From: Shigella phage ESh30 | Direction: 5' to 3' (one strand) | Length of the DNA: 64,000 bases | Sequence record: ON528740 | Part shown: positions 1 to 64,000 of the stretch, one piece after another | Layout: each line of letters opens with the position of its first letter | Numbering within the stretch: position 1 is the stretch's first letter | Position numbers and translations under genes: made by a program | The notes under the pieces: generated by a model | Told to the model about the DNA's origin: nothing | The model's input: the letters and a program-made list of their open reading frames with translations, nothing else | The model's database searches: none

Positions 1-342
1 GTAGAAACTTACGGTGATGATGAATATTATCGTGAAAAGATTAAAATAATTTCATCTGATGAAGAGTTATATAAGTTTAACCTATTTTTAGGTAAAACGG
101 CAGAAACTTATAAAAATTGGAACAAAGGCGGAAAAGCTCCGTGGAGTGATTTTTGGGATGCTAAATCACAGTTCAGTAAAGTGAAAGCACTTCCTGCATC
201 AACATTCCATAAAGCTCAGGGTATGTCTGTAGACCGTGCTTTCATTTATACGCCTTGTATTCATTATGCAGATGCTGAATTGGCCCAACAACTTCTTTAT
301 GTTGGTGTTACCCGTGGTCGTTATGATGTATTTTATGTATGA
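1..342 (+). CDS. dda: DNA helicase Dda, C-terminal fragment (5' end lies outside window)
   Basis: In-frame coding from window edge to stop at 340-342; translation ends ...ALPASTFHKAQGMSVDRAFIYTPCIHYADAELAQQLLYVGVTRGRYDVFYV, recognised as T4 Dda C-terminus. Confidence 0.85.
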   Translation, partial: VETYGDDEYYREKIKIISSDEELYKFNLFLGKTAETYKNWNKGGKAPWSDFWDAKSQFSKVKALPASTFHKAQGMSVDRAFIYTPCIHYADAELAQQLLYVGVTRGRYDVFYV

Positions 343-348
343 TTAAAT

Positions 349-609
349 TTGAGGAAGCTATTCGTGGAAATAACTAAAGATCAGTTTTATCTTCTTCAAG
401 ATAAAGTAAGCGAAATTTATGAAATAGCTTATAGCAAAAATCGCAAAAATGTGAAAACTGAATCAGGCAAGTTAATGCTTCAATTGGAAGAAATTGAACG
501 AGATTTGATTGCGTTAGAATTCTTTTGTGGTGAAGTAAAAACTGTTACAATCAGTGATTACATTTTAGGTGAAATTAGCCATCTTTATAAGGCGGTTATT
601 AATGATTGA
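349..609 (+). CDS. hypothetical small early protein (86 aa)
   Basis: ORF track; tight packing immediately downstream of dda. Confidence 0.45.
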   Translation: MRKLFVEITKDQFYLLQDKVSEIYEIAYSKNRKNVKTESGKLMLQLEEIERDLIALEFFCGEVKTVTISDYILGEISHLYKAVIND

Positions 610-844
610 ATTAAGTTGGTATCAGTTTAAATCTCTTATGGCAAATGTTAAAGCTGTCATTGAAGAAAATCCAGGACCTGAAAATGTAACTATTCGTGAA
701 AAAGCTTCAAAGATAGTATACAGTCTTGAAGAGATGCAAAAAGATATTGAATCTATGGCAAAATTTATTGATGAGCCCATTAATAAAGTTTATATCCAAG
801 ATTATACTGTAGGTCAAATTCGCGATTTAGCGAGGAAAGTTTAA
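602..844 (+). CDS. hypothetical small early protein (~80 aa)
   Basis: ORF track 569..844; likely start at ATG 602 overlapping upstream stop; stop overlaps dexA start (TAATG). Confidence 0.4.
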   Translation: MIELSWYQFKSLMANVKAVIEENPGPENVTIREKASKIVYSLEEMQKDIESMAKFIDEPINKVYIQDYTVGQIRDLARKV

Positions 845-1527
845 TGTTTGATTTTATTATAGATTTTGAAACGATGGGAAGCGGTGAAAAAGCAGCTGTT
901 ATTGATTTGGCTGTAATTGCTTTTGACCCTAACCCGGAAGTTGTTGAAACATTCGATGAACTAGTTTCACGTGGCATTAAAATTAAATTTGACTTAAAAA
1001 GTCAAAAAGGACATCGTCTTTTTACTAAAAGCACTATCGAATGGTGGAAGAATCAATCTCCTGAAGCTAGAAAAAATATTGCACCATCAGATGAAGATGT
1101 AAGCACTATCGATGGTATTGCAAAATTCAATGATTACATCAATGCACATAACATCGATCCTTGGAAATCTCAAGGTTGGTGCCGTGGAATGTCGTTTGAT
1201 TTTCCAATTTTAGTCGATCTCATTCGCGATATTCAACGTCTTAACGGCGTTTCCGAGAATGAGCTTGACACATTTAAGTTAGAACCATGTAAATTCTGGA
1301 ATCAGCGTGATATTCGTACCAGAATTGAAGCACTTCTACTTGTTCGTGATATGACCACGTGTCCTCTTCCAAATGGAACTTTAGATGGATTCGTTGCACA
1401 TGATTCTATTCATGACTGTGCGAAAGACATCCTGATGATGAAGTATGCTTTGCGATACGCTATGGGTCTTGAAGATGCTCCGTCAGAGGAAGAGTGCGAT
1501 CCTCTATCTCTTCCAACAAAACGATAA
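844..1527 (+). CDS. dexA: exonuclease A (3'-5' DNA exonuclease), 227 aa
   Basis: 227-aa ORF MFDFIIDFETMGSG... with DEDD-type exonuclease N-terminal motif; position downstream of dda as in T4. Confidence 0.8.
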   Translation: MFDFIIDFETMGSGEKAAVIDLAVIAFDPNPEVVETFDELVSRGIKIKFDLKSQKGHRLFTKSTIEWWKNQSPEARKNIAPSDEDVSTIDGIAKFNDYINAHNIDPWKSQGWCRGMSFDFPILVDLIRDIQRLNGVSENELDTFKLEPCKFWNQRDIRTRIEALLLVRDMTTCPLPNGTLDGFVAHDSIHDCAKDILMMKYALRYAMGLEDAPSEEECDPLSLPTKR

Positions 1528-1533
1528 AAAGTT

Positions 1534-1566
1534 GTTTACTTCCTCGGTTAGTTGTGGTATTATAAC
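1534..1566 (+). promoter_or_regulatory. T4-type early promoter (-35 GTTTAC, extended -10 GTGGTATTATAAC)
   Basis: gttgtttacttcctcggttagttgtggtattataac matches T4 early promoter consensus; ORF-track start at 1552 lies inside it. Confidence 0.6.
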
Positions 1567-1590
1567 ACCATAGCTACTGAGGATAATAAA

Positions 1591-2091
1591 ATGAAAATTT
1601 ATCGTGTTGAATCATCGTTTAGTATTCTTGATTATGAAGATGCTATAACAATACGTCGAAATCTTTGTGTTCAAATAACGCCGTACAGGAGTATAATAGA
1701 TTCATGGAGCGAAGAGTGGCTATTACACGTAGGTTATGACAGACCTAATTTTATGCATCATAGCGATAATAATAAAAGAATTCCTTTACCACACGAAGAT
1801 AAACTATTAGTTAAAAACGCTAATATAGTAATTAATACTAAGTTCAAGAAAGATTATGTTGGAGTAGAATATCATATTCCAGGATGGTTTATAGGTCTTT
1901 ATCATTTTGCTTTCGCTAGTGAATATGATATGATGAGATGGTTCACACGAGAAGAGCGGGAAGAATTATCTTCTAAAGGATTTTATCTCGCTGTATACGA
2001 AGTTCCTGAAGATGAAGTTATCATTGGTGGGCACCAAGTAATGTTCCGCAAATCGCATGCTGAACTCGTAGATTTTATTGAAATGAGATAA
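1591..2091 (+). CDS. hypothetical protein (~166 aa)
   Basis: ORF track 1552..2091 trimmed to ATG 1591 preceded by RBS aggataataaa. Confidence 0.5.
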   Translation: MKIYRVESSFSILDYEDAITIRRNLCVQITPYRSIIDSWSEEWLLHVGYDRPNFMHHSDNNKRIPLPHEDKLLVKNANIVINTKFKKDYVGVEYHIPGWFIGLYHFAFASEYDMMRWFTREEREELSSKGFYLAVYEVPEDEVIIGGHQVMFRKSHAELVDFIEMR

Positions 2092-2093
2092 TT

Positions 2094-2633
2094 ATGAAAT
2101 TTAATTATAATCCTGAATACATACCAAATCCGGTAGCTAAACTGATTGATTTTGATGTTGTAAGCACTTATGTATGCCCTGTTAAACCACTGGAAATTAA
2201 GGAACCTACTATGACTACCGCTATTGAAATCGGCAAAACCTACAAACTGGTTGAAACTGAAATTAAAACTACTGAACTAAATTTAGGTTATAAAGCATTG
2301 ACTAATGCTTTTGGTGAAGGCGAGTTTGTGGTTAAAAGCTTTTCAAAAAGTAACTGGTATGATAAGAATAAAGCTTACGTGATTCGAGTACGCCGTTTAG
2401 ATAATGATGAAGTAATTAAAACTATAGTTTTTGAAGCAGAGTTCATCCTCTTTCAAGAATGCGATCCTACTGACCTTCTAACTCATGCGGTAGCTATCAA
2501 GACTCCATTTATTTCGGTCTGTGGTTGGGTAACAGACCAATGGATTGAAGATGGTGTTGAACTTCTGAACGTTGTTCATGCAGGTGATTTTAGCGTAGTA
2601 CCTCGTAGTGCAGTGGTAGCTATTTTGAATTAA
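2094..2633 (+). CDS. hypothetical protein (179 aa), paralog of the next ORF
   Basis: ORF track; C-terminal motif ITDQWIEDGVELLNVV shared with ORF 2710..3207. Confidence 0.5.
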   Translation: MKFNYNPEYIPNPVAKLIDFDVVSTYVCPVKPLEIKEPTMTTAIEIGKTYKLVETEIKTTELNLGYKALTNAFGEGEFVVKSFSKSNWYDKNKAYVIRVRRLDNDEVIKTIVFEAEFILFQECDPTDLLTHAVAIKTPFISVCGWVTDQWIEDGVELLNVVHAGDFSVVPRSAVVAILN

Positions 2634-2709
2634 TAGTTTACAAACTCTTGGGACCAGAGTATAATGGTCCTGTGGAGTATAAAATCTTTTTAACAAGTGA
2701 GAGATAACT

Positions 2710-3207
2710 ATGATTATTAATATTGGTGAAATTGCTCGTGTATCTGATAAATCCCGTTCTAAAGCAGCAGGAAAATTGGTCGAAATTGTAAGCATTCAGC
2801 TTAAACACGGCGTTAAAGATGAAGATTCTGAAGTAAAAGTGCGTATCATTCCTAAAGATGGAAAGTCTAAACCTCAGTTTGGCTATGTTCGTGCGAAATT
2901 TCTTGAATCTGCGTTTTTGAAAGCTGTTCCTGCTAAAGGAATTGAAACGATTGATACTTCGCATGTAGGTGTAGACTTTAAGTGGAAACTCGGTCAGGCT
3001 ATTAAGTTCGTTGCTCCTTATGAATTCGAATTTACTGAAGATGAGGAAGGGGTTGTTCAAAAACACCGTACTCGTGCTATGTGCGCATACATTACCGATC
3101 AGTGGGTAGAAGACGGTGTTAAGCTGTACAACGCGGTATTTTTAGGAACATACAAAGTCATTCCTGAAAGCTGGATTAAACACTATAGCAAAGCTCGCTG
3201 TGCATAA
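2710..3207 (+). CDS. hypothetical protein (165 aa), paralog of 2094..2633; in the position of T4 motB
   Basis: ORF track; RBS gagataact; C-terminal motif ITDQWVEDGVKLYNAV; assignment to motB is positional only. Confidence 0.5.
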   Translation: MIINIGEIARVSDKSRSKAAGKLVEIVSIQLKHGVKDEDSEVKVRIIPKDGKSKPQFGYVRAKFLESAFLKAVPAKGIETIDTSHVGVDFKWKLGQAIKFVAPYEFEFTEDEEGVVQKHRTRAMCAYITDQWVEDGVKLYNAVFLGTYKVIPESWIKHYSKARCA

Positions 3208-3239
3208 AGTTTAAATTTTTTTCATAAAACTATATACAT

Positions 3240-3278
3240 CAGTAGTTGATTATGGTACTATATCAATATCAACTACTG
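3240..3278 (+). promoter_or_regulatory. perfect 11-bp inverted repeat (cagtagttgat / atcaactactg) enclosing a -10-like GGTACTATAT element
   Basis: Seen directly in sequence upstream of ORF 3305..3574. Confidence 0.5.
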
Positions 3279-3304
3279 ATACAGAAAATAACTTGGAGAA
3301 TAAA

Positions 3305-3574
3305 ATGGAAAACTTAATTATCATCGAGCAATCTTTCAACGATTATGGTATGGCTTACGGTTATCGTGCGATAATGGAAGATTCTCGTGGATGTGTTATC
3401 GATATTGCTGAATGTAAAGATTTACTGCAGCTTTTGAAGATTGTTCGCAAAAATTGGGATTGTGAAAACATTAAAGCTCGTGTTGTAACGGAAGAAGAAA
3501 CTGTTTTTCATGATGTAAAATTCGCTAAAGGTGCTGCTACTCTTCTGAAACGCATCGCTCCACTGTTCAATTAA
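3305..3574 (+). CDS. hypothetical protein (~89 aa)
   Basis: ORF track 3293..3574 trimmed to ATG after RBS ggaga. Confidence 0.45.
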   Translation: MENLIIIEQSFNDYGMAYGYRAIMEDSRGCVIDIAECKDLLQLLKIVRKNWDCENIKARVVTEEETVFHDVKFAKGAATLLKRIAPLFN

Positions 3575-3587
3575 TGAGGAAATTGTA

Positions 3588-3803
3588 ATGAAACGTAAAA
3601 TTGTTCAGAATTGCACTAATGACGAATTTGAAGATGTATTATTTGATCCAAATCTTGTAGTAGTTCAAAAGGAACATACTAATAAGTTTACTCACTTGAC
3701 TTCGGTTTATGTGTACGAAAAAGTTGGTGATAAACAACCAATTTATGGTGTGTTTCGCGAAATTACTGAAGATGGTACAACTTATTGGAAGGAAACTTAT
3801 TAA
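3588..3803 (+). CDS. hypothetical protein (71 aa; size and position of T4 cef)
   Basis: ORF track; RBS gaggaaattgta. Confidence 0.45.
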
Positions 3804-4222
3804 TGGCTATTAAATTTGAAGTTAATAAATGGTATCAATTTAAAAATAAACAAGCTCAAGAAGATTTTATCAAGGACCATACTGAAAACGGAATTTATGC
3901 ACGACGTCTTGGTATGGAACCTTTTAGAGTTACAGATATTGACTATCTTGGTCGTCCTACTAAACTTGTGACATCTAGTGGAAAATTGGCGTTATCTTCT
4001 GGTAAAGATATTTTGGATGAAGATTTTATCTGGCTTTCAACGAGTGAAGCTGTGTTCTTTGATGAAGTGGAAAATCCCTACCAGGCTGCTGAAGAACAAG
4101 AGCAGGAAGAGCAAGAACAAATAGAAGATTTCACAGAATTCCCGATCATGAAAGTTACTATTGAAAATAATGAACAAGCATGGTCCTTGTATCAGATGTT
4201 GAAAGCTCACTTTAAGGAATAA
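3803..4222 (+). CDS. hypothetical acidic protein (~139 aa) with [10 protein letters not shown] tract
   Basis: ORF track 3785..4222; likely start ATG 3803 overlapping upstream stop. Confidence 0.45.
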
Positions 4223-4224
4223 TT

Positions 4225-4401
4225 ATGCCGCTTTATGATTATAAATGCCAATCCGAAGATTGCGGGCATGAATATGAAAAAATTAAAAAGATTTCTGAAC
4301 GAGAAAATGATGTTTGCCCTAAATGTCATCGTTTGTCTACTCGTCGGCCTTCTGCTCCTAAGCATGTGAATGGCGGTTTTTACGATTTACTTAAAGGGTG
4401 A
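4225..4401 (+). CDS. small zinc-ribbon protein (58 aa, two CxxC pairs)
   Basis: ORF below track threshold: MPLYDYKCQSEDCGHEYEKIKKISERENDVCPKCHRLSTRRPSAPKHVNGGFYDLLKG; fills a gap in dense coding. Confidence 0.5.
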   Translation: MPLYDYKCQSEDCGHEYEKIKKISERENDVCPKCHRLSTRRPSAPKHVNGGFYDLLKG

Positions 4402-4403
4402 TT

Positions 4404-4778
4404 ATGTTTAAAATCGGTAAGAAATATCGTGTTCGCGAAGGTGAAGAAAAGAAATATCTACTTTCTTCTAGTAATAGGAATGGTTCTATTAATGCCGTAA
4501 TATCTACAAGCGAATTTATCGTTGAAGATATGAAAGGTCATAATGTTACAATGATTAGTACAGCAACTAGCAGAAATGCTGGAAAAATTCTTCACAGTCT
4601 GCGGAGTGAAGTTCTAATTTATGATGAAGAATTTGACTTCTTCGAAGAAGTTCCCGAAGGTTTTGCTTTTGAATGCACTATCACTATGAAATCTGGTGAC
4701 CCTCTTTCTTTTACAGTTAAAGATGAAAGAAGCCGCTTGAGAGTTATTAGTCTTCTTCAAGCCATTAAATTTAAGTGA
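4404..4778 (+). CDS. hypothetical protein (~124 aa)
   Basis: ORF track 4398..4778 (GTG) trimmed to ATG 4404. Confidence 0.45.
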   Translation: MFKIGKKYRVREGEEKKYLLSSSNRNGSINAVISTSEFIVEDMKGHNVTMISTATSRNAGKILHSLRSEVLIYDEEFDFFEEVPEGFAFECTITMKSGDPLSFTVKDERSRLRVISLLQAIKFK

Positions 4779-4783
4779 AAATT

Positions 4784-5044
4784 ATGAAATATATTAATCG
4801 TTCTATCGCAGCATTAGTATTAGCAGTGTCTTTAGTAGGATGTACTGATGCTGATAATGCAACCAAAGTTTTGTCTTCAAGCGGTTTTACTAATATTGAA
4901 ATCACTGGATATAACTGGTTCGGTTGTTCTGAAAATGATTTCCAACATACTGGATTTCGTGCTATTGGACCTACTGGGCAGAAAGTAGAAGGAACAGTAT
5001 GTTCTGGGCTGTTCTTTAAGGATTCAACTATTCGTTTTAAATAA
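4784..5044 (+). CDS. predicted lipoprotein (signal peptide + lipobox LVGC)
   Basis: MKYINRSIAALVLAVSLVGCTD... N-terminus. Confidence 0.5.
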   Translation: MKYINRSIAALVLAVSLVGCTDADNATKVLSSSGFTNIEITGYNWFGCSENDFQHTGFRAIGPTGQKVEGTVCSGLFFKDSTIRFK

Positions 5045-5062
5045 AAGGCCTTCGGGCCTTTA
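5044..5062 (+). terminator. stem-loop aaggcc-UUCG-ggcctt, intrinsic-terminator-like
   Basis: GC stem with UUCG tetraloop followed by T-rich tract. Confidence 0.5.
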
Positions 5063-5113
5063 GCTTTATGATTGCCGGAGTATAATATTCCCGAAACCAA
5101 ACGAGGATAAGTG

Positions 5114-6931
5114 ATGATTAAGAATGAAATTAAAATTCTGAGCGATATTGAACATATCAAAAAGCGTAGCGGCATGTATATTGGCTCTTCTGCTAATGAA
5201 ATGCATGAGCGCTTTCTGTTTGGTAAATGGGAAAGTGTTCAGTATGTACCTGGTCTTGTTAAGCTTATTGATGAAATTATCGATAACTCAGTCGATGAAG
5301 GTATTCGTACTAAGTTTAAATTCGCGAATAAAATTAATGTTACCATTAAAAATAATCAGGTAACAGTTGAAGATAACGGTCGTGGTATTCCACAAGCGAT
5401 GGTTAAAACACCTACCGGTGAAGAAATTCCTGGTCCTGTTGCTGCCTGGACTATTCCAAAAGCAGGTGGTAACTTTGGTGATGATAAAGAACGTGTCACC
5501 GGTGGTATGAATGGTGTTGGTTCTAGTTTAACTAACATTTTTTCTGTGATGTTTGTCGGTGAAACTGGCGATGGTCAAAATAATATTGTAGTTCGTTGTT
5601 CAAATGGTATGGAAAATAAATCCTGGGAAACTATTCCTGGAAAATGGAAAGGAACTCGTGTTACTTTCATTCCTGATTTTATGTCATTTGAAACTAATGA
5701 GCTGTCCCAGGTTTATCTTGACATTACACTGGATCGTCTCCAGACACTTGCTGTCGTTTATCCTGATATTCAATTTACCTTTAATGGTAAAAAGGTTCAG
5801 GGTAATTTTAAGAAATATGCACGCCAATATGATGAGCATGCTATTGTTCAAGAACAAGAAAATTGTTCTATTGCGGTTGGTCGTTCACCGGATGGTTTTC
5901 GTCAATTAACATACGTCAATAACATTCATACTAAGAATGGTGGCCATCACATTGACTGTGTTATGGATGATATTTGCGAAGACCTTATTCCACAAATCAA
6001 ACGTAAATTCAAAATTGATGTAACTAAAGCACGCGTTAAAGAATGTTTGACTATCGTTATGTTTGTTCGTGATATGAAAAACATGCGATTTGATTCTCAA
6101 ACTAAAGAGCGTTTGACTTCTCCATTTGGCGAAATTCGTAGTCATATTCAGCTTGATGCTAAAAAGATTTCACGCGCTATTCTAAATAATGAAGCAATTC
6201 TAATGCCGATTATTGAAGCTGCTTTGGCTCGTAAATTGGCGGCAGAGAAAGCAGCAGAAACTAAAGCAGCTAAAAAGGCTTCTAAAGCTAAAGTTCATAA
6301 ACATATCAAAGCGAATCTTTGCGGTAAAGATGCTGATACTACTCTTTTCTTGACTGAGGGTGATTCGGCTATCGGATATCTTATTGATGTTCGTGATAAA
6401 GAACTTCATGGTGGTTATCCATTGCGCGGTAAAGTTCTCAACAGTTGGGGTATGTCATATGCTGATATGCTTAAAAACAAAGAACTATTTGATATTTGCG
6501 CAATCACTGGATTAGTTCTTGGTGAAAAAGCTGAAAACTTGAATTATCATAATATTGCTATTATGACTGATGCTGACCATGATGGTCTAGGAAGCATTTA
6601 TCCTTCTCTGCTCGGATTTTTTAGTAATTGGCCAGAATTGTTTGAGCAAGGACGAATTCGCTTTGTCAAAACTCCTGTAATCATCGCTCAGGTCGATAAA
6701 AAACAAGAATGGTTTTATACAGTCGCTGAATATGAGAGTGCTAAAGATGCTCTACCTAAACATAGCATCCGTTATATTAAGGGACTTGGCTCTTTGGAAA
6801 AATCTGAATATCGTGAGATGATTCAAAATCCAGTATATGATGTTGTTAAACTTCCTGAGAACTGGAAAGAGCTTTTTGAAATGCTCATGGGAGATAATGC
6901 TGACCTTCGTAAAGAATGGATGAGCCAGTAG
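5114..6931 (+). CDS. 39: DNA topoisomerase II large subunit (GyrB-like ATPase), uninterrupted 605 aa
   Basis: MIKNEIKILSDIEHIKKRSGMYIGS... GHKL ATPase and TOPRIM motifs; full-length single ORF, unlike T4 where the C-terminal part is the separate gene 60. Confidence 0.95.
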   Translation: MIKNEIKILSDIEHIKKRSGMYIGSSANEMHERFLFGKWESVQYVPGLVKLIDEIIDNSVDEGIRTKFKFANKINVTIKNNQVTVEDNGRGIPQAMVKTPTGEEIPGPVAAWTIPKAGGNFGDDKERVTGGMNGVGSSLTNIFSVMFVGETGDGQNNIVVRCSNGMENKSWETIPGKWKGTRVTFIPDFMSFETNELSQVYLDITLDRLQTLAVVYPDIQFTFNGKKVQGNFKKYARQYDEHAIVQEQENCSIAVGRSPDGFRQLTYVNNIHTKNGGHHIDCVMDDICEDLIPQIKRKFKIDVTKARVKECLTIVMFVRDMKNMRFDSQTKERLTSPFGEIRSHIQLDAKKISRAILNNEAILMPIIEAALARKLAAEKAAETKAAKKASKAKVHKHIKANLCGKDADTTLFLTEGDSAIGYLIDVRDKELHGGYPLRGKVLNSWGMSYADMLKNKELFDICAITGLVLGEKAENLNYHNIAIMTDADHDGLGSIYPSLLGFFSNWPELFEQGRIRFVKTPVIIAQVDKKQEWFYTVAEYESAKDALPKHSIRYIKGLGSLEKSEYREMIQNPVYDVVKLPENWKELFEMLMGDNADLRKEWMSQ

Positions 6932-6960
6932 TTTACTTTACCACAAGGATGTGGTATAAT
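6931..6960 (+). promoter_or_regulatory. T4-type early promoter (GTTTAC ... GTGGTATAAT)
   Basis: gtttactttaccacaaggatgtggtataat immediately downstream of gene 39 stop. Confidence 0.6.
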
Positions 6961-6985
6961 TAATTGGGCAAATGAGGATATTGAA

Positions 6986-7189
6986 ATGAAATCATATAGA
7001 GTAAATTTAGAACTTTTTGATAAAGCAGTTCATCGAGAATATAGAATCATTCAACGCTTTTTCGATATGGGAGAAGCCGAAGAATTTAAAAACCGCTTTA
7101 AAGATATTAGAGATAAAATTCAATCTGACACCGCAACTAAAGACGAACTACTAGAAGTTGCTGAAGTTATTAAGCGTAATATGAATTAA
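6986..7189 (+). CDS. hypothetical protein (67 aa), in the rIIA.1 position
   Basis: ORF track; lies between 39 and rIIA. Confidence 0.5.
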
Positions 7190-7199
7190 TGAGGAAATT

Positions 7200-9377
7200 A
7201 TGATTATCACCACTGAAAAAGAAACAATTCTTGGTAATGGTTCTAAATCAAAAGCATTTAGCATCACAGCATCTCCTAAAGTATTTAAAATCTTATCATC
7301 TGATTTGTATACAAATAAGATTCGCGCAGTTGTTCGTGAATTGATTACCAACATGATTGATGCCCATGCTCTCAATGGAAATCCTGAAAAATTTATCATT
7401 CAAGTTCCTGGACGTTTAGATCCACGATTTGTTTGTCGAGATTTTGGTCCGGGTATGAGTGATTTTGATATTCAGGGTGATGATAATTCTCCTGGGTTAT
7501 ATAATTCATACTTCAGTTCATCTAAGGCTGAATCTAATGACTTTATTGGCGGATTTGGTTTAGGTTCTAAATCTCCGTTTAGTTATACTGATACGTTTAG
7601 TATTACTTCGTATCATAAAGGTGAAATTCGTGGTTATGTAGCTTACATGGATGGTGATGGCCCACAGATTAAACCTACATTCGTAAAAGAAATGGGTCCA
7701 GATGATAAAACTGGTATTGAAATCGTAGTTCCAGTTGAAGAAAAAGACTTTAGAAACTTTGCTTATGAAGTTTCTTATATCATGCGACCATTCAAAGATT
7801 TGGCTATCATTAATGGTCTTGACCGCGAAATTGATTATTTTCCGGATTTTGATGACTATTACGGTGTAAATCCAGAAAGATACTGGCCTGATCGTGGTGG
7901 ATTATATGCTATCTATGGCGGTATTGTTTATCCTATCGATGGTGTTATTAGAGACCGTAACTGGCTAAGCATTCGCAATGAAGTGAATTACATTAAGTTT
8001 CCAATGGGTTCACTTGATATTGCTCCATCTCGCGAGGCTCTTTCACTGGATGATCGTACTCGTAAAAATATTATTGAACGAGTTAAAGAACTCAGTGAGA
8101 AAGCATTTAATGAAGATGTAAAACGATTTAAAGAATCCACATCTCCCCGTCATACATATCGTGAATTGATGAAGATGGGGTATTCTGCTCGAGATTATAT
8201 GATTAGTAATTCAGTCAAATTTACGACTAAAAATCTGTCATATAAGAAGATGCAAAGCATGTTTGAACCTGATAGTAAGTTATGCAATGCAGGAGTTGTG
8301 TATGAAGTAAATCTTGACCCTCGACTGAAGCGCATTAAGCAAAGTCATGAAACTTCAGCCGTTGCATCAAGTTATCGTCTGTTTGGTATTAATGCAACAA
8401 AAATTAATATCGTTATTGATAATATTAAAAATCGTGTTAATATTGTCCGTGGATTAGCACATGCGTTAGATGATAGTGAATTTAATAACACTTTGAATAT
8501 TCATCACAACGAACGCCTTCTGTTTATTAATCCAGAAGTAGAATCGCAGATTGATTTGCTTCCTGATATTATGGCGATGTTTGAAAGTGATGAAGTTAAC
8601 ATTCATTATCTGTCAGAAATTGAAACTTTAGTTAAAAGCTATATTCCAAAGGTAGTTAAAAGTAAAGCTCCTCGTCCTAAAGCTGCTACAGCATTTAAAT
8701 TTGAAATTAAAGATGGGCGATGGGAAAAAGAGGAACTATTTACACTTACGTCAGAAGCAGATGAAATTACTGGTTATGTAGCGTATATGCATCGTTCTGA
8801 TATTTTCTCTATGGATGGTACTACATCACTTTGTCATCCATCTATGAATATTTTGATTCGTATGGCTAATCTTATTGGCATTAATGAATTTTATGTTATT
8901 CGTCCGCTTTTACAGAAAAAGGTAAAAGAACTCGGTCAGTGCCAATGTATTTTTGAAGCTTTGCGTGATTTATATGTAGATGCTTTTGATGATGTAGATT
9001 ATGATAAGTATGTAGGTTATTCAAGTTCAGCTCAACGATATATTGATAAAATTATCAAGTATCCTGAGCTAGATTTTATGATGAAGTACTTCAGTACAGA
9101 TGAAGTTTCTGAAGAATATACACGACTCGCTAATATAGTTAGTTCATTGCGCGGTGTATATTTTAATGGTGGAAAAGATACCATCGGTCATGACATCTGG
9201 ACAGTAATTAATCTTTTTGATGTATTATCAAATAATGCTTCAAAAAACAGTGATAAAATGGTTGCTGAGTTTACCAAGAAATTCCGTATTGTTTCCGACT
9301 TCATCGGATATCGCAACTCTTTAAGTGATGATGAAGTTTCTCAAATCGCTAAAACTATGAAGGCCCTTGCGGCCTAA
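7200..9377 (+). CDS. rIIA: rIIA membrane-associated protein (725 aa, GHKL-ATPase-like N-terminal region)
   Basis: 725-aa ORF, same length as T4 rIIA; followed by rIIB. Confidence 0.93.
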
Positions 9378-9388
9378 TAAGGAAAATT

Positions 9389-10327
9389 ATGTACAATATT
9401 AAATGCCTGACCAAAAACGAACAAGCTGAAATTGTTAAGCTGTATTCAAGTGGTAATTACACCCAACAGGAATTGGCTGATTGGCAAGGTGTATCGGTTG
9501 ACACAATCCGTCGTGTTTTGAAAAATGCTGAAGAAGCTAAACGCTCTAAAGTTACTATTAGCGGTGATATTACAGTTAAAGTTAATAGCGATGTAGTTAT
9601 TGCTCCAGTTGCTAAATCTGACATTATTTGGAATGCATCTAAAAAATTCATTTCAATTACTGTTGATGGTGTAACTTATAATGCAACACCTAATACTCAT
9701 TCAAACTTCCAGGAAATTCTTAATCTGCTTGTAGCGGATAAGCTGGAAGAAGCAGCACAAAAAATTAATGTTCGTCGCGCTGTTGAAAAATATATTTCCG
9801 GTGATGTTCGAATTGAAGGTGGAAGCTTATTCTATCAAAATATTGAATTGCGGTCTGGTTTGGTTGATCGTATTCTTGATTCGATGGAAAAAGGCGAAAA
9901 CTTTGAATTTTATTTTCCGTTCTTGGAAAATCTGCTGGAAAACCCAAGCCAGAAAGCGGTATCTCGACTTTTTGATTTCTTGGTAGCAAACGATATTGAA
10001 ATTACAGAAGATGGTTACTTCTATGCTTGGAAAGTAGTTCGCAGTAATTACTTTGACTGTCACTCAAATACCTTTGATAACAGTCCTGGTAAAGTAGTTA
10101 AAATGCCGCGTACTCGTGTGAATGACGATGATACACAAACTTGTTCTCGTGGTCTGCATGTGTGTTCTAAATCTTATATTCGTCACTTCGGTAGTTCAAC
10201 CAGCCGAGTTGTAAAAGTTAAAGTTCATCCTCGTGATGTAGTATCAATTCCGATTGATTACAACGACGCTAAAATGCGTACCTGCCAATACGAAGTAATT
10301 GAAGACGTTACTGAACAATTTAAATAA
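9389..10327 (+). CDS. rIIB: rIIB protein (312 aa)
   Basis: 312-aa ORF MYNIKCLTKNEQAEIVKLYSSGNYTQQELADWQGVSVDTIRRVL...; length and position match T4 rIIB. Confidence 0.93.
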   Translation: MYNIKCLTKNEQAEIVKLYSSGNYTQQELADWQGVSVDTIRRVLKNAEEAKRSKVTISGDITVKVNSDVVIAPVAKSDIIWNASKKFISITVDGVTYNATPNTHSNFQEILNLLVADKLEEAAQKINVRRAVEKYISGDVRIEGGSLFYQNIELRSGLVDRILDSMEKGENFEFYFPFLENLLENPSQKAVSRLFDFLVANDIEITEDGYFYAWKVVRSNYFDCHSNTFDNSPGKVVKMPRTRVNDDDTQTCSRGLHVCSKSYIRHFGSSTSRVVKVKVHPRDVVSIPIDYNDAKMRTCQYEVIEDVTEQFK

Positions 10328-10341
10328 GGGCTTCGGCCCTT
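10326..10341 (+). terminator. stem-loop aaggg-CUUCGG-ccctt after rIIB
   Basis: Inverted repeat; the identical hairpin recurs at 10554..10569. Confidence 0.4.
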
Positions 10342-10355
10342 AACTAAGGAAAATT

Positions 10356-10550
10356 ATGTTAGGTTATCAAGCACGAGTAAAAGAAGAATACGATCAATTA
10401 ATGCTCAAAATTAATGCACTGAGCAAATTTTTAGAAAGCACAAAGTTTCTAACGGTTAGTGCAGTTGAGCAAGAACTGCTGCTTTCACAGTTCATCTCAA
10501 TGAAATCTTATGCTGAGTGTCTAGAGAAAAGAATTGCACAATTCAAATAA
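10356..10550 (+). CDS. hypothetical protein (64 aa)
   Basis: ORF track; flanked by two copies of the gggcttcggccc hairpin. Confidence 0.45.
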   Translation: MLGYQARVKEEYDQLMLKINALSKFLESTKFLTVSAVEQELLLSQFISMKSYAECLEKRIAQFK

Positions 10551-10553
10551 AAT

Positions 10554-10576
10554 AAGGGCTTCGGCCCTTTTGTTTT
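10554..10576 (+). terminator. intrinsic terminator (gggcttcggccc + TTTTGTTTT)
   Basis: GC hairpin with UUCG loop followed by T-run. Confidence 0.6.
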
Positions 10577-10586
10577 AAGGTGAATT

Positions 10587-10916
10587 ATGATTTATTGTAT
10601 GAATATCGGTGATTCCGACATAAAAGAAATTTCTCTACATGGTAATCATCACGCTAATATTGTGTACTGTAATAAATTTGAGTTTGGACACGAAAAACTT
10701 GGGTTTCTTTATTGCAATGATGTTATAGTCATGGATAAAAAGGAACTCGATGAACTTGACCGTGAGTCTTTAGATGAAAATGACCGAATTTATTACGGCA
10801 CTCTTAAAGTATATAACGCTTATCTCAGCGGTAAAAAGGAAAGTCTAAATGCAGAAAACGAATCCGGGTTTACAGAGACTATTTCAGATTCCGACATTTA
10901 CCCTATCGAACAGTGA
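10587..10916 (+). CDS. hypothetical protein (109 aa)
   Basis: ORF track; overlaps start of denB. Confidence 0.4.
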   Translation: MIYCMNIGDSDIKEISLHGNHHANIVYCNKFEFGHEKLGFLYCNDVIVMDKKELDELDRESLDENDRIYYGTLKVYNAYLSGKKESLNAENESGFTETISDSDIYPIEQ

Positions 10917-11406
10917 TTTGACTAGTGAAATGAAGGTCAAAATTGCTGATACAGCAAGATACTCTTTAAAACAAAACCCGAACCAGGATAAAGCAGAAGT
11001 TATCGAAAGATGCCGTATCGCGGTGTACGCAGAGTTTTTTGTAGCAGATTGGCTAAGCGGGTATGTTAACAAAGGCCAAGAGGACGTTAATGACCCGTAT
11101 ACATACGCATGGGATGTATTGGCGCATCCAAGATACTGCGGGCTTCGTGTAGAAGTTAAGACACATCAAACTGACTCGCGTTGGATTTCGGTAACAACGG
11201 GATGCAGCGGAGAGTATCCATATGGTTCTGGAATAAATCTAGGGCCTATTCTAAATCATCAAGTCGCTGACTGTATAATTATATTCAACACTAAAGAAAT
11301 TCATCCAGGTGTCATCCAATACACTCCGAAGTTCATCGGTGATAGAGAAGACCTTCGTAAGGTTGTAAGAAAAAGCAACTACAACGGATGGTATCTTTCC
11401 ATTTAA
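10849..11406 (+). CDS. denB: endonuclease IV (dC-specific ssDNA endonuclease), 185 aa
   Basis: 185-aa ORF, same length as T4 denB, in the position between rIIB and ndd. Confidence 0.7.
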   Translation: MQKTNPGLQRLFQIPTFTLSNSDLTSEMKVKIADTARYSLKQNPNQDKAEVIERCRIAVYAEFFVADWLSGYVNKGQEDVNDPYTYAWDVLAHPRYCGLRVEVKTHQTDSRWISVTTGCSGEYPYGSGINLGPILNHQVADCIIIFNTKEIHPGVIQYTPKFIGDREDLRKVVRKSNYNGWYLSI

Positions 11407-11422
11407 AAATTTTCACAAAACG

Positions 11423-11469
11423 GTTTACATGCCACAAGGACCGTGGTACTATACAACTATCAACTACGG
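11423..11469 (+). promoter_or_regulatory. T4-type early promoter with -10 embedded in an imperfect hairpin
   Basis: cggtttacat...ccgtggtactatacaactatcaactacgg; 5' UTR nearly identical to the one at 11929..11975. Confidence 0.55.
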
Positions 11470-11480
11470 AGGAGCAGAAA

Positions 11481-11744
11481 ATGAAATTTAAATTTTATTA
11501 CGCTAAACATAAAATAACTGATGAGTTTGTGTCAGTTGAATATTCTAGCGATGATGAAGGTATGATTTATACTCGCTTAGGATTATCACATTGGGAGTCT
11601 GATCAACCTTATTTTTCAACTCCCGAAGAAATTACACGCTTAGTTAATGGTCATATGAATGACCACTGGAATGTAATTCTTTCAGATAGTCTTAAAGCGG
11701 CTATTAATAGTAATGAAATGAAAATCGCTGAGATTGAGCTATGA
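11481..11744 (+). CDS. hypothetical protein (~88 aa)
   Basis: ORF track 11388..11744 trimmed to ATG after RBS ggagga. Confidence 0.45.
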   Translation: MKFKFYYAKHKITDEFVSVEYSSDDEGMIYTRLGLSHWESDQPYFSTPEEITRLVNGHMNDHWNVILSDSLKAAINSNEMKIAEIEL

Positions 11745-11827
11745 GTTCATTATGGTGGTGTTTCGTTTGGTTAATTAGTATTCCATTAATTTGTTTAACA
11801 TTTACTTTTGTGATGAGGTTATTATGA
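11741..11827 (+). CDS. small hydrophobic peptide (28 aa)
   Basis: MSSLWWCFVWLISIPLICLTFTFVMRLL; ATGA overlap with neighbours; below ORF-track cutoff. Confidence 0.35.
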   Translation: MSSLWWCFVWLISIPLICLTFTFVMRLL

Positions 11828-11922
11828 AAATTTTGAATTCTGTACTTATTGCTTGTGCGTGGTGGGTTGCACAGGTTTCAGCAGTGGTGATTGGTATTCA
11901 CATTTATTACGAATATTTTTAA
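11824..11922 (+). CDS. small hydrophobic peptide (32 aa)
   Basis: MKILNSVLIACAWWVAQVSAVVIGIHIYYEYF; translationally coupled (TTATGA overlap). Confidence 0.35.
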   Translation: MKILNSVLIACAWWVAQVSAVVIGIHIYYEYF

Positions 11923-11928
11923 AAAGTT

Positions 11929-11975
11929 GTTTACAAGACTGTTCTTCCGTGGTACTATTACCCTATCAACTACGG
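11929..11975 (+). promoter_or_regulatory. T4-type early promoter with hairpin
   Basis: gtttacaagactgttcttccgtggtactattaccctatcaactacgg; 5' UTR ctatcaactacggaggaRcagaaaatg shared with promoter at 11423. Confidence 0.55.
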
Positions 11976-11986
11976 AGGAACAGAAA

Positions 11987-12100
11987 ATGAAAAAGATTGT
12001 TAAAGCTATATGGAATGTAGTTATAATACTAATAGTTTTGAGTATATTCCCAATCGTTTTAATGATTGATGTATTAAACGTTTACTTTGGATTTATGTGA
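11987..12100 (+). CDS. small hydrophobic membrane peptide (37 aa)
   Basis: MKKIVKAIWNVVIILIVLSIFPIVLMIDVLNVYFGFM. Confidence 0.4.
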   Translation: MKKIVKAIWNVVIILIVLSIFPIVLMIDVLNVYFGFM

Positions 12101-12107
12101 GGAAAAT

Positions 12108-12305
12108 ATGAAGCGTAAACGCAGTGCTTTTACATTTATTGAATGGTTTTTCGATAATATTTTTCCGGCTTTATTCATTTTCATGCTGATTTTTGCCTTA
12201 GGTTCAGTTGTAGTTGGAATCTATTTGATGGCAGTAGTCGGAATGGATATTCATCAAAATGGTTTAAAATCTGTGGTTGAAACAATTTGGAATGGTGTAA
12301 AATGA
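12108..12305 (+). CDS. small membrane protein (65 aa)
   Basis: ORF track 12087..12305 trimmed to ATG 12108; hydrophobic core FPALFIFMLIFALGSVVVGIYLMAVVG. Confidence 0.45.
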   Translation: MKRKRSAFTFIEWFFDNIFPALFIFMLIFALGSVVVGIYLMAVVGMDIHQNGLKSVVETIWNGVK

Positions 12306-12412
12306 TGAATTTGTTGAGCGGTTGGTTTTATATTCTTATGTTTTACATTGGTGCAAATTTTCCATATTGGATGGGATGGTCAACAACTGCATTTGGATTT
12401 TATACTCCTTGA
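12302..12412 (+). CDS. small hydrophobic peptide (36 aa)
   Basis: MMNLLSGWFYILMFYIGANFPYWMGWSTTAFGFYTP. Confidence 0.35.
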   Translation: MMNLLSGWFYILMFYIGANFPYWMGWSTTAFGFYTP

Positions 12413-12420
12413 GGTGAATT

Positions 12421-12636
12421 ATGAAAAGTTTTAAAGATGTAAAAGTTGGTGAAATTTTCTGTTTAGATAACGGTGATCAGTTAATTCGTATTTCACCTCT
12501 TAAGAGCACTAGCGAGAAACCGACAGTTAACGCTACTTTAGCAAATAACAGTAATGAACGTTTCTGTATTGAAAATGATACTGAAACTTATACCGTAGAA
12601 GAGTTTTGGGAATTGAGCGTCGACTGCGACGATTAA
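12421..12636 (+). CDS. hypothetical protein (71 aa)
   Basis: ORF track. Confidence 0.45.
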
Positions 12637-12642
12637 TTTAAT

Positions 12643-12662
12643 GGCCGCGTATTCATGCGGCC
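12643..12662 (+). promoter_or_regulatory. stem-loop ggccgc-gtattcat-gcggcc
   Basis: 6-bp GC-rich inverted repeat between ORFs. Confidence 0.4.
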
Positions 12663-12694
12663 TTGGAGTAGAAAATAATTTAGAGGAAATTAAT

Positions 12695-13153
12695 ATGAAA
12701 TATATGACTGTTACTGATCTGAATGATGCAGGTGCTACTGTTATTGGTACAATCAAGGGTGGTGAGTGGTTTTTGGGAACTCCGCATAAAGATATTTTAT
12801 CTAAACCTGGATTTTACTTTTTAGTAAGTAAATTAGATGGTCGTCCATTTAGTAATCCATGTGTGTCAGCACGATTTTATGTAGGTAATCAGCGTTCTAA
12901 GCAAGGATTCAGTGCAGTTCTAAGTCATATTCGTCAACGTCGGTCTCAGCTTGCACGTACTATTGCAAATAACAATGTTCCATACACAGTGTTTTATCTG
13001 CCTGCTTCTAAGATGAAACCTCTGACGACGGGATTTGGAAAAGGACAGTTAGCTTTAGCGTTTACTCGTAATCATCATTCTGAGTATCAAACACTTGAAG
13101 AAATGAACCGTATGTTGGCTGATAACTTTAAATTCGTTTTGCAGGCATATTAA
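12695..13153 (+). CDS. ndd: nucleoid disruption protein Ndd (152 aa)
   Basis: [52 protein letters not shown]...; length and position (immediately upstream of stp) as in T4. Confidence 0.65.
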
Positions 13154-13233
13154 TGAGTAATTTCCATAACGAACATGTGATGCAGTTCTATCGTAATAAT
13201 TTTAAAACTAAAGGCGTCTTCGGACGCCAGTGA
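13153..13233 (+). CDS. stp: Stp peptide (26 aa), activator of host PrrC anticodon nuclease / restriction-modulating peptide
   Basis: [26 protein letters not shown] recognised as T4 Stp (one substitution from my recollection of the T4 sequence); not in ORF track. Confidence 0.8.
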
Positions 13234-13240
13234 GGAAAAT

Positions 13241-13393
13241 ATGAAATTTGTTTATGGTATAGCCTTTTTCTGCTGGTCCTTTTTATTCGCCGGAACAGTA
13301 ATAACTGGAGAAACTTCAGTATTTTTACAAGCAACAGCTCAAGGCGTATTAGCAATTTTATCATTGTTTTGGCTATTAAATGAAAATGATTAA
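13241..13393 (+). CDS. small membrane protein (50 aa; position of T4 ac)
   Basis: MKFVYGIAFFCWSFLFAGTVITGETSVFLQATAQGVLAILSLFWLLNEND. Confidence 0.45.
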   Translation: MKFVYGIAFFCWSFLFAGTVITGETSVFLQATAQGVLAILSLFWLLNEND

Positions 13394-13541
13394 GAAAATC
13401 TTGGGCTATTCATTAGCCCTTGCTACTTTATTAGTAGCACTATATTATGGAGTAATGTTCGGATTAATTCAAGTCGTGCTTTTCATTTCTGATGTTATTA
13501 TGGCACTACATTCACTAGTATGGGTAAATTTATGCAACTAA
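13386..13541 (+). CDS. small membrane protein (51 aa)
   Basis: MIKKILGYSLALATLLVALYYGVMFGLIQVVLFISDVIMALHSLVWVNLCN; overlaps gene 52 start. Confidence 0.4.
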   Translation: MIKKILGYSLALATLLVALYYGVMFGLIQVVLFISDVIMALHSLVWVNLCN

Positions 13542-14860
13542 ATAATCGCGATTTAAAAAGTATCATTGATAATGAAGCATTGGCTTATGCTATGTACACG
13601 GTTGAAAATCGTGCTATCCCAAATATGATTGATGGATTTAAGCCAGTTCAACGATTTGTTATTTCTCGAGCTCTTGATTTGGCACGAGGAAATAAAGATA
13701 AGTTTCACAAACTCGCTTCTATTGCAGGTGGTGTAGCAGACCTTGGATATCATCATGGTGAAAACTCTGCACAAGACGCAGGTGCTTTGATGGCTAACAC
13801 TTGGAATAATAATTTTCCTCTGTTAGATGGTCAAGGAAACTTTGGTTCTCGTACCGTCCAAAAAGCAGCAGCAAGTCGTTATATTTTTGCTCGTGTAAGT
13901 AAAAATTTCTATAACGTATATAAAGATACTGAATATGCTCCGGTACATCAAGATAAAGAACACATTCCGCCTGCTTTCTATTTGCCTATTATTCCTACTG
14001 TTCTTCTTAACGGTGTTTCCGGTATTGCAACTGGTTATGCAACTTACATTCTTCCTCATAGCGTTTCTTCTGTCAAGAAAGCTGTATTGCAAGCTCTTCA
14101 AGGAAAGAAAGTAACTAAACCGAAGGTAGAATTCCCAGAATTTCGTGGTGAAGTCGTTGAGATTGATAGCCAATATGAAATTCGTGGAACATATAAGTTT
14201 ACTTCACGAACTCAAATGCATATCACTGAGATTCCGTATAAGTATGATCGTGAAACTTATGTGAGTAAAATCTTAGACCCACTTGAAGATAAAGGCTTCA
14301 TTACATGGGATGATGCTTGTGGTGAGCATGGTTTTGGATTCAAAGTTAAATTCCGCAAAGAATATTCTTTGAGCGATAATGAAGAAGAACGTCATGCAAA
14401 AATTATGAAAGACTTCGGGTTGATTGAGCGTCGTTCTCAGAATATTACGGTTATTAATGAGAAAGGAAAATTACAAGTTTACGATAACGTAGTTGATTTA
14501 ATTAAAGACTTTGTTGAAGTTCGTAAAACTTATGTCCAAAAACGAATTGATAACAAAATTAAAGAAACTGAGTCCGCTTTTCGTTTAGCCTTTGCCAAGG
14601 CACATTTCATTAAGAAAGTAATTTCAGGTGAAATCGTTGTGCAGGGTAAAACTCGTAAAGAACTGACCGAAGAACTTTCGAAAATCGATATGTATTCTTC
14701 TTATGTTGATAAACTAGTCGGAATGAACATTTTTCATATGACTTCCGACGAAGCAAAGAAACTTGCTGAAGAAGCTAAAGCCAAAAAAGAAGAAAACGAA
14801 TATTGGAAAACTACTGATGTAGTTACAGAATACACCAAAGATTTAGAGGAAATCAAATGA
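13532..14860 (+). CDS. 52: DNA topoisomerase II medium subunit (GyrA-like), 442 aa
   Basis: MQLNNRDLKSIIDNEALAYAMYTVENRAIPNMIDGFKPVQRFVISRAL... (GyrA-type PVQR motif); ORF track 13520..14860 trimmed to ATG 13532. Confidence 0.93.
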   Translation: MQLNNRDLKSIIDNEALAYAMYTVENRAIPNMIDGFKPVQRFVISRALDLARGNKDKFHKLASIAGGVADLGYHHGENSAQDAGALMANTWNNNFPLLDGQGNFGSRTVQKAAASRYIFARVSKNFYNVYKDTEYAPVHQDKEHIPPAFYLPIIPTVLLNGVSGIATGYATYILPHSVSSVKKAVLQALQGKKVTKPKVEFPEFRGEVVEIDSQYEIRGTYKFTSRTQMHITEIPYKYDRETYVSKILDPLEDKGFITWDDACGEHGFGFKVKFRKEYSLSDNEEERHAKIMKDFGLIERRSQNITVINEKGKLQVYDNVVDLIKDFVEVRKTYVQKRIDNKIKETESAFRLAFAKAHFIKKVISGEIVVQGKTRKELTEELSKIDMYSSYVDKLVGMNIFHMTSDEAKKLAEEAKAKKEENEYWKTTDVVTEYTKDLEEIK

Positions 14861-15006
14861 GTCCATTCATTGGTATCACAAGCGCTGCATTAGTATCTGG
14901 TGGCATTTTACTGGCGGGTTTAGGTGTTGTTCCTGCCGTAGCAGGAGGTCTTCTTGCGTTCGGAATTCAACGTGTTATCATGACAGTTATCACAGTCATG
15001 CAGTAA
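14857..15006 (+). CDS. small membrane protein (49 aa)
   Basis: MSPFIGITSAALVSGGILLAGLGVVPAVAGGLLAFGIQRVIMTVITVMQ; ATGA overlap with gene 52 stop. Confidence 0.4.
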   Translation: MSPFIGITSAALVSGGILLAGLGVVPAVAGGLLAFGIQRVIMTVITVMQ

Positions 15007-15010
15007 TTTT

Positions 15011-15037
15011 AGGGAGAGCCTCGGCTCTCCCTTTTTT
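15011..15037 (+). terminator. intrinsic terminator (agggagagcc-tcg-gctctccct + T6)
   Basis: Perfect GC hairpin followed by TTTTTT. Confidence 0.7.
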
Positions 15038-15062
15038 ATTTCAAAAATTTTTTCACAAAACG

Positions 15063-15092
15063 GTTTACAACCAAAGCATACTGTGGTACTAT
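15063..15092 (+). promoter_or_regulatory. T4-type early promoter (GTTTAC ... GTGGTACTAT)
   Basis: Part of a terminator+promoter module repeated at 32420..32499. Confidence 0.6.
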
Positions 15093-15141
15093 ACAACTAT
15101 CAAATAAATGAACTGAAACAAACAACCCGGAGATACAAAAA

Positions 15142-15369
15142 ATGAAATTTAAAATCGAAAACGAAATCGTTAAAGCTAAAAATGCTCTGACTGCTAACAA
15201 ACTGGTTGTAGATGGTATTGAATATGATATCTGTGGAGTTCGTGAAGAAAAACCTGGTGTTCTGACTTTCTTCACAATGATTTTTAAATTTAAAGGTGAC
15301 ACAGAATTCAAACAGTTTGATTTTGCCCATGAAGACGAAATCGAAGTTCGTAATCTGAACATTAAGTAA
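15142..15369 (+). CDS. hypothetical protein (75 aa), in the motA.1 position
   Basis: ORF track. Confidence 0.5.
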   Translation: MKFKIENEIVKAKNALTANKLVVDGIEYDICGVREEKPGVLTFFTMIFKFKGDTEFKQFDFAHEDEIEVRNLNIK

Positions 15370-15408
15370 GTACTTTATTAGAGCTCTTGAAAAAGAGTGC
15401 AAAAAAGT

Positions 15409-15437
15409 GTTTACTTCTGCTTTAAACATGATACTAT
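15409..15437 (+). promoter_or_regulatory. T4-type early promoter upstream of motA
   Basis: gtttacttctgctttaaacatgatactat; 5' UTR ctatcaaataaatgaactgaaac shared with promoter at 15063. Confidence 0.55.
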
Positions 15438-15474
15438 AGACCTATCAAATAAATGAACTGAAACGGAGATTAAA

Positions 15475-16110
15475 ATGTCTAAAGTAACTTACATCATCAA
15501 AGCTTCTAACGATGTTCTGAATGAAAAAACTGCTGCGATTTTAATTACCATTGCTAAGAAAGATTTCATTACAGCCGCAGAAGTTCGTGAGGTGCATCCA
15601 GATTTAGGTAACGCAGTAGTTAATAGTAATATTGGGGTATTGATTAAAAAAGGCCTGGTGGAGAAATCTGGTGATGGATTAATCATTACTGGTGAAGCTC
15701 AGGATATTATTTCAAATGCGGCAACTTTATATGCACAGGAAAATGCTCCTGAACTACTGAAAAAACGAGCAACTCGTAAAGCTCGTGAGATTACTTCCGA
15801 TATGGAAGAAGATAAAGACCTTATGCTAAAACTTTTAGATGAAAATGGATTTGTTCTTAAAAAGGTTGAAACTTACCGCAGTAACTATCTTGCTATTTTA
15901 GAAAAACGCACTCACGGAATTCGTAATTTTGAAATTAATAACAATGGAAATATGCGAATTTTTGGATACAAAATGATGGAACACCATATTCAGAAATTTA
16001 CTGATATTGGAATGTCATGTAAAATCGCTAAAAACGGCAATGTGTATCTTGACATTAAACGCTCGGCAGAAAACATTGAAGCCGTAATCACTGTAGCATC
16101 TGAACTGTGA
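15475..16110 (+). CDS. motA: middle-transcription activator MotA (211 aa)
   Basis: MSKVTYIIKASNDVLNEKTAAILITIAKKDFITAAEVREVHPDLGNAVVNSNIGVLIKKGLVEKSGDGLIITGEAQ... recognised as T4 MotA. Confidence 0.9.
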   Translation: MSKVTYIIKASNDVLNEKTAAILITIAKKDFITAAEVREVHPDLGNAVVNSNIGVLIKKGLVEKSGDGLIITGEAQDIISNAATLYAQENAPELLKKRATRKAREITSDMEEDKDLMLKLLDENGFVLKKVETYRSNYLAILEKRTHGIRNFEINNNGNMRIFGYKMMEHHIQKFTDIGMSCKIAKNGNVYLDIKRSAENIEAVITVASEL

Positions 16111-16120
16111 GGAATAAATA

Positions 16121-16450
16121 ATGAACAAGTTAGAAATTGTCAATGAACTTCGTCGTTGTGTAGAACCTACTCAAGAGGGTTGGGACATCTGGTACCATGG
16201 AGCTTATCTTGGAACTATCGTAAAGATTAAGACTGGTAAATACATGATTATTCGTGAAAGTAAAGATGCTCCAGTAGGTATTCGCAATAATTTTATGGCA
16301 GCGATAAGTTCATTTACGGATGCAGCTTACGAAATTTACCTTGCTGATTATAAAGAATTCCAGGAATCTCAACCAGTTATTCGCTCAATTGGTGTTAACA
16401 AAGCTCAACAGAAAACTTTGTGGCAGCGTATTAAAGGATGGTTTAAATGA
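16121..16450 (+). CDS. hypothetical protein (109 aa)
   Basis: ORF track. Confidence 0.45.
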
Positions 16451-16908
16451 ACCCATTTATTAATCGTTTAAAAATGCTGAATGTTCCTTTATGTCGTGAA
16501 ACTCCAGAAAGTCTTGTTGAAAAATTTAAAGCGCATGGTTATAAATGCACAGAAGAAGATATTCTAAAAGAAGTTCCTGAAATCTGTTGGCAGACCGCAT
16601 ACTGGGATGAAAACCAAAAGTATCAACGACGAATTGTTTGTGCCGCCAACCGTTTTAAATTAAAAGATGGACGAACTCTTGTTATTCCAGGTGCTCGTCA
16701 TTATTCTAAAGATATGGCAGAAGTTTTAGATGCAGTTAAACCCCAATTAGTTACTCAGCAAGTTTGTGATGATGACCAAGGGTTTATTGATCAGTATAGC
16801 AATTACTGGACACGTGAAGAAGCAATGATTATTGCAACTTACGCCGGACAAGTACGTATTGAACGCGGTGGTAGTGAAAAAGAACTTTACTCTGAGGACC
16901 TTTACTAA
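16447..16908 (+). CDS. hypothetical protein (153 aa)
   Basis: ORF track; ATGA overlap. Confidence 0.45.
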
Positions 16909-17204
16909 TGAATATTAAAAAGTTTCAAATTGATGGAATTAAGAATCAAATCCAGGCGTTGGAATATGCCAATAAAATGATGTCAACTAATTGGGGAATT
17001 TATGCCAATGAACCGGCATTTCAGTTCTGTGATATGGAATTCACTAAAAAGCTCGTAGGAAAAAATTATGTATGTCCATTTAGTTCTCCAGTAAATGGAA
17101 TGCTAAAACCTGCTTTACGCGATCTTTATATTGCGATGAACGAAGAAATGATAAAAGAATTAAAACGTCAACTGAAGGTGATTCAATTTGGCCAGGGAAA
17201 TTAA
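16908..17204 (+). CDS. hypothetical protein (98 aa)
   Basis: ORF track. Confidence 0.45.
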   Translation: MNIKKFQIDGIKNQIQALEYANKMMSTNWGIYANEPAFQFCDMEFTKKLVGKNYVCPFSSPVNGMLKPALRDLYIAMNEEMIKELKRQLKVIQFGQGN

Positions 17205-17412
17205 TTCAAAATCCGATTATTTTAATTCTCTCAATGATAAAGATAAAAATTTAATAAGACATTTTATCGTTGAGATGGGATATACTGACACACGTGATTT
17301 AAGAGAACATATATTTGAATGTGGTGTAGCTAAAAAGTTTTCATTCACATGCAAATGTTTGAGAGAGGTAATTCAGCACTATGAACAATTTAGTCGCAAA
17401 ACACAATTTTAA
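17188..17412 (+). CDS. hypothetical protein (74 aa)
   Basis: ORF track. Confidence 0.4.
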   Translation: MAREINSKSDYFNSLNDKDKNLIRHFIVEMGYTDTRDLREHIFECGVAKKFSFTCKCLREVIQHYEQFSRKTQF

Positions 17413-17489
17413 TAAAGCTTCTGTCCATAAGGATAAGAAGAAAGCGTTTAAAGAATCTAATCGCAAACAGAAACATAAGGGGAAGGTCT

Positions 17490-17768
17490 ATGATTATTGA
17501 TTCTCAGTCCGTGGTTCAATACACAATCAAAATTGATATTCTAGAAAAGCTATATAAGTTTCTACCAAACCTATACCATTCAATTGTCAATGAATTAGTT
17601 GAAGAGTTACATCTTGAGAATAATGATTTCTTGATTGGAACTTATAAAGACCTCTCAAAAGCAGGATATTTTTACGTAATTCCAGCTCCAGGAAAAAGTA
17701 TTGATGATGTATTAAAAACTATAATGATTTATGTCCATGATTACGAAATTGAAGATTATTTCGAATGA
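17490..17768 (+). CDS. arn: anti-restriction protein Arn (McrBC inhibitor), 92 aa
   Basis: 92-aa acidic ORF, same length as T4 Arn, located between motA and asiA. Confidence 0.6.
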   Translation: MIIDSQSVVQYTIKIDILEKLYKFLPNLYHSIVNELVEELHLENNDFLIGTYKDLSKAGYFYVIPAPGKSIDDVLKTIMIYVHDYEIEDYFE

Positions 17769-17902
17769 GTCATAATCTTGAAAAGGTAATCGAGCATAAT
17801 GTAGCTCAGGAACGCGAGTCGTTCAAGGAATTCGTAGAAAAAATTTTTTTGAAGAAAATAACACAGACCAGTTTACAAATCAAGCGTCTGATGATATTAT
17901 AA
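17765..17902 (+). CDS. small ORF (45 aa)
   Basis: ATGA-coupled to arn; MSHNLEKVIEHNVAQERESFKEFVEKIFLKKITQTSLQIKRLMIL. Confidence 0.3.
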   Translation: MSHNLEKVIEHNVAQERESFKEFVEKIFLKKITQTSLQIKRLMIL

Positions 17903-17931
17903 CAAAGTCAACTAATTGAGTGGTATAGTTA

Positions 17932-18204
17932 ATGAATAAAAACATTGATACAGTTCGTGAAATTATTACTGTTGCATCTATTTTGATTAAATTTTCCAGA
18001 GAAGATATTGTTGAGAATCGTGCTAATTTTATTGCATTTCTTAATGAGATTGGAGTAACGCATGAAGGTAGAAAATTAAATCAGAATTCATTCCGTAAAA
18101 TTGTTTCTGAATTAACTCAAGAAGATAAGAAAACCCTCATCGACGAATTCAACGAGGGTTTTGAGGGTGTATATCGATATCTAGAGATGTATACGAACAA
18201 ATAA
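17932..18204 (+). CDS. asiA: anti-sigma-70 factor AsiA (90 aa)
   Basis: MNKNIDTVREIITVASILIKFSREDIVENRANFIAFLNEIGVTHEGRKLNQNSFRKIVSELTQEDKKTLIDEFNEGFEGVYRYLEMYTNK recognised as T4 AsiA. Confidence 0.92.
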   Translation: MNKNIDTVREIITVASILIKFSREDIVENRANFIAFLNEIGVTHEGRKLNQNSFRKIVSELTQEDKKTLIDEFNEGFEGVYRYLEMYTNK

Positions 18205-18861
18205 TTATTTAGCCCTTCCTAATATTCTGGCCGCCTGAGCACATATTGATTCAAGGCGGTCATTACTTATATGATCATTTCTATACCAGTACATGGTTAT
18301 CGTTCCAGCATAGATATTATCCAAATTAAAATATGGACAACTGTACATGTAGTTTATTTCGGGAGTAGGCTTTTTAGTTGGTAAAAAAGCAAATTTTGAG
18401 TCAGAATAATAATGACGTCCATTTAAATGAACTGTATATTCATCCATAGTTTTATCAACAGGATATCCTCCAAGTGATTTTTCACTTATTGTTGAAGGTA
18501 ATTTTCCTTCATATGCTATAATATCAACAAAATAGTTTAAGTTTTTAGGGCGGAAAGAATACACCGCACTAAAGTCTGCCTCAGATGATATATGAACTAT
18601 CTGGAGTTGTTCCAGGGCGACAGATTCAAAGCGTGCATTTCTTTCCTTTTCAATAATTTCACTGTATGTTTCATACTTTGATTGCTTATAGTACTCAAAG
18701 AAACTATCTCCCCTATACCAAACAATCGCCATCATAAATAAAAGAATTACGACAGCTACCCGGGAAGCAAGAACTTTCCCGGTAGCGTTATCTTTGAACA
18801 AGCGATCTAGAACACCAAACAGAATATCAGAGGGCGAAAATGATATTCTAGGTGCTGCCAT
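18205..18861 (-). CDS. t: holin T (218 aa)
   Basis: MAAPRISFSPSDILFGVLDRLFKDNATGKVLASRVAVVILLFMMAIVWYRGDSFFEYY...; single TM segment + large periplasmic domain; convergent with asiA with zero spacer. Confidence 0.92.
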   Translation of the reverse strand: MAAPRISFSPSDILFGVLDRLFKDNATGKVLASRVAVVILLFMMAIVWYRGDSFFEYYKQSKYETYSEIIEKERNARFESVALEQLQIVHISSEADFSAVYSFRPKNLNYFVDIIAYEGKLPSTISEKSLGGYPVDKTMDEYTVHLNGRHYYSDSKFAFLPTKKPTPEINYMYSCPYFNLDNIYAGTITMYWYRNDHISNDRLESICAQAARILGRAK

Positions 18862-18892
18862 AGACCCTCCTTTTAAGGATATTTATTCAAAA

Positions 18893-19693
18893 TTATACCC
18901 TTGGACCATATATTACTCCAACATTTTGCCATGTTGGAGCTGATCCTATAACAGCATATCCGGCAGCGCCACCAGCTCCAACTTTTAGAACTTTACCGCC
19001 ATCATACCAGGCATTTTGTCCATTTGCGCCAGCATCACCACCCTGGCCAGAGTGAGCATTACCATAATTATAACCACCTCCTGGGCCATCATAAGAAGCT
19101 GCGCCGCCGGAATAACCTCCGCCTCCTCCTGGGCCAAATGGTCTTCCTCCACCACCACTAATATCTTGCCAATTTGCACCAGAGTGAGGACGATAAGCGA
19201 TACCACCTCCACCTCCACCTCCACCACAAATTACTCCACCGTTATTAATTCTTAATCGTCCACCGATGTCATTTTGAATACAATGACCACCTTGTTGACC
19301 ATTACCATCTCCGCCGGAATGAGTCCATCCACCCTGTCCACCTCTACCCCACATATGGACGCCGCCACCAATATTCAACTGAACATATTCATTAGGTGTA
19401 TCTCCGTACATGAAGAATAAAGGAACGTCTCTAGAATATGATACCAAATTTCCGGTAATATTAAACACTATAGGTGCACTACCTGCCTCAAAACATCTAT
19501 CTCGGAACCATTGACCATTGAAGTTATGGTCTGCTCCAAGTGTATGAATAATTTCTCGTGAGCGACCTGCAAATTGACTCATCCAGCAAGGAACACCCAA
19601 TCTTAATTGACCAGCCGCTTGACTCATCCATCGTTGCCCTGTTTCATTTGCGGCTGAACTTCCAATCCAACCAGGAACACCAACTACTGCCAT
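18893..19693 (-). CDS. 38: long-tail-fibre tip adhesin gp38, T2-type (glycine-rich motifs separating variable segments), ~266 aa
   Basis: Start taken at [13 protein letters not shown] (ORF track extends to 19762); poly-Gly runs GGGGGGGG / GGGG / GGGGG typical of T2-family gp38 adhesins. Confidence 0.8.
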
Positions 19694-19704
19694 AATTATC
19701 TCCA

Positions 19705-19723
19705 AAGGGGGCGTTGCCCCCTT
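19705..19723 (-). promoter_or_regulatory. GC hairpin (agggggc-gtt-gccccct) in the 37-38 intergenic spacer
   Basis: Inverted repeat between gp37 stop (19728) and gp38 RBS. Confidence 0.4.
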
Positions 19724-19727
19724 GTTG

Positions 19728-22700
19728 TTAGAATTTAAAGTATTTACCAATTTTGCGAGCAATTTTAGTGAAGAAAGGCGTTTTCAATTCTTTAATTTCT
19801 TCACTCATTTCCTGAATGGCCTTAATTAAAAGAGCATTCACAGCAGAGTTAGAAATTGTCAGAACTTCGTCTGGTTTATCAAGGTTGCCAATTTTCGAAA
19901 TATTAATCGCTTCTGGTAATATTTCTTGTAAATCCTGTGCGATAATGCCAATCTCATGACCGATAATTTCACGGTCCTTAAGAGATTTAACTTTATCGTA
20001 AGTTTTAACTTTCAGTTTACCGATTAAATCGGTTGCATTTCCTATATAATCTTCGATGTTTTCTTTGAGGCGACGGTCTGATCGAATATAAACATCGTTA
20101 AAGTTTCCGTTACCAGTGGCATGAAATTCTCCACTTGCATTGAATTGATAATTAGCATCCTGAACATGGAGAACCGCTGACGCAGTATTATTACTATTAC
20201 CGGGCATATGAACGTCCAGAGCAGCGATGTAGTTACGCCCCCAATCAACCGCTTTCCAAATAGCATGAGCACTATCAACGCTTTGTTGACAGTCAAGCAA
20301 CAAACCAGCAGGGCGGTCTCTCCAATTCGCATAAGCACCACCAGAAACTTCACCGCGAATAAGCCCTTGATCTCCGGCATAAGGAACACGCTCTCCCGTT
20401 TTAATCATTGCACCCCGGAAGTGATGACTAAATGAACCCCCATAATTATTTCGTATATGTAAAATACCATCATCGGTCGCCCAAATAACAGCCTTTTCTG
20501 TTTCGCTATCATCTCTAAACCAGATATGGCGTGCACCAGTTGAGTTTTTGATGGTTATTCCGTTAGGTCCATGCACGGTCAAAGCACCAGATACATCAAA
20601 TAAAACGGTGTTATCTGTTCTACGTTCCGTATAGAAGTGATAACCTTTGGAATCACCGATTTCCATCACTGCCGCGCGACCAACTTCTGAATTTCCCCAA
20701 TTATTGATATGGAATCGTTCAGAGCTATTATTCATCTGATTTAGGTGTAATGTACCATCAGTGAATGTTTCGCCAAAGAAACGAGTTTTAATTGCACCAG
20801 TCGCTAAAGTACGTTCAGTGGAAAAATGAACGCCTTTGCTGTCTTCTAACTGAATAATGTTATCGCGCGCATTATTACTATCACCCCAATGGTTAAATTT
20901 AAAATAATCTCGTGATCCTAAACGTCCGGCATCAAAAGTCATCAAGCCTTTTATATTAATATCACCACCAAAAAATGCGGTGAGAGAATCGCGTTTTAAA
21001 ATTAAAACGTTAGCACCACTAGCACCACCCAAAATAACATCGCCAGTTTTTAATTGATAGCGGAAAGGTCTATTTGTATTAAAGTTTCCATCTTGATCAT
21101 TTTCGTCGGTGGAAAGAATATAAAGACTCTCTCCATCATTACGGAAAATTGTACCAAATTTTCCGCCATACATACGGAATGCATTAGATGAGCGGAATTT
21201 AACTTCTGTTTTAAATGTGGTAGTGTTATTAAGGTTAACAGTAGAGTTAAAATTGGTAGGAGCACCGAAGTTAACAGCACCATTAAAATCTTGTTGAGCT
21301 GTCCATGTGTGGCGACCATCTTCAAGAACAACACGGCGGACTGTGCAAGTTCTATTTCCAGAATTACCGAACACACGAACGACAAAATAACGGTAGTTTG
21401 TCTGGGATACAGTACCGCGCCAAACCTGAACAGTACGCCCTGTGCTAGTGTGTTCGCTAGGACCAACGGAAAACATAACCAGGTTTCCGTCAATCGTCCC
21501 CCAATCCATATTTGCTGGCATGTTCTTGACTTTATTCAGCGGTACGCTAAACATACTACCAGGAACAAAATCAAATGTTTGCCAATCTAACTCTGTTAAT
21601 TGAGATTTAACACCACCCATACCCAAAGTAATTGGCAGAGAATAAGATGTATATACTTCGTTCCATGCGCCCCACGCATCACCAGTATATGCACGCTCAA
21701 AAATACGTCCGCGAGTAGTTGCACCCGTTCCGGCAGTAGTAAATTTTTGGAAAATAGCACCACCAGAAGCACGCTGTTTAACTTCCAGCAAACCAACAAT
21801 AACAGGCGGCAAACCTTCACCTGTAGGGCAGTTAATAACGGCATCAGTGCCTAAAATATTATATAAACCAGGAGTTTTAAAATCATTCAGGTTTCCGTCA
21901 TAGAAAGTCGCTGGTGTGCCATGACCAACCTGCTTCCATTCCTCCCACTTAGGCGCACTAGCATCCCATGCAGCAGCGAGACAACGAGTATATACAACAC
22001 CAAATCTGGTTGTATATCTTTGTGTACGAGAATAGTTTCCACCTTCATATACTTCCAAAAGACCTTGAGCTGACGACCCCTCTTCTGGGAAATTTCTGTC
22101 AAAGGTAGCAATGGAACTTGAACTATTTCGCCACAAACCAAAGTGTTCAGCGCCTCCTAGATCATTAAGATCAATTGTTGTTGACAGTGGACGAGTACCG
22201 GATTGAATATTGCGCCACGGACCCCATGGACCATCGACGCCATTCCATTTAGCAGATAAGGAACGAATATAGACGTTACCAGATCTTACAGTATAACGCT
22301 GAGTGCCAGCAAATTGGCCGGCCACAAATACTTCTAGTACACCTACGGCATTTTCTTCTGGGAATTTATTTGCTGGTTGCGCATTTGTTGAAGTAGATTT
22401 CGACCAAACACCAAGATATTCTTCAATGGGCCCATACGTATCTAAATTAGCATCAGTAGGTAATTCGCCATTATTTTTTATAAATGTTGTGCTATTGACA
22501 TTTATGTCAGATGGAGTTAAGGTAATGTCCTTTGACCCATCAAAAGATATACCATTAATTTTCCTAGGTGTTTGCAATTTAGTAGCTGTGCTAGAATTTC
22601 CAATTAAAGTTCCAGTTATATTTTCTGTAACCTCTAAAGACCCATTTATAGTTCCTCCATATTTTAAACCTAATTCTATAACACTACCTGAGTCATCTTT

Positions 22701-22820
22701 TGTGAAAATTGTTTTATCTTTTAAGTTTATAGCCAATTCACCTTCGGCTAATACTGAAGCAGCAGGACGTTGACCTGCAGTTTTGCTTCTTTTAAATTGT
22801 ATTTGTTTTAAAGTAGCCAT
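19728..22820 (-). CDS. 37: long tail fibre distal subunit gp37 (1030 aa) with C-terminal intramolecular-chaperone-like domain
   Basis: 1030-aa ORF downstream of gp36; C-terminus [14 protein letters not shown]...[19 protein letters not shown] resembles the self-cleaving chaperone domain of phage fibres. Confidence 0.88.
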
Positions 22821-22828
22821 AAGTCCTC

Positions 22829-23479
22829 TTAATAATAGCCGAAATCTTGAACAGAATCCTTCATTACGATTTGGTCAAATCGTGGAACGTGTGAAGGTTG
22901 AGATGCAGGATTCTGTGAAAAAAGGTTTGGCGCAGTTAAATTTCCTGTCATAGTGTCTCCAGAGCGTAATACCCTAGAGTTTGCATTTGCTGTAACAGTA
23001 TTTATTGCTCCATCAACATAATCTTTGCGAGTAACATCAGATGCTGCGGAAGGAGTAGATGTAACAGTTACAGATGGAGCCGTTACAGCTTTGGTAAATG
23101 TTGTCAAACCTTCTGGCGTAATAGTAATTTGTCCAGTAGTGATTTCACTACCTGCTGGTCTAAAACTAATACCGCCAGAAGAGCCACCAACTACAAGAGT
23201 ATTACCAGTGCCGCCACCAGAACGAATTCGGATAGGGGTTTCATTATTACTTAATTGAAGATAACTATTTACCCCGTAATTAATAGTAATTGGACCGGCG
23301 TAAGTACCACCATTAGCTTTAGAAACGAAATCGTTATCAGCTGCCTGCGGTTTATTATATTCTGAATATATTTTAAATGATTTGTAGAGTACATCGTCAC
23401 CGGCTGAATTCAATGGAAAATTTCCTTGATGCCAAATGACAGATCCACCCACAGTTGAACCTACTTTTAAATCAGCCAT
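22829..23479 (-). CDS. 36: long tail fibre distal connector gp36 (216 aa)
   Basis: Length and position between 35 and 37. Confidence 0.82.
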
Positions 23480-23502
23480 TATATGCCCCTTTATTTTAAT
23501 AT

Positions 23503-23510
23503 TATTTATA
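23503..23510 (-). promoter_or_regulatory. T4 late promoter TATAAATA (on - strand) upstream of gene 36
   Basis: tatttata on + strand = TATAAATA on - strand, 24 nt upstream of gp36 start codon. Confidence 0.65.
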
Positions 23511-23517
23511 AAGAAAA

Positions 23518-23540
23518 AGGGAACCCGAAGGCTCCCTCAG
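23518..23540 (-). terminator. hairpin gggagcc-UUCG-ggttccc followed by T-run (- strand) after gene 35
   Basis: Inverted repeat with one G-U pair and TTTTT on the minus strand. Confidence 0.5.
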
Positions 23541-23541
23541 T

Positions 23542-24657
23542 TTAAACTTCTCTAAATTCCTGTCCAAACACTTTGCCAGTTTTAGAAGAGGCTTGTGTAG
23601 GAAGTACCATTATATCTGGAGGTGAAGCCGATTCACAGACATAATTAACGCGAATACCGTTGACGCCAAATTCGGCAGGTTTTGAAATGCCGCCATTTCT
23701 TGATACTTCAGAAAAACTTAAATTTCTCATGCCGCCTTGACCTGCTTGAGCAGTTCTTTGTGCATATATCGTAAATCCTACGGCGTTTTCTGGAACAACT
23801 ACATAGTCTTCTTTTAATTCCCAAGACCCAGCTTGCCCAGTAAACTCAGCTTGGGTCGAAGAAATATATCCATTTGATGCATCATAAAAACGAATAGATA
23901 TATTTGTAGTTCCAAGATCAAGTAAATCAGAATCAGCATATAGTTGTGCTTTAAGATAAAGAACATCACCAGGAATTAAATTGTAGTCAGAAAGTTTACT
24001 TATAGCAGCTGAAGTTGGCAATCGCGCAATTTCATTATTAGTTCCTCCAACCGCAGACATAAATTGCTCAACGCTTTCGTATGTTCTTTTAGGAAATCCT
24101 GTAGCTCCGACGTCTTCTAAACTATCAAATACAACATCTAAAATAGTTTGATAATCATCTGTGCTTTTTCTATTACTTAGTTTAACATGCTCTAATGCAA
24201 TAGCTCTTTTAGAAGAAGTATAAAAAGCAGCATATGACACGTCAAATCTTGACAATACTGAATCTGATGGAAAAACTGAAGTTCCTGCTCCCCTTAACCA
24301 AGATACCACTTCAGGAGGAAAATTAACCTTTCCGCTAGTTAATATAGCAACAAGTCTATTGTTTGACAAAGAATTCATGAAACTGACAAAAGCGGCAGAT
24401 GTTGTATTGTTTGAAGCAGAAAAAGCATATGACTTGCTATCAACTAATGCTCCCGTAGAAGGGTCAAAAACTCTTAAATGAAGACCTGCACTAAATGTTT
24501 GATTTCCAACGGGACTATCCTGAAATTTAACATATGGCCCCGCAGTAGAAAGCGGGCAAGAACCCGCTATGCTTATTTTATATCTTACTGAATTGCTTTC
24601 CGATAAAAATGGCGTTTGGACATATCCTTGTCCAAACTCTGCCATAAATTTTTCCAT
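23542..24657 (-). CDS. 35: long tail fibre hinge connector gp35 (371 aa)
   Basis: Length and position between 34 and 36. Confidence 0.82.
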   Translation of the reverse strand: MEKFMAEFGQGYVQTPFLSESNSVRYKISIAGSCPLSTAGPYVKFQDSPVGNQTFSAGLHLRVFDPSTGALVDSKSYAFSASNNTTSAAFVSFMNSLSNNRLVAILTSGKVNFPPEVVSWLRGAGTSVFPSDSVLSRFDVSYAAFYTSSKRAIALEHVKLSNRKSTDDYQTILDVVFDSLEDVGATGFPKRTYESVEQFMSAVGGTNNEIARLPTSAAISKLSDYNLIPGDVLYLKAQLYADSDLLDLGTTNISIRFYDASNGYISSTQAEFTGQAGSWELKEDYVVVPENAVGFTIYAQRTAQAGQGGMRNLSFSEVSRNGGISKPAEFGVNGIRVNYVCESASPPDIMVLPTQASSKTGKVFGQEFREV

Positions 24658-24665
24658 AATACCTC

Positions 24666-27600
24666 TTATTCAATCCACTCAAATTTAACAGTTTTATTCA
24701 CTGGGTCAGGAATAATGCGAACATTACCAATTCGCAAGAAATCGCGAATAGTAAGATTACCTATTATTCCATTATCAGATGGGATCGCTCCTATATCTGA
24801 AGGTTGAGGAGGGTTACCTCCGTCAAATACCTGAACAAAACTTGACCAAGAGTTTTTGGTTTTCTGCCATGTACGTGTCCAGCGAGTGGTACGTGCTTCT
24901 GGGGTCGTTGGATAAGTAATCCAATCTTGGTAAAGTGAATCAAGTGTGTTACCAAACTGAGTCAATGTACCAGGAGATTTAACTTCTTCACCACGTTCTA
25001 AGTATGGAAGTCCAGTCACTTCATTAGTTTTTTCAACCATTTTAAAATAACCCGGGAACTGGTTATAAGTGGCTGAATCATTAATATCGATTGACCAGAA
25101 TCCTACTGTATCAGATGTTGGCGCACGGGTATATAAATCAGAGGTTTTAGTACCCTGAGAACGAATTCTCGAGTTAACAGTCAAACCACCCGAACTTATA
25201 GTAGCACCTTTTGCAATGATTAAGCTTTCACCAATCGTTACTTGGCCAGATGCATTATTAATAGCTAAAGGACGCAATCCATTAAATCCGCCAGTCTGAT
25301 CACCCGATGCAGTAAGCATAAAATTCGTTACTGACCCGTCATTGCGAACAATGAAACCATAATTTCCGCTAATAGCACGGAAAGCATTTGCGCTTCGAGA
25401 AATAATTTCACCAGTTGCAGTGACTGAATTACCAAATGTTGCTACACCATTTGCATTCAATGTTCCTGAAGCATTCACATTTATCGGCGTTACTGTACCG
25501 TTGATATTAAATGTTATATTTCCAGCTTTATTACGCTGAGAATAAAAATGACTAGACGTTTCATCACTAACTTCAAATACGGTAGAACGTGTTGTGTCTG
25601 ATTCCCCACTAAATTGATTTCCCCACACTCTGACTGTCATCGTTTGAGCTGGGTTTGTTCCAGTTTGAGGTCCTTTCTCAAAAATCAGACGAGTTGCCGT
25701 TCCAGTATTAGAAATAGTTAATGTACTATTTGCTGAAACTGATCCACCGAATGTAGCAGTACTAGATGATACAAGAGGGGCACTCAGATTCGTTTGTTGG
25801 GTTAAGGTTAGTGAACCATTAACTGTTTGTGCAATGTCCCTACGAATGAACTGGAGCGAATCTAGACCATCTAATAAATTACTATCTACAGCTTTTGCTT
25901 TTAATGGCAAATAATTTGCTAATACGCGATTTAATTCATATGGTGATACTGCATAACCATTTTTCTCATATGATTCTAATGGCTGTGTTGAACCTACCGT
26001 ATCATTACCAACGAATGTAATTGAACCAGATGAAGTTTTAACAAAACCTCTTATTGCAGTAGTAGCTGCCCAAGTAGGTTCACTCTGCACAATCCATTTT
26101 AAATTTTTTGGAGATACAGCAGTATTTGCTGACGTTCCAGCCACAGTTTCAGACTGAGTTGCAACTTTAATGACACCTTCCTGTGCTTCAGTAGATTTAG
26201 TACCTAAAAGCTTTTTAGGAGTTATTAAAACATTATCTAATGTTCCTGCAGCAGCTTCAACTTGTGTAGCTACACGAAGTGTACCACGCTGTGTCTCATT
26301 TGCTTCAAGAATATTAAGGGTATAATGGTCCCAGAGAGTTCCTGATTCAACTAATCCAGATAGAGCAACAACAGAAGTACGATCAGTACTATTAAATCTG
26401 GTTTTAATTTTTAATGGTGTAGAGATACGAGTATCGTCGACGCCTGCGTCGAATTCAACCTGTGTAGCAATTTCAGCTATACCACTTAAACTTTCAGTTG
26501 CTCTACGGTCATTTAAAGTTTTAGGAGTGACTGCACGAGTATAATCAGTTCCTGTATTAACTTCACTTTGTGTAGCAATTTCAATTAAACCAATTCTTGC
26601 ATCAGTTGATGTCTTTTTATGTAACGTTTCTGGCGTTACAACCGCATTTGCCCATCCTTCTTGGCTTTGTCCAGCAATTACTTCACTTTCAACTGCTAAA
26701 ATTACTGCGCCTTGTTGCGTTGGAGTAGCTTTATACTGATCCAAAGCTTTAGGTGAAACAACTAAATTATTAGTGTTTTTATTATAAACATTCGTACCAT
26801 TTAATTCACGACTAGAAGCTGGAGTAGCTCCTGCGGTAGATACAAAAGTTACAATACCCGATAATGTTTCAGAACCTTGACGAGCTTGAAGCTTTTTAGG
26901 AGTGATGATTGTAGTATCATCGATACCTGTATTAGTTTCCTGCTGCGTAGCAATTTCAGCAACACCTCTGCGAGTTTCTGTAGCAGTTCTTTCATTCAGC
27001 TTTTTAGGAGTGATGATAAGGTCATCAGCAAAAGAGAATGTAGTGTTCTGATTTACTTGAGCAGTAGTTGCTATTCTTGCGATACCTCTGCGAGTTTCTG
27101 TAGCAGTACGATTAGCTAACGTTTCTGGAGTAATTGCCAATTCTTTTTGCGGAGAATTTTCTAAATCAGCATTTGCTTGAGCTTGCGTAGCTAAAGCAAT
27201 TACGCCTAATCTTGCTCTAGTAGAAGCATTTAAAGAGTCTACTCTTTCTACAGTTGGAACGTTTTGCTGTACAACCCAGTATTTTCCATCAGAATCTTCT
27301 ATATAAGCAAGTTGTAAAACTGGAACATAATTAGTTTCACCGTTAAAAACTAATTCTTGAACTGTTACCCATTCAGCTTCAGGCGGATATTCTGAACGTT
27401 TTGGGAATTGCAGCAATTGAACTGAAGAAGCAATTTTATCTTCACCAGCAGCTTTGATTTTAACTGTTTGTCCTTTTCTCATGTAATTCATGGAAATTTT
27501 AACAGTATCACCAACAGAAATATCAGTCGGAAGCTGAAGTTCAATTGTTTGGGTTGTTCCATTATTCGCGCCAAATACCATGACTTCTTCATTTGGACGA

Positions 27601-28535
27601 ATATTTGAATTAGTTGTTATAATGCGTAAACGTGCTTTACTATCCCCGTCAAACAATCTCCACAATTTCTCATTATCGTCAAACATCAAGAAACCGTCAA
27701 TCGATGTACGGCCTTCAATGGAATGAGTTCCAACTTCTTGTACTGAAGTCGTTTCATCGTATGTAGTAACAATTGTATGATAAAGTGGATTCAGTTTATC
27801 TAAATCAACGAAATTAATAATATCGCCATGATTAGCAAATCTCGGAAGTTTAACATTAATTGGTGCAGCAGAAGTAAATCTACGTACGATAAAATCATTA
27901 GATTGTGCTTGATACGCAGTCGATGGAGTAACAATCGCAGCTTCTCTGCTATAATCAGCAATATACATTTGCCACAAACGATTATTAAAAATGAATACCA
28001 TCTGTGACTTTGGATGAGTCATTAAAACTGAACGTACCTGTTCACCTCTAAAATTGACAATACTCTGATTTGAAGAATTTATTTTAACCTGATTTATGCC
28101 AGGTTTTCCACCGATATCTTGAATTATTACGGTTTCTCCATCAAGCGGAGAAGGTGGTAAAGTAAACTCAATGTCATTGCCAACTGATGTATCTACTGAA
28201 ATTGCTTCTCCGGATTTTAATTGATATGGTCCAGATGATACGGTTGTATATACGGCATCAGTACGTAATGCTTTCCAACGAATTCTATTAAAATTTCCAG
28301 CAGGTTTTGGAATATTATCCGTTGCTGCCCAAAAACGATTATTATAAATGATTACAAAATCTTTTAAATATCCACGAGTTGGATCATATTGCTGAACTGT
28401 GTTTTCTTGAATTAAGTAATCAACGTTAACACCGTCAGTTCCTACGGTACGGTCAGCTAAAGCTACGTTGATTATTTTATCGCCACCTGCGTCCAGACCA
28501 TCTTCTGCTCTGAACTTTCTTTTAATCTCGGCCAT
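24666..28535 (-). CDS. 34: long tail fibre proximal subunit gp34 (1289 aa)
   Basis: 1289 aa, identical in length to T4 gp34; N-terminus MAEIKRKFRAEDGLDAGGDKIINVALADRTVGTDGVNVDYL; internal ATETRRG repeat units. Confidence 0.92.
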   Translation of the reverse strand: MAEIKRKFRAEDGLDAGGDKIINVALADRTVGTDGVNVDYLIQENTVQQYDPTRGYLKDFVIIYNNRFWAATDNIPKPAGNFNRIRWKALRTDAVYTTVSSGPYQLKSGEAISVDTSVGNDIEFTLPPSPLDGETVIIQDIGGKPGINQVKINSSNQSIVNFRGEQVRSVLMTHPKSQMVFIFNNRLWQMYIADYSREAAIVTPSTAYQAQSNDFIVRRFTSAAPINVKLPRFANHGDIINFVDLDKLNPLYHTIVTTYDETTSVQEVGTHSIEGRTSIDGFLMFDDNEKLWRLFDGDSKARLRIITTNSNIRPNEEVMVFGANNGTTQTIELQLPTDISVGDTVKISMNYMRKGQTVKIKAAGEDKIASSVQLLQFPKRSEYPPEAEWVTVQELVFNGETNYVPVLQLAYIEDSDGKYWVVQQNVPTVERVDSLNASTRARLGVIALATQAQANADLENSPQKELAITPETLANRTATETRRGIARIATTAQVNQNTTFSFADDLIITPKKLNERTATETRRGVAEIATQQETNTGIDDTTIITPKKLQARQGSETLSGIVTFVSTAGATPASSRELNGTNVYNKNTNNLVVSPKALDQYKATPTQQGAVILAVESEVIAGQSQEGWANAVVTPETLHKKTSTDARIGLIEIATQSEVNTGTDYTRAVTPKTLNDRRATESLSGIAEIATQVEFDAGVDDTRISTPLKIKTRFNSTDRTSVVALSGLVESGTLWDHYTLNILEANETQRGTLRVATQVEAAAGTLDNVLITPKKLLGTKSTEAQEGVIKVATQSETVAGTSANTAVSPKNLKWIVQSEPTWAATTAIRGFVKTSSGSITFVGNDTVGSTQPLESYEKNGYAVSPYELNRVLANYLPLKAKAVDSNLLDGLDSLQFIRRDIAQTVNGSLTLTQQTNLSAPLVSSSTATFGGSVSANSTLTISNTGTATRLIFEKGPQTGTNPAQTMTVRVWGNQFSGESDTTRSTVFEVSDETSSHFYSQRNKAGNITFNINGTVTPINVNASGTLNANGVATFGNSVTATGEIISRSANAFRAISGNYGFIVRNDGSVTNFMLTASGDQTGGFNGLRPLAINNASGQVTIGESLIIAKGATISSGGLTVNSRIRSQGTKTSDLYTRAPTSDTVGFWSIDINDSATYNQFPGYFKMVEKTNEVTGLPYLERGEEVKSPGTLTQFGNTLDSLYQDWITYPTTPEARTTRWTRTWQKTKNSWSSFVQVFDGGNPPQPSDIGAIPSDNGIIGNLTIRDFLRIGNVRIIPDPVNKTVKFEWIE
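26965..27107 (-). repeat. exact 24-bp direct repeat (acctctgcgagtttctgtagcagt) 120 bp apart inside gene 34, encoding the repeated TATETRRG motif
   Basis: Copies at 26965..26988 and 27084..27107 on the + strand. Confidence 0.7.
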
Positions 28536-28569
28536 TCTCCCGGGCTCCTATTGTGTTTTCAATAATAAG

Positions 28570-28577
28570 TATTTATA
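28570..28577 (-). promoter_or_regulatory. T4 late promoter TATAAATA (- strand) upstream of gene 34
   Basis: tatttata on + strand, about 35 nt upstream of gp34 start codon. Confidence 0.65.
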
Positions 28578-28580
28578 CCT

Positions 28581-28610
28581 GTTTACTTTAAGATTTAGAT
28601 AGTATATAAT
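28581..28610 (+). promoter_or_regulatory. T4-type early promoter (GTTTAC ... TATATAAT) upstream of rnh, divergent from the gene 34 late promoter
   Basis: gtttactttaagatttagatagtatataat. Confidence 0.55.
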
Positions 28611-28639
28611 AGAAATCTCACTAATTGAACGAGGTTCAT

Positions 28640-29557
28640 ATGGATTTAGAAATGATGCTGGATGAAGATTACAAAGAAGGAATTTGCTTTATTGACTTTA
28701 GTCAAATTGCTCTTTCAACTGCTCTGGTAAACTTCCCAGATAAAGAAAAAATTAATTTATCAATGGTTCGTCATTTGATATTGAACTCAATTAAGTTTAA
28801 TGTCAAAAAAGCAAAAACGCTTGGATACACTAAAATTGTACTGTGTATTGATAACGCGAAATCTGGATACTGGCGTCGTGATTTCGCTTATTATTATAAG
28901 AAAAACCGTGGAAAAGCACGAGAAGAATCTACTTGGGACTGGGAAGGTTATTTTGAATCCAGCCATAAAGTTATAGATGAATTGAAAGCTTATATGCCAT
29001 ACATTGTTATGGATATTGATAAGTATGAAGCAGATGACCATATTGCTGTTCTTGTTAAAAAGTTCTCTTTAGAAGGACACAAGATTTTAATCATTTCGTC
29101 GGATGGTGACTTTACACAGCTTCACAAATATCCAAATGTTAAGCAATGGTCACCGATGCATAAGAAATGGGTTAAAATTAAAAGCGGTTCTGCTGAAATT
29201 GATTGTATGACTAAAATTCTTAAGGGTGACAAAAAGGATAACGTTGCTTCAGTTAAAGTACGTTCTGACTTTTGGTTTACCAGAGTTGAAGGTGAACGGA
29301 CTCCTTCAATGAAAACTTCAATCGTTGAAGCTATTGCTAATGATCGTGAGCAAGCTAAGGTGCTTCTCTCAGAATCTGAGTATAATCGTTATAAAGAAAA
29401 TTTAGTTCTAATTGATTTTGATTATATTCCTGATAATATTGCTTCAAACATTGTGAATTACTATAATTCATATAAATTACCACCGCGTGGCAAAATTTAT
29501 TCATATTTTGTAAAAGCGGGTCTTTCTAAATTAACTAATAGCATTAATGAATTTTGA
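28640..29557 (+). CDS. rnh: RNase H / 5'-3' flap exonuclease (305 aa)
   Basis: MDLEMMLDEDYKEGICFIDFSQIALSTALVNFPDKEKINLSMVRHL... recognised as T4 RNase H; ORF track 28625 trimmed to ATG 28640. Confidence 0.9.
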   Translation: MDLEMMLDEDYKEGICFIDFSQIALSTALVNFPDKEKINLSMVRHLILNSIKFNVKKAKTLGYTKIVLCIDNAKSGYWRRDFAYYYKKNRGKAREESTWDWEGYFESSHKVIDELKAYMPYIVMDIDKYEADDHIAVLVKKFSLEGHKILIISSDGDFTQLHKYPNVKQWSPMHKKWVKIKSGSAEIDCMTKILKGDKKDNVASVKVRSDFWFTRVEGERTPSMKTSIVEAIANDREQAKVLLSESEYNRYKENLVLIDFDYIPDNIASNIVNYYNSYKLPPRGKIYSYFVKAGLSKLTNSINEF

Positions 29558-29565
29558 GGTGAATA

Positions 29566-29835
29566 ATGGCTAAAAAAGAAATGGTTGAATTTGATGAAGC
29601 TATCCATGGCGAAGACTTGGCTAAATTTATTAAAGAAGCATCTGATCATAAACTGAAAATTTCCGGTTATAATGAATTGATTAAAGATATTCGAATTCGT
29701 GCCAAAGATGAACTTGGCGTTGATGGTAAGATGTTTAATCGTCTATTAGCTTTGTATCATAAAGATAACCGTGATGTGTTTGAAGCTGAAACTGAAGAGG
29801 TAGTTGAACTTTATGACACAGTTTTCTCTAAATGA
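29566..29835 (+). CDS. dsbA: dsDNA-binding protein DsbA (89 aa)
   Basis: 89-aa ORF between rnh and gene 33, as in T4. Confidence 0.75.
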   Translation: MAKKEMVEFDEAIHGEDLAKFIKEASDHKLKISGYNELIKDIRIRAKDELGVDGKMFNRLLALYHKDNRDVFEAETEEVVELYDTVFSK

Positions 29836-30151
29836 TATTCGTCCGGTCGATGAGACCGGTCTTTCAGAAAAAGAACTTTCAATTAAGAAAGAAAAGGATG
29901 AAATAGCAAAGCTTCTTGATCGTCAAGAAAATGGATTTATTATTGAAAAAATGGTAGAAGAGTTTGGAATGAGTTATCTTGAAGCTACGACAGCATTCTT
30001 GGAAGAAAACTCTATTCCTGAAACTCAATTTGCTAAATTTATTCCTTCGGGTATAATTGAAAAAATTCAGTCAGAAGCTATTGACGAAAATCTTTTACGT
30101 CCTTCTGTTGTTCGTTGTGAAAAAACTAATACATTAGATTTTCTACTATGA
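29813..30151 (+). CDS. 33: late transcription co-activator gp33 (112 aa)
   Basis: MTQFSLNDIRPVDETGLSEKELSIKKEKDEIAKLLDRQENGFIIEKMVEEFGMSYLEATTAFLEEN...; ORF track 29804 (TTG) trimmed to ATG 29813. Confidence 0.8.
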   Translation: MTQFSLNDIRPVDETGLSEKELSIKKEKDEIAKLLDRQENGFIIEKMVEEFGMSYLEATTAFLEENSIPETQFAKFIPSGIIEKIQSEAIDENLLRPSVVRCEKTNTLDFLL

Positions 30152-30801
30152 TTAAACTCCGCATGCCTGCTGGTGGTGAAAGATACATTGATGGTAAATC
30201 AGTTTATAAATTATACTTAATGATAAAACAGCATATGAATGGAAAGTATGATGTTATTAAGTATAATTGGTGCATGCGGGTGTCTGATGCCGCTTATCAA
30301 AAGCGAAGGGATAAGTATTTTTTCCAGAAGTTATCAGAAAAATATAAATTAAAGGAACTTGCTTTAATCTTTATAAGCAATCTTGTTGCTAACCAGGATG
30401 CTTGGATTGGCGACATCTCTGACGCTGATGCACTTGTGTTTTATCGTGAATATATCGGACGCTTAAAGCAAATTAAATTTAAGTTTGAAGAAGATATTCG
30501 CAACATTTATTATTTTAGTAAGAAAGTTGAAGTTTCTGCTTTTAAAGAAATCTTTGAGTATAATCCAAAAGTTCAATCAAGTTATATTTTTAAACTACTT
30601 CAATCGAATATAATTTCGTTTGAAACGTTTATCTTGCTTGATTCGTTTTTAAATATAATTGATAAACACGATGAACAGACTGATAATTTAGTCTGGAATA
30701 ATTATTCTATAAAGTTAAAGGCTTATAGAAAAATTTTAAATATTGATTCACAGAAAGCTAAAAATGTTTTCATTGAAACTGTGAAATCTTGTAAGTATTG
30801 A
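30148..30801 (+). CDS. 59: helicase loader gp59 (217 aa)
   Basis: 217-aa ORF, same length as T4 gp59, immediately downstream of 33. Confidence 0.82.
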   Translation: MIKLRMPAGGERYIDGKSVYKLYLMIKQHMNGKYDVIKYNWCMRVSDAAYQKRRDKYFFQKLSEKYKLKELALIFISNLVANQDAWIGDISDADALVFYREYIGRLKQIKFKFEEDIRNIYYFSKKVEVSAFKEIFEYNPKVQSSYIFKLLQSNIISFETFILLDSFLNIIDKHDEQTDNLVWNNYSIKLKAYRKILNIDSQKAKNVFIETVKSCKY

Positions 30802-30802
30802 T

Positions 30803-31435
30803 ATGAATATAGTATATTGGTTTACATTTGAAGACCGTGTCAAAAATAAGACTCCGCCATACTACTATATCGGTAGTAAATTAAATTGCTCATTTGAGAA
30901 CGGAATAATATATGACTCTTCCGGAAAGGAATACTGGAGCTCATGTAAACAAAAAAGATTTTTGAATGCGCTAATGCTTCAAAAACCGAGCGTTAAAATA
31001 ATTCAAATTGATGATGACTTGGATGTTATTGAAGCAGAACGAAAATACCAACTTGAAGTAAATGCCAGAGATAATCCAGACTATTTTAATCTGGTATATG
31101 CTGGTGGTGGATTTGGTGTGAGTGGTGAAACTCATCCAGCCAAAGACCCGGAAGTTAGAGAGCATATGAGATTGGCTAATTATATGAACCGTGACGATTT
31201 TAGACCTTGGAAAACATCACGAGCTAATATAGAGTCTTGGAAATTATCTCATATTGCTTACGAGAATTATGTGTTATTATTATCCTCTAATCTGTACGGT
31301 AAAACTCCCGGATGGCGAAGAGTTAAAGGTAATATAAATATAACTGATACAACTGCTAAATCGATGGTAAAGTATTTCAACTCAGGTTGGATACCTCTCG
31401 AAGACCCAGAGTATTGCGAATTATGCCAGCTATGA
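30803..31435 (+). CDS. segG: GIY-YIG homing endonuclease, SegG-like (210 aa)
   Basis: N-terminal GIY-YIG-like motif IVYWFTF...YYIGSK; located between 59 and 32 where T4 carries segG. Confidence 0.6.
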   Translation: MNIVYWFTFEDRVKNKTPPYYYIGSKLNCSFENGIIYDSSGKEYWSSCKQKRFLNALMLQKPSVKIIQIDDDLDVIEAERKYQLEVNARDNPDYFNLVYAGGGFGVSGETHPAKDPEVREHMRLANYMNRDDFRPWKTSRANIESWKLSHIAYENYVLLLSSNLYGKTPGWRRVKGNINITDTTAKSMVKYFNSGWIPLEDPEYCELCQL

Positions 31436-31489
31436 GGTAAAGTGTCATAGCACCAACTGTTAATTAAATTAAATTAAAAAGGAAATAAA

Positions 31490-32395
31490 ATGTTTAAACG
31501 TAAATCTACTGCTGAACTTGCTGCACAAATGGCTAAACTGAATGGCAATAAAGGTTTTTCTTCTGAAGATAAAGGCGAGTGGAAGCTGAAACTCGATAAT
31601 GCGGGTAACGGTCAAGCAGTAATTCGTTTTCTTCCGTCTAAAAATGATGAACAAGCACCATTCGCAATTCTTGTAAATCACGGTTTCAAGAAAAATGGTA
31701 AATGGTATATTGAAACATGTTCATCTACCCATGGTGATTACGATTCTTGTCCAGTATGTCAGTACATCAGTAAAAATGATCTGTACAACACTGACAATAA
31801 AGAGTACAGTCTTGTTAAACGTAAAACTTCTTACTGGGCTAATATTCTTGTTGTAAAAGACCCAGCTGCTCCAGAAAATGAAGGTAAAGTATTTAAATAT
31901 CGTTTCGGTAAGAAAATCTGGGATAAAATCAACGCGATGATTGCGGTTGATGTTGAAATGGGTGAAACTCCGGTTGATGTAACTTGTCCGTGGGAAGGTG
32001 CTAACTTTGTACTGAAAGTTAAACAAGTTTCTGGTTTTAGTAACTACGACGAATCTAAATTCCTGAATCAATCTGCGATTCCAAACATTGACGATGAATC
32101 TTTCCAGAAAGAACTGTTCGAACAAATGGTTGACCTTTCTGAAATGACTTCTAAAGATAAATTCAAATCGTTTGAAGAACTGAGCACTAAATTCGGTCAA
32201 GTTATGGGAACTGCTGTGATGGGCGGTGCTGCTGCAACTGCTGCTAAGAAAGCTGATAAAGTTGCTGATGATTTGGATGCATTCAATGTTGATGACTTCA
32301 ATACAAAAACTGAAGATGATTTTATGAGCTCAAGCTCTGGCAGTTCATCTAGTGCTGATGACACGGACCTGGATGACCTTTTGAATGACCTTTAA
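31490..32395 (+). CDS. 32: single-stranded DNA-binding protein gp32 (301 aa)
   Basis: [92 protein letters not shown]... recognised as T4 gp32 with Zn-binding Cys/His cluster and acidic C-terminus. Confidence 0.95.
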
Positions 32396-32419
32396 TAGAT
32401 TATATTACTAATTAATTGG

Positions 32420-32445
32420 GGACCCTAGAGGTCCCCTTTTTTATT
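32420..32445 (+). terminator. intrinsic terminator (ggggaccc-taga-ggtcccc + T6) after gene 32
   Basis: Perfect GC hairpin followed by TTTTTT. Confidence 0.7.
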
Positions 32446-32468
32446 TCAAAAATTTTTCATAAAACGGT

Positions 32469-32499
32469 TTACATCCTTGTCCTTCCATGGTACTATACA
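32469..32499 (+). promoter_or_regulatory. T4-type early promoter (GTTTAC ... ATGGTACTAT)
   Basis: Part of the terminator+promoter module also present at 15011..15092. Confidence 0.6.
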
Positions 32500-32539
32500 A
32501 CTATCGGCAATACTGCTGATAATTAAAGAGGAAAATAAT

Positions 32540-32767
32540 ATGGCTAAAGTTGATATTGACATCGTTGATTTTGAATATATTGAAGAAATTATTCGTAATC
32601 GTTATCCTGAACTTAGTATCACAAGTGTACAAGATTCTAAGTTTTGGAGTATTCAAATCGTTATTGAAGGTCCTTTAGAAGTTCTTGAGCGGTTTATGGC
32701 TAATGAATACTGCGATGGTATGGATGCTGAAGACGTAGAATTTTACATGGGACTGATTGAACAATAA
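32540..32767 (+). CDS. hypothetical protein (75 aa)
   Basis: ORF track 32477..32767 trimmed to ATG after RBS gagga. Confidence 0.45.
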
Positions 32768-32774
32768 TTATCAA

Positions 32775-32791
32775 GGGGCTATTAAGCCCCT
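32775..32791 (+). promoter_or_regulatory. stem-loop ggggc-tattaa-gcccc
   Basis: Inverted repeat between ORFs, no T-run. Confidence 0.35.
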
Positions 32792-32812
32792 ATTAAAATG
32801 AGGAAAATCAAA

Positions 32813-33199
32813 ATGGAAATCGGCAAAAAATACGAGTTAAATCCACACCGTATTAAATCTTTCATTGATATTAGTTCATCAAATGCTAATATGGTCGGCA
32901 TCATTCAAGAAAATGGTGGTTGGTTTGAAGTTAAATCAATATCAAGTTTAGATGGCTTTGATTATGTAACCGAAATCATTTGTGCTAATGGTGAAATCTA
33001 TAATGATGATGGTATGGGTGATGATTATTTTGAACTTAGTGAAGAAGAGTTTTATTGTTTCCGCGAATATAAAGAACCAACTTCTGAAGAAGATGAAGTC
33101 AAAGACAAGGTTTCTGGCGTAACAAAAATTCACTGCATTGTTGACGAAAACAATGTAGATGAAATCATTGAACTTTTGCGAAAAACTTTCAAAAAGTAG
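32813..33199 (+). CDS. hypothetical protein (~128 aa)
   Basis: ORF track 32798..33199 trimmed to ATG after RBS gaggaaaatcaaa. Confidence 0.45.
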   Translation: MEIGKKYELNPHRIKSFIDISSSNANMVGIIQENGGWFEVKSISSLDGFDYVTEIICANGEIYNDDGMGDDYFELSEEEFYCFREYKEPTSEEDEVKDKVSGVTKIHCIVDENNVDEIIELLRKTFKK

Positions 33200-33233
33200 T
33201 TTACATCAGGGTAGTAGTGTGATACTATTACCC
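33199..33233 (+). promoter_or_regulatory. T4-type early promoter with -10 inside hairpin gggtagta/tattaccc
   Basis: gtttacatcagggtagtagtgtgatactattaccc. Confidence 0.55.
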
Positions 33234-33258
33234 TATCAAAACTAATGGAGAAAAGAAA

Positions 33259-33327
33259 ATGTTAGCACCTTATATTATGGCAGCAGTTATGTTGGTTTGT
33301 TTATATCTTTTGATTAAAGCTTGCTAA
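33259..33327 (+). CDS. small hydrophobic peptide (22 aa)
   Basis: MLAPYIMAAVMLVCLYLLIKAC with RBS ggagaaaag; speculative. Confidence 0.3.
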   Translation: MLAPYIMAAVMLVCLYLLIKAC

Positions 33328-33337
33328 GGAGAATAAA

Positions 33338-33580
33338 ATGAGATTACAACGTCAGAGCATTAAAGATTCGGAAGTTAGAGGTAAATGGTATTTTAATATC
33401 ATCGGTAAAGATTCTGAACTTGTTGAAAAAGCTGAACATCTTTTACGTGACATGGGATGGGAAGATGAATGTGATGGGTGTCCGCTTTATGAAGACGGTG
33501 AAAGCGCAGGATTTTGGATTTATCACTCTGACGTCGATCAGTTTAAAGCTGATTGGAAAATTGTGAAAAAGTCTGTTTAG
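33338..33580 (+). CDS. hypothetical protein (80 aa)
   Basis: ORF track. Confidence 0.45.
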   Translation: MRLQRQSIKDSEVRGKWYFNIIGKDSELVEKAEHLLRDMGWEDECDGCPLYEDGESAGFWIYHSDVDQFKADWKIVKKSV

Positions 33581-33591
33581 GGGAAAATAAT

Positions 33592-34418
<827 letters not shown>

Positions 34419-34437
34419 AATAACGCGTGGCGGAAAT

Positions 34438-34785
34438 ATGAATTTTAATTATTACCCTATTCTATTAGAAAAAGACACGAAACAGCCAAAGTGGCAGGGT
34501 CCTCAGTTTATTAAAGGTGTCTATCAATTAGTAGTTCCTAAAGACAAGATTTATAGCAGTTGTTTCACTGAATCCGCTTGCAGTATTTTCGGTAATAGTT
34601 CTCCGTATTGGAATTTTGACATAAAGCTGGATAGAAATATCGATATTTGGTTGAAAGCTATGGATATTGGTAATATCATGTTTGATGAGAATAATTATCA
34701 TATTATTGGTCGCTTTTCCAAACGTGGTAAAGAATTATATTTCACACCTGAAATTGAGAGAAAATTTGATGCTAAACCGTATTGA
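34438..34785 (+). CDS. hypothetical protein (115 aa) carried on a cassette inserted between frd and td
   Basis: ORF track; own RBS ggcggaaat; no recognisable motif; not expected at this position from T4. Confidence 0.5.
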   Translation: MNFNYYPILLEKDTKQPKWQGPQFIKGVYQLVVPKDKIYSSCFTESACSIFGNSSPYWNFDIKLDRNIDIWLKAMDIGNIMFDENNYHIIGRFSKRGKELYFTPEIERKFDAKPY

Positions 34786-34830
34786 TTATTTAGCTTCATA
34801 AAATGTATTATAATTTATATAAGGTACTAA

Positions 34831-36011
34831 ATGAAACAATACCAAGATTTAATTAAAGACATTTTTGAAAATGGCTATGAAACCGATGACCGAACAGGCA
34901 CAGGAACAATTGCTTTATTCGGTACTAAATTACGCTGGGATTTAACTAAAGGTTTTCCTGCGGTAACAACTAAGAAGCTCGCCTGGAAAGCTTGCATTGC
35001 TGAGCTACTTTGGTTTTTATCAGGAAGCACAAATGTCAATGATTTACGATTAATTCAGCATGATTCGTTAATCCAAGGCAAAACAGTTTGGGATGAAAAT
35101 TACGAAAATCAGGCAAAAGATTTAGGATACCATAGTGGTGAACTTGGCCCAATTTATGGAAAACAGTGGCGCGATTTTGGCGGTGTAGACCAAATTATAG
35201 AAGTTATTGATCGTATTAAAAAACTACCAAGTGATAGGCGTCAAATTGTTTCTGCGTGGAATCCAGCTGAACTTAAATATATGGCATTACCACCTTGTCA
35301 TATGTTCTATCAGTTTAATGTGCGTAATGGTTATCTTGATTTACAATGGTATCAACGCAGTGTAGATGTTTTCTTGGGTTAATTGAGGCCTAGGTATAAG
35401 GTGACTTATACTTGTAATCTATCTAAACGGGGGACCTCTCTAGTAGACAATCCCGTGCTAAATTGTAGGACTACCCTTTAATAATTTCATCAGGATTAGT
35501 TACTTACCGTGTAAAATCTGATAAATGGAATTGGTTCTACATAAATGCCTAACGACTATCCCTTTGGGGAGTAGGGTCAAGTGACTCGAAACGATAGACA
35601 ACTTGCTTTAACAAGTTGAAGATATAGTCTGATCTGCATGGTGACATGCAGCTGGATATAATTCCGGGGTAAGATTAACGACCTTATCTGAACATAATGC
35701 TTCCATTTAATATTGCATCATATGCTACGTTAGTTCATATTGTAGCTAAGATGTGTAATCTTATTCCGGGAGATTTGATATTTTCCGGTGGTAATACTCA
35801 TATCTATATGAATCACGTAGAACAATGTAAAGAAATTTTGCGTCGTGAACCTAAAGAGCTTTGTGAACTGGTAATAGGCGGATTGCCTTATAAATTCCGC
35901 TATCTTTCTACTAAAGAACAATTGGAATACATTCTTAAACTCAGGCCTAAAGATTTCGTTCTCAAAGATTATCAGTCCCACGGCGTCTTGAAAGGAAAAA
36001 TGGCGGTGTAA
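34831..36011 (+). CDS. td: thymidylate synthase, interrupted by a group I intron: join(34831..35379, 35700..36011), 286 aa
   Basis: Exon 1 MKQYQDLIKDIFENGYETDDRTGTG...QRSVDVFLG and exon 2 LPFNIASYATLVHIVAKMCNLIPGD...KGKMAV join in frame to give a 286-aa thymidylate synthase. Confidence 0.92.
35380..35699 (+). ncRNA. self-splicing group I intron in td (320 nt), lacking an intact homing-endonuclease ORF
   Basis: Begins UAAUUGAGGCC right after exon-terminal U, ends ...CUGAACAUAAUG (terminal G); conserved core segments of the T4 td intron recognisable. Confidence 0.88.
35484..35552 (+). pseudogene. 3'-terminal remnant of homing endonuclease I-TevI (last ~22 codons)
   Basis: Translation IISSGLVTYRVKSDKWNWFYINA* matches the C-terminus of T4 I-TevI; no start codon or GIY-YIG domain upstream. 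Confidence 0.75.
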
Positions 36012-36034
36012 TTTTAATTTAATTGTGAGGATTT

Positions 36035-36298
36035 ATGATTTTACGATTTAAAGATACTTCTGGTGTAGTTCTTTTTACACTTCCTAACCCAAGTGAGTTA
36101 GAAGTTCCAGGACCAAATCAGCCTATTATCATTTATGGCAAAAAATATTATACTCATAAAATGACTCGTGAGTATTTTGATAATAAAATTTCCACAGTTA
36201 AAACTTCTTCTGACTGTTACTACGATATTACTGTTTTAACGGAAAAACAATATGCCGAATTATCACCGCGCGGGCCGTCTATGTCGGGTAGTGAATAA
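36035..36298 (+). CDS. hypothetical protein (87 aa)
   Basis: ORF track; between td and nrdA. Confidence 0.45.
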
Positions 36299-36578
36299 AT
36301 ACAAATCCGACTTTGATGTGAATATTCACCGTGGTACATTTTGGGGAAATTACGTCGGTAAAGATGCTGGCAGCCGGGAGGCTGCCATTGAATTATTCAA
36401 AAAAGATTTTATACGTCGAATTAAATCCGGAGAAATAACTAAAGCACATTTAGAGCCTTTACGTGGAATGAGGCTAGGATGCACATGTAAACCAAAGCCG
36501 TGTCATGGTGATATAATAGCTCATATAGTTAACCGATTGTTTAAAGACGATTTTCAAGTTGAGGACTTATGCAATTAA
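36252..36578 (+). CDS. hypothetical protein (108 aa) with Cys/His motif [12 protein letters not shown]
   Basis: ORF track; possible metal-binding motif. Confidence 0.45.
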
Positions 36579-38833
36579 TTAATGTTATCAAAAGTAGTGG
36601 TGTTTCTCAGAGCTTTGACCCACAAAAAATTATTAAAGTTTTATCTTGGGCAGCTGAGGGAACATCAGTAGATCCTTATGAATTATATGAAAATATTAAA
36701 TCTTATCTCCGTGATGGAATGACAACTGATGATATTCAGACTATTGTCATTAAGGCCGCTGCGAATTCTATTTCGGTTGAAGAGCCTGATTATCAATATG
36801 TAGCTGCACGTTGTCTAATGTTCGCTCTTCGTAAGCATGTTTATGGGCAGTATGAACCGCGTTCATTTATTGACCATATTTCTTACTGTGTAAATGAAGG
36901 TAAATACGACCCTGAACTGTTGTCAAAATATTCAGCAGAAGAAATTACATTTTTAGAATCAAAAATTAAGCACGAACGGGATATGGAATTTACTTATTCC
37001 GGGGCGATGCAATTAAAAGAAAAATATCTAGTTAAAGATAAAACCACTGGTCAAATTTATGAAACTCCACAGTTTGCATTTATGACTATTGGAATGGCCT
37101 TGCATCAAGATGAACCTGTTGATAGATTAAAACACGTTATTCGTTTTTATGAAGCAGTATCTACTCGACAGATTTCATTGCCAACTCCTATTATGGCTGG
37201 TTGTCGTACTCCGACTCGACAGTTCAGTTCATGCGTTGTTATTGAGGCAGGTGATTCATTGAAGTCTATCAATAAGGCTTCCGCTTCAATTGTTGAATAT
37301 ATCTCTAAACGCGCTGGAATTGGTATTAATGTTGGCATGATTCGTGCCGAAGGTTCTAAGATTGGCATGGGTGAAGTACGTCATACTGGTGTTATTCCTT
37401 TTTGGAAACATTTTCAGACTGCAGTTAAATCATGTTCACAGGGTGGAATTCGTGGCGGCGCTGCTACTGCTTATTATCCTATTTGGCATTTGGAAGTTGA
37501 AAATCTTCTCGTTTTGAAAAATAACAAAGGCGTAGAAGAAAACCGCATTCGTCATATGGATTATGGCGTTCAACTGAATGATTTGATGATGGAACGTTTT
37601 GGAAAGAACGATTACATTACTTTGTTCAGTCCCCATGAAATGGGTGGAGAGCTTTATTATTCTTATTTTAAAGACCAAGACCGTTTCCGTGAATTATACG
37701 AAGCAGCAGAAAAAGACCCTAATATTCGTAAAAAGCGTATTAAAGCCCGTGAACTATTTGAATTGCTCATGACTGAACGCTCAGGAACAGCAAGAATTTA
37801 TGTACAGTTCATTGATAATACGAATAACTATACTCCGTTTATTCGTGAAAAGGCACCTATTCGTCAGAGTAACTTGTGCTGTGAAATTGCTATTCCAACA
37901 AATGATGTGAATAGTCCTGATGCTGAAATTGGATTGTGCACGTTATCTGCATTTGTGTTGGATAACTTCGATTGGCAAGACCAAGATAAAATTAATGAAT
38001 TGGCAGAAGTCCAAGTTCGTGCTCTTGATAATCTTTTGGATTACCAAGGATATCCAGTTCCTGAAGCAGAAAAAGCTAAAAAGCGTCGTAACCTTGGTGT
38101 AGGTGTTACTAACTATGCAGCTTGGCTGGCAAGTAACTTTGCTTCTTATGAAGATGCTAACGATTTAACACATGAACTATTTGAGAGATTACAGTATGGA
38201 CTCATTAAAGCATCCATTAAGCTCGCCAAAGAAAAAGGACCTTGCGAATATTATTCAGACACTCGTTGGTCTCGAGGCGAATTACCTATCGACTGGTACA
38301 ATAAAAAGATTGACCAAATCGCAGCTCCAAAATACGTTTGTGACTGGTCGTCGCTGCGGGAAGACCTTAAGCTCTTTGGCATCCGTAATAGCACATTATC
38401 GGCACTTATGCCATGTGAGTCATCTTCCCAAGTTTCTAACAGTACAAACGGTATCGAGCCTCCACGTGGACCAGTCTCTGTTAAAGAATCAAAAGAGGGC
38501 TCCTTTAATCAAGTCGTGCCCAATATTGAGCATAACATAGACCTATATGATTATACGTGGAAATTAGCTAAGAAAGGTAATAAACCTTATCTTACGCAGG
38601 TAGCTATTATGCTGAAATGGGTATGTCAATCAGCTTCAGCGAATACATACTATGACCCGCAGATTTTTCCAAAAGGAAAGGTTCCAATGTCAATAATGAT
38701 TGATGACATGCTATACGGATGGTATTATGGCATTAAAAATTTCTATTATCATAATACCCGTGATGGTTCTGGTACTGATGATTATGAAATAGAAACTCCA
38801 AAAGCTGAAGATTGTTCATCCTGTAAATTATGA
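36569..38833 (+). CDS. nrdA: aerobic ribonucleoside-diphosphate reductase large subunit (754 aa)
   Basis: 754 aa, same length as T4 NrdA; N-terminal ATP-cone and class I RNR catalytic core. Confidence 0.95.
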   Translation: MQLINVIKSSGVSQSFDPQKIIKVLSWAAEGTSVDPYELYENIKSYLRDGMTTDDIQTIVIKAAANSISVEEPDYQYVAARCLMFALRKHVYGQYEPRSFIDHISYCVNEGKYDPELLSKYSAEEITFLESKIKHERDMEFTYSGAMQLKEKYLVKDKTTGQIYETPQFAFMTIGMALHQDEPVDRLKHVIRFYEAVSTRQISLPTPIMAGCRTPTRQFSSCVVIEAGDSLKSINKASASIVEYISKRAGIGINVGMIRAEGSKIGMGEVRHTGVIPFWKHFQTAVKSCSQGGIRGGAATAYYPIWHLEVENLLVLKNNKGVEENRIRHMDYGVQLNDLMMERFGKNDYITLFSPHEMGGELYYSYFKDQDRFRELYEAAEKDPNIRKKRIKARELFELLMTERSGTARIYVQFIDNTNNYTPFIREKAPIRQSNLCCEIAIPTNDVNSPDAEIGLCTLSAFVLDNFDWQDQDKINELAEVQVRALDNLLDYQGYPVPEAEKAKKRRNLGVGVTNYAAWLASNFASYEDANDLTHELFERLQYGLIKASIKLAKEKGPCEYYSDTRWSRGELPIDWYNKKIDQIAAPKYVCDWSSLREDLKLFGIRNSTLSALMPCESSSQVSNSTNGIEPPRGPVSVKESKEGSFNQVVPNIEHNIDLYDYTWKLAKKGNKPYLTQVAIMLKWVCQSASANTYYDPQIFPKGKVPMSIMIDDMLYGWYYGIKNFYYHNTRDGSGTDDYEIETPKAEDCSSCKL

Positions 38834-38884
38834 TATAATTTGACTCACGGACGAGTCACCAACTATTAACTAAGTGGAAAATTT

Positions 38885-40063
38885 ATGAGCACAGTTTTTA
38901 ATACAAACCCAGTTGATGTTTTAAAAGAACCTATGTTTTTTGGTTCAGGTCTTGGTATTGCGCGTTATGATATTCAACGGCATCGAGTATTTGAAGAACT
39001 TACAGAGAAGTCCTTATCATTTTTCTGGCGCCCGGAAGAAGTAAACTTAATGATGGATGCTGCACAGTTTAATAAGCTTCCTCAGTATCAGCAAAATATT
39101 TTTACTAACAACTTGAAGTATCAATCACTTTTGGATAGCATTCAGGGTCGTGCGCCGTCTGCTGTACTTATGTCATTAATTTCAAACCCAAGCCTTGATA
39201 CGTGGGTTGCTACATGGACTTTTAGTGAAACTATTCACAGTCGTTCATATACACATATCATGCGAAATCTTTATACTGATCCATCGAAGGTATTTGATGA
39301 GATTGTATTAGATGAAGCTATTATGAAACGTGCTGAATCCATTGGACGTTATTATGATGATGTTCTGATTAAAACTCGTGAATGGGAAAATGCTAAAGAA
39401 TTTGTAGAACTATCTAAAGAATCTCCTGATGCCGACTTTCGTTTAAACCGAGCTATTAAACAAGAAGCCGAAGCTAAACGTGCTTTAATGAAATCTCTTT
39501 ACCTCTGTTTGCACGTTATTAATGCCTTAGAAGCTATTCGTTTTTATGTATCTTTCGCATGCACTTTTAACTTCCATAAGAACATGGAAATCATGGAAGG
39601 TAATGCCAAGATTATGAAGTTCATTGCGCGTGATGAGCAGCTTCATCTTAAAGGCACCCAATATATTATTCGTCAACTTCAACTTGGCACTGATGGCGAT
39701 GAATGGGTTAAAATTGCTCAAGAGTGTGAACAAGAAGCAGTTGATATTTTCATGGAAGTTAACCGCCAAGAAAAAGATTGGGCAGTTCATTTATTTAAAG
39801 ATGGAGATGTTCCTGGATTAAATACAAATAGCATGTGGAGCTTTATTGATTACTTAACTGTATCTCGTATGAAGCAGTGTGGTCTTCCATGCCCAATTAC
39901 CGATGCTCCGGTTAAACATCCATATCCTTGGATTCGTGAATATCTTAATTCTGATAATGTTCAATCTGCGCCACAAGAAGTAGAATTGTCATCTTACCTT
40001 GTTGCACAGATTGATAATGATGTTGATGATAAAGTTATGATGAGTTTTAAAAAATACTTTTAA
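38885..40063 (+). CDS. nrdB: ribonucleoside-diphosphate reductase small subunit (392 aa), uninterrupted
   Basis: Di-iron/tyrosyl-radical R2 protein; single continuous ORF with no intron. Confidence 0.92.
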   Translation: MSTVFNTNPVDVLKEPMFFGSGLGIARYDIQRHRVFEELTEKSLSFFWRPEEVNLMMDAAQFNKLPQYQQNIFTNNLKYQSLLDSIQGRAPSAVLMSLISNPSLDTWVATWTFSETIHSRSYTHIMRNLYTDPSKVFDEIVLDEAIMKRAESIGRYYDDVLIKTREWENAKEFVELSKESPDADFRLNRAIKQEAEAKRALMKSLYLCLHVINALEAIRFYVSFACTFNFHKNMEIMEGNAKIMKFIARDEQLHLKGTQYIIRQLQLGTDGDEWVKIAQECEQEAVDIFMEVNRQEKDWAVHLFKDGDVPGLNTNSMWSFIDYLTVSRMKQCGLPCPITDAPVKHPYPWIREYLNSDNVQSAPQEVELSSYLVAQIDNDVDDKVMMSFKKYF

Positions 40064-40067
40064 GGAG

Positions 40068-40090
40068 TGGGCCGCAAGGCCCATTTTATT
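40068..40090 (+). terminator. hairpin tgggcc-gcaa-ggccca + T-rich tract after nrdB
   Basis: Inverted repeat followed by TTTTATT, abutting denA start. Confidence 0.5.
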
Positions 40091-41678
<1,588 letters not shown>

Positions 41679-41681
41679 GCT

Positions 41682-41735
41682 GTTTACAAGTCCCTCGTGT
41701 TGTGTTACAGTAGTCTTACTGACATAACATGAGGA
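41682..41735 (+). promoter_or_regulatory. early promoter / 5' UTR module, copy A of a 54-bp near-identical repeat (other copy 55903..55956)
   Basis: gtttacaagtccctcgtgttgtgttacagtagtcttactgacataacatgagga; 1 mismatch to copy B. Confidence 0.6.
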
Positions 41736-41742
41736 CTTTATG

Positions 41743-42246
41743 ATGGATTTGCAGCTAATTACTACTGAAATGGTCGTTGAAGCATACGGTGATACTACAG
41801 ATGGGATTTCTGTATTTAAAGGAAACCGTCGAGTTGGATATATCACCGATCTTAAGAAAGATTTAGCTAAGCAAGTCAAGCGGAAAACGACCATTAAAGA
41901 ATATCGAAATCGTCGTCTTGAGCAAGCCCGTGATATGCTTCCTGATGCGGTTGAAGAGATGAAAGTCTTTTTAGAAAATCAGCTTGCGAAATATGATTGT
42001 GATGTATTTATTAATCAGACTCAACCTAATGTTCATATCAATAGTTGTAAATGCTATATCATCGTTAATCCTTTGACTGGAAAGCATCGTCTTGGAATTA
42101 GTAATCCAAATCGTAGTGCATCGGATATGGCAGAAGATGTTGAGGCATGCTTTAAAATTTCTAAATCTCCAGCTGAACATCATATTTTAATTAACGGTCT
42201 TTCTCAAGACGATATTATAGAGGTTATTAAAACTTTATGCATGTAA
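41743..42246 (+). CDS. alc: Alc, inhibitor of host transcription elongation on C-containing DNA (167 aa)
   Basis: MDLQLITTEMVVEAYGDTTDGISVFKGNRRVGYITDLKKDLAKQVKRKT...; position after rnlA as in T4. Confidence 0.8.
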   Translation: MDLQLITTEMVVEAYGDTTDGISVFKGNRRVGYITDLKKDLAKQVKRKTTIKEYRNRRLEQARDMLPDAVEEMKVFLENQLAKYDCDVFINQTQPNVHINSCKCYIIVNPLTGKHRLGISNPNRSASDMAEDVEACFKISKSPAEHHILINGLSQDDIIEVIKTLCM

Positions 42247-42590
42247 GTAATTTTACAGCTGGATTGCTATTACTTGTAATAGCATTTGGCGGAACATCTA
42301 TTATTTTAAAAAATAAGGTAGAAAGATTAGAAACATCAGTTACTGAAATTACAAAAACGGCCAATGAAAACGCCTTAGCATTAAATAATTTGCGAATTCA
42401 GTATAATTATATTGATGCGATGAATAATAAAAATCGTGAGGCAATTGCTGCTATTGAGCGTGAAAATGAAAAACTGCGCAAAGATGCAAAGAAGGCGGAT
42501 GTGGTGGCTCATAAGCCAGGATTGGTTGAAAAACAAATCAACAACTCCTTCAACAAGTTCGCAGAAGACATCCAGGACCTTTCTAAATGA
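42237..42590 (+). CDS. hypothetical membrane-anchored protein (117 aa)
   Basis: ORF track; N-terminal TM segment then coiled-coil-like region. Confidence 0.45.
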   Translation: MHVSNFTAGLLLLVIAFGGTSIILKNKVERLETSVTEITKTANENALALNNLRIQYNYIDAMNNKNREAIAAIERENEKLRKDAKKADVVAHKPGLVEKQINNSFNKFAEDIQDLSK

Positions 42591-42886
42591 TTAAACTATC
42601 AGCAGTAATATTATCTATTGGTCTTCTAGTTGGTTGTTCGACAAAGCCTCTAGAAGTAAAGAAAGAAACAGTTCATCCTAATTGGCCTGTACAAATAAAG
42701 TCATATGACGAAGCTAAATTATCTTGGCAAGTTAAAGTTATTGATGGTAAAGCTTGGGTCGGTATGCCATTTGAAGATTCTCAGGAATTTCGTATTTGGC
42801 TTAATGATGTAAAACGATATGTACACGACCAGAAAACTATGATATGTTATTATCGTCAAGAGTTAAAAGAGGATAAATGTAAATGA
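42587..42886 (+). CDS. predicted lipoprotein (99 aa)
   Basis: MIKLSAVILSIGLLVGCSTK signal peptide + lipobox. Confidence 0.5.
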   Translation: MIKLSAVILSIGLLVGCSTKPLEVKKETVHPNWPVQIKSYDEAKLSWQVKVIDGKAWVGMPFEDSQEFRIWLNDVKRYVHDQKTMICYYRQELKEDKCK

Positions 42887-43110
42887 TTTCATGGCATCAA
42901 TTTGAACATCTCAAAGGATTGATTTATGAATCCGAGATGGCTGCAATGATTTATGGACGCCAGATTCAGCGATTAGAATCTTTACCTCCAACTAATGATG
43001 TTTTATTAGCTCAATCACGTGCTAATCTTAAAAATGAATACCAAAATAAGTGGGGCAAAGCATCTAAAGATCTGCATGATTATATTCAATCATTAGTTGA
43101 GAAAAAATAA
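42883..43110 (+). CDS. hypothetical protein (75 aa)
   Basis: ORF track. Confidence 0.45.
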   Translation: MISWHQFEHLKGLIYESEMAAMIYGRQIQRLESLPPTNDVLLAQSRANLKNEYQNKWGKASKDLHDYIQSLVEKK

Positions 43111-44335
<1,225 letters not shown>

Positions 44336-44336
<1 letters not shown>

Positions 44337-44533
44337 TGGCTTGGCACCATGAAACTTGGGCTATTGTTATTGTAAATAGCAGTTTAGTTGGTACTAGTAA
44401 TGGGCAATTTTGTGTATTTACTAGTGAAAATAGAGCATGGGAGGAATGCCTTAAATTAAGAGAAAAGAATCCTGATGTTGAACTAGTAGTAAAGAAAACT
44501 AAACTGCCTTTACCATGGAAAACGTATGAATAA
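44336..44533 (+). CDS. hypothetical protein (~65 aa)
   Basis: ORF track 44306..44533 trimmed to ATG 44336. Confidence 0.4.
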
Positions 44534-44726
44534 CCTAGAAAAGATTTATCGTCTTTGTGATAAAATTGAAAAAGAAAAGAAATATCTATTTTGTCTATGG
44601 CCTATTGTTGACGGAAGAGTAGGCCTAGATGTTCTTGATTATGAAACAGAAGACAAAGTAGATGGCGCAACTTTTGATAACGCTTTGGATGTTATTGATT
44701 GGCTCGAAGAAAATTATGTGAGGTAA
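44526..44726 (+). CDS. hypothetical protein (66 aa)
   Basis: ORF track. Confidence 0.4.
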   Translation: MNNLEKIYRLCDKIEKEKKYLFCLWPIVDGRVGLDVLDYETEDKVDGATFDNALDVIDWLEENYVR

Positions 44727-44728
44727 AT

Positions 44729-45004
44729 ATGTTTCCGACTTACTCTAAAATCGTAGAAGTAGTGTTTAGCCAAATTATCGCTAATAATATGTTTGAAAAA
44801 CTTGATAACGCAGCTGAGCTTCGAATCCACGCTCAAGTGACTCATGTATTGAACACTTTGCTTCCAGACCAGGTGGATTCTATTGCCATTACGTTGTATC
44901 CAGGTTCCGCGCATATCATTGTTGTATTCGGTCTTGATGCTGAGCTAGTTATCAAAGGCGACATTCGCTTTGAATCTCAAACTGCGGAATTCAAAGCGAT
45001 TTAA
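44729..45004 (+). CDS. hypothetical protein (~91 aa)
   Basis: ORF track 44699..45004 trimmed to ATG 44729. Confidence 0.4.
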   Translation: MFPTYSKIVEVVFSQIIANNMFEKLDNAAELRIHAQVTHVLNTLLPDQVDSIAITLYPGSAHIIVVFGLDAELVIKGDIRFESQTAEFKAI

Positions 45005-45006
45005 TG

Positions 45007-45045
45007 GTTTACTTTACGGTAGAGTTGTGATATTATAGCTCTACC
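45007..45045 (+). promoter_or_regulatory. T4-type early promoter with -10 (TATTAT) inside hairpin ggtagag/ctctacc
   Basis: gtttactttacggtagagttgtgatattatagctctacc. Confidence 0.55.
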
Positions 45046-45066
45046 AAAACAAATGAGGAAATTGAA

Positions 45067-45594
45067 ATGAGCGAATGGTTTGAAGAAGATAAGGTTTATC
45101 GCTTTAAAACTGGGTATAAAGATATTTTTAATGAAACTTGCGGGGCTAATAAACGAATCGCCCAGTTTATTGGGGAAAATTCATTTAAAGTAAAAATTGA
45201 CCCTGCAAAGAATGTTATTAGCATTAAACGTGAAATTGATGATTGTTGGTATAAAGCTGTTGATGTAATGGGTGAATCCTATAAAGTTAGCCCGTTATTT
45301 TCAATTGCTTATATGTTAGAATATTCTTTTTTCGAAGAAGTTCAAAAAGATGATTCTGTAAGTAAATTTGAAATTAAAACTGATAAAGAAATTAAGTGGA
45401 AAGTAGTAGGTATTACTGGTTGTATGTTTTATATCTATGCTCAAACTGATACGAAGGAAGAAGCTAAAAAGAAAGCTCTAGAATATCTTGAAGAGTATGA
45501 AGAAGGCCCGGTAATGATTACTCAAGATGCTGAATTAGTTTCTGTCAAATTAGTTAAAAACGTTGAAAGTAAGGAGCTGGGATCAACATGCTAA
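45067..45594 (+). CDS. hypothetical protein (175 aa)
   Basis: ORF track. Confidence 0.5.
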   Translation: MSEWFEEDKVYRFKTGYKDIFNETCGANKRIAQFIGENSFKVKIDPAKNVISIKREIDDCWYKAVDVMGESYKVSPLFSIAYMLEYSFFEEVQKDDSVSKFEIKTDKEIKWKVVGITGCMFYIYAQTDTKEEAKKKALEYLEEYEEGPVMITQDAELVSVKLVKNVESKELGSTC

Positions 45595-45824
45595 GTGAAA
45601 AACCAATTACTGTTAAAGAATTCCAAGAAAAAGTTAAACTATTTGCTCAGGAATTGGTAAATAAGGTTTCTGAACGATTTCCTGAAACATCGGTTCGTGT
45701 TATTACCGAAACTCCTCGTTCAGTATTAGTAATTGTGAATCCAGGTGATGGTGATCAAATAACACATCTCAAATTGGATTTTGATGGATTAGTTGAAGCA
45801 CAAAGGGTGTATGGCGTACTATGA
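45588..45824 (+). CDS. hypothetical protein (78 aa)
   Basis: ORF track. Confidence 0.45.
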   Translation: MLSEKPITVKEFQEKVKLFAQELVNKVSERFPETSVRVITETPRSVLVIVNPGDGDQITHLKLDFDGLVEAQRVYGVL

Positions 45825-46159
45825 TGAATTTAACTGATATAATTAATAATTGTCTTGAAAATGATACTGGCGATCATAGAGCGCTTGACTCTGACACAGC
45901 ACAGTTCATTAGAATAACTTTAATGAATGACACTCTAGTGAATAGTATTCATCCTTCTGTGTATGATGCTATTATTGTGACGAAGTATCCTGTTGAGCTT
46001 CACAAAAAGATGGTTGGTGCAATTTTTATTGATAAGAAAAACCGCTTTAAAGATGGGCAGAATATAATTAGTTCTGTTATTAAAAGTATAACTAAACTTC
46101 GTCACGAAATTTATCGTGTTGAAACTGCTAAATCTGCTTATCTGGTGATTATGAAATGA
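45821..46159 (+). CDS. hypothetical protein (112 aa)
   Basis: ORF track. Confidence 0.45.
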   Translation: MMNLTDIINNCLENDTGDHRALDSDTAQFIRITLMNDTLVNSIHPSVYDAIIVTKYPVELHKKMVGAIFIDKKNRFKDGQNIISSVIKSITKLRHEIYRVETAKSAYLVIMK

Positions 46160-46737
46160 AAGCGAGTACAGTACTTCAAATTGCATATTTAGTATCACAA
46201 GAATCAAAATGTTGCTCCTGGAAGGTAGGAGCAGTAATTGAAAAGAATGGACGTATTATTTCTACTGGGTATAATGGTTCACCCGCAGGAGGTGTGAACT
46301 GTTGTGATTATGCTGCTGAGCAAGGTTGGTTGCTAAATAAACCTAAACATACTATCATTCAAGGTCATAAGCCTGAATGCGTATCATTTGGTTCAACTGA
46401 TCGTTTTGTTTTGGCGAAAGAACATCGTAGTGCTCACTCGGAATGGTCATCTAAAAATGAAATTCATGCTGAACTAAATGCAATTTTGTTTGCTGCACGA
46501 AATGGTTCTTCTATTGAAGGTGCTACTATGTATGTAACACTTTCTCCTTGCCCAGATTGCGCAAAAGCGATAGCTCAATCTGGTATTAAAAAGCTGGTTT
46601 ATTGTGAAACATACGACAAAAATAAACCTGGTTGGGATGATATTCTGCGAAATGCAGGTATTGAAGTGTTTAATGTTCCTAAGAAAAACTTGAATAAGTT
46701 AAACTGGGAAAATATCAACGAATTCTGCGGTGAATAA
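46156..46737 (+). CDS. cd: dCMP deaminase (193 aa)
   Basis: MKASTVLQIAYLVSQESKCCSWKVGAVIEKNGRIISTGYNGSPAGG...HAELNAILFAARNG...TLSPCPDCAKAI zinc-dependent deaminase motifs (HAE, PCxxC); recognised as T4 Cd. Confidence 0.92.
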   Translation: MKASTVLQIAYLVSQESKCCSWKVGAVIEKNGRIISTGYNGSPAGGVNCCDYAAEQGWLLNKPKHTIIQGHKPECVSFGSTDRFVLAKEHRSAHSEWSSKNEIHAELNAILFAARNGSSIEGATMYVTLSPCPDCAKAIAQSGIKKLVYCETYDKNKPGWDDILRNAGIEVFNVPKKNLNKLNWENINEFCGE

Positions 46738-46973
46738 TGAAATTTCGTTTGGTAAAGCTCACAGCAATTAGTTCTTATTCTAACGAGAACATTTCATTTG
46801 CTGTAGAGTATAAGAAGTATTTTTTCTCTAAATGGAAGCAGTATTATAAGTCAAACTGGGTTTGTATTGATAGACCACATAGTTGGAAATCTGATTTAGA
46901 AAAATGCCAAAAATTACTTTCCACTCTTAAAGAACGTGGAACAACTCATATTAAAACTGTAATAGGTAAATAA
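46737..46973 (+). CDS. hypothetical protein (78 aa)
   Basis: ORF track. Confidence 0.45.
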   Translation: MKFRLVKLTAISSYSNENISFAVEYKKYFFSKWKQYYKSNWVCIDRPHSWKSDLEKCQKLLSTLKERGTTHIKTVIGK

Positions 46974-47282
46974 ATGAAACTGACGACTGAACAAAAAGTA
47001 GCAATTCGTGAAATTTTGAAAACTAAATTGTCCATGGGTGTTTCAAACGTAGTTTTTGAAAAGTCTGACGGTACTATTCGTGTTATGAAAGGTACTCGCG
47101 ACGCGGACTTTATGCCAACCATGCAAACTGGCAAATTGACTGAATCTACTCGGAAAGAATCTACTGACATGATTCCGGTATTTGATGTTGAGCTTGGTGC
47201 ATGGCGAGGTTTTTCTATTGACAAATTGATTTCCGTTAATGGTATGAAAGTTGAGCATTTGCTCCAATTTATTGGTAAATAA
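46974..47282 (+). CDS. hypothetical protein (102 aa)
   Basis: ORF track. Confidence 0.45.
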   Translation: MKLTTEQKVAIREILKTKLSMGVSNVVFEKSDGTIRVMKGTRDADFMPTMQTGKLTESTRKESTDMIPVFDVELGAWRGFSIDKLISVNGMKVEHLLQFIGK

Positions 47283-47338
47283 ATGCTTTAAGAATTATTT
47301 GTTATTATTAATTCATCTGTTAACAAAAAGGAAAAACG

Positions 47339-47674
47339 ATGTCTGAAGTACAACAGTTACCAATTCGTGCTGTCGGTGAATATGTTATTTTAGTTTCTGA
47401 ACCCGCACAAGCCGGTGATGAAGAAGTTACAGAATCAGGACTTATTATCGGTAAACGTGTTCAAGGTGAAGTTCCTGAACTGTGTGTAGTTCACTCTGTC
47501 GGTCCTGATGTTCCTGAAGGTTTCTGCGAAGTTGGTGATTTGACTTCTCTTCCAGTTGGTCAAATTCGAAATGTTCCGCATCCTTTTGTAGCTCTGGGTC
47601 TTAAGCAGCCAAAAGAAATTAAACAAAAATTCGTTACTTGTCACTATAAAGCTATTCCGTGTCTTTATAAGTGA
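47339..47674 (+). CDS. 31: co-chaperonin gp31 (GroES-like, capsid folding), 111 aa
   Basis: [68 protein letters not shown]... recognised as T4 gp31. Confidence 0.93.
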
Positions 47675-47675
47675 T

Positions 47676-47683
47676 ATAAATAA
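47676..47683 (+). promoter_or_regulatory. possible T4 late promoter TATAAATA between 31 and rIII
   Basis: Exact TATAAATA on + strand; about 140 nt from rIII start so assignment is tentative. Confidence 0.35.
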
Positions 47684-47821
47684 TAATATGAATTGGGTGT
47701 CGGAATAATAAGTTAACCGAACAATTCTATGTGGTAGTCTACAACTGAGAGATCTGTCGAAAGAAGATGAAATTCAGAAGAACGTGACTACCGAGTTTTA
47801 ATCTCTAACGAGAATTTTTAA

Positions 47822-48070
47822 ATGATTAAACAATTACAACACGCTCTTGAACTGCAACGAAACGCATGGAATAATGGTCACGAAAACTATGGCGCATCTA
47901 TTGATGTTGAAGCCGAAGCTCTTGAAATCCTGCGTTATTTCAAACATCTGAATCCTGCTCAAACTGCATTAGCTGCTGAGCTTCAGGAAAAAGATGAACT
48001 TAAATATGCTAAGCCTCTGGCTTCTGCTGCACGAAAAGCAGTTCGTCACTTTGTGGTAACACTGAAGTAA
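47822..48070 (+). CDS. rIII: rIII lysis-inhibition accessory protein (82 aa)
   Basis: MIKQLQHALELQRNAWNNGHENYGASIDVEAEALEILRYFKHLNPAQTALAAELQEKDELKYAKPLASAARKAVRHFVVTLK recognised as T4 rIII. Confidence 0.9.
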   Translation: MIKQLQHALELQRNAWNNGHENYGASIDVEAEALEILRYFKHLNPAQTALAAELQEKDELKYAKPLASAARKAVRHFVVTLK

Positions 48071-48468
48071 TTTATTGGAGATTCACTGCCTTAGTGTGAG
48101 CTAAAATCGAGGAGCCGTCGAACTGTCTGATTAATGATTTGCGAATCATTATAGTTTTAAGACCCCGGCAGTTTTACGGTGTACCTCTTGAATGTTATTC
48201 TTATAGCGGCAAGTGCATGCTACCCCGAGGTGATGGCCAATCGGGAGTACGCCTCAAGGCCTATATATCCATCAGTATATATCTTATCCTCGAGAAATCG
48301 AACCCGGAACCTTTAAGCTAACGGTGTGCAACAGATAAGAGCTATAAGGTATGATGACGGGTTTATGGTTATCCTGGTCGTTAAATATCAAAAAACCTAT
48401 GTTCCCCTTGAGGGCTTGCGCAGGCAATGCCAATAAGTCCTGCATTTTCATTTAAAAGAGAATTTATA
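48071..48468. other. ~400-bp GC-rich noncoding island with multiple short inverted repeats; candidate structured RNA or decayed element
   Basis: No ORF over 60 aa on either strand except one low-complexity frame; local GC clearly above flanking AT-rich coding; hairpin taatgatt-tgcg-aatcatta at about 48131..48150. Confidence 0.4.
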
Positions 48469-48645
48469 ATGGCAAAACAAGCTAAAGCAAAGAAAGCAGT
48501 TGAAAAGAAAGTTGGTGATTCTAAACGCGCTGGCTACAAGCGTGGGTCGAACTCTCGTATCAATCAAACTGTTGAGAAGATCATGCGCCGAGCACGTGCG
48601 GTTCTTCGAGATGATGCTTCTCGTTTTGGTAAGCAGAAAGCATAA
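48469..48645 (+). CDS. hypothetical basic protein (~58 aa)
   Basis: ORF track 48427..48645 trimmed to ATG 48469; MAKQAKAKKAVEKKVGDSKRAGYKRGSNSRINQTVEK... Confidence 0.45.
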   Translation: MAKQAKAKKAVEKKVGDSKRAGYKRGSNSRINQTVEKIMRRARAVLRDDASRFGKQKA

Positions 48646-48649
48646 GTTG

Positions 48650-48676
48650 AGGACTCCTTCGGGAGTCCTTTTTTAT
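48650..48676 (+). terminator. intrinsic terminator (aggactcc-UUCG-ggagtcct + T7)
   Basis: Perfect 8-bp stem, UUCG loop, TTTTTTATTTT. Confidence 0.7.
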
Positions 48677-48698
48677 TTTCCAAAGATTGCATAAAGTT

Positions 48699-48731
48699 GT
48701 TTACAGTATGGTTCCTTTGTGATAGTATTAT
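48699..48731 (+). promoter_or_regulatory. T4-type early promoter (GTTTAC ... TAGTATTAT)
   Basis: gtttacagtatggttcctttgtgatagtattat. Confidence 0.55.
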
Positions 48732-48755
48732 CTTACACAAACAAAGGAGAATAAA

Positions 48756-49088
48756 ATGAAAACGATTAATCTGAACGCTGCAGTTAAAACTAAATGCTTC
48801 AATGGTAAATATGATGAAACTATGTGGTTCTTAATGGCAGTTGAAGGTGATATTATTGAAGTAGAAACAACAGAAGGTATGGGAACAGATTTCACCTTTA
48901 CAATTCAAGTTCATAATTTCTTTACTGGTTGGATTTATGAATTGAATACAGTAATCGTTGGAAAAATTGAACAAAATGAATTAGGTGAATGGTATTATGT
49001 TACAGCTCGCCAACGTGCCGAACGCTTAATTGAGAAGATGAAAAAAGTTGGTAAACTTGACATGCAGCATTGGAAAGTAGTAAAATAA
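48756..49088 (+). CDS. hypothetical protein (110 aa)
   Basis: ORF track. Confidence 0.5.
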   Translation: MKTINLNAAVKTKCFNGKYDETMWFLMAVEGDIIEVETTEGMGTDFTFTIQVHNFFTGWIYELNTVIVGKIEQNELGEWYYVTARQRAERLIEKMKKVGKLDMQHWKVVK

Positions 49089-49090
49089 TT

Positions 49091-49130
49091 GTTTACTTTG
49101 GTACAGGATATGATATTATATACCTGTACC
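49091..49130 (+). promoter_or_regulatory. T4-type early promoter with -10 (TATTAT) inside 8-bp hairpin ggtacagg/cctgtacc
   Basis: gtttactttggtacaggatatgatattatatacctgtacc. Confidence 0.55.
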
Positions 49131-49155
49131 GCAATTAAACATCTTGGAGAATAAA

Positions 49156-49521
49156 ATGAACTACATCAACTTTGAACGTAAATATGTTTCTAACGGTATT
49201 GCAGGTTCTATTGATACTATTTGCCTTTGGAAACATCAAAATGGATCAGTATGCGAAATTGAGCAGTATATGACTCCTAATTACGTTTATATGCGATTTG
49301 AAAACGGTATCACGGTTTCAATCACGATGGAAGGTTCCAACTTTAAAATCGCTCTGGATGATGATTTCCGTGAACGCGATTTAGGGACTCATCCTTGCTG
49401 GAATGGCGTTAATCGCAAGCTTTTGGTTAAAACTTGGATTCGTCATATTCTGAGTAACAGAGCTAAACCTGAGCATCTTGAAGCAATCTTTGATGTAGTT
49501 CTTAACGAATTTGATATTTAA
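49156..49521 (+). CDS. hypothetical protein (~121 aa)
   Basis: ORF track 49144..49521 (TTG) trimmed to ATG 49156. Confidence 0.45.
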   Translation: MNYINFERKYVSNGIAGSIDTICLWKHQNGSVCEIEQYMTPNYVYMRFENGITVSITMEGSNFKIALDDDFRERDLGTHPCWNGVNRKLLVKTWIRHILSNRAKPEHLEAIFDVVLNEFDI

Positions 49522-49528
49522 AATAAAT

Positions 49529-49544
49529 GAGGGGCTTTGGCCCC
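49529..49544 (+). promoter_or_regulatory. stem-loop aggggc-tttg-gcccct
   Basis: GC inverted repeat between ORFs. Confidence 0.4.
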
Positions 49545-49561
49545 TTACTGAGGAAAATGTT

Positions 49562-49849
49562 ATGTTTATGACTACTTATTTTGATACCCGTAAAAACTTC
49601 TGCGAAGTAGTTTTCTCAAAGGCGCCTAAAGACCTTCCTGCACATTTGCAACCTATCAGTGAATCGATTAAAAACTACGTTAATGTAGTCTGCCCTTTAG
49701 AGTTCCGTACTGTAAATGGGCGCGATACTTTAGCTATCACTAAACTCAATCGCGAAATTGACATTGATCCCTCAATTGCACGTGAAATTAATAGTTCTGA
49801 TATTAATGGCGGTAATGTTAAATCGCACGGTTTTCAGATGAGGTTTTAA
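49562..49849 (+). CDS. hypothetical protein (~95 aa)
   Basis: ORF track 49511..49849 trimmed to ATG 49562 after RBS gaggaaaat. Confidence 0.45.
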   Translation: MFMTTYFDTRKNFCEVVFSKAPKDLPAHLQPISESIKNYVNVVCPLEFRTVNGRDTLAITKLNREIDIDPSIAREINSSDINGGNVKSHGFQMRF

Positions 49850-50046
49850 TGAAATTCTTTTTAGGTCAAACTGTTGAATTAAAGGGAGTTGGTATACCTG
49901 GATTAATTTCTAAGGTTCTACCTCCGTTTAAATGGAGTGGTATTCAAATAAAAGAGGCTTATATTGTTTTCTGGGTAGATGGAAATGAAGACCTTCGTAT
50001 GGGTGATGAATTATCTCCTATCTACGGATTAAAGGAAATAGTATGA
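49849..50046 (+). CDS. hypothetical protein (65 aa)
   Basis: ORF track. Confidence 0.4.
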   Translation: MKFFLGQTVELKGVGIPGLISKVLPPFKWSGIQIKEAYIVFWVDGNEDLRMGDELSPIYGLKEIV

Positions 50047-50249
50047 ATATAATTAATAAGATTTTTGGAATTCAGTACATTAAGGTCACATATAAAGTAA
50101 CAGATAAAAATCCGTATACTGATGAACATGAAGAACCGCAAGTTGAGTCTATTATATTAGAAAAGGACCCTAACTGGCCAGTTGAATTTCGTCTTCCTTG
50201 CTATGGTCATTGGGCTGATGTTGAAATTATAAGCATTGAAAATGTCTGA
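50043..50249 (+). CDS. hypothetical protein (68 aa)
   Basis: ORF track. Confidence 0.4.
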   Translation: MNIINKIFGIQYIKVTYKVTDKNPYTDEHEEPQVESIILEKDPNWPVEFRLPCYGHWADVEIISIENV

Positions 50250-50700
50250 GTTAGAGATTAGAAGCAATTTTAGGTGGCCATCATGTGCATTAAGTAATTT
50301 CGCCCATTGGCCTTTCGTTATGGATGGCATTCAATTTGGAGGTCTTGAAGGATTCCTCCAAGGATGCAAAGTGAAAAATGTTGAACAACAACGTCGTATA
50401 TTTGGGTTATCCGGGCTTGCCGCCCAACAAGCTGGAAGGTCTTATGCAAGAGCTCAGGACCGTGGGACCCTCTTCTGGCTTGGAGTTCCATTTTCAAGAT
50501 ACTCCCCGGCGTGGAAAGAATTATACACAAATGCATATTTTGAAGCAGCGATCCAAAACAAGGGCTTCCGTGATGCATTACAAGCCTCGAAAGGAAAAGT
50601 TTTGAAGCACAGCATGGCTAGTGGTCTAACAAAAGATGATACAATACTAACCGAAGCTGAATTTATTGATGTGTTAAACCTATTAAGAGACTCTCTATGA
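50242..50700 (+). CDS. NADAR / YbiA-like (DUF1768-type) domain protein (~152 aa)
   Basis: Motif block SNFAHWPFVMDGIQFGGLEGFLQGCK resembles the conserved SNFAAWP...DG...E.FQ..K signature of E. coli YbiA-type NADAR domains; locally GC-rich, giving spurious overlapping ORFs 50318..50578(-) and 50378..50605(+). Confidence 0.55.
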   Translation: MSELEIRSNFRWPSCALSNFAHWPFVMDGIQFGGLEGFLQGCKVKNVEQQRRIFGLSGLAAQQAGRSYARAQDRGTLFWLGVPFSRYSPAWKELYTNAYFEAAIQNKGFRDALQASKGKVLKHSMASGLTKDDTILTEAEFIDVLNLLRDSL

Positions 50701-51527
50701 AGCCTACTATTTTAACTGATATTGATGGAGTATGTTTAAGCTGGCAATCAGGCCTTCCTTATTTTGCTCAGAAATATAATCTTCCGTTAGAACATATTTT
50801 AAAAATGATCCAGGATGAGAAATTTATTTCTCCTGGTAAACTATTTAATTGCGATGAAGAACTTGGCGTTAAGCTAATTGAAAAATACAATCGTTCGGAT
50901 TTTATTCGATACTTGTCTCCATATAAAGATGCCCTGTGTGTAATTAACAAATTAAAAGAAGATTATAATTTTGTAGCTGTTACAGCATTGGGTGATTCTA
51001 TTGACGCTCTGCTGAATCGTCAATTTAATTTGAATGCTCTTTTTCCTGGTGCCTTCTCAGAAGTACTGATGTGTGGTCATGATTCTTCAAAAGAAGAGTT
51101 GTTCAAAAAGGCAAAAGAAAAATATAACGTAATTTGTTATATTGACGATCTCGCTCACCACTGCGATCACGCAAGTGAAATATTAAATGTTCCGGTTTAT
51201 TGGATGGCTCGAGGAGAGCGTGACAATATTCCAAAAACTGCGCAGCGAGTTTATACATGGAATGATGTAGAAAATAAGCTTTTTTCGCCGAAGGAAAATA
51301 AAGAAAGTTTTGATAGTGAAAAAGCTATAAAAGATTTAATTGAGAAGATGGTTAAAAACGATTCTTTTCCTTGGAACACTACCTGGAGAACGCCTGGATT
51401 TAATCCTTATAATCATCCATATCAGACACATCCGTTTCAGACATGGAACTATATTAAACCTGGTGGCATAGAGTATTTGTATAATAGACCTACTTGTGGT
51501 GATAATATTTTCCAAGGAGCATTCTAA
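50697..51527 (+). CDS. HAD-superfamily hydrolase-like protein (276 aa)
   Basis: N-terminal motif ILTDIDGV (HAD motif I, DxDxV). Confidence 0.5.
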   Translation: MKPTILTDIDGVCLSWQSGLPYFAQKYNLPLEHILKMIQDEKFISPGKLFNCDEELGVKLIEKYNRSDFIRYLSPYKDALCVINKLKEDYNFVAVTALGDSIDALLNRQFNLNALFPGAFSEVLMCGHDSSKEELFKKAKEKYNVICYIDDLAHHCDHASEILNVPVYWMARGERDNIPKTAQRVYTWNDVENKLFSPKENKESFDSEKAIKDLIEKMVKNDSFPWNTTWRTPGFNPYNHPYQTHPFQTWNYIKPGGIEYLYNRPTCGDNIFQGAF

Positions 51528-51796
51528 TGTTTGTTGTTCACACTATTTATGAAAATGAAGGTAATACTACACGTGATTACGGTCACGTAAATCAATTTTT
51601 TAGATGTAATCCAGAATTCCGAGCTCAAAAAGACGAACGAATTTTTAAAAAATGTGTAGAGCAAGGTTTCATTTACGTTAAGCACTGGATGCAAGGAAAT
51701 AAAGTTAGAACTACATATCATAAGTCTTTGCCTGAGCTTAATGATGAATTGATTTATAATAGAGCTGTAAACCAAACCTTGAAGGATGAGCAATGA
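51527..51796 (+). CDS. hypothetical protein (89 aa)
   Basis: ORF track; ATG overlaps upstream stop. Confidence 0.45.
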   Translation: MFVVHTIYENEGNTTRDYGHVNQFFRCNPEFRAQKDERIFKKCVEQGFIYVKHWMQGNKVRTTYHKSLPELNDELIYNRAVNQTLKDEQ

Positions 51797-53256
51797 TTCT
51801 TAAAATTCTGAATGAAATAGCATCTATTGGATCAACTAAGCAGAAGCAAGCAATTCTTGAAAAGAATAAAGATAATGAATTGCTTAAACGAGTATATCGT
51901 CTGACTTATTCTCGTGGGTTACAGTATTATATCAAGAAATGGCCTAAACCTGGTATTGCTACCCAGAGTTTTGGAATGCTGACTATTACCGATATGCTTG
52001 ACTTCATTGAATTCACGTTAGCTACTCGGAAATTGACTGGAAATGCTGCAATTGAGGAATTAACTGGATATATCACTGATGGTAAAAAGGATGATGTTGA
52101 AGTTTTGCGTCGGGTGATGATGCGAGACCTTGAATGCGGTGCTTCAGTATCTATTGCAAACAAAGTTTGGCCAGGTTTAATTCCTGAACAACCTCAAATG
52201 CTTGCAAGTTCTTATGATGAAAAAGGCATTAATAAGAATATCAAATTTCCAGCCTTTGCCCAGTTAAAAGCTGATGGAGCTCGGTGTTTTGCCGAAGTCA
52301 GAGGTGATGAATTAGATGATGTTCGTCTTTTATCACGAGCCGGTAATGAATATCTAGGATTAGATCTTCTTAAGGAAGAATTAATCAAAATGACCGCTGA
52401 AGCCCGCCAGATTCATCCAGAAGGCGTGTTAATTGATGGCGAATTGGTATACCATGAGCAAGTTAAAAAGGAGCCAGAAGGCCTAGATTTTCTTTTTGAT
52501 GCTTATCCTGAAATTAGTAAAGCCAAAGAATTCGCCGAAGTAGCTGAATCACGTACTACTTCTAATGGAATCGCTAATAAATCTTTAAAGGGAACCATTT
52601 CTGAAAAAGAAGCTCAATGCATGAAGTTTCAGGTCTGGGATTATGTTCCATTGGTAGAAATATACGGTCTTCCTGCATTTCGTTTGAAATATGATGTACG
52701 TTTTTCTAAACTAGAACAAATGACATCAGGCTATGATAAAGTAATTTTAATTGAAAACCAGGTAGTAAATAACCTAGATGAAGCTAAGGTAATTTATAAA
52801 AAGTATATTGACCAAGGTCTTGAAGGTATTATTCTCAAAAATATCGATGGATTATGGGAAAATGCTCGTTCAAAAAATCTCTATAAATTTAAAGAAGTAA
52901 TTGATGTTGATTTAAAAATTGTAGGAATTTATCCTCACCGTAAAGACCCTACTAAAGCGGGTGGATTTATTCTTGAATCAGAGTGTGGAAAAATTAAAGT
53001 AAATGCTGGTTCAGGCTTAAAAGATAAAGCCGGTGTAAAATCGCATGAACTTGACCGTACTCGCATTATGGAAAACCAAAATTATTATATTGGAAAAATT
53101 CTAGAGTGCGAATGTAATGGTTGGTTAAAATCTGATGGCCGCACTGATTACGTTAAATTATTTCTTCCGATTGCGATTCGTTTGCGTGAAGATAAAACTA
53201 AAGCTAATACATTCGAGGATGTATTTGGTGATTTTCATGAGGTAACTGGTCTATGA
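51793..53256 (+). CDS. 30: ATP-dependent DNA ligase (487 aa)
   Basis: MILKILNEIASIGSTKQKQAILEKNKDNELLKRVYRLTYSRGLQYYIKKW... with adenylation lysine motif KADGAR; recognised as T4 DNA ligase. Confidence 0.95.
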   Translation: MILKILNEIASIGSTKQKQAILEKNKDNELLKRVYRLTYSRGLQYYIKKWPKPGIATQSFGMLTITDMLDFIEFTLATRKLTGNAAIEELTGYITDGKKDDVEVLRRVMMRDLECGASVSIANKVWPGLIPEQPQMLASSYDEKGINKNIKFPAFAQLKADGARCFAEVRGDELDDVRLLSRAGNEYLGLDLLKEELIKMTAEARQIHPEGVLIDGELVYHEQVKKEPEGLDFLFDAYPEISKAKEFAEVAESRTTSNGIANKSLKGTISEKEAQCMKFQVWDYVPLVEIYGLPAFRLKYDVRFSKLEQMTSGYDKVILIENQVVNNLDEAKVIYKKYIDQGLEGIILKNIDGLWENARSKNLYKFKEVIDVDLKIVGIYPHRKDPTKAGGFILESECGKIKVNAGSGLKDKAGVKSHELDRTRIMENQNYYIGKILECECNGWLKSDGRTDYVKLFLPIAIRLREDKTKANTFEDVFGDFHEVTGL

Positions 53257-53441
53257 AAGCTTACTTAGAAACAATTGTCGTGGCTCAAAAAGAAGGTGGA
53301 GATGTTTCTACTTCTGTATCACAAGTCATTCTCGAATTTGTAGATGCATACGCTTATAATAAATTTACAGAAACATTTGATGCCTATGAAAAAGGACCAA
53401 AGTTTGAAATATATCGTACTCTCTTACCACTAGATTACTAA
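53253..53441 (+). CDS. hypothetical protein (62 aa)
   Basis: ORF track; ATGA-coupled to ligase. Confidence 0.45.
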   Translation: MKAYLETIVVAQKEGGDVSTSVSQVILEFVDAYAYNKFTETFDAYEKGPKFEIYRTLLPLDY

Positions 53442-53456
53442 AGGCCTTCGGGCCTT
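53441..53456 (+). terminator. stem-loop aaggcc-UUCG-ggcctt
   Basis: Same hairpin sequence as at 5044..5062. Confidence 0.5.
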
Positions 53457-53462
53457 TAATTT

Positions 53463-53470
53463 TATAAATA
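53463..53470 (+). promoter_or_regulatory. T4 late promoter TATAAATA upstream of alt
   Basis: Exact TATAAATA about 23 nt upstream of alt start; alt encodes a virion-packaged protein in T4. Confidence 0.6.
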
Positions 53471-53493
53471 GAATAAACACTAGAGAGGCTATG

Positions 53494-55542
53494 ATGGAAC
53501 TTATTACAGAATTATTTGACGAAGATACTACTCTTCCGATTACAAACTTAAATCCAAAGAAGAAAATACCGCAAATTTTTTCAGTTCATGTTGATGATGC
53601 AATTGAACAACCAGGCTTTCGTTTATGTACCTATACATCTGGAGGTGATACTAATCGCGATTTAAAAATGGGCGATAAAATGATGCATATTGTTCCTTTT
53701 ACATTAACTGCTAAAGGTTCAATTGCTAAATTAAAAGGTCTTGGTCCAAGCCCAATTAATTATATCAATTCAGTTTTTACTGTTGCAATGCAAACAATGC
53801 GTCAGTATAAAATTGATGCTTGTATGCTTCGTATTCTTAAGTCTAAAACCGCTGGTCAAGCTCGACAAATTCAAGTTATTGCTGATAGACTTATCCGTAG
53901 TCGTTCAGGTGGCAGATACGTCCTTCTTAAGGAACTCTGGGATTACGATAAAAAGTATGCATATATTCTTATACATCGCAAAAATGTATCACTAGAAGAC
54001 ATTCCAGGGGTTCCGGAAATTAGTACCGAGCTCTTTACTAAAGTTGAATCGAAGGTCGGTGATGTTTATATCAATAAAGATACTGGAGCTCAAGTAACTA
54101 AAAATGAGGCAATTGCAGCATCTATTGCACAAGAAAATGATAAACGTTCTGATCAAGCTGTAATCGTTAAAGTTAAAATTTCCCGTAGAGCAATTGCACA
54201 AAGTCAGTCGTTGGAATCTTCTAGATTTGAAACACCGATGTTTCAAAAATTTGAGGCTTCAGCGGCAGAATTAAATAAACCAGCGGACGCTCCTTTAATT
54301 TCTGATTCTAATGAATTAACGGTAATTTCTACTTCAGGATTTGCACTAGAGAATGCTCTTAGCAGTGTTACAGCTGGGATGGCATTCAGAGAAGCTTCTA
54401 TAATTCCTGAAGATAAAGAATCCATTATTAATGCAGAAATAAAAAATAAAGCTTTAGAAAAATTACGAAAAGAATCTATTACTTCAATAAAAACTTTAGA
54501 AACTATTGCTTCTATCGTCGATGATACTTTAGAAAAATATAAAGGTGCTTGGTTTGAAAGAAATATTAACAGACATTCGCATTTAAACCAAGATGCTGCA
54601 AATGAGTTAGTACAAAATTCTTGGAATGCAATAAAAACAAAGATTATTCGAAGAGAATTACGTGGATATGCTCTTACCGCTGGATGGTCATTACATCCTA
54701 TAGTCGAAAATAAAGATTCATCTAAATACACACCAGCACAAAAACGCGGAATTCGTGAATACGTAGGTTCAGGATATGTAGACATAAATAATGCTCTTTT
54801 GGGATTATATAATCCAGATGAGCGTACAAGTATTTTAACAGCACCTGAAATAGAACAAGCCATTGATAATTTAGATTCAGCCTTTAAAAATGGTGAACGA
54901 TTACCAAAAGGTATTACTTTGTATCGTTCACAACGAATGTTACCTTCAATATACGAAGCAATGGTAAAAAATCGAGTTTTTTATTTTAGAAACTTTGTGT
55001 CAACATCATTATATCCAAATATTTTTGGTACTTGGATGACTGATTCATCTGTGGGTGTTTTACCAGATGAAAAGCGTCTAAACATTTCTATCGATAAAAA
55101 TGATGAAGGGCTTGTTAATTCTAGCGATAATTTAGTCGGAATTGGATGGGTTATTACTGGGGCTGATAAAGTCAACGTTGTTTTACCCGGTGGAAGTTTA
55201 GCGCCTTCAAATGAAATGGAAGTCATTTTGCCACGTGGATTAATGGTCAAAGTTAATAAAATAACTGATGCATCTTACAATGATGGAACAGTCAAAACTA
55301 ACAACAAGCTTATTCAAGCTGAAGTTATGACCACCGAAGAACTCACCGAATCAGTAATTTATGACGGTGACCGTTTAATGGAAACCGGCGAAGTAGTTAC
55401 AATGACAGGTGATATAGAAGATAGAGTTGACTTTGCATCATTTGTTTCATCAAATGTTAAACAGAAAGTAGAATCATCTCTTGGAATTATTGCGTCTTGC
55501 ATAGATATTGCAAACATGCCTTACAAGTTCGTTCAAGGATAA
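53494..55542 (+). CDS. alt: ADP-ribosyltransferase Alt (682 aa), modifies host RNA polymerase
   Basis: MELITELFDEDTTLPITNLNPKKKIPQIFSVHVDDAIEQPGFRLCTYTSGGDTNRDLKMGDKMMHIVPF...; length and position between 30 and 54 as in T4. Confidence 0.88.
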   Translation: MELITELFDEDTTLPITNLNPKKKIPQIFSVHVDDAIEQPGFRLCTYTSGGDTNRDLKMGDKMMHIVPFTLTAKGSIAKLKGLGPSPINYINSVFTVAMQTMRQYKIDACMLRILKSKTAGQARQIQVIADRLIRSRSGGRYVLLKELWDYDKKYAYILIHRKNVSLEDIPGVPEISTELFTKVESKVGDVYINKDTGAQVTKNEAIAASIAQENDKRSDQAVIVKVKISRRAIAQSQSLESSRFETPMFQKFEASAAELNKPADAPLISDSNELTVISTSGFALENALSSVTAGMAFREASIIPEDKESIINAEIKNKALEKLRKESITSIKTLETIASIVDDTLEKYKGAWFERNINRHSHLNQDAANELVQNSWNAIKTKIIRRELRGYALTAGWSLHPIVENKDSSKYTPAQKRGIREYVGSGYVDINNALLGLYNPDERTSILTAPEIEQAIDNLDSAFKNGERLPKGITLYRSQRMLPSIYEAMVKNRVFYFRNFVSTSLYPNIFGTWMTDSSVGVLPDEKRLNISIDKNDEGLVNSSDNLVGIGWVITGADKVNVVLPGGSLAPSNEMEVILPRGLMVKVNKITDASYNDGTVKTNNKLIQAEVMTTEELTESVIYDGDRLMETGEVVTMTGDIEDRVDFASFVSSNVKQKVESSLGIIASCIDIANMPYKFVQG

Positions 55543-55545
55543 ATC

Positions 55546-55931
55546 ATGGAACTTATTACATAATTATTTGACGGCGCTTCGGCGCCGGTTATTAACTTAA
55601 ATCCTAAGCATAAAATACCACAAATTTTTGCTATTCAAGCCGGCGAAGAAAGCGTGCTTCCTGGATTTAGATTTTGTACATACACCTCTGGCGGTGATAC
55701 AAATAAAACGTTAAACCAGGCGATAAAATGATGCATATCGTAATGATAGGTGTTAATGAGAAACTATCATTAGTTAAGCTTAAAAACTTGAGTGGAAATC
55801 CAATTGGTGTCATTAATGCTGTTTTTGATACTGCTCTTCAAACAATGAAACAGTATAAAATCGACGCATGCCTATTACGCGTACTAAAAAGTTCAAAATG
55901 TAGTTTACAAGTCCCTCGTGTTGTGTTATAG
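55546..55931 (+). pseudogene. disrupted partial paralog of the alt 5' region (nonsense codon at codon 6 and a 1-nt deletion); distal part is a 67-aa ORF
   Basis: atggaacttattacaTAA... aligns to alt atggaacttattacaGAA...; downstream frame MMHIVMIGVNEKLSLVKLKNLSGNPIGVINAVFDTALQTMKQYKIDACLLRVLKS parallels Alt residues 64-120. Confidence 0.6.
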
Positions 55932-55956
55932 TAGTCTTACTGACATAACATGAGGA
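55903..55956 (+). promoter_or_regulatory. early promoter / 5' UTR module, copy B of the 54-bp repeat (copy A at 41682..41735)
   Basis: gtttacaagtccctcgtgttgtgttatagtagtcttactgacataacatgagga. Confidence 0.6.
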
Positions 55957-55963
55957 ACACAAA

Positions 55964-56254
55964 ATGAAATCTTCTTTACGCTTTTTAGGTCAAGAACTTG
56001 TAGTTGAAGGCGTTATTCCTGCTGATAATGCTTTTAATGAAGCAGTTTATGATGAATTTATCAAAATTTTCGGAACAGATAAAAAGTTTGGAATTTTTCC
56101 TTCTGAAAATTTTTCAAAGCCAGAACAGACTGAAAGTATTTTTCAGGGTGTAGTAACAGGTAAATTTGAGTCAGAAGCTCCGGTAAAAATTGAAGTTTAT
56201 ATTGAAGACAGTTTAGTTGCTTCAGTTGCTGCTTTTATTTCATTCCGTAAATAA
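55964..56254 (+). CDS. hypothetical protein (96 aa)
   Basis: ORF track; RBS gagga. Confidence 0.5.
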   Translation: MKSSLRFLGQELVVEGVIPADNAFNEAVYDEFIKIFGTDKKFGIFPSENFSKPEQTESIFQGVVTGKFESEAPVKIEVYIEDSLVASVAAFISFRK

Positions 56255-56259
56255 AAATA

Positions 56260-56279
56260 TGGGGACCGAAAGGTCCCCA
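56260..56279. terminator. bidirectional terminator hairpin (tggggacc-gaaa-ggtcccca) between convergent genes
   Basis: Perfect 8-bp GC stem with GAAA loop between + strand ORF and - strand gene 54. Confidence 0.65.
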
Positions 56280-56282
56280 TTG

Positions 56283-57248
56283 TTATATTGCTCCTAATAT
56301 TTTACTTTGCGAATTGACAATTCCTGTCATAGTATTAATGTTTGAAATGCTTCCTGCAGTTCCACCTAATCTACTGAGTCGTGAAAGCGAATTAGATAGT
56401 CCAGTAACACCTCCACTATTTCCGAGAACGCTTTGAATACCGTTTATGGCAGCAGATTCAAGCCATTCAAGCGCAGCTTGCCTATCAACTGCTCCAGCCT
56501 GCATCACTCTATACGCAAAAGTAACATCAAATGTAGTTATTTGGTTATCTCCATCATATGATAACTCAGGAGCGCTCACTGATATTGGAATGCATCCGGT
56601 GAACATCACTGCAGTATGAGGTAATCCATTACGAGCATGAAGATTAACCTGAATATCTGCCTCGACATCTTGCGGCAAAGCACGTAGTCCAGTTACTGGG
56701 TCTTGAACAGAGTTAACCCAGTCTTGCATTGCACGATAGTTACAAGCTTCTGAATCCATTCTAAATGAAATAACCAAAGGGTCTAATTCTCTTCCAGTTA
56801 TACGAATATTAGGAGAATTATAGTTCCAGTCAGTTTCATAGGATAATCTATTCTCTGGCATTTTTACAGAATATATCATCAATCCAGATGAGTTATATGC
56901 CATGTTAAAGAAGTCAATTAAATATGTACCAACTGTAAATGAGCCTAATAAACTTTGAACTGTACGTTGACTCATGGCACCAATAAGATATTTACTAACC
57001 CCTGATTTTCTTATCAGTTTTTGTGTGCCAGCGGTAATTAGCGTGGTAATTCCCTGATTAATATCACCTTGAGTTAATCCCAACCAATCTGAATTTAGAC
57101 CCAAGTTATTATAAGCAAAGTTACTAATTGAGCTTATTAACGATGAGCTTTTAGTTGATGGAGTTGTAGCAAAAACACAGCTGAACATATTATTACGTTG
57201 GAAGTCTGCGTTTATTGCTTGATTATTAAATTCCTCTAAAGAATACAT
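56283..57248 (-). CDS. 54: baseplate-tail tube initiator gp54 (321 aa)
   Basis: Length and position (alt side of the 48-29-28-27-51 cluster) as in T4. Confidence 0.82.
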   Translation of the reverse strand: MYSLEEFNNQAINADFQRNNMFSCVFATTPSTKSSSLISSISNFAYNNLGLNSDWLGLTQGDINQGITTLITAGTQKLIRKSGVSKYLIGAMSQRTVQSLLGSFTVGTYLIDFFNMAYNSSGLMIYSVKMPENRLSYETDWNYNSPNIRITGRELDPLVISFRMDSEACNYRAMQDWVNSVQDPVTGLRALPQDVEADIQVNLHARNGLPHTAVMFTGCIPISVSAPELSYDGDNQITTFDVTFAYRVMQAGAVDRQAALEWLESAAINGIQSVLGNSGGVTGLSNSLSRLSRLGGTAGSISNINTMTGIVNSQSKILGAI

Positions 57249-58342
57249 TAGAAAGTCCCCGTATATAAAGAAGCACGGTTTAACGTAATAATCTCTCTCA
57301 TAGTAATCTCGAGTGTAAAAGAACTTGGAAGGTTAGGAGCAATAGCTAATCCATTAAAGTTACCATTTGGTGTTTTGTCAAATCTGATACTCTGGATTTG
57401 ACATGGACCGAATATTTCCGTTTTTCCATCAAACTTAGATGTTGCACCAAAGTTTTTCACCATCCAAATTGTCGGGTTTGAAACTACAAGAACGTTCGTT
57501 AAACTCGATGTCATTTTTTCAAATAACGTCTTGTTTTTAATCGCGTCTTCTGGCGTTAATGGTTCAATAAATGTAGAACGATACCACTCATCTAAATATC
57601 CTTTTATTTCAGCAGCATATTGAGATTTACCAGTTTCACCGTAAGAAAAATAGTTAAAATACTGATAGATATTAATAATAGCCATTAAATCTTCTGTTGA
57701 GCGCGGAGTCAAATCCCAAGTGAACACTTTAGTTCTATTCTCAGCACCACCATACATACTTCTGGCTGTCGTATAAATCTGTTCATTATTATCAGCCATT
57801 ATACCTTGTGTTATACTTTCCAGTGCTCCAAATACTGCAGTTGAAGCCATATTGCTTAACACGCCAGTAGCAGTACCTCCACCTTTTGTAATAAGACTAT
57901 CTTGAACATCGTTAAATCTATGTGATGATGTATCAACATCAGATTTAGATCTCGGTAAAAGAATATTTGCAACAGGAACTTTACTTATTGTTCCTGAATT
58001 ATTATCTGATATTAATCCATTTGACAGTTTTGATACTGTATTACTGATAGTGTTTCTGGCTGTACGTAAAATACTAGAAGATGAAGAAGAGTAGTTAGAT
58101 CTCATCGTTCTGAGACTTCCAGAATCCCTAGATGACATATTGTATGCAGTAAATAATAATCCATTCTTATATAGATCTGTTACCTGGAAGTCCCCTGTAG
58201 TGTCATTCCCACTAGCACGCCCAGTTGGAAACTGGGCTGTGTATGTTTTAGTTCCTACTTCTGATTTAGTACTCTGCCCGGCTGAAATTTTCTCACCGGA
58301 CTTTTTAATTAAATCAGCAGTTATTTCTTTAACAATTGCCAT
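57248..58342 (-). CDS. 48: baseplate tail-tube junction protein gp48 (364 aa)
   Basis: 364 aa, same length as T4 gp48. Confidence 0.82.
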   Translation of the reverse strand: MAIVKEITADLIKKSGEKISAGQSTKSEVGTKTYTAQFPTGRASGNDTTGDFQVTDLYKNGLLFTAYNMSSRDSGSLRTMRSNYSSSSSSILRTARNTISNTVSKLSNGLISDNNSGTISKVPVANILLPRSKSDVDTSSHRFNDVQDSLITKGGGTATGVLSNMASTAVFGALESITQGIMADNNEQIYTTARSMYGGAENRTKVFTWDLTPRSTEDLMAIINIYQYFNYFSYGETGKSQYAAEIKGYLDEWYRSTFIEPLTPEDAIKNKTLFEKMTSSLTNVLVVSNPTIWMVKNFGATSKFDGKTEIFGPCQIQSIRFDKTPNGNFNGLAIAPNLPSSFTLEITMREIITLNRASLYTGTF

Positions 58343-58350
58343 ATTATTCC

Positions 58351-60123
58351 TTAATTAACTCCAGTCGCGCCAAATACACCAGGAGCAGTTGTGCTCGTTA
58401 CGGGTGTCATATTATGAACGACAGTATTTTTCTTAATAACATTATTAGTATTATTGATTGAAGGAGATGCTTGTTGAACAGGAGCTTGTTGTGCTTTGTT
58501 CTTTTCTATTACCTGGACTTGTTTTGCTTCTGGCGATTTAGCAGAAGTTTCAGGTTTGGCCTCAGGTTGATTTTTCTTAAGCTCTTGATAAGTAGCATCA
58601 ATTTTAGCAAATCTAGAAGCAAGCTCCTTTTTAACTGCAGGTGAATTATTTAAATCCGGGTCATTCATCCGTTTTTTAAGGTCTTCATGAGCGGCTTCAA
58701 TTGATTTAACTGTTGAGTCTTTACTCATATCAGCTGAATCAGCATATTTTTCAAAACGAATCATCGCGGCACGGGCTTCATTAGCCTTCATTAAAGCGTT
58801 TTTTCTTTCTTCTGGTGAAAGTTGCTTTAATTTTTCTTCTTCTGCTGCGCGTTCTTCATCAGTTGTCAATGCTTCTTTATTATCAACACCACGAATCCAG
58901 TTAGATGCACGGGTTTTCCAATTAGCAATTTTATCTAATCCTTTTGCTATTGGACCAAGATCGTCATTCATTCGTTTATCTTGATAATTTGCTACTTTTT
59001 CTTGGTCTTCTTTATTGAGAGATGCTCCAGTAGAATTTTGGAAATTTTCTAATGCTCTTCCTTCTACTTCATCAGCAGTATCTTTCATACCAGGAATAAC
59101 TCGAAGAATTGCTGCTGATAATTTAGCCATTCCAAGTTGAATAAGTTCTCCTAAATTATAAAGAACACTTCCAAGTCCTTCCACAATAGCTACTGTCAAT
59201 CCACCCCAGTCTCCAGCTTCCCAGAACTTTTTAATTTCATCAATAGATTCAAAGATGCTCTGTAATAAAGGACCCCAAGTTCCGGTTTCGCTTGAAAAAG
59301 TTTTAAAATCAGTGCTAAACAAATCCCAGGCTTTTGAAAATTTATCTGACCAATATTTAAAATGAACCATCAGTAGGTCTATTCCAATAACAACAGCCAT
59401 TATTAATGCAACCATTTTAGCAGCTTCAATAGCAGCACTGACAGTATACTTAAATAGCATGCTTGATATTTTATCAGTAATTGAAATGGATTTTTTAAAT
59501 CCAAAATCAACAGTCTTTGTTAATTTATCTAAAGCTTGAGATAATTTTAAATTAAATGCTTCTTTTTTCTGTTTTTCTTCCGGTGACTCTCGCTTAGGTT
59601 CAACTGGTTGAGGGGCAGGGAAAAAATCAGCGTCAGGATCATTATTAACTGCTTCAGGAGCTGGTAATAATGGACCAACAAATTCAGCTGTATCATCCTC
59701 AACAACTTTAACGGGAATAGCACTTTCGACTACAGCTAAGCTGGTTCCTGTCTGTTGAATTCCAGCTGTTTGAATTTTTTGTTCTAGTAAACTCGTTAAT
59801 TTATCTAATTTACTTCCGAGTGATTCACCGATTTCTTTATTAATATTGTTGCCAATTTCTACAGTTTCAGCAATTAACTCAGAACCAGCAGTAGTATCAC
59901 TCACTGCGCTTTCTACATTGTCAATTGCTCCAATTATTTCATTCGATTTTTCTTCAACGGTTTGAGCTATTAATTCAGAAGCAGCTTGAGCATCATCCAA
60001 TTTTGTAGAAATGTCATTAAGCCCAGATAAAGTGTTAGAAGCGGATTTAGCCGCTTCCTGTGTTGGTTTATTATCTGAAATAACTTTTCTACGCATCGTT
60101 TGCATTTCTTGTGGCTTTTTCAT
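58351..60123 (-). CDS. 29: tail tape-measure / baseplate hub protein gp29 (590 aa)
   Basis: 590 aa, same length as T4 gp29; Ala/Glu-rich coiled-coil-like composition. Confidence 0.85.
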   Translation of the reverse strand: MKKPQEMQTMRRKVISDNKPTQEAAKSASNTLSGLNDISTKLDDAQAASELIAQTVEEKSNEIIGAIDNVESAVSDTTAGSELIAETVEIGNNINKEIGESLGSKLDKLTSLLEQKIQTAGIQQTGTSLAVVESAIPVKVVEDDTAEFVGPLLPAPEAVNNDPDADFFPAPQPVEPKRESPEEKQKKEAFNLKLSQALDKLTKTVDFGFKKSISITDKISSMLFKYTVSAAIEAAKMVALIMAVVIGIDLLMVHFKYWSDKFSKAWDLFSTDFKTFSSETGTWGPLLQSIFESIDEIKKFWEAGDWGGLTVAIVEGLGSVLYNLGELIQLGMAKLSAAILRVIPGMKDTADEVEGRALENFQNSTGASLNKEDQEKVANYQDKRMNDDLGPIAKGLDKIANWKTRASNWIRGVDNKEALTTDEERAAEEEKLKQLSPEERKNALMKANEARAAMIRFEKYADSADMSKDSTVKSIEAAHEDLKKRMNDPDLNNSPAVKKELASRFAKIDATYQELKKNQPEAKPETSAKSPEAKQVQVIEKNKAQQAPVQQASPSINNTNNVIKKNTVVHNMTPVTSTTAPGVFGATGVN

Positions 60124-60653
60124 TCAAATAATCCAATAATATTGCCAATTCCAGTTATTGGACCATTAGGGCCAGGAATTGCTAAAGTTGTAAAAATATC
60201 ATTTGCCCATTTTAAAACGAATGCTGGCATCTCAAGAAAATTAATTTCTTTAACTTCATCGTTGACCTTAAGCAAGCATTTAGATAACATATCGCTCACC
60301 GTTAAAAATTGTTCAAATTTTCCAGGAGGTCTAAAATAAAATGTATTTCCTTGGTATTGAAATTCTAATCTTTGGCATACATAAACATCATTAATGTCAT
60401 AAGTATAGCCATCTATTTCTTTACGGGATTTAATCTTTCCATTAAATTCCAATAAATGAATGGAAACGAAATCAACTTCTGCTGGTGATAAATTCGGACA
60501 AATAGAATCAATAAGAAGTTTTAAATTTTCATCAGGACCTTTAACATCTTTTAAAATGTTATAATGTTTAAGACCCATTTTAGGAATAGAAACTTCTTTA
60601 TTGCTTATTGGAAGAACTATTTTCTTCAGTGGTAGTATCAGATTTAAATTCAT
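60120..60653 (-). CDS. 28: baseplate hub distal subunit gp28 (177 aa)
   Basis: ORF track 60120..60695 trimmed to internal ATG to give T4-like 177 aa; overlaps gene 27 3' end. Confidence 0.7.
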
Positions 60654-61773
60654 TTTTAACCTTAACTGGGTCGATTGTTTCCAGTTTCGTTGCATTAGTG
60701 AACATATAAAGATGAGTTACGGAATTATTATTTGATAATTCGTGAATAACTTCATCAACGTAAAATTCTGTTTTAAATTGGTTTTTACTATCATTAAAAA
60801 TAATTTTAACGCCAGGAGTCAAGTTAAAATTACCGACAGTAGAACATTTAGCGTAACCATCATACTGCGCCATAGTCTGAAGACGAATAGCTTCTTCATA
60901 TCCATTTCTATAAGTCATTTCAGAATAAGCACCTGACCTTGACACTACAATAGAGTTTTCACCCTTTCCTGTAGTAATCATTGGTAATGAAGAATCTAAA
61001 AATGAATGAGCATAGATAGTAGCATTTTTCATTGGATCACGTTTATGCGGGTTTGATTTAGTCAACCAAACAAAATCATATGCCAATGGATATTTCAATT
61101 CTTGGACGAATTGACCTATTAAAGTTGGCTCACCTACAATCATTGGATATGGTTCTTGATTTATCATCATATCATAGTCCATCATGTTAACTCCCATGAT
61201 GTCTTGCCATACAAATACGAACTTATCGCTTCCTACCGCTAGAGCAACTTCTCTTACATAGGACAAATAATTTTCAAATGTACTAGTCCATGGAATATCA
61301 GGAACATAAGCATTTATAGCATTTATTGCTGGAGTTAATAATGTGCGGTCTTGATAAATGACACCAAGCATTTCTTTTATAGATTCACCTGCATCAGGGA
61401 AAAATGGTCTACCAAATTTAAGATTTTCTATAGAATGAATAGTTCCCAATTCAATAGCAATGATGTTATCGCCTTTTGAATCTACTGACACGGAAAAATG
61501 CTTACATCCATAAATTCGTGTTTTAACATTATTAATATCGTTTGCATTAGCTACAGAAATCTGAATTATTTCATTTCCATCCATTTTTGTATGAATGTTT
61601 TTAGAATCATAAAATTGTAGCATTCCTTCATTTCGACCATAAAGAGAGTCACGCATAGTTAATGTGGTAATAGTAGCAGCTAATTCAACAAATCTATTAT
61701 TACTCCAAGCGTCATAACTCTCAAATAATTTAACGCTGAGATTTGGATATCCGGGGCGTTGCAACATACTCAT
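60598..61773 (-). CDS. 27: baseplate hub subunit gp27 (391 aa)
   Basis: 391 aa, same length as T4 gp27. Confidence 0.85.
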
Positions 61774-62522
61774 TATTGTTTATCCTTCTCAATCAGTTTT
61801 AATACGAATCCGCGCTCGGCAGGAATCATTTTCATTATTGAATTTAAGCTATAATTACTTTTTACAAGCGTGTGATTAATTTGATAAAAAGTAAATATCT
61901 CATCTGGATTAACTAATAGCTTAAACACATCTACTATATCAGTGTATTTTTTAATGTACTTATCACAACACGACATGTGCAATGTTAAATTAATAGGATT
62001 CATTGCATCGAGAATTTTTTCTAATGTTTCTATCTCGATGGCGTCAACAAGTTCTATTTGACTTGATTCACTAATTTCCTTCCAATCATACCACATTTCA
62101 TCTACTTGAACAGAATGAATATTTTCAGTAATCATCTTTGCTTTATTTTCATAAAACTCAGAAGGAAAATTTAATTTAATTTTAACATTAGCTACATCAA
62201 AAACAGGTTCCTTTAATTCTTTTTGATATATTTCAAATGGAACTGTCTTTTCTTTTTTGCATTTTGGACATATGAATGTGACTGGTACTTTAGTTTTACC
62301 TATTGAACCTACAAATACCTGCAAAAATATAAATGGTTGCCAAGTCTTTGGATAGTCTCCAAAATAATCAGCAATTAAATCAGCAATTACTTCTTTTTGT
62401 TCTTGTGATGACCGATGTTCTATATCGTTTCGAACTAACAAAAAATCTCGATAATCTTCTACCGTAAATGGTTTAAAACGATGAACACCATCAGGTAATT
62501 TACAACGAATAATGTTTGCCAT
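61773..62522 (-). CDS. 51: baseplate hub assembly catalyst gp51 (249 aa)
   Basis: 249 aa, same length as T4 gp51; Cys-rich CPKCKK motif. Confidence 0.82.
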
Positions 62523-62539
62523 AGATGCTCCTTTTATTC

Positions 62540-62551
62540 TATTTATAAATA
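62540..62551. promoter_or_regulatory. overlapping divergent late promoters (TATTTATAAATA: TATAAATA on both strands) for gene 51 (-) and gene 26 (+)
   Basis: tatttataaata at 62540..62551 in the 50-bp spacer between divergent late genes. Confidence 0.65.
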
Positions 62552-62572
62552 TGATAAATAAAGGAGCTAAAT

Positions 62573-63199
62573 ATGTATGAATACAAATTTGACGTGAGAG
62601 TTGGTTCTAAAATAATCAACTGTCGTGCATTTACTCTTAAAGAATATCTAGAACTTATTACTGCCAAAAATAATGGTTCCGTAGAAGTAATTGTTAAAAA
62701 GCTAATCAAAGACTGCACAAATGCAAAAGATTTAAACCGCCAAGAATCAGAACTATTACTGATTCATTTATGGGCGCATTCTCTTGGAGAAGTTAATCAC
62801 GAAAACTCCTGGAAGTGCACCTGTGGAACTGAAATACCAACCCATATAAATCTATTACATACACAAATAGATGCACCAGAAGACCTCTGGTATACACTGG
62901 GTGACATTAAAATTAAATTCCATTACCCTAAAATTTTTGATGATAAAAATATAGCCCACATGATAGTATCATGTATAGAAACGATTCATGCTAACGGTGA
63001 AAGCATTCCAGTTGAAGACTTAAATGAAAAAGAATTGGAAGATTTATATTCTATCATCACAGAGTCAGATATTGTAGCTATAAAAGATATGCTTTTAAAG
63101 CCTACTGTTTATTTGGCTGTTCCAATTAAGTGTCCAGAGTGTGGAAAAACTCACGCTCATGTAATAAGAGGACTCAAAGAATTCTTTGAGCTATTGTAA
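62573..63199 (+). CDS. 26: baseplate hub subunit gp26 (208 aa)
   Basis: 208 aa, same length as T4 gp26. Confidence 0.82.
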
Positions 63200-63597
63200 T
63201 GGCAAATATTAATAAGCTTTATTCTGACATTGACCCAGAAATGAAAATGGATTGGGACAAAGATGTTTCAAGATCTCTTGGATTAAGGTCAATTAAAAAT
63301 AGCCTTTTAGGAATTATTACAACCAGGAAAGGGTCAAGGCCATTTGACCCAGAATTTGGATGCGATTTATCTGATCAGCTTTTTGAGAATATGACTCCTC
63401 TTACTGCTGATACCGTTGAGCGTAACATTGAAAGCGCAGTAAGAAACTACGAGCCACGTATTGATAAATTAGCAGTTAATGTAATACCGGTTTATGATGA
63501 TTATACTCTGATAGTAGAAATACGCTTTTCAGTCATCGATAACCCTGATGATATTGAGCAGATAAAACTACAACTGGCTTCCAGTAACAGAGTATAA
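63199..63597 (+). CDS. 25: baseplate wedge subunit gp25 (132 aa)
   Basis: 132 aa, same length as T4 gp25; ATG overlaps gp26 stop. Confidence 0.85.
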   Translation: MANINKLYSDIDPEMKMDWDKDVSRSLGLRSIKNSLLGIITTRKGSRPFDPEFGCDLSDQLFENMTPLTADTVERNIESAVRNYEPRIDKLAVNVIPVYDDYTLIVEIRFSVIDNPDDIEQIKLQLASSNRV

Positions 63598-63623
63598 TGC
63601 TTCACGTATAAACGTGGTATAAT
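63596..63623 (+). promoter_or_regulatory. MotA-dependent middle promoter of uvsY (MotA box TGCTTCA at about -30, -10 TATAAT)
   Basis: aatgcttcacgtataaacgtggtataat. Confidence 0.65.
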
Positions 63624-63663
63624 GAATCTAAGTCCATCCAATAACAATTGAATAGAGAACAAT

Positions 63664-64000
63664 ATGAAATTAGAAGATCTTCAAGAAGAATTGAAGAAAG
63701 ATGTGTTTATAGATTCGACTAAATTACAGTATGAAGCAGCTAATAATGTGATGTTATATAGTAAATGGCTTAATAAGCATTCAAGTATTAAAAAGGAAAT
63801 GCTTAGAATTGAAGCACAGAAAAAAGTTGCTCTTAAAGCTAAATTAGACTACTACTCGGGACGAGGAGATGGTGATGAATTTAGTATGGACCGTTATGAG
63901 AAATCAGAAATGAAGACAGTTCTATCAGCTGATAAGGATGTTTTAAAGGTTGATACTTCATTACAATATTGGGGAATTTTATTAGATTTCTGTAGCGGAG
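63664..64000 (+). CDS. uvsY: recombination mediator UvsY, N-terminal 112 codons (3' end outside window)
   Basis: MKLEDLQEELKKDVFIDSTKLQYEAANNVMLYSKWLNKHSSIKKEMLRIEAQKKVALKAKLDYYSGRGDGDEFSMDRYEKSEMKTVLSADKDVLKVDTSLQYWGILLDFCSG recognised as T4 UvsY. Confidence 0.9.
   Translation, partial: MKLEDLQEELKKDVFIDSTKLQYEAANNVMLYSKWLNKHSSIKKEMLRIEAQKKVALKAKLDYYSGRGDGDEFSMDRYEKSEMKTVLSADKDVLKVDTSLQYWGILLDFCSG

What the first reader, a model, noticed from the sequence alone, without database searches (positions are those of the whole stretch)
15011..15092. Repeated terminator-hairpin plus early-promoter modules (PeSL-like), with -10 elements inside inverted repeats
The module GC hairpin + TTTTTTATTTCAAAAATTTTT(T)CA(C/T)AAAACGGTTTACA ... 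GGTACTATACAACTATC occurs at 15011..15092 and again at 32420..32499, with different but compensatory stems. Promoters at 11423 and 11929 share the 5' UTR ctatcaactacggaggaRcagaaaatg; those at 15063 and 15409 share ctatcaaataaatgaactgaaac. Several others (3240..3278, 33199..33233, 45007..45045, 49091..49130) have the -10 inside an inverted repeat. Such repeats in plastic regions full of tiny ORFs are plausible substrates for modular gene shuffling.
Basis: partly seen in the sequence, partly recalled or inferred. Interest (0 to 1): 0.45.

Follow-up and report, generated by a model that had tools for sequence, protein, structure and literature searches.

The report
T4 early promoter–terminator modules (PeSL)
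The flagged repeat is an ordinary transcription terminator followed by a strong early promoter of a T4-like phage, a module type already published as a recombination point for shuffling small genes; the copy in front of motA shows clear traces of such an exchange.

Summary
The window is a Tequatrovirus (T4-like) genome segment, reverse-complemented relative to T4 and about 96-98% identical to sequenced relatives. Position 15011-15092 holds the intrinsic terminator after motA.1, then a T4-type early promoter: UP element, GTTTACA, TGn plus TACTAT, and an inferred start at 15099.

The near-copy downstream of gene 32 is real; its hairpin starts at 32418. There is a third terminator-promoter module at 48650-48728. 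In all, 17 early-type promoters lie on the + strand and none on the - strand. Twelve of the thirteen compared with T4 have orthologues there; one maps exactly to T4's annotated Pe133295.

The shared 5' leaders and the inverted repeats around the -10 element are also confirmed.

This architecture and its proposed role in gene shuffling were published as PeSLs (Arbiol 2010), and extended to the T4/PST pair (Comeau 2014). So the finding is correct but already known.

New supporting evidence:
- The 75-aa ORF cassette between two promoter copies upstream of motA is absent from T4. It is 92-100% identical to a Dhakavirus whose flanking genes are only 64-76% identical, and the identity boundaries fall inside the promoters.
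- The repeats around the -10 covary, favour G:T mismatches, and are rare where an upstream terminator is present. This suggests hairpins in read-through RNA.

The parts
15011..15041 (+). Intrinsic terminator after motA.1 (ORF 14857-15006): 9-bp GC-rich stem, TCG-containing loop, then TTTTTTATTT
   Evidence: RNA dG -18.6 kcal/mol; 0 of 200 shuffles fold as well. Orthologous to the T4, SA21RB and JK08 spacers.
15042..15062 (+). A/T-rich UP-element-like block CAAAAATTTTTTCACAAAACG upstream of -35
   Evidence: Sequence. Identical block at 32447-32466. The match to the E. coli UP consensus is from established knowledge. T4 early promoters are described as UP/-35/TGn/-10 promoters in PMC2988021.
15063..15092 (+). 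Early promoter Pe1: -35 GTTTACA, 15-nt variable spacer, TGn-extended -10 TGGTACTAT; inferred start A at 15099
   Evidence: 98.8% identical to T4 163713-163633.
15098..15141 (+). 5' leader (ctatcaaataaatgaactgaaac...) with Shine-Dalgarno GGAG for ORF75; its first 23 nt are repeated at 15443-15465
   Evidence: (family D4).
15142..15369 (+). ORF75 (75 aa, phrog_10955, unknown function), the cargo of the promoter-flanked cassette; absent from T4
   Evidence: 98.7% nt identity to Dhakavirus IME281, against 64-76% for the flanking genes.
15381..15400 (+). Weak AT-rich stem-loop (GAGCTCTT-GAAA-AAGAGTGC) upstream of Pe2, with no T-run
   Evidence: dG -6.4, z -2.3. Stem-loops with different sequence occupy the same place upstream of motA in other genera (L011-L015).
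15409..15437 (+). Early promoter Pe2 (GTTTACT, 16-nt spacer, TACTAT) directly upstream of motA (15475-16110); no T4 counterpart. It resembles the motA promoter of other T4-like genera.
   Evidence: (no T4 hit).
32418..32446 (+). Gene 32 intrinsic terminator (GGGGACC-CTAGA-GGTCCCC plus TTTTTTATTT)
   Evidence: A terminator followed by an early promoter after gene 32 is seen in nearly all of 26 loci from several T4-like genera, with different stems.
32447..32496 (+). UP block plus early promoter (GTTTACA ... TGGTACTAT) driving the frd.3 homologue
   Evidence: T4 146920-146816, 86.7% identity.
48650..48728 (+). Third terminator+promoter module: AGGACTCC-TTCG-GGAGTCCT, TTTTTTATTTT, GTTTACA, TAGTAT. 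An inverted repeat (48713-48720 / 48741-48748) covers the SD of the 30.8 homologue.
   Evidence: dG -15.4. T4 130354-130251, 98% identity.
11423..11483 (+). Early promoter after denB, with the leader ctatcaactacggaggagcagaaaATG (ORF87, phrog_2390)
   Evidence: T4 lacks most of ORF87; the left junction lies in this leader.
11929..11990 (+). Early promoter with the same leader; inverted repeat 11939-11950 / 11972-11983 (11 pairs plus one U.G) sequesters the SD GGAGGA
   Evidence: dG -22.7, z -6.0.
3232..3280 (+). Early promoter (TATACA -35 variant) with a 13-bp perfect inverted repeat enclosing the -10
   Evidence: (dG -20.2).
33199..33234 (+). Early promoter whose -10 forms part of the 3' arm of a 10/11 inverted repeat
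   Evidence: In UViG L061 a different promoter with compensated arms and a different ORF order occupies this slot.
45007..45045 (+). Early promoter equal to T4 Pe133295; the stem pairs spacer -26..-17 with -6..+4, and the loop is TGn plus the -10
   Evidence: Covariation in 12 orthologues: 7 of 10 pairs show double changes.
49091..49130 (+). Early promoter upstream of the 30.7 homologue, with an 8-bp perfect inverted repeat enclosing the -10
   Evidence: Promoters at a similar distance downstream of cd in other genera carry different arms; orthology was not verified.
41682..41735 (+). alc promoter plus leader, 98% identical over 54 nt to the alt.-3 promoter at 55903-55956; the inverted repeat covers the SD
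   Evidence: D5; the same duplication exists in T4.
55903..55956 (+). alt.-3 promoter plus leader, twin of 41682-41735

Best explanation
Position 15011-15092 is a boundary between two early transcription units of a T4-like phage.

How the module works:
- A rho-independent terminator ends transcripts coming from gene 52 and motA.1.
- About 20 nt further on, host sigma-70 RNA polymerase re-initiates at a very strong T4-type early promoter. It has a near-consensus UP element, -35 GTTTACA, TGn-extended -10 TACTAT, and a start at the A of CTATCAA.
- This promoter drives a small ORF and then, through a second promoter copy, motA.

The same design recurs after gene 32 and after the 30.9 homologue. 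The promoter part recurs 17 times, always in the early direction. The copies resemble each other because every conserved block is a polymerase contact.

These 20-60 nt patches of identity, which extend into shared 5' leaders, also serve as homology for the phage's own recombination machinery. As a result, ORFs flanked by two copies can be excised, inserted or swapped. This is the published PeSL mechanism.

Where no terminator precedes a promoter, an inverted repeat usually pairs the -35/-10 spacer with the region just after the -10. Only transcripts reading through from upstream contain both arms. In those RNAs the hairpin either marks or protects the 3' end of the upstream message, or, in four cases here, hides the next gene's ribosome-binding site.

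What is shown: the sequence anatomy, orthology to T4 promoters, the cassette polymorphism and mosaic boundaries, covariation, and mutual exclusion with terminators. What is inferred: promoter and terminator activity in this phage, the recombination pathway, and the RNA-level role of the hairpins.
For: Identity and anatomy:
- The window is a Tequatrovirus.
- Terminator hairpins followed by T-runs.
- 15 strict promoter matches on + and 0 on -, against 1.5 expected; 17 with a PWM scan.
- T4 orthologues for 12 of 13 tested promoters, and an exact match to annotated Pe133295.
- Independent terminator/promoter annotation in SA21RB.
- T4 early promoters are UP/-35/TGn/-10 promoters (PMC2988021).
- Terminator plus early promoter after gene 32 in nearly all of 26 loci across genera, with different stems.

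Recombination:
- The ORF75 cassette is flanked by a 36-nt repeat at 92% identity.
- It is absent in T4, SA21RB, L008 and L009, and present in 126 of 551 records.
- Window versus Dhakavirus IME281: gene 52 75.8%, motA 63.8%, but 15084-15443 is 92-100% identical.
- An ORF75 homologue sits in the tRNA region of a Jiaodavirus, preceded by an early-type promoter and followed by a weaker promoter-like sequence.
- At the frd.2/frd.1 junction the promoter/ORF order is permuted in L061.
- 7 of 14 non-HEG indels have a breakpoint within 60 nt of a promoter.

Hairpins:
- Enrichment in the window, and in 136 distinct promoters of other genera: at least 9 pairs in 31.6% against 2.3% of random segments.
- RNA dG from -12 to -24 kcal/mol.
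- Covariation score 0.565, against 0.05-0.14 for slid registers and 0 of 500 shuffles.
- Arm mismatches: G:T 61 versus A:C 26, against 371:330 in controls.
- The -10-enclosing repeat is found in 17% of promoters with an upstream terminator and 52% without (Fisher p about 1e-4).
Against: - No transcript data for this phage. Activity is inferred from orthology to T4.
- Only one of 14 indels has promoter copies on both sides. Several junctions lie at ATGAAA/SD microhomologies or at GGGC..GCCC hairpins.
- Against a null of 'any intergenic boundary' (17 of about 95 carry a promoter), the 7 of 14 association is not significant (my estimate, p about 0.14).
- Synthetic Pe x Pe junction queries for the ndd and frd pairs found no precise deletion recombinant among the best-ranked records.
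- The T4 short allele is not a simple deletion of the window's cassette: its leader differs.
- Sequences in the hairpin statistics are related, so those p-values are optimistic.
- The G:T bias fits a non-template single-stranded DNA hairpin as well as RNA.
- The 48700 module has both a terminator and an inverted repeat.
Confidence: 0.85

Rival explanations
1. Pure functional convergence. The copies look alike only because each is selected towards the same optimal UP/-35/TGn/-10/+1 consensus for host RNA polymerase. They play no special part in recombination, and indels simply fall in intergenic DNA.
For: - Identity between the 15011 and 32418 modules is confined to polymerase-contact blocks, while the spacers and stems are unrelated.
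- 13 of 14 indels lack promoter copies on both sides, and many junctions are at start-codon microhomologies.
- The association is not significant against an intergenic null.
- No Pe x Pe deletion recombinants were found for two pairs.
Against: - Identity extends into 23-27 nt of 5' leader, which is not a polymerase contact.
- The alc and alt.-3 promoters share 54 nt at 98% identity, including the spacer.
- The ORF75 cassette's high-identity tract against a Dhakavirus starts and ends inside promoter modules.
- Minicircles with junctions in PeSLs were shown experimentally in RB49/phi1 (PMC2839356).
Confidence: 0.2
2. The inverted repeats around the -10 act on DNA rather than RNA. They would be either an operator for a dimeric phage or host protein that shuts early promoters off, or a cruciform or single-strand hairpin that helps open the promoter or attracts a structure-specific nuclease.
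For: - The loop of the best-studied stem is exactly TGn plus the -10 hexamer, and the stem ends at +4, so almost none of it lies in the promoter's own transcript.
- The mechanism of early-promoter shut-off is stated to be unknown (PMC3014915).
- The G:T bias is also compatible with a non-template-strand DNA hairpin.
Against: - The arms covary freely with no conserved sequence, which argues against a sequence-specific protein.
- Loops of 10-24 nt disfavour cruciform extrusion (established knowledge).
- The repeats are rare when an upstream terminator removes read-through RNA.
- In four promoters the 3' arm covers the Shine-Dalgarno, as in the known T4 e, soc, 49 and I-TevI RNA hairpins (PMC3014915).
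Confidence: 0.12
3. The modules are ends of a dedicated mobile element moved by a site-specific recombinase that recognises the stem-loop.
For: Arbiol et al. speculate that the GGGG...CCCC stem could be a protein target (PMC2839356). GGGC..GCCC hairpins sit at some junctions.
Against: - Stems differ completely between copies and across genera.
- Junction positions vary: -10 to +1, leader, SD.
- No recombinase is associated. The cassette cargo is a 75-aa protein of unknown function.
Confidence: 0.04

Closest known systems
PeSL (promoter-early stem-loop) cassettes of T4-like phages (Arbiol et al. 2010, PMC2839356; Comeau et al. 2014, PMC4122927)
   Same: The composite has the same parts: an AT-rich upstream region, a sigma-70-type early promoter, a stem-loop (either upstream as a terminator or overlapping the -10), then the SD and start codon of a small ORF. 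The modules cluster in hyperplastic regions. They flank ORFs that differ between close relatives. Crossovers lie between the -10 and the ATG. The T-even consensus TTTACW-N17-TAYWAT matches.
   Different: Nothing essential differs. For PST/T4 the 2014 paper places the stem-loops just upstream of the promoter. Here many T-even promoters instead carry the stem around the -10, a class described for RB49/phi1. Minicircles have not been shown for T-evens, and cannot be shown here.
Bacteriophage T4 early promoters (Pe), e.g. Pe133295 and the motA promoter (reviewed in PMC2988021)
   Same: They are orthologous at 87-100% identity, have the same strand logic, and share the UP/-35/TGn/-10 architecture with extra conserved positions.
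   Different: This phage carries a second motA-proximal promoter (Pe2, 15409-15437) and the ORF75 cassette, both of which T4 lacks. The leader sequences differ from T4 at motA and after denB.
T4 RNA hairpins with an embedded promoter that sequester the ribosome-binding site in long transcripts (genes e, soc, 49, I-TevI; PMC3014915)
   Same: The 5' arm lies upstream of the proximal promoter's start, so only read-through RNA folds. In 11930, 41683, 48700 and 55904 the 3' arm covers the SD.
   Different: The known cases use late promoters and separate early from late expression. Here the embedded promoter is an early one, and in most cases the 3' arm stops at about +4 to +12 and leaves the SD free.
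Morons and integron cassettes
   Same: Each is a single small gene carried with its own promoter and/or terminator and inserted between resident genes.
   Different: There is no integrase or attC site. Movement relies on homology in the regulatory repeats themselves. Orientation is always co-directional with early transcription.

Membership tests
PeSL | Sigma-70-type early promoter with the T-even consensus TTTACW-N17-TAYWAT | tested here: met
   15 strict matches plus 2 PWM matches, all on the + strand.
PeSL | Adjacent or overlapping stem-loop able to act as a terminator or attenuator | tested here: met
   Upstream terminators at 15011, 32418 and 48650. Stems enclosing the -10 in 9 of 17 promoters. 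Terminator activity itself was not measured.
PeSL | AT-rich region upstream of -35, and the SD plus start codon of a downstream ORF at the 3' end | tested here: met
PeSL | Preferential location in hyperplastic regions rich in small ORFs; none in late structural blocks | tested here: met
   There are no promoters between 17872 and 28582, the tail-fibre block on the - strand. Clusters lie in the ndd, motA, frd, cd and 30.x regions.
PeSL | Association with insertions, deletions or replacements between close relatives, with the junction inside the element | tested here: met
   - motA cassette.
- frd.2/frd.1 permutation.
- 7 of 14 indels have a breakpoint within 60 nt of a promoter.
The association is weak against an intergenic null.
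PeSL | Formation of excised minicircles by recombination between neighbouring elements | not testable with these tools
   This needs inverse PCR on infected cells or phage stocks, as in PMC2839356.
T4 early promoter (Pe) | Orthology to mapped T4 early promoters, and transcription in the early (counter-clockwise) direction | tested here: met
   (12 of 13 tested promoters). The inferred start 45043 equals T4 133295, annotated as Pe133295.
T4 early promoter (Pe) | Activity immediately after infection with unmodified host polymerase | not testable with these tools
   This requires transcript mapping.
Intrinsic (rho-independent) terminator | GC-rich stem of 5-10 bp, short loop, and an immediately following T-run | tested here: met
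   dG -18.6, -14.3 and -15.4 kcal/mol, each followed by TTTTTTATTT.
Promoter-embedded RBS-sequestering hairpin (e/soc/49 type) | 5' arm upstream of the proximal start, and 3' arm pairing with the SD or AUG | tested here: inconclusive
   The feature is met for 11930, 41683, 48700 and 55904. It is not met for 3233, 33200, 45008 and 49092, where the SD is left free.

The most novel reading that the evidence does not exclude
The inverted repeats that enclose the -10 of early promoters may form a conserved, covarying RNA structure class across Tevenvirinae, largely mutually exclusive with intrinsic terminators. On this reading every early promoter is preceded by a 3'-end structure for the upstream message. 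That structure is either a terminator or a non-terminating hairpin. The hairpin would stabilise the upstream mRNA after RegB or RNase E cleavage at the adjacent GGAG, or restrict translation of the next gene to its own promoter's transcripts. This systematic rule has not, to my knowledge, been stated for the T-even phages.
Probability: 0.4. Interest if true: 0.45.

Novelty: already known. Interest (0 to 1): 0.25.

Why it matters
The finding shows that a sequence-only reader can recover a published regulatory and recombination module. It does not reveal a new kind of element.

Two by-products have modest value:
- The ORF75 cassette gives a clean natural example of PeSL-type exchange between genera: 92-100% identity inside the cassette, 64-76% in the flanking genes, with boundaries inside the promoters.
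- The hairpins enclosing the -10 show quantitative evidence of selection as single-strand structures, and they substitute for terminators. If confirmed by transcript mapping, this would refine how tandem early transcription units of T4-like phages are insulated. It would also help when engineering phages by cassette insertion at these sites.

Tried and rejected
- Synthetic recombinant-junction queries for the 11424x11930 and 32468x33200 promoter pairs against 50,697 phage records. The best-ranked matches were all two-piece, non-recombinant arrangements. The ranking cannot exclude rarer recombinants.
- IMG/VR scan with MotA. It gave only 13 loci, too few close relatives for statistics. Scans with cd and gp32 were more useful.
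- Breakpoint enrichment test. It looks significant against a uniform-sequence null, but not against an 'any gene boundary' null, so I do not claim general enrichment.
- Miller et al. 2003 (PMC150520) is not held, and no supplements are held for Comeau 2014. I therefore could not check whether these exact modules are in their PeSL lists.
- No T4 transcription-start-mapping paper was found in the library.
- Rfam scan: it returned only the td group I intron, and nothing for the modules.
- A single column-wise consensus structure for all promoters was rejected, because the stem register relative to the -10 differs between promoter families. Covariation was tested within one orthologous family only.
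- The idea that the T4 short motA allele is a simple deletion of the window's cassette was rejected, because the T4 leader is a different sequence, also found downstream of the 3233 promoter.

Full report
**What the window is.** The window has about 35% G+C. It matches hundreds of Tequatrovirus genomes; the best are about 96-98% identical, for example MLP2 and JK08. It is the reverse complement of the T4 map. It runs from the dexA/motB side through rIIA-rIIB, denB, ndd, 52 and motA to asiA on the + strand. Next comes the late tail-fibre block (t, 38-34) on the - strand. The + strand then carries rnh, 32, frd, td, nrdAB, alc, pseT, cd, 31, rIII, 30.x, 30 and alt.

**Checking the observation.** The terminator hairpin after motA.1 lies at 15011-15032 (AGGGAGAGCC-TCG-GCTCTCCCT, RNA dG -18.6 kcal/mol). 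It is followed by TTTTTTATTT, an A/T block, GTTTACA, a 15-nt spacer, TGGTACTAT and CAACTATC.
- The second copy follows gene 32: the preceding ORF ends ...DDLLNDL*. Its hairpin, GGGGACC-CTAGA-GGTCCCC, starts at 32418.
- A pattern covering the T-run, UP block and -35 matches exactly these two sites, with none expected by chance.
- A gapped alignment shows near-identity in the T-run-to-(-35) block and in TGG..CTATC. The spacers and stems are unrelated.
- The shared leaders (11424/11930 and 15098/15443) and the four inverted repeats around the -10 are all present.
- I found a third terminator+promoter module at 48650-48728.

**Promoter census.** The strict pattern TTTAC[AT]N16-18TA[CT][AT][AG]T gives 15 hits on the + strand and none on the - strand, against 1.5 expected for both strands. 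A PWM scan adds 3233 and 48700, making 17. None lies in the late block between 17872 and 28582. Of the 13 promoters falling in the T4 segment I fetched, 12 have T4 orthologues at 87-100% identity; the exception is Pe2 at 15410. The inferred start of the 45008 promoter (45043) maps to T4 133295, and the T4 record names the early promoter there Pe133295. Phage SA21RB annotates the orthologous motA.1-motA spacer as a rho-independent terminator plus a T4 early promoter. Hinton's review describes T4 early promoters as UP/-35/TGn/-10 promoters with additional conserved positions (PMC2988021). This explains why the identity between copies sits in discrete blocks.

**Conservation of the composite.** Downstream of gene 32, nearly all of 26 loci from several T4-like genera (gp32 identity 56-99%) show a GC-rich hairpin with a T-run, followed closely by GTTTAC-N17-TAnnAT. 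The stems differ completely between lineages. The terminator-then-early-promoter design is therefore old and maintained by selection.

**Comparison with the literature.** Arbiol et al. 2010 defined PeSLs in RB49/phi1 as an AT-rich region, a sigma-70-like early promoter, a stem-loop and the SD/ATG of a small ORF (PMC2839356). In their data the stem-loops most often lie between -35 and -10 or overlap the -10. The elements cluster in hyperplastic regions and flank differential ORFs. They form minicircles whose junctions lie between the -10 and the ATG. Comeau et al. 2014 extended PeSLs to T4/PST with the consensus TTTACW-N17-TAYWAT (PMC4122927). Their worked example is the ndd.4/.5 exchange, in the same region as window 11.4-12 kb.

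**Testing shuffling at the flagged locus.**
- T4, SA21RB and two IMG/VR genomes have terminator-Pe1-leader-motA.
- The window, JK08, MLP2 and three other IMG/VR genomes (L006, L007, L010) have terminator-Pe1-leader-ORF75-weak hairpin-Pe2-leader-motA.
- The two leaders form a 36-nt, 92% identical repeat. In one search, 126 of 551 records carry the long form.
- Pe2 resembles the motA promoter of more distant genera.
- ORF75 (phrog_10955, unknown function) occurs in 167 records.
- In Dhakavirus IME281 it occupies the same slot, between two Pe2-type promoters. Window versus IME281 identity is 75.8% for gene 52 and 63.8% for motA, but 92-100% from 15084 to 15443, with ORF75 at 98.7%.
- The left boundary lies between the -10 and +1 of Pe1. 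The right boundary lies in the Pe2 leader, just before the motA SD. This is the zone where Arbiol et al. mapped minicircle crossovers.
- In a Jiaodavirus the ORF75 homologue lies in the tRNA region. An early-type promoter precedes it and a weaker promoter-like sequence follows it.
- At the frd.2/frd.1 junction, one relative has ORF-promoter where the window has promoter-ORF.

**How general is the association?** I compared the window with T4, MLP2, JK08 and four IMG/VR Tequatrovirus genomes (five contigs). I counted 14 indel or replacement events in early regions that are not homing-endonuclease or intron differences.
- Seven have a breakpoint within 60 nt of an early promoter.
- Only the motA cassette has promoter copies on both sides.
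- Other junctions sit at ATGAAA or SD microhomologies between adjacent genes, or at GGGC..GCCC hairpins.
- Against a uniform null this is strong enrichment. Against 'any gene boundary' (17 of about 95 carry a promoter) it is not significant.
- Two synthetic Pe x Pe junction queries found no precise recombinants among the top records.

Promoter modules are thus one of several kinds of short intergenic homology used.

**The inverted repeats around the -10.**
- In the window, 9 of 17 promoters have at least 8 pairs, against 13.7% of random segments. Their RNA folding energies are -12 to -24 kcal/mol, with z-scores from -3.7 to -7.4.
- In 136 distinct promoters from other genera, 31.6% have at least 9 pairs against 2.3% of controls. 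The arm sequences differ widely between promoters and genera.
- For 12 orthologues of Pe133295, a 10-bp stem pairs spacer positions -26..-17 with -6..+4, and its loop is exactly TGn plus the -10 hexamer. In this stem 86.7% of cells are paired, against 22-48% in slid registers. Seven of 10 pairs show double compensatory changes, and no shuffle of 500 reaches the covariation score.
- Mismatches inside arms are G:T 61 versus A:C 26, against 371:330 in controls. This points to a sense-strand single-stranded structure.
- Such repeats occur in 17% of promoters preceded by an intrinsic terminator and in 52% of the rest (Fisher p about 1e-4; the sequences are not independent).
- In 11930, 41683, 48700 and 55904 the 3' arm covers the Shine-Dalgarno. 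This resembles the T4 e, soc, 49 and I-TevI hairpins described by Uzan and Miller (PMC3014915).
- Several downstream SDs are GGAGAATAAAATG, which matches the RegB consensus GG*AGRAYARAA quoted in that review.

I infer that the stems form in read-through RNA. There they would provide either a 3'-end structure for the upstream message or a translational gate. This step is inference, not demonstration.

**Verdict.** Interest is low to moderate. The useful additions are the inter-genus ORF75 cassette example and the quantitative evidence on the hairpins enclosing the -10.

Noticed in passing
window 41682-41735 and 55903-55956: The promoters and 5' leaders of alc and alt.-3 are 98% identical over 54 nt, including the normally variable spacer, although they lie 14 kb apart. 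T4 has the same duplication. This suggests gene conversion or a shared regulatory hairpin that hides both Shine-Dalgarno sequences.
   Followed up: partly
window 35370-35651: A group I intron (Rfam RF00028, 70 bits) sits in td without a homing-endonuclease ORF. T4 has about 689 extra bases (I-TevI) here. Three IMG/VR relatives lack the roughly 325-bp segment containing the intron.
   Followed up: partly
window 30799-31426: The SegG-like ORF (30803-31435) between genes 59 and 32 is present here and in T4. It is replaced by 38 bp in MLP2 and two IMG/VR relatives. This looks like a homing-endonuclease presence/absence polymorphism.
   Followed up: no
L006 (motA.1 module) and L064 (gene 32 module), both from IMGVR_UViG_2974787500_000001: This one genome has deletions at both terminator-promoter modules. 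One is 40 bp, running from the terminator 3' arm into the -35. The other is 71 bp, running from the gene 32 3' end through the terminator. They are either real loss of both terminators or an assembly artefact at GC hairpins.
   Followed up: no
window 5044-5069, 10316-10341, 10544-10578, 53440-53465; L023 near 12445: There is a family of intergenic GGGC/GGCC-TTCG-GCCC hairpins (AAGGGCTTCGGCCCTT, AAAGGCCTTCGGGCCTTT). One forms the right junction of a 786-bp deletion of the 30.8 and 30.7 homologues in a relative. This recalls the GGGC-associated T4 deletions cited by Arbiol et al.
   Followed up: partly
T4 163637-163603 (L002) versus window 3268-3288: The first 17 nt of the T4 motA leader (CAACTACTGATACAGAA) are not at motA in this phage. 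They are the leader of the 3233 promoter about 12 kb away, where they form the 3' arm of a 13-bp perfect inverted repeat.
   Followed up: partly
L065-L068, L077, L079 (about 30-130 nt downstream of gene 32): In other T4-like genera, a long inverted repeat (for example gtaacttatacgttacattaacc...ggtaacttttacgttac) is inserted between the gene 32 terminator and the next early promoter. Its nature is unknown.
   Followed up: no
window 26158-27134 (- strand, gene 34): Five diverged copies (60-72% identical) of a 68-nt unit lie at irregular spacing inside the proximal tail-fibre gene. They are presumably repeated structural motifs of gp34.
   Followed up: no
window 11471-11711: T4 lacks most of ORF87 (phrog_2390). 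It keeps only the last eight codons (MKIAEIEL*) as a mini-ORF overlapping the ndd.6 start. This is a remnant left by deletion at AATGAAAT microhomology.
   Followed up: partly
window 18886-23300: The distal tail-fibre and adhesin region (gp37/gp38) is not colinear with T4. It resembles the gp38-adhesin type annotated in JK08 and MLP2, the usual host-range mosaic.
   Followed up: no

Follow-up and report, generated by a model that had tools for sequence, protein, structure and literature searches.

Genes 37 and 38 of Shigella phage ESh30 very probably encode a canonical T2/T6-type Tequatrovirus long-tail-fibre tip, in which gp37 would lose a C-terminal intramolecular chaperone (IMC) by cleavage, gp38 would dock onto the fibre and OmpA would serve as the receptor. 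Both genes lie on the minus strand of the window, a stretch of 64 000 nucleotides from sequence record ON528740. This reading is founded on the observed homology, motifs, gene order, adhesin identity and mosaicism, from which we infer the cleavage, a 3:1 assembly and the receptor. The arrangement is an ordinary, already well-described one among T-even phages. A preceding sequence-only reading had drawn attention to it, and all the sequence features described there are found at their positions.

Gene 38 (18893..19693, minus strand) encodes the receptor-recognising adhesin gp38 (266 aa, 27.0 kDa), assigned by Pfam, PHROG and PDB matches and identical to GenBank entry URY14585.1 (Shigella phage ESh30). 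The start codon is the ATG at 19693 (MAVVGVPGW...), with GGAG upstream; it replaces a TTG at 19762, given as the start in the list of open reading frames, and yields the N-terminus that is conserved across all relatives. The Pfam family GP38 (PF05268) matches residues 47-266 over positions 1-218 of its 218-position profile (E = 3.4e-68; 230 bits, cutoff 25), and Gp38_N (PF21721) covers residues 1-42 with E = 1.5e-19. The profile of PHROG 2056, 'tail fiber protein; host specificity', is matched from position 1 to 267 of 267 (E = 3e-112). Matches in the PDB are 9v85 (E = 1e-71), which is a GFP-gp38 fusion, and S16 gp38 [6f45_D, E = 7e-48, residues 5-263]. There is no similarity between ESh30 gp38 and T4 gp38 in sequence, no overlap in Pfam or family assignment, and the lengths differ (266 versus 183 aa). 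The proposal of a T2-type glycine-rich adhesin of about 266 aa, as opposed to the T4 assembly chaperone, is therefore borne out by the length from ATG 19693 and by the GP38 and Gp38_N matches; a full-length alignment to T4 gp38 free of glycine motifs did not occur. The T2-type label holds for the type and fails for the finer subtype, since residues 1-108 are 90-99% identical to T6, CM8 and RB32 and 49% identical to T2; gp38 and gp37 would more precisely be classed as T6/RB32 subtype, not T2 proper. The GenBank product name of gp38, 'tail protein and peptidase', is likely to be misleading, the S74 peptidase-type domain being in gp37 instead. Two alternative-frame open reading frames in the glycine-rich region (18985..19227, minus strand; 19016..19255, plus strand) were discarded as by-products of the GGN repeat.

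The attachment domain at the gp38 N-terminus (residues 1-42; 19568..19693, minus strand), delimited by the Gp38_N match, carries Trp9, Trp22 and Trp37. In an alignment of 18 sequences, S16 and T2 included, W9 and W22 never vary and W37 hardly does. Such tryptophans have been described as 'prongs' inserted in the gp37 tip (PMC7917993), and the domain is predicted to dock onto the tip of the gp37 trimer. The C-terminal specificity domain (residues 109-266; 18896..19369, minus strand) is recognised by its motif pattern and its glycine content of 37% (58 of 158 residues, compared with 70 of 266, or 26%, in the whole protein). Glycine-rich motifs (GRMs) alternate here with hypervariable segments (HVSs) and are followed by a conserved end of 15 residues, an organisation reported for gp38-type adhesins (Trojet 2011). 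Glycine runs are located at residues 109-111, 157-164, 180-183, 189-193 and 205-207, and the invariant columns of the 18-sequence alignment include GRGG, G158-G163 and G180-GGGRP-G187, with PxW...G.I at the conserved end; these runs and the pattern of invariant and variable columns agree with the earlier description of poly-glycine runs separating variable segments. The AlphaFold model of gp38, obtained from 14 sequences (86-98% identical), has a mean pLDDT of 35.5 and a pTM of 0.39, too low for use; a polyglycine-II sandwich fold is implied by the homology to S16 gp38 (6F45_D), not by this model.

Gene 37 (19728..22820, minus strand), an open reading frame identical in its product to GenBank URY14586.1 (ESh30), encodes the distal long-tail-fibre subunit as a precursor of 1030 aa and 113.5 kDa. 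The protein is alone in its 90% cluster; it is 85% identical to its RB32 counterpart and 73% to that of fFiEco06, and resembles T4 gp37 at residues 1-64 and 544-598 only. Residues 914-1030 (19731..20081, minus strand; 117 residues, 13.3 kDa) are assigned by Pfam as an IMC of the Peptidase_S74 type (PF13884), with residues 914-971 matching profile positions 1-56 of 58 (E = 1.1e-13; 51.7 bits, cutoff 22). The C-terminus also matches S16 gp37 (6f45_A, E = 1.4e-7) and, at E = 0.027, the MYRF autoprocessing domain. The two sequence segments of 14 and 19 residues from which a self-cleaving chaperone-like domain had been proposed are present within these 117 residues, and the profile match concurs with that proposal. 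The segment S914-D-R-R-L-K919 aligns to SDRRIK of S16 and SDIRLK of T2 (motif S-D-x-R-x-K). It is directly preceded by DVYIR (residues 909-913; 20082..20096, minus strand), predicted to form the final strand of gp37 after maturation and to be the docking face for gp38; DVYIR is kept in ESh30, RB32, fFiEco06, EV240, CM8, T6 and fPS-2, whose sequences upstream of it diverge, and T2 has NVYIR. According to PMC7917993, the S16 cleavage site is DLNVS^SDRRIKK, loss of the IMC (the last 113 residues) exposes the gp38 docking surface, and the predicted site in the fPS phages is DVYIR^SDGRLKI. Proteolytic processing of T2 gp37 was described in 1986 (Drexler 1986, as given in the reference list of PMC3157838). 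For ESh30 gp37, autocatalytic cleavage before Ser914 is predicted.

In the assembly that we propose, gp37 would be synthesised as a 1030-aa precursor, and its last 117 residues, the S74-type IMC, would drive the fibre tip to trimerise and fold. The IMC would cut itself off between Arg913 and Ser914 through a Ser-Lys dyad (S914, K919); such a dyad reportedly has a role in the endosialidase IMC. Mature gp37 would then comprise 913 aa (about 100 kDa), with DVYIR as its terminal strand. A single gp38 monomer may attach to the exposed tip of the gp37 trimer via its N-terminal domain (Trp9, Trp22 and Trp37), and the glycine-rich motifs of its C-terminal domain would provide a polyglycine-II scaffold displaying receptor-binding hypervariable loops. 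The pairing of gp38 with an IMC-bearing gp37, which the sequence-only reading had pointed out, is no special combination; it is canonical and indeed obligatory in T2-type fibres, where the cleavage exposes the docking face (work on S16 summarised in PMC7917993).

In a blastn comparison with T4, 88% of the window is matched, at identities of 85-98% and in a single order that is colinear and inverted. The only large unmatched stretch, 18887..22665, takes in gene 38 together with almost the whole of gene 37. The T4-colinear backbone and the differing module proposed earlier are thus real, but T4 is a poor yardstick for calling the host-range module mosaic: in the phage collection 805 records have a relative of the gp38 adhesin and 297 have a T4-type gp38, and the T2-type adhesin is reported to be the predominant form (Trojet 2011). 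To judge from the identity profile, the real local mosaicism is a patch of about 1 kb in the gp37 tip and IMC. This recombinant patch (19800..20800, minus strand; boundaries approximate, at a resolution of 200-nt windows) takes in the distal tip of gp37 and most of the IMC. Between gene t and gene 38, both included, fFiEco06 is 96-100% identical at the nucleotide level; the figure falls to 32-74% over 19805..20804, and from 20805 to about 21800 it is 96-100% once more. Nucleotide identity to RB32 over about 19805..20400 is 56-81%. The best matches of 19728..20330 in the phage collection are YUEEL01, TOPO13 and HMD-9 (96.7%) and SG1 (96.3%), and they differ from the phages that best match gene 38. 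The cleavage prediction is motif-based because the patch is at best 96.7% identical to other sequences in the phage collection and no relative of the entire gp37 reaches 90%. The ESh30 tip is a further case of the modular exchange that T-even phages are known to show in the host-range cassette of genes 37 and 38.

Overall, gp38 is 99.6% identical to that of fFiEco06, with G179S as the single difference, and 98.5% identical to that of RB32, from which it differs at four residues (A15V, N174K and Y230H in addition to residue 179). Over the specificity domain (residues 109-266) the identity is 99.4% to fFiEco06 and 98.1% to RB32, and 43-54% to the EV240, CM8, T6, T2, fPS-2 and S16 types. RB32 is reported to require OmpA, with LPS composition affecting sensitivity, and chimeras of RB5 that received a 400-bp HVS segment of RB32 gained RB32 specificity (PMC3157838). 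Closely related gp38 proteins are described as sharing a receptor (PMC12032242; bioRxiv 2026.04.02.716166). The most likely primary receptor of ESh30 gp38 is accordingly predicted to be OmpA, with the LPS core needed to some extent, because RB32 and fFiEco06 have essentially the same hypervariable loops; the alignment to reference adhesins, T2 and T6 included, that had been suggested for receptor assignment leads to OmpA through the RB32 type (98.1% versus 43-54% for the others). The gp38 proteins of Ox2, K3 and M1 are not among the matches listed; the only link to Ox2 is the GenBank note on RB32 gp38, 'similar to Ox2, T6, M1'. ESh30, which belongs to Tequatrovirus and was isolated on Shigella, had its genome sequenced with a view to cocktail design, and its report holds no passage on tail fibres and no receptor assignment (PMC9686686). 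A prediction of OmpA, with the LPS core, may aid in choosing cocktail partners with different receptors, although its practical value is modest.

The same architecture might be directed at a receptor other than OmpA (for example OmpC, OmpX or the LPS core alone), through substitutions in the adhesin or differences in the Shigella surface, which we regard as unlikely. Ser179 (codon AGT, 19157..19159, minus strand), directly before the glycine-rich motif GGGGRPFG, speaks for this idea, in that every other gp38 compared (17 close relatives and the 18-sequence alignment) has Gly at this position and one loop substitution in gp38 can switch the receptor, as RB68 Q206L does from OmpF to OmpW (bioRxiv 2026.04.02.716166). 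The additional LPS dependence of RB32 (PMC3157838) and the isolation of ESh30 on Shigella (PMC9686686) point in the same direction. However, a specificity domain that is 98-99% identical to those of RB32 and fFiEco06 argues for their receptor, adhesin phylogeny being a good receptor predictor (PMC12032242; bioRxiv 2026.04.02.716166), and residue 179 borders a glycine-rich scaffold motif, with nothing that places it at the tip of a loop. It is more doubtful still that G179S is an adaptive Shigella host-range change away from plain OmpA, and that the combination of the gp37 patch, for which no relative exceeds about 97% nucleotide identity, with an fFiEco06-type gp38 itself affects host range; either effect, if true, would add little to a system that is already well mapped and would bring no new mechanism.

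The GGN codon repeats had been called slippage-prone, and they could be imagined as a slippage-driven device for diversity or phase variation, host range changing with the gain or loss of glycines. The longest poly-glycine run of gp38 (residues 157-164; 19202..19225, minus strand) is encoded by GGT GGA GGT GGA GGT GGA GGT GGT, which Tandem Repeats Finder reports as CCACCT x3.8 with 100% matches (19203..19225), a perfect (GGTGGA)x3.8 in the coding sense, and the length of this run ranges from 6 to 9 glycines between gp38 types. Inside the RB32/fFiEco06 type, however, the length is constant: each of the 17 sequences in the 90% cluster has eight glycines, or A/C plus seven or eight, at a constant total length, RB32 and fFiEco06 use the very same codons, and the sole length change in the cluster falls in a hypervariable segment, outside the glycine runs. 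T6 deprived of GRM2, GRM3 or GRM4 is reported to give no viable phage, and the GRMs are described as recombination sites (PMC3157838). A slip of 3 or 6 nt would moreover preserve the frame, and so would make no on/off switch. The repeat is thus confirmed and the slippage is not, and a device of this kind is highly improbable. Least credible of all is that the C-terminal domain of gp37 is kept in the virion, in a structural or receptor-binding role, and that gp38 is a mere assembly factor as in T4. The GenBank product name of gp38 would fit such an arrangement, but gp38 is unlike T4 gp38, conservation extends to the Ser-Lys motif and DVYIR, as in S16, for which both cleavage and docking have been solved (PMC7917993), and the S74-type domain, which forms the C-terminal end of at least 25 PHROG fibre profiles, is always at the extreme C-terminus.

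Read as a canonical T2/T6-type tip, the locus can be set beside several known systems. The OmpA-binding type of gp38 found in RB32/RB33 and fFiEco06 shares the length of 266 aa, the glycine-rich motifs, the hypervariable segments and the position between genes 37 and t; ESh30 differs in having Ser179 for Gly and a partner gp37 with another distal tip and IMC allele. The gp37-gp38 tip of S16 (PDB 6F45) has the same two-protein design and an S74-type IMC, with ...S^SDRRIKK at the cleavage site where ESh30 has ...R^SDRRLKE, and its gp38 is alike in the conserved tryptophans near the N-terminus, the polyglycine motifs and the motif W-x-NVG-x-I at the C-terminus. Nevertheless, the gp38 identity is 43-46%, its gp37 tip bears no relation to that of ESh30 upstream of the cleavage site, and S16 belongs to another genus, Gelderlandvirus. 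The receptor of S16 is OmpC. T2 and T6 share with ESh30 the GRM/HVS organisation; their gp38 is a virion adhesin and the C-terminal part of their gp37 is lost by proteolysis (Drexler 1986), as is predicted for ESh30. T2 differs in its gp38 (44-49% identical), in a gp37 of 1341 aa and in its receptor, FadL (PMC3157838); T6 has an N-terminal part of gp38 that is 90% identical, whereas its Tsx-type specificity domain is 54% identical (receptor from PMC3157838). T4 has in common the locus 36-37-38-t, the colinear genome and a hairpin before gene 38, but its gp38, an assembly factor of 183 aa, is unrelated, and its gp37 lacks the S74 domain. In T4 it is gp37 itself that bears the receptor-binding tip. 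The endosialidase-type IMCs and the MYRF domain likewise follow a trimeric fibre at the C-terminus, begin with S-D-x-R-x-K and have a G-I-I-A-Q-D/E core; the passenger in ESh30 is a T-even fibre tip, not a sialidase or tailspike, and release would here also create the docking site for gp38.

The gene order 36-37-38-t is the same as in RB32, fFiEco06, T2, T6 and S16. Gene t, encoding the holin (18205..18861, minus strand; Pfam Phage_holin_T, E = 1.9e-117), forms the right-hand boundary of the module, and similarity to T4 starts again at 18886. A scan of 18100..23600 for sigma-70 promoters and terminators gave sites no more numerous than in shuffled sequence. Between the stop codon of gene 37 and the Shine-Dalgarno sequence of gene 38 (GGAG, 19700..19703) there is a G+C-rich hairpin, AGGGGGC-AAC-GCCCCCU (19706..19722, minus strand; MFE -14.2 kcal/mol, z-score -3.1). 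A hairpin with differing stems and loops occupies the same site in all 22 related loci, and T4 also has one, so the hairpin was rejected as a special feature of ESh30; a similar UUCG hairpin is found upstream of gene 36.

Genes 36 (22829..23479), 37 (19728..22820, 1030 aa) and 38 (18893..19693, 266 aa) and the holin gene t (18205..18861) all lie on the minus strand. An ORF listing places the start of gene 38 at a TTG (19762), but the gene in fact begins at the ATG at 19693, which follows GGAG and opens an N-terminus conserved among all relatives compared; it gives 266 aa, the length put forward in the sequence-only reading. The product, gp38, is identical to GenBank URY14585.1 (Shigella phage ESh30) and matches the Pfam families Gp38_N (residues 1-42, E 1.5e-19) and GP38 (residues 47-266, profile covered in full, E 3.4e-68); PHROG 2056 ('tail fiber protein; host specificity') aligns with it along its full length (E 3e-112). 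Matching proteins of solved structure are a GFP-gp38 fusion (9v85, E 1e-71) and the adhesin of Salmonella phage S16 (6f45_D, E 7e-48, residues 5-263), whereas T4 gp38 (183 aa) is unrelated; the proposal of an adhesin rather than a T4-type chaperone is thus upheld. AlphaFold with a shallow alignment gave a pLDDT of 35.5, too low for a usable model, and the putative fold is assigned by homology to the S16 gp37-gp38 structure (6F45). Of all its residues 26% are glycine, rising to 37% within residues 109-266; glycine runs occupy residues 109-111, 157-164 (eight Gly), 180-183, 189-193 and 205-207. URY14585.1 and many relatives carry the product name 'tail protein and peptidase', probably a propagated mis-annotation since the S74 peptidase-type domain sits in gp37, not gp38.

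The distal long-tail-fibre subunit gp37 is an exact match of URY14586.1 (Shigella phage ESh30), which, like URY14585.1, lies on a 170,189-bp contig. Its C-terminus had been read as a chaperone/autoproteolysis domain, and this is supported by a Pfam match to Peptidase_S74 ('chaperone of endosialidase'; residues 914-971, E 1.1e-13, scoring 51.7 where the cutoff is 22 bits and covering positions 1-56 of the 58 in the profile), by a match of the last 200 residues to S16 gp37 (6f45_A, E 1.4e-7) and by S914-D-R-R-L-K919, which opens the S74 domain directly after DVYIR. The same 200 residues weakly match the MYRF autoprocessing domain (E 0.027). PMC7917993 describes autocleavage of S16 gp37 at DLNVS^SDRRIKK, by which the last 113 residues are removed and the gp38 docking surface is exposed, and gives DVYIR^SDGRLKI as the predicted site in fPS phages; PMC3157838 cites Drexler 1986 for the processing of T2 gp37. 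The site predicted here by alignment is DVYIR^SDRRLKE, which would yield a mature gp37 of 913 aa (100.2 kDa) and a released chaperone of 117 aa (13.3 kDa). Across gp37 tip types, conservation is confined to the DVYIR strand and the final ~55 residues of this intramolecular chaperone. The pairing singled out by the sequence-only reading is therefore not a noteworthy combination: as cleavage of the S16 chaperone exposes the gp38 docking surface and T2 gp37 is processed, it is how fibres of this type have to be built. Gp34_trimer (Pfam), the trimerisation domain of the proximal fibre subunit, matches gp37 residues 522-587 (21060..21257, minus strand; E 8e-14). Residues 582-638 of T4 gp37 align here too; the Gp34_trimer match reflects repeat modules common to gp34 and gp37.

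In blastn against T4 (three regions, spanning 1-12000 and 100000-168903), 88% of the window aligns, with 85-98% identity and in a single colinear, inverted order. The sole large gap, 18887..22665, comprises gene 38 and gene 37 minus its first ~50 codons; the gp37 protein resembles T4 gp37 in residues 1-64 and 544-598 only. A mosaic host-range module on a T4-colinear backbone is thus factually correct, but describing it so takes T4 as the norm. According to Trojet et al. (PMC3157838) the T2/T6-type adhesin predominates, and in the annotated phage collection, which lacks the ESh30 record, 805 records carry a gp38 related to this one, versus 297 for the T4 type. Compared with phage fFiEco06, identity is 96-100% across t and gene 38, 32-74% over 19805..20804 (gp37 tip and most of the chaperone) and again 96-100% from 20805 to about 21800. 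The closest relatives of the divergent patch are YUEEL01, TOPO13 and HMD-9 (96.7%) and SG1 (96.3%); whole gp37 is the sole member of its 90% cluster. This pattern is consistent with gp38 alleles and gp37 tips reassorting freely, as is known for this cassette.

ESh30, a Tequatrovirus, was sequenced in work on Shigella phage cocktails (PMC9686686); that paper contains neither a receptor assignment for it nor tail-fibre text. The best DNA matches of gene 38 in the collection are fFiEco06 (98.3%) and RB32 (97.2%), the proteins differing by G179S alone and by four residues respectively. When gp38 is divided at residue 108/109, its N-terminal portion shares 90-99% identity with T6, CM8, EV240, fPS-2 and RB32, regardless of receptor. 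The specificity domain shares 98.1% with RB32 and 99.4% with fFiEco06, but only 43-54% with EV240 (a different OmpA type), CM8 and T6 (Tsx), T2 (FadL), fPS-2 (OmpF/LPS) and S16. RB32 depends on OmpA and is also affected by LPS composition, and a 400-bp hypervariable segment from it confers its specificity on RB5 chimeras (PMC3157838); two later studies find the receptor predictable from gp38 phylogeny (PMC12032242; bioRxiv 2026.04.02.716166). The best prediction is therefore OmpA with LPS-core dependence. A caveat is Ser179 (AGT, 19157..19159, minus strand), directly before the GGGGRPFG motif: the residue is Gly in 17 close relatives and in a wider 18-sequence alignment, Ser being unique to the window, and one loop substitution in gp38 can switch receptor, as Q206L does in RB68 (bioRxiv 2026.04.02.716166). 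Ser179 arises by a single G-to-A change, which may be adaptive for host range, neutral or an error in sequencing.

The suggestion that the GGN repeats are slippage-prone fared less well. The repeat exists (codons GGT GGA GGT GGA GGT GGA GGT GGT for the eight-Gly run; a perfect 6-nt repeat ×3.8 at 19203..19225 by TRF), yet the codons of the run are identical in RB32 and fFiEco06 and its length is constant in 17 close relatives, among which the lone indel falls within a hypervariable segment. Between adhesin types the run varies from 6 to 9 Gly, so indels have occurred over long timescales, but there is no sign of ongoing slippage; a slip would keep the reading frame. Deleting glycine-rich motifs of T6 gp38 gave no viable phage (PMC3157838). 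Overall, the original observation is confirmed and its interpretation largely right, but what it describes is a textbook T2/T6-type tail-fibre tip from a phage already in GenBank; all that is left over is the unique G179S substitution and this phage's own gp37-tip allele.

The interval from the gene 37 stop codon to the Shine-Dalgarno sequence of gene 38 (19694..19727, minus strand) contains a stable G+C stem-loop, AGGGGGC-AAC-GCCCCCU (19706..19722; -14.2 kcal/mol, z -3.1). A hairpin occupies this position in 22/22 related loci, with varying stem and loop sequences (UUCG, UACG, AAAU, others), and also in T4; it resembles the well-known intergenic tetraloop hairpins of T-even phages. A second hairpin, with a UUCG loop and a T-run after it, GAGGGAGCC-TTCG-GGTTCCCTT TTTCTTT (23517..23538, minus strand), lies immediately upstream of gene 36 and was scored terminator-like by the scan. 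The T4 late-promoter consensus is TATAAATA; AATAAATA lies upstream of t (18862..18892, minus strand), where fPS-2 has an annotated late promoter at the matching position. No comparable motif precedes gene 38 in the window, unlike in fFiEco06, EV240 and CM8, where TATAA(A)T overlaps the gene 38 ribosome-binding region.

Elsewhere, a group I intron of about 282 nt (35370..35651, plus strand; Rfam, 70.3 bits, full model) interrupts td, the thymidylate synthase gene. There the blastn map skips about 690 nt of T4, the position of the I-TevI homing-endonuclease ORF, and the intron appears to be ORF-less. At 39558..39563 the alignment skips about 600 nt (T4 139058 to 138455), the T4 site of the nrdB intron with I-TevIII, an intron that appears to be absent from this phage. 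Stretches without a blastn match to the compared T4 regions (2080..2520, 4407..4781, 15107..15428, 34424..34827, 43118..43430, 45070..45588 and other short ones) are 150-520 nt each in an otherwise colinear backbone, and are probably small accessory ORFs or indels. One such ORF encodes 75 aa (15142..15369); fFiEco06 has the same ORF between motA.1 and motA.

What the first reader, a model, noticed from the sequence alone, without database searches (positions are those of the whole stretch)
30803..31435. SegG-like GIY-YIG homing endonuclease immediately upstream of gene 32
The 210-aa ORF has an N-terminal GIY-YIG-like motif (VYWFTF ... YYIGSK) and sits between 59 and 32, where T4 carries segG, which cleaves gene 32 of segG-less relatives and drives marker exclusion. 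Its presence predicts that this phage excludes gene 32 alleles from segG-less phages in mixed infection.
Basis: partly seen in the sequence, partly recalled or inferred. Interest (0 to 1): 0.38.

Follow-up and report, generated by a model that had tools for sequence, protein, structure and literature searches.

The report
Phage T4 SegG homing endonuclease gene
The 210-codon gene just upstream of gene 32 encodes a protein identical to phage T4's SegG, a selfish DNA-cutting enzyme already shown experimentally to spread itself and the neighbouring gene 32 allele into related phages, so the finding is correct but ordinary.

Summary
The ORF at 30803-31435 (+) is real and lies between gene 59 (helicase loader) and gene 32 (ssDNA-binding protein). 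Its protein is 100% identical to the annotated SegG of phage T4, and its DNA differs from T4's at 1 of 633 positions. The window itself is a T4 relative, not T4. SegG is an experimentally characterised free-standing homing endonuclease that cuts gene 32 of segG-less phage T2 and causes exclusion of T2 gene 32 markers (Liu et al. 2003, cited in PMC2988022, PMC2330249 and PMC535899).

That reflects weak Pfam coverage rather than a different fold:
- T4 SegF, also a validated endonuclease, has no Pfam hit either.
- A SegG-family N-domain profile matches the SegA-E GIY-YIG domains (hhalign 96.4%, E 1e-9; HNH control 0.1%).
- The Tyr, Tyr-Ile-Gly, Glu and Asn core is 98-100% conserved.
- The best PDB fold hit is the I-TevI catalytic domain, though it is not significant.
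- The canonical Arg could not be placed; it is also unalignable in SegA-E.

Comparison of 24 close relatives shows clean presence/absence of segG, about 2.5-fold lower diversity in segG than in its flanks, and linkage only to the first ~250 nt of gene 32. Verdict: already known, low interest.

The parts
30803..31435 (+). segG coding sequence (210 aa plus stop), a free-standing homing endonuclease gene
   Evidence: ORF. Protein 100% identical to annotated T4 SegG. DNA differs from T4 at one position, 31309. PHROG 7504 at 1.3e-133.
30803..31111 (+). N-terminal catalytic domain (residues 1-103), a divergent GIY-YIG module. Core residues are Y5, Y22-I23-G24, E79 and N96. It carries two insertions relative to SegA-E: residues ~10-15, including R12, and residues ~34-42.
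   Evidence: AF2 N-domain model with pLDDT 94.1 and pTM 0.85. hhalign against SegA-E gives 96.4%, E 1.1e-9. HMM hits to SegA, SegE and I-TevII at 5e-5 to 1.5e-4. Conservation. Best PDB hits are I-TevI 1LN0 and 1MK0, TM about 0.5, E about 1.
31112..31432 (+). Flexible linker (residues ~104-109) and C-terminal all-helical domain (residues ~110-210), the presumed DNA-binding and target-recognition module
   Evidence: The model shows pLDDT <50 at residues 104-107, followed by helices 116-209 at pLDDT 85-96. PHROG 'homing endonuclease' families 25551, 26163 and 655 match residues 124-206 only. Non-significant HTH/winged-helix fold hits. DNA binding is inferred, not shown.
30802..31425 (.). Extent of the insertion relative to segG-less relatives (about 624 bp, replaced there by about 38 bp of unrelated spacer)
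   Evidence: Alignment with RB32, KarlGJung and T2. Homology stops right after the gene 59 stop codon and resumes at CCAGCTATGAGG, so the last ~10 nt of the segG ORF are shared with segG-less genomes.
31333..31340 (+). T4 late-promoter consensus TATAAATA embedded in the segG coding sequence, 157 nt upstream of the gene 32 ATG
   Evidence: Motif found. The review PMC2988022 states that the middle and late promoters of gene 32 lie inside segG. Promoter activity was not tested here.
31429..31451 (+). Stem GCUAUGA...UCAUAGC of the gene 32 translational operator (pseudoknot region); the segG stop codon lies inside its 5' arm
   Evidence: Hairpin in the MFE and centroid folds (the 91-nt fold as a whole is not better than shuffles, z = -0.05). 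PMC535899 describes the overlap of the pseudoknot with the segG reading frame. The loop differs between segG+ (TAAAGTG) and segG- (TCATACATCG) genomes.
31437..31732 (+). Gene 32 leader and first ~245 nt of coding sequence, whose polymorphisms are linked to segG presence (inferred co-conversion tract); the SegG cut site is inferred to lie near its distal end
   Evidence: In 12 segG+ and 12 segG- genomes, alleles are fixed or nearly fixed between groups at 31437-31552 and partially at 31597-31732. No association remains from 31781 onward, and none exists in gene 59. T2, the known substrate, has the minus allele at all these sites.

Best explanation
The ORF is segG, the free-standing homing endonuclease gene of phage T4, carried here by a close T4 relative. 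The protein has an N-terminal divergent GIY-YIG nuclease domain joined by a flexible linker to a C-terminal helical DNA-binding domain.

The proposed mechanism is as follows. In a cell co-infected with a segG-less relative, SegG makes a site-specific double-strand break inside that phage's gene 32, a few hundred bp downstream of the empty segG site. The break is resected and repaired by recombination using the segG+ genome as template. This copies segG and the adjoining start of gene 32 into the recipient ('intronless homing'). Genetically this appears as exclusion of the recipient's gene 32 markers.

The gene is co-transcribed with gene 59 and has no Shine-Dalgarno sequence of its own. It also contains the gene 32 late promoter and overlaps the gene 32 translational operator, which makes clean loss of the element costly.

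Shown here: identity to T4 SegG, domain architecture, homology to SegA-E, presence/absence polymorphism, and a linkage and diversity signature. Taken from the literature: endonuclease activity, gene 32 as target, and marker exclusion. Inferred: that this phage behaves like T4, the approximate position of the cut, and DNA binding by the C-terminal domain.
For: Identity and context:
- The protein is 100% identical to annotated T4 SegG, in the same gene order 33-59-segG-32. One nucleotide differs in 633.

Literature:
- SegG is listed as an active free-standing GIY-YIG endonuclease inserted between 32 and 59 with target 32 (PMC2988022 Table 1).
- It is responsible for exclusion of T2L gene 32 (PMC2330249).
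- It mediates its own transfer together with gene 32 to T2 (PMC535899).

Fold and family:
- hhalign of a 126-sequence N-domain profile against SegA-E N-domains gives 96.4%, E 1.1e-9, 95 columns; the HNH Mob control gives 0.1%.
- hmmsearch with Z = 288 gives SegA 5e-5, SegE 7e-5, I-TevII 1.5e-4 and SegD/B/C 2-6e-3, while MobA-C score 11-20.
- SegA, SegB and I-TevI pass Pfam PF01541, and SegC, SegD and SegE pass PF19835.
- Conservation is Y5 98%, Y22 100%, G24 100%, E79 99% and N96 100%.
- BFVD fold hits at E 1e-4 to 2e-3 go to proteins named GIY-YIG or Seg-like, and to T4 P04523.
- The top PDB hit in both searches is the I-TevI catalytic domain.
- 84 of 129 family members carry NUMOD3 modules downstream of the domain.

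Mobility signature:
- About 140 of about 500 close relatives carry segG and the rest lack it, with identical boundaries.
- PYps15T (segG+) and Paracelsus (segG-) are filed in the same species.
- Nucleotide diversity is 0.0095 in segG against 0.023 in gene 59 and 0.026 in distal gene 32.
- Linkage is one-sided, to the proximal part of gene 32 only.
- T2 carries the unlinked alleles.
Against: - No Pfam or NCBIfam GIY-YIG hit for the protein at E <= 10. None of 29 homologues has a precomputed Pfam domain, and PF01541 is hit by none of 129 wider relatives.
- PDB sequence and profile searches find nothing.
- Foldseek matches to I-TevI are not significant (E 0.86-2.3, TM 0.47-0.52).
- No conserved Arg at the I-TevI R27 position.
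- The GIY-to-YIG spacing is 16 residues (Y5 to Y22, intervening) rather than the usual ~10.
- Nothing about cleavage or exclusion was measured for this phage.
- The primary paper (Liu et al. 2003) could not be read.
- The linkage panel is 24 non-independent genomes without phylogenetic correction.
Confidence: 0.93

Rival explanations
1. The gene is an inactive or domesticated remnant. It would be retained only because the gene 32 late and middle promoters and part of the gene 32 translational operator are embedded in it, and it would no longer act as a homing endonuclease in this phage.
For: The late-promoter consensus lies inside the ORF and the stop codon lies inside the operator stem. The review argues that embedded promoters favour retention. 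One metagenomic relative (L008) has a frameshifted copy. There is no Shine-Dalgarno sequence in front of the ATG.
Against: The ORF is intact and the protein is identical to the T4 enzyme, for which activity and homing are reported. The ORF is intact in 11 of 12 segG+ genomes examined. Low diversity and one-sided linkage indicate recent spread rather than passive retention.
Confidence: 0.04
2. The nuclease domain is not GIY-YIG. It would instead be an unrelated or new nuclease fold that merely shares a YIG-like tripeptide, so the literature's family assignment would be wrong.
For: No Pfam, NCBIfam or PDB sequence match. Foldseek against the PDB is not significant. No alignable catalytic Arg. 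Unusual motif spacing.
Against: hhalign gives 96.4%, E 1e-9 to SegA-E, which themselves pass the Pfam GIY-YIG models. HMM hits reach six T4 GIY-YIG enzymes but not the HNH controls. Seven wider relatives hit PF19835 at up to 3.3e-4. The beta-beta-alpha-beta-alpha order, with invariant Tyr, Tyr, Gly, Glu and Asn at the expected elements, fits the fold. I-TevI is the top-ranked PDB fold of 350,542 chains in two independent searches. Significant BFVD hits go to GIY-YIG-annotated proteins.
Confidence: 0.03

Closest known systems
Phage T4 SegG (gene 32.1), Liu, Belle, Shub, Belfort and Edgell 2003, J Mol Biol 334:13
   Same: Identical protein sequence (210 of 210 residues), the same insertion site between genes 59 and 32, the same junctions, and the same embedded late-promoter motif and operator overlap.
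   Different: The host genome is not T4. It is about 96-97% identical to the nearest records over 24 kb and differs from T4 at about 35 positions in genes 59 and 32. It lacks I-TevI and mobE and has an extra ORF between frd and td. One synonymous nucleotide difference lies in segG itself.
T4 SegA-SegE (free-standing GIY-YIG homing endonucleases)
   Same: Homologous N-terminal catalytic domain (hhalign 96.4%, E 1.1e-9). It shares the Y..YIG....Y.(G/S)S....E....YN..GG pattern, a two-domain architecture, intergenic location and a distant cleavage site.
   Different: SegG has two insertions in the N-domain: 6 residues in the first hairpin, carrying R12, and 9 residues forming an extra beta-hairpin. 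It has Lys26 where SegA-E have His. It has no NUMOD3 or other Pfam-recognisable DNA-binding module, and it falls below every Pfam GIY-YIG model.
I-TevI (td intron-encoded GIY-YIG endonuclease; PDB 1LN0, 1MK0)
   Same: Best-ranked solved structure for the N-domain. Y5/Y22/G24/E79/N96 correspond to Y6/Y17/G19/E75/N90. Both have a bipartite nuclease-linker-DNA-binding design.
   Different: The similarity is not statistically significant at sequence or fold level (hhalign 1-2%, Foldseek E about 1). There is no counterpart of the helix segment carrying R27. SegG is free-standing rather than intron-encoded, and it cuts hundreds of bp from its own insertion site rather than within 25 bp.
T4 SegF (gene 69 region; targets gene 56, excludes T2 gene 56)
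   Same: A free-standing Seg endonuclease causing localised marker exclusion of T2. Like SegG it is invisible to Pfam. The SegG model hits T4 P04523 at 5.5e-4; equating that entry with SegF rests on my own knowledge.
   Different: A different target gene and insertion site. There is no significant direct HMM match between the SegG-family profile and SegF (E = 4).

Membership tests
T4 SegG orthologue | Protein sequence identity to T4 SegG | tested here: met
   100% over 210 aa to MT984581.1 segG and many other T4-group records.
T4 SegG orthologue | Located between gene 59 and gene 32, same orientation | tested here: met
   Pfam identifies both neighbours. The order is the same as in annotated T4.
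T4 SegG orthologue | Site-specific double-strand cleavage within gene 32 of segG-less phage, and exclusion of its gene 32 markers | not testable with these tools
   Reported for T4 against T2 in the literature. Supported here only indirectly, by segG-linked gene 32 alleles.
GIY-YIG nuclease superfamily | 'GIY' strand with conserved Tyr | tested here: met
   I3-V4-Y5; Y5 is conserved in 98% of 126 family representatives and lies on strand 2-8 of the model.
GIY-YIG nuclease superfamily | 'YIG' strand with conserved Tyr and Gly, about 10-11 residues after GIY | tested here: inconclusive
   Y22-I23-G24 are 100/95/100% conserved on strand 21-26. The spacing is 16 residues, however, because of a 6-residue insertion relative to SegA-E.
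GIY-YIG nuclease superfamily | Catalytic Arg on the first helix (I-TevI R27) | tested here: inconclusive
   R52 on helix 51-59 is conserved in only 3% of the family. The conserved basic residues are K26 (99%) and R12 (82%). The R27 segment is also absent from the SegA-E alignment with I-TevI.
GIY-YIG nuclease superfamily | Catalytic Glu (I-TevI E75) and structural Asn (N90) | tested here: met
   E79 is 99% conserved and N96 100% conserved. They align with the E and N of SegA-E and of I-TevI.
GIY-YIG nuclease superfamily | Match to a curated GIY-YIG profile (Pfam PF01541 or PF19835; NCBIfam) | tested here: not met
   No hit at E <= 10. Only 1 of 27 close relatives and 7 of 129 wider relatives hit PF19835 weakly. 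The validated enzyme SegF also fails this test, so the test has low sensitivity for this group.
GIY-YIG nuclease superfamily | Profile-profile homology to accepted members | tested here: met
   hhalign gives 96.4%, E 1.1e-9 against SegA-E, with an HNH control at 0.1%. hmmsearch reaches E 5e-5 to 6e-3 against six T4 GIY-YIG enzymes.
GIY-YIG nuclease superfamily | GIY-YIG alpha/beta fold | tested here: inconclusive
   The confident model (pLDDT 94) has beta-beta-alpha-beta-alpha order. The I-TevI catalytic domain ranks first in the PDB, but at E 0.86 and TM 0.47-0.52. Significant BFVD hits go to GIY-YIG-annotated phage proteins.
Free-standing homing endonuclease gene | Presence/absence polymorphism at one intergenic site among close relatives, with sharp boundaries | tested here: met
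   About 140 records carry the gene and about 360 lack it at >=95% flank identity. The boundaries are identical against RB32, KarlGJung and T2. Both states occur within one species.
Free-standing homing endonuclease gene | Signature of horizontal spread with co-conversion of the target-side flank | tested here: met
   Diversity is 0.0095 in segG against 0.023-0.026 in the flanks. Linkage reaches only to gene 32 positions 31437-31732. The panel is 24 genomes and is not phylogenetically corrected.
HNH homing endonucleases (T4 Mob proteins) | HNH catalytic motif and profile similarity | tested here: not met
   hhalign gives 0.1% against MobA-C N-terminal regions, and hmmsearch gives E 11-20. No HNH Pfam hit.

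The most novel reading that the evidence does not exclude
The SegG-type N-domain (278 clusters at 50% identity, none recognised by Pfam PF01541) may be a distinct GIY-YIG subfamily. In it the canonical helix-1 Arg would be functionally replaced by the near-invariant Lys26 that follows YIGS, by Arg12 on a family-specific hairpin insertion, or by both. This would be an altered active-site solution that has not been described structurally. Separately, the natural-population linkage pattern places the SegG cut roughly 240-290 nt into gene 32 (window ~31730-31780), near the T76/N76 polymorphism.
Probability: 0.3. Interest if true: 0.3.

Novelty: already known. Interest (0 to 1): 0.1.

Why it matters
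It matters little as a discovery. SegG, its site, its target and its marker-exclusion phenotype have been in the literature since 2003, and this copy is identical in protein sequence.

Three points have some practical value:
- Annotation pipelines that rely on Pfam or NCBIfam will miss the nuclease family of SegG and SegF, so 'no GIY-YIG hit' should not be read as evidence against.
- The phage in this window carries segG but lacks I-TevI and mobE. This illustrates how individual homing endonuclease genes assort independently among T4 relatives.
- Public genomes alone show the one-sided co-conversion footprint expected from a cut inside gene 32.

Tried and rejected
- Pfam and NCBIfam scans of the protein found nothing, and Pfam scans of its relatives found no usable GIY-YIG hit.
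- PDB sequence search with the single protein and with a 27-sequence profile gave only chance hits.
- Foldseek of the full model and of the N-domain model against the PDB ranked I-TevI first but not significantly. This is treated as supportive rank only.
- The close-family HMM (25 sequences) against T4 endonucleases had no power (all E > 2). Only the 126-sequence profile worked.
- hhalign of the SegG family directly against single-sequence I-TevI gave 1-2% probability.
- The primary SegG paper (PubMed 14596796) is not held. Other papers citing it give no cleavage-site coordinates.
- The IMG/VR scan for gp32 loci yielded only four close relatives, too few for the linkage test. It did show that only 2 of 80 dereplicated loci have a SegG-type ORF upstream of gene 32.
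- Rfam over the region gave only a sub-threshold chance hit.
- RNA folding of the gene 32 leader was not better than shuffles (z = -0.05); a pseudoknot cannot be scored by that tool.
- A strict MotA-box search gave one candidate inside segG (30975) that I did not pursue.
- The HNH alternative was rejected.

Full report
**Observation.** It is ATG-initiated, 210 codons long, at window 30803..31435 on the + strand. It begins one nucleotide after the stop codon of the upstream gene (TGA-T-ATG) and ends 54 nt before the next ATG. Pfam identifies the upstream gene as the gp59 helicase loader (30148..30801; both gp59 domains, about 1e-53). It identifies the downstream gene as the gp32 single-strand DNA-binding protein (31490..32395; 7e-67). 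The quoted motifs VYWFTF and YYIGSK are residues 4-9 and 21-26.

**Identity.** A tblastn search of the phage collection finds the protein at 100% identity in many records, including phage T4 itself, where it is annotated 'segG: homing endonuclease' (H40). The annotated T4 region has the same order: rnh-dsbA-33-59-segG-32-frd.3. At DNA level segG differs from T4 at one position (31309). The window is not T4. Over 24 kb its best matches are 96-97% identical, and genes 59 and 32 differ from T4 at about 35 positions. So this is segG itself, in a T4 relative of the genus Tequatrovirus.

**What is known.**
- The 2010 review by Edgell, Gibb and Belfort lists segG as a free-standing, demonstrably active GIY-YIG endonuclease inserted between 32 and 59 with gene 32 as its target.
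- The same review states that the middle and late promoters of gene 32 lie inside segG, that the segG transcript is processed by RNase E, and that segG is inherited at high frequency in T4 x T2 co-infections (PMC2988022).
- Brok-Volchanskaya et al. state that SegG is responsible for exclusion of T2L gene 32 (PMC2330249).
- The primary paper (Liu et al. 2003, J Mol Biol 334:13) is not in the library.

None of 29 homologues has a precomputed Pfam domain. PDB sequence searches with the protein and with a family profile find nothing. I therefore tested membership in other ways.

1. Family size and architecture.
   - A profile of the N-terminal 106 residues, searched against 1.84 billion representatives, finds 278 clusters at E <= 1e-3.
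   - The domain is almost always at the extreme N-terminus of proteins of 200-480 aa.
   - Of 129 of these relatives, 84 carry NUMOD3 modules and 7 hit Pfam SegE_GIY-YIG weakly (best 3.3e-4). None hits PF01541.
2. HMM search against T4 endonucleases.
   - I fetched all other annotated T4 homing endonucleases and searched them with a 126-sequence N-domain HMM at T4-proteome search space.
   - Results were SegA 5e-5, SegE 7e-5, I-TevII 1.5e-4, SegD 2e-3, SegB 3e-3 and SegC 6e-3.
   - I-TevI and SegF were not significant, and the HNH enzymes MobA-C scored at noise level.
3. Profile-profile comparison.
   - Against SegA-E N-domains, hhalign gives 96.4% probability, E 1.1e-9, over 95 columns. The Mob control gives 0.1%.
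   - SegA, SegB and I-TevI pass Pfam PF01541, and SegC, SegD and SegE pass PF19835.
   - SegF, a validated enzyme, has no Pfam hit at all. Pfam silence therefore reflects a sensitivity limit for this group.
4. Conserved residues.
   - Across 126 representatives, Y5 (98%), Y22 (100%), I23 (95%), G24 (100%), E79 (99%) and N96 (100%) are conserved.
   - They align with the GIY Tyr, the YIG Tyr and Gly, the catalytic Glu and the structural Asn of SegA-E and I-TevI.
5. Structure.
   - AlphaFold models are confident: full length pLDDT 91.2, N-domain alone 94.1 with pTM 0.85.
   - They show beta-beta-alpha-beta-alpha order, a disordered linker at residues 104-107 and a helical C-terminal domain.
   - Against the PDB, the I-TevI catalytic domain ranks first in both searches, and 1LN0_B, 1LN0_A and 1MK0 are three of the top six for the N-domain. 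However E is 0.86-2.3 and TM 0.47-0.52, which is not significant.
   - Against viral predicted structures, hits at E 1e-4 to 2e-3 go to proteins named GIY-YIG or Seg-like, and to T4 P04523.

Taken together, the domain is a divergent member of the Seg branch of GIY-YIG.

**The Arg question.** The only Arg on the helix corresponding to I-TevI helix 1, R52, is conserved in 3% of the family. The conserved basic residues are K26 (99%) and R12 (82%; invariant in the close family). R12 sits on a 6-residue insertion in the first hairpin. In the hhalign alignment of I-TevI with SegA-E, the segment KDFEKRWKR that contains R27 is a gap in SegA-E. K26 of SegG aligns with a conserved His of SegA-E. An unalignable Arg is therefore common to the Seg group. 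I could not inspect model coordinates, so which residue supplies the positive charge remains open.

**Mobility signature in public genomes.**
- Of 846 records matching the 59-32 region, about 500 are >=95% identical in the flanks. About 140 of those contain segG, and the rest align with a 586-bp shorter span.
- Against RB32, KarlGJung and T2, homology ends directly after the gene 59 stop and resumes at CCAGCTATGAGG. The last ~10 nt of the segG ORF therefore belong to sequence shared with segG-less genomes, as Borjac-Natour et al. suggested.
- PYps15T (segG+) and Paracelsus (segG-) are filed under the same species.
- In a panel of 12 segG+ and 12 segG- genomes, variants at 31437-31552 (operator loop, leader, first 63 nt of gene 32) are fixed or nearly fixed between the groups. 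Association is partial at 31597-31732 and absent from 31781 on.
- In gene 59 there is no association, even 9 nt from the junction.
- Among segG+ genomes, nucleotide diversity is 0.0095 in segG and 0.0097 in the adjoining leader, against 0.023 in gene 59 and 0.026 in distal gene 32.
- T2, the substrate reported in the literature, has the segG-minus allele at every linked site, including gp32 A18, an extra Gly, and N76. The window has the T4-type alleles.
- This one-sided footprint is what a break inside gene 32 would leave when repaired from a segG+ template. It suggests a cut about 240-290 nt into gene 32.
- This is an inference from 24 non-independent genomes. My recollection that the published cut lies a few hundred bp from the insertion site could not be checked.

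**Regulatory context.** The T4 late-promoter consensus TATAAATA lies inside segG at 31333, 157 nt before the gene 32 ATG. The segG stop codon lies in the 5' arm of the stem GCUAUGA/UCAUAGC of the gene 32 operator. There is no Shine-Dalgarno sequence before the segG ATG, consistent with the weak, coupled expression described for these genes.

**Verdict.** The object is already known, and the only loose end is the identity of the active-site basic residue. Interest is low.

Noticed in passing
window 35370-35651 (td at 34831-35382 and 35697-36011): The thymidylate synthase gene is split by a group I intron (Rfam RF00028, 70.3 bits) that has no I-TevI ORF. It is an ORF-less td intron, unlike T4, where I-TevI sits in the intron.
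   Followed up: partly
window 34438-34785: A 115-aa ORF of unknown function (phrog_1928, 1.3e-35) lies between frd and td. T4 has no such gene, because frd and td overlap there, but T2 has an ORF of the same length at this position.
   Followed up: partly
window 36569-40063: nrdA (754 aa) and nrdB (392 aa, uninterrupted) are separated by only 51 nt. This phage therefore lacks mobE and the nrdB intron with I-TevIII, although it carries segG.
   Followed up: no
L008 1800-2448 (IMGVR_UViG_3300045988_128797): The segG copy in this metagenomic relative is frameshifted, with a stop at codon 64 and two HMM fragments. This is either a decaying copy or an assembly error.
   Followed up: no
L088 656-1297 (phage PTE-Eco15); L094 827-1288 (phage PEC04): PTE-Eco15 SegG is 213 aa because of a 9-nt insertion. 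PEC04's segG is annotated from an internal start (462 nt), although the full 210-codon ORF is intact.
   Followed up: no
window 31486 and 31519 (gene 32 leader and codon 10): T4 itself carries the segG-minus-type alleles at these two positions, whereas the window and 10 of 12 segG+ genomes carry the other allele. This indicates small-scale mosaicism inside the linked tract.
   Followed up: no
L004 15592-16266 (T4 segF): T4 SegF, an experimentally validated Seg endonuclease, has no Pfam hit at E <= 0.01, and I-TevII stays below all curated cut-offs. Pfam coverage of T4 GIY-YIG enzymes is incomplete.
   Followed up: yes
phage records (H63-H90): Diverged SegG homologues (58% and 34-40% identity) occupy the same slot next to gene 59 in other T4-like genera. 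Homologues of the N-terminal half alone sit at other sites (next to endonuclease VII gene 49, and next to rpbA) with different C-terminal halves. This looks like domain shuffling between a common nuclease module and different DNA-binding modules.
   Followed up: no
record OL964745.1 137448-138068 (H62): A record named 'Escherichia phage T4' carries a homologue only 71% identical to SegG, annotated as two homing-endonuclease features. This may be a different allele or a chimeric or mislabelled record.
   Followed up: no

What the first reader, a model, noticed from the sequence alone, without database searches (positions are those of the whole stretch)
35380..35699. td group I intron that has lost its homing endonuclease: only the last ~22 codons of I-TevI remain
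Thymidylate synthase is split by a 320-nt group I intron (exon 1 ends ...FLG at 35379, intron starts with in-frame UAA, ends with G at 35699, exon 2 LPFNIAS...). In T4 this intron is about 1 kb and carries the GIY-YIG endonuclease I-TevI. Here the ORF is absent, but 35484..35552 still translates to IISSGLVTYRVKSDKWNWFYINA*, the I-TevI C-terminus. This looks like a natural deletion derivative caught in the degeneration phase of the homing-endonuclease cycle, and it tests whether the ribozyme core tolerates the deletion.
Basis: partly seen in the sequence, partly recalled or inferred. Interest (0 to 1): 0.62.

Follow-up and report, generated by a model that had tools for sequence, protein, structure and literature searches.

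The report
T4-type td intron lacking I-TevI
The thymidylate synthase gene of this T4-like phage carries the classic T4 self-splicing intron, from which one 696-base deletion has removed the homing endonuclease gene; this is a correct but ordinary finding, because the same allele is already present in at least 16 public phage genome records.

Summary
Window 35380..35699 is a 320-nt group I intron (Rfam RF00028, 70.3 bits against a threshold of 50). It splits a thymidylate synthase gene whose joined exons give a full 286-aa enzyme. Compared with the 1016-nt T4-type td intron, it has one 696-nt deletion with a 2-nt AA microhomology at the junction. The deletion removes the I-TevI promoter and ribosome-binding region and codons 1-223. 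Codons 224-245 remain (22/22 identical to T4) with no start codon.

The last ~20 nt of that remnant form the 3' strands of P6a and P6, so they are required ribozyme sequence. The other ~50 nt lie in the dispensable L6a loop. Every core helix still pairs canonically.

The same junction occurs in 16 public phage records (13 named phages, several countries). At least four other independent ORF-less td alleles exist (445, 315, 262 and 254 nt).

Roughly 187 records keep I-TevI, about 35 have lost it and about 460 have no intron. The intron is probably still splicing-competent, cannot home by itself, and should be immune to I-TevI.

Tolerance of deletions in this loop is long established. This is a new allele of a very well-known element, of low interest.

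The parts
34831..35379 (+). td (thymidylate synthase) exon 1, 183 codons, ending ...CAA CGC AGT GTA GAT GTT TTC TTG GGT. The last 7 nt (CUUGGGU) form the 5' strand of P1, with the U.G wobble at the splice site.
   Evidence: The spliced product covers the full Pfam PF00303 model and aligns end to end with T4 TS 1TIS. P1 pairs are all canonical.
35380..35699 (+). Group I intron (T4 td type), 320 nt. It equals nt 1-103/105 plus 800/802-1016 of the 1016-nt full-length intron.
   Evidence: Rfam RF00028, 70.3 bits. Alignments to T4 and CHD2BS1. The same intron is 98.4-100% identical in 16 phage records.
35380..35382 (+). In-frame UAA, the first 3 nt of the intron. It stops ribosomes coming from exon 1 at the 5' splice site.
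   Evidence: Sequence. The exon-1 ORF ends at 35382. The same arrangement is described for T4 (PMC8565351 figure legend).
35388..35394 (+). Internal guide sequence GCCUAGG, the 3' strand of P1. T4 has GCCUGAG. The G/A swap keeps both partners paired with exon U residues.
   Evidence: All 7 P1 pairs are canonical.
35482..35484 (+). Deletion junction (CCCTTTAAT-AA-TTTCATC). 696 nt are missing relative to the 1016-nt intron. The crossover lies within a 2-nt AA microhomology, inside imperfect repeats TTTAATAA and TTTAAAAT.
   Evidence: deleted reference nt 104-799 up to 106-801. The junction is the same in MLP2-type carriers.
35484..35552 (+). I-TevI remnant: codons 224-245 plus the TAA stop, with no start codon and no upstream ORF. 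It is the C-terminal end of the DNA-binding domain only.
   Evidence: No + strand ORF of 20 aa or more covers it.
35533..35548 (+). The part of the remnant that is ribozyme: the 3' strands of the extended P6a (GGUUCUACA) and of P6 (GC).
   Evidence: Pairs are canonical and in the MFE structure with bpp 0.98 and 0.91. PMC3073962 reports that the last 20 nt of I-TevI form P6a/P6/P7. It is retained in the 445-, 315- and 262-nt alleles; the 254-nt N2 allele keeps only TAAATGCCTAA and supplies its own GUUC/GAAC P6a hairpin.
35553..35699 (+). 3' half of the core: P7, P7.1, P7.2, P3', P8, J8/7, P7', P9, P9.1, P9.2 and the terminal G (35699). It differs from the nearest full-length intron only at J8/7 (G to A, which matches the Rfam consensus).
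35700..36011 (+). td exon 2 (103 codons plus stop), starting CUU. C and U pair with the P1 loop as P10, as in T4.
   Evidence: P10 is described in PMC8554844.

Best explanation
This is the T4-type td group I intron (the T4 td type, with P7.1/P7.2 and P9.1/P9.2) after a single 696-nt internal deletion in the L6a loop, probably by slippage or microhomology-mediated joining at a short A/T repeat. The deletion removed the I-TevI late-promoter and RBS region and codons 1-223. Shown: the exact deletion endpoints, the absence of any I-TevI catalytic or linker sequence in the window, the retention of every core helix with canonical pairs, intact exons, and the same allele in many independent phage isolates. 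Inferred: the RNA still self-splices. In that model the ribosome stops at the UAA at the splice site. Guanosine then attacks after the U.G pair of P1, and the terminal G at 35699 defines the 3' splice site. The result is mRNA for a 286-aa thymidylate synthase. Without I-TevI the intron cannot start its own homing. It persists by vertical descent and ordinary recombination, because only a precise excision would restore the gene. It should not be cut by I-TevI from a co-infecting phage, because the intron splits the homing site. The last ~20 nt of the remnant are kept because they are the 3' strands of P6a and P6. The other ~50 nt are a neutral leftover in a tolerant loop.
For: Rfam group I model, full length, 70.3 bits. 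The alignment to T4 and CHD2BS1 introns shows one 696-nt gap and only 8 substitutions in 320 shared positions; none of them breaks a helix pair. The substitutions lie in the P1 guide (pairing kept), J4/5, L6a and J8/7. All 14 helices written on the window sequence are fully canonical, and the MFE fold recovers P1-P6a, P7.2, P8, P9 and P9.1 with high pair probability. The remnant folds back into an extended P6a arm rather than into the core. The remnant is 22/22 identical to I-TevI 224-245, and there is no other I-TevI similarity in the window. The spliced ORF is intact in all 11 carriers of the 320-nt (319-nt in 235Ecol030PP) allele examined, the window included, and exon differences are mostly synonymous, e.g. 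33 nt and 2 aa against MLP2, and 4 nt and 0 aa against HP3. The same junction is in 16 records. Four other independent deletions (445, 315, 262 and 254 nt) all remove ORF sequence but keep the core: three keep the native P6a 3' strand, the 254-nt allele has its own GUUC/GAAC P6a hairpin, and all keep the TAAATGCCTAA stretch that holds the P6 3' strand. P8 shows compensatory changes among alleles: A-U to U-A in U5 and N2, and an added C-G pair in EI. Literature: the last 20 nt of I-TevI are part of P6a/P6/P7 (PMC3073962). The P6-L6a region is deletion-tolerant (Salvo et al. 1990, cited in PMC1851640). The intron stays active when permuted in the ORF region of P6a (PMC8554844).
Against: No splicing assay or RNA data are available here. 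The window sub-lineage (U115, L14, HP3, SYGD1) carries A54G in J4/5, a junction that in group I introns contacts the splice-site wobble pair (own knowledge). Its effect is unknown, and it is absent from the full-length introns and the other short td alleles examined. Phage td is dispensable on thyA+ hosts (own knowledge), so phage viability does not prove splicing. Most exon divergence among carriers may predate the deletion and come from recombination, which weakens the purifying-selection argument.
Confidence: 0.88

Rival explanations
1. The intron is present but no longer splices efficiently, because of A54G in J4/5 or misfolding by the 68-nt L6a remnant. On this reading td is effectively a pseudogene in this lineage.
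For: A54G and the GA-to-AG change in the guide sequence are specific to the window sub-lineage. td is not essential on thyA+ hosts (own knowledge).
Against: Both exons are intact in every carrier. The four exon differences between HP3 and the window are all synonymous. The guide-sequence change keeps all P1 pairs. The remnant pairs locally as an extended P6a. The MLP2-type carriers of the same deletion lack A54G.
Confidence: 0.07
2. The 320-nt form is ancestral: an ORF-less intron into which I-TevI later inserted, rather than a deletion derivative.
For: ORF-less phage introns that were later invaded by endonuclease genes are a recognised scenario (collaborative homing; PMC2988022, PMC3984707). 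The 254-nt N2-type allele has a clean GUUC-UUUU-GAAC P6a hairpin that could be such a form.
Against: The window intron holds 66 nt of I-TevI coding sequence, 22/22 aa identical, with no start codon. It also holds the first few nt of the I-TevI upstream region, truncated. It differs from a full-length intron by only 8 of 320 nt. An insertion would not leave a headless C-terminal fragment in the empty allele.
Confidence: 0.02
3. The roughly 50 nt of remnant beyond P6a are retained for a function, such as a stabilising arm, a protein-binding site or a regulatory element, and are not neutral.
For: The remnant is nearly invariant among the 16 records with the 320-nt allele, with 1-2 substitutions. 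It forms a moderately stable arm (-17.1 kcal/mol).
Against: The fold is not unusual (z -1.69; 14 of 200 shuffles fold as well). The 262-nt and 254-nt natural alleles lack the segment entirely, and the 315-nt allele keeps a different segment. The low variation fits a recent origin: the whole intron varies by 1.6% or less.
Confidence: 0.03

Closest known systems
Phage T4 td group I intron with I-TevI (NC_000866 td/I-TevI; 1016 nt)
   Same: Same gene, same insertion site (after GGT of FLG), same in-frame UAA, same terminal G. All core helices P1-P9.2 are present, and there are only 9 substitutions in 320 shared positions.
   Different: It lacks 696 nt: the I-TevI upstream region and codons 1-223. 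It therefore has no GIY-YIG nuclease and no self-mobility. The guide sequence is GCCUAGG instead of GCCUGAG, and there is an A54G change in J4/5.
Laboratory ORF-deleted or permuted td introns (Salvo, Coetzee & Belfort 1990 P6-L6a deletions; permuted intron-exon constructs, PMC8554844)
   Same: The I-TevI region of L6a is removed or interrupted while the core is kept. These constructs splice, which is the basis for predicting activity here.
   Different: This allele is natural, with its own endpoints, and keeps 66 nt of ORF. It has not been assayed.
T4 nrdB intron with the internally deleted, defunct I-TevIII (Eddy & Gold 1991, cited in PMC2988022 and PMC2790892)
   Same: It is a T-even phage group I intron whose homing endonuclease gene was inactivated by a natural internal deletion while the intron stayed in the gene.
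   Different: It is in a different gene and involves a different endonuclease family (HNH). In T4 a neighbouring free-standing endonuclease (mobE) moves that intron in trans. No mobE-like gene is evident next to td or between nrdA and the nrdB-sized ORF here.
Other natural ORF-less td alleles in public phage genomes: 445 nt (G28, F1, FN, FL18, 112), 315 nt (Klebsiella phage EI), 262 nt (PD112, CE1, 215Ecol030PP, BYEP01), 254 nt (N2, CJY920, HMD-9, GRNsp7, 236Ecol005PP)
   Same: Same intron and same site. I-TevI has been lost while the core is kept; three alleles keep the native P6a 3' strand (the 254-nt allele has its own P6a hairpin) and all keep the P6 3' strand.
   Different: The endpoints differ, so these are independent events. 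The 445-nt form is an in-frame fusion at the two CATTTTAAA (RHFK) repeats. The 315-nt form keeps the I-TevI promoter, RBS and first codons.

Membership tests
Group I self-splicing intron (Rfam RF00028; T4 td type) | Conserved core secondary structure P1-P9, scored by a covariance model | tested here: met
   70.3 bits against a gathering score of 50, model positions 1-253 of 253, E 8e-16. All helices are canonical on the sequence.
Group I self-splicing intron (Rfam RF00028; T4 td type) | U.G wobble pair at the 5' splice site in P1, formed with an internal guide sequence | tested here: met
   Exon CUUGGGU pairs with intron GCCUAGG (35388..35394), and U(-1).G9 is a wobble.
Group I self-splicing intron (Rfam RF00028; T4 td type) | Terminal guanosine at the 3' splice site, and removal of the intron restores the host reading frame | tested here: met
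   There is a G at 35699. The joined exons give a 286-aa full-length thymidylate synthase.
Group I self-splicing intron (Rfam RF00028; T4 td type) | Guanosine-dependent self-splicing activity | not testable with these tools
   This needs in vitro transcription with GTP labelling, or RT-PCR from infected cells. It is inferred from near identity to the T4 intron and from published deletion tolerance of L6a.
Mobile intron carrying a GIY-YIG homing endonuclease (I-TevI) | Intact ORF with the N-terminal GIY-YIG catalytic domain, linker/zinc finger and C-terminal DNA-binding domain | tested here: not met
   Only residues 224-245 are present. Pfam finds only positions 31-51 of 51 of I-TevI_DNA-bd. 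There is no start codon and no ORF of 20 aa or more.
Mobile intron carrying a GIY-YIG homing endonuclease (I-TevI) | I-TevI expression signals upstream of the ORF in L6a (late promoter, RBS hairpin) | tested here: not met
   The deletion starts at full-length nt 104-106, 26-28 nt upstream of the ATG at nt 132. TTTAATAAATAC becomes TTTAATAATTTC.
Thymidylate synthase (Pfam PF00303) as host gene | Full-length domain after exon joining | tested here: met
   317 bits, profile positions 1-266 of 266. It aligns 1-286 with T4 TS 1TIS at E 5e-194, with 12 aa differences from T4.

The most novel reading that the evidence does not exclude
ORF-less td introns may be more than decaying leftovers. At least five independently generated I-TevI-less alleles circulate in about 35 public T4-like genomes. 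The 320-nt one sits in at least two different exon-1 backgrounds on several continents. This would fit a model in which an endonuclease-free intron is favoured. It would keep the td allele immune to I-TevI cleavage, and to the marker exclusion that follows, during co-infection. It would also avoid the cost of the endonuclease gene and the known interference of I-TevI translation with splicing. The Tequatrovirus td locus would then be a natural population snapshot of all three states of the homing cycle: about 460 empty, about 187 intron with endonuclease gene, and about 35 intron only.
Probability: 0.2. Interest if true: 0.4.

Novelty: new member of a known kind. Interest (0 to 1): 0.2.

Why it matters
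It matters only modestly. It is a clean natural example of the intron-only stage of the homing-endonuclease life cycle in the best-studied phage intron, with nucleotide-exact endpoints. Set beside four other independent deletions, it shows what selection protects (the core, up to and including the P6a/P6 3' strands that overlap the end of I-TevI) and what it does not (the rest of the ORF). The practical value is in annotation. Public records with this allele list td as two separate 'thymidylate synthase' CDSs, with exon 2 started at a spurious ATG made of the intron's last three bases, and some call 'hypothetical proteins' inside the intron. It opens no new question about ribozyme deletion tolerance, which was settled experimentally decades ago.

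Tried and rejected
(1) I expected Sandegren & Sjoberg 2004 (JBC) to have described natural I-TevI deletions. The paper is not held. The td records from that study that are in the collection (T6, LZ2, RB3, U5, TuIa) all carry a 1016-nt intron. I therefore make no claim that this allele was published there. A 2010 review states that the three T-even introns described all encode their own endonuclease genes (PMC2993671).

(2) A MAFFT alignment suggested that Klebsiella phage EI shares the window's junction. Direct inspection showed a different, independent deletion between GGAAT repeats that keeps the I-TevI promoter, RBS and first codons. The shared-junction idea is rejected.

(3) The dense synonymous patch in exon 1 (-49..-19), next to the I-TevI cleavage motif, looked like a lineage-specific recoding. 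It turned out to be a common haplotype, identical to intronless Mosigvirus ST0 td. It is ordinary mosaicism and is not evidence of selection against cleavage.

(4) I searched the window for a second I-TevI-like gene that could act in trans and found nothing significant.

(5) Six literature searches for a description of a natural I-TevI-less td intron found none in the held library.

(6) A simple split-point script failed for the G28 and EI alleles because of small indels. Those endpoints come instead.

Full report
OBSERVATION. The region reads exactly as described.
- An ORF from 34831 ends ...GAT GTT TTC TTG GGT at 35379 and is followed at once by TAA.
- At 35700 the frame resumes with CTT CCA TTT AAT ATT (LPFNI...) and runs to a stop at 36011.
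- Rfam's group I intron model matches 35370..35651 over its whole length (positions 1-253 of 253, 70.3 bits against a gathering score of 50, E 8e-16). It is the only Rfam match in the 64-kb window.
- The joined exons give a 286-aa protein that covers Pfam Thymidylat_synt completely. It aligns end to end with the crystallised T4 enzyme 1TIS and differs from T4 Td at 12 residues.

The window is a Tequatrovirus. It is 98.3% identical over 24 kb to phages Elenatom and HP3. Gene order is frd, a small ORF, td, nrdA.2, nrdA.1, nrdA.

WHAT WAS DELETED. I aligned the 320-nt intron with T4 (NC_000866) and with a 1016-nt full-length intron from phage CHD2BS1. The result is a single gap.
- The window keeps full-length nt 1 to 103-105 and nt 800-802 to 1016, so 696 nt are missing.
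- The crossover lies within a 2-nt AA that is shared by ...CCCTTTAATAA|atac... on the left and ...cattttaa|AATTTCG... on the right.
- I-TevI occupies nt 132-869 of the full-length intron. The deletion therefore removes the 26-28 nt before the ATG and codons 1-223.
- Codons 224-245 remain (35484..35549, followed by TAA). [quoted passage not shown]
- The fragment has no start codon, and no ORF of 20 aa or more covers it. No other I-TevI-like sequence occurs in the window.

THE RIBOZYME. I wrote the td helices on the window sequence. The helix assignment rests on the Rfam alignment, on published pairings (G78 pairs with C865 in P6, PMC2729099; the 2-bp P10, PMC8554844) and on my own knowledge of the td model.
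- All pairs of P1, P2, P3, P4, P5, P6, P6a, P7, P7.1, P7.2, P8, P9, P9.1 and P9.2 are canonical.
- An unconstrained fold recovers P1-P6a, P7.2, P8, P9 and P9.1 with pair probabilities of 0.6-1.0. P7 is pseudoknotted with P3 and cannot be predicted this way.
- My P7.1 pairing is not in the predicted fold (0 of 4 pairs, mean probability 0.00), which forms a local CCCU/GGGG hairpin there instead. P9.2 is also not in the MFE structure (0 of 7 pairs, mean probability 0.32). My P7.1 assignment may be slightly off.
- The segment left by the deletion folds on itself as an extended P6a arm: UGUAGGACUA pairs with UGGUUCUACA.

Against the nearest full-length intron there are only 8 differences in 320 positions:
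- two in the P1 guide sequence (GCCUGAG to GCCUAGG; each purine still pairs with an exon U);
- A54G in J4/5;
- four in L6a and the remnant;
- a J8/7 G to A that matches the Rfam consensus.

The remnant is only partly junk. Published work states that the last 20 nt of the I-TevI ORF form part of P6a, P6 and P7 and are essential for splicing (PMC3073962, PMC2988022). Here that part is roughly 35533..35552. The remaining ~50 nt lie in L6a. This is the region whose deletion tolerance is the subject of Salvo, Coetzee & Belfort 1990 (cited in PMC1851640), and where the intron can even be circularly permuted (PMC8554844).

COMPARATIVE EVIDENCE. The 320-nt intron is found as a single uninterrupted match, 98.4-100% identical, in 16 phage records. 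These are U115, L14, HP3 and its derivatives, SYGD1, Pinarejo, Elenatom, C2-3, 235Ecol030PP, Shinka, 101112UKE3-1, PYps55T, MLP2 and UPWr_E2. Isolation sites include China, Spain, Poland, Germany and Chile.
- All share the same junction and three substitutions within 12 nt of it. This points to one deletion event.
- An assembly artefact is therefore excluded.
- The spliced reading frame is intact in every carrier examined.
- Exon differences are mostly synonymous: 33 nt and 2 aa against MLP2, and 4 nt and 0 aa against HP3.
- Exon 2 is identical or nearly so in most carriers and in the full-length carrier CHD2BS1. Phage 235Ecol030PP is an exception, with 83 differences in the distal half of exon 2.
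- Exon 1 falls into two haplotypes that differ by 6-7%. The window-type haplotype, in its last 47 nt, is identical to the intronless Mosigvirus ST0 gene. The allele therefore sits in a recombining, mosaic gene.

Other natural alleles have lost I-TevI by different deletions:

| Intron length | Example phage | How it arose or what it keeps |
|---|---|---|
| 445 nt | G28 type | In-frame fusion at the two CATTTTAAA/RHFK repeats |
| 262 nt | PD112 type | L6a almost entirely removed |
| 254 nt | N2 type | Clean GUUC-UUUU-GAAC P6a hairpin |
| 315 nt | Klebsiella phage EI | Keeps the I-TevI promoter, RBS and first 4-5 codons, joined to the last ~8 |

Three of these keep the native 3' strand of P6a. 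The 254-nt allele replaces it with its own GAAC strand. All four keep the TAAATGCCTAA stretch that contains the P6 3' strand. P8 shows compensatory changes among alleles.

A rough census of the phage collection gives three classes:
- about 187 records with the I-TevI interior, of which 152 are 99% or more identical to T4;
- about 35 records with short alleles;
- about 460 records with no intron.

These counts include RefSeq/GenBank duplicates and depend on megablast sensitivity.

MECHANISM. The most likely behaviour is that of an ORF-deleted T4 td intron.
1. Ribosomes translating exon 1 stop at the UAA at the splice site.
2. The RNA folds and guanosine attacks after the U.G pair of P1.
3. The terminal G at 35699 and a short P10 define the 3' splice site.
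4. The ligated mRNA encodes thymidylate synthase.

The sequence features are shown; the splicing activity is inferred. Without I-TevI the intron cannot initiate homing. It is inherited vertically and by ordinary recombination. If I-TevI were supplied in trans it could be copied into an intronless allele. Trans-homing of ORF-less or defunct introns is documented for other T4-family introns (PMC2790892, PMC3984707). Because the intron splits the homing site, this allele should not itself be cut by I-TevI.

UNCERTAINTIES. There are no RNA or activity data. A54G in J4/5 is specific to the window sub-lineage (U115, L14, HP3, SYGD1) and its effect is unknown. td is not essential on thyA+ hosts, so viability of these phages is weak evidence for splicing. 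I give about 0.07 to a splicing-impaired intron, 0.02 to an ancestral ORF-less form, and 0.03 to a functional role for the non-core remnant.

NOVELTY. The element, its structure, the endonuclease, the tolerance of L6a to deletion and the degeneration of phage intron endonucleases (T4 nrdB I-TevIII) are all textbook. I found no paper in the held library that describes a natural I-TevI-less td intron. A 2010 review says all three T-even introns described carry their endonuclease genes (PMC2993671). The five td records from the 2004 Sandegren & Sjoberg survey that are held in the collection all carry a 1016-nt intron. The allele is, however, already in many public genomes, unannotated. I class it as a new member of a known kind and score interest at 0.2. 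The most novel reading not excluded is that intron-only alleles are favoured because they give immunity to I-TevI without its cost. I give that a probability of about 0.2.

Noticed in passing
window 34438..34785 (+): A 115-aa ORF with no Pfam match lies between frd and td. T4 has no gene there (frd and td overlap). Other carriers of the same intron have a 68-aa DUF4858 ORF in this slot, while SYGD1, MLP2, HP3 and the intronless teqhal have the 115-aa one. It is a variable 'optional gene' position right next to the intron-bearing gene.
   Followed up: partly
window 35331..35361 (exon 1, -49..-19 from the 5' splice site): There are nine synonymous differences from the T4/CHD2BS1/MLP2 haplotype within 31 nt. 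They include Ser AGT instead of TCA immediately 3' of the I-TevI CAACG cleavage motif. The last 47 nt of exon 1, which contain this patch, are identical to the intronless td of Mosigvirus ST0, so this is a recombinant (mosaic) segment.
   Followed up: yes
L013 (Klebsiella phage EI, MN106245) 1351..1665: A phage of another genus (Marfavirus) carries a T4-type td intron whose core is about 96% identical to the window's, while its td exons are only 60-71% identical. It has its own independent I-TevI deletion that leaves an 8-codon mini-ORF. This suggests transfer of the td intron between genera, which a 2010 review considered unproven (PMC2993671).
   Followed up: partly
L005 (phage N2, ON645936) 1001..1254; also CJY920, HMD-9, GRNsp7, 236Ecol005PP: A 254-nt td intron in which P6a is a clean GUUC-UUUU-GAAC hairpin with no I-TevI sequence except the core-overlapping TAAATGCCTAA. 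It also has compensatory changes in P8. It is either a near-precise ORF loss or a form that never held the ORF.
   Followed up: partly
L003 (phage G28, NC_054916) 1131..1298; also F1, FN, FL18, vB_EcoM_112: A 445-nt td intron carries an in-frame 55-aa mini I-TevI (residues 1-33 fused to 224-245). It was made by deletion between the two CATTTTAAA repeats that encode RHFK. Its right endpoint is at the same spot as the window's deletion, which suggests a deletion hotspot or a two-step origin.
   Followed up: partly
window 35697..36011 and homologous public records (e.g. L002, L010): Public annotations of this allele show no intron. td is given as two 'thymidylate synthase' CDSs, the second starting at an ATG formed by the last three intron bases. 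Some records also-33-aa 'hypothetical proteins' inside the intron on both strands.
   Followed up: yes
window 36569..40063: An nrdB-sized ORF (38885..40063, 392 aa) follows nrdA directly, without the mobE endonuclease gene found there in T4. No second group I intron is detected anywhere in the window, so nrdB appears intronless here.
   Followed up: partly
L001 (T4 NC_000866.4) td intron: The RefSeq T4 record gives a 1017-nt td intron, with an extra T near intron nt 95 (GGACTTGCCC against GGACTGCCC). All other full-length records examined (CHD2BS1, U5, TuIa) have 1016 nt.
   Followed up: no
window 48843..49052 (+): Weak similarity (27% over 77 aa, E 0.32) to the I-TevI N-terminal region within a 110-aa ORF (48756..49088). 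It may be chance or a remnant of a free-standing GIY-YIG gene.
   Followed up: no
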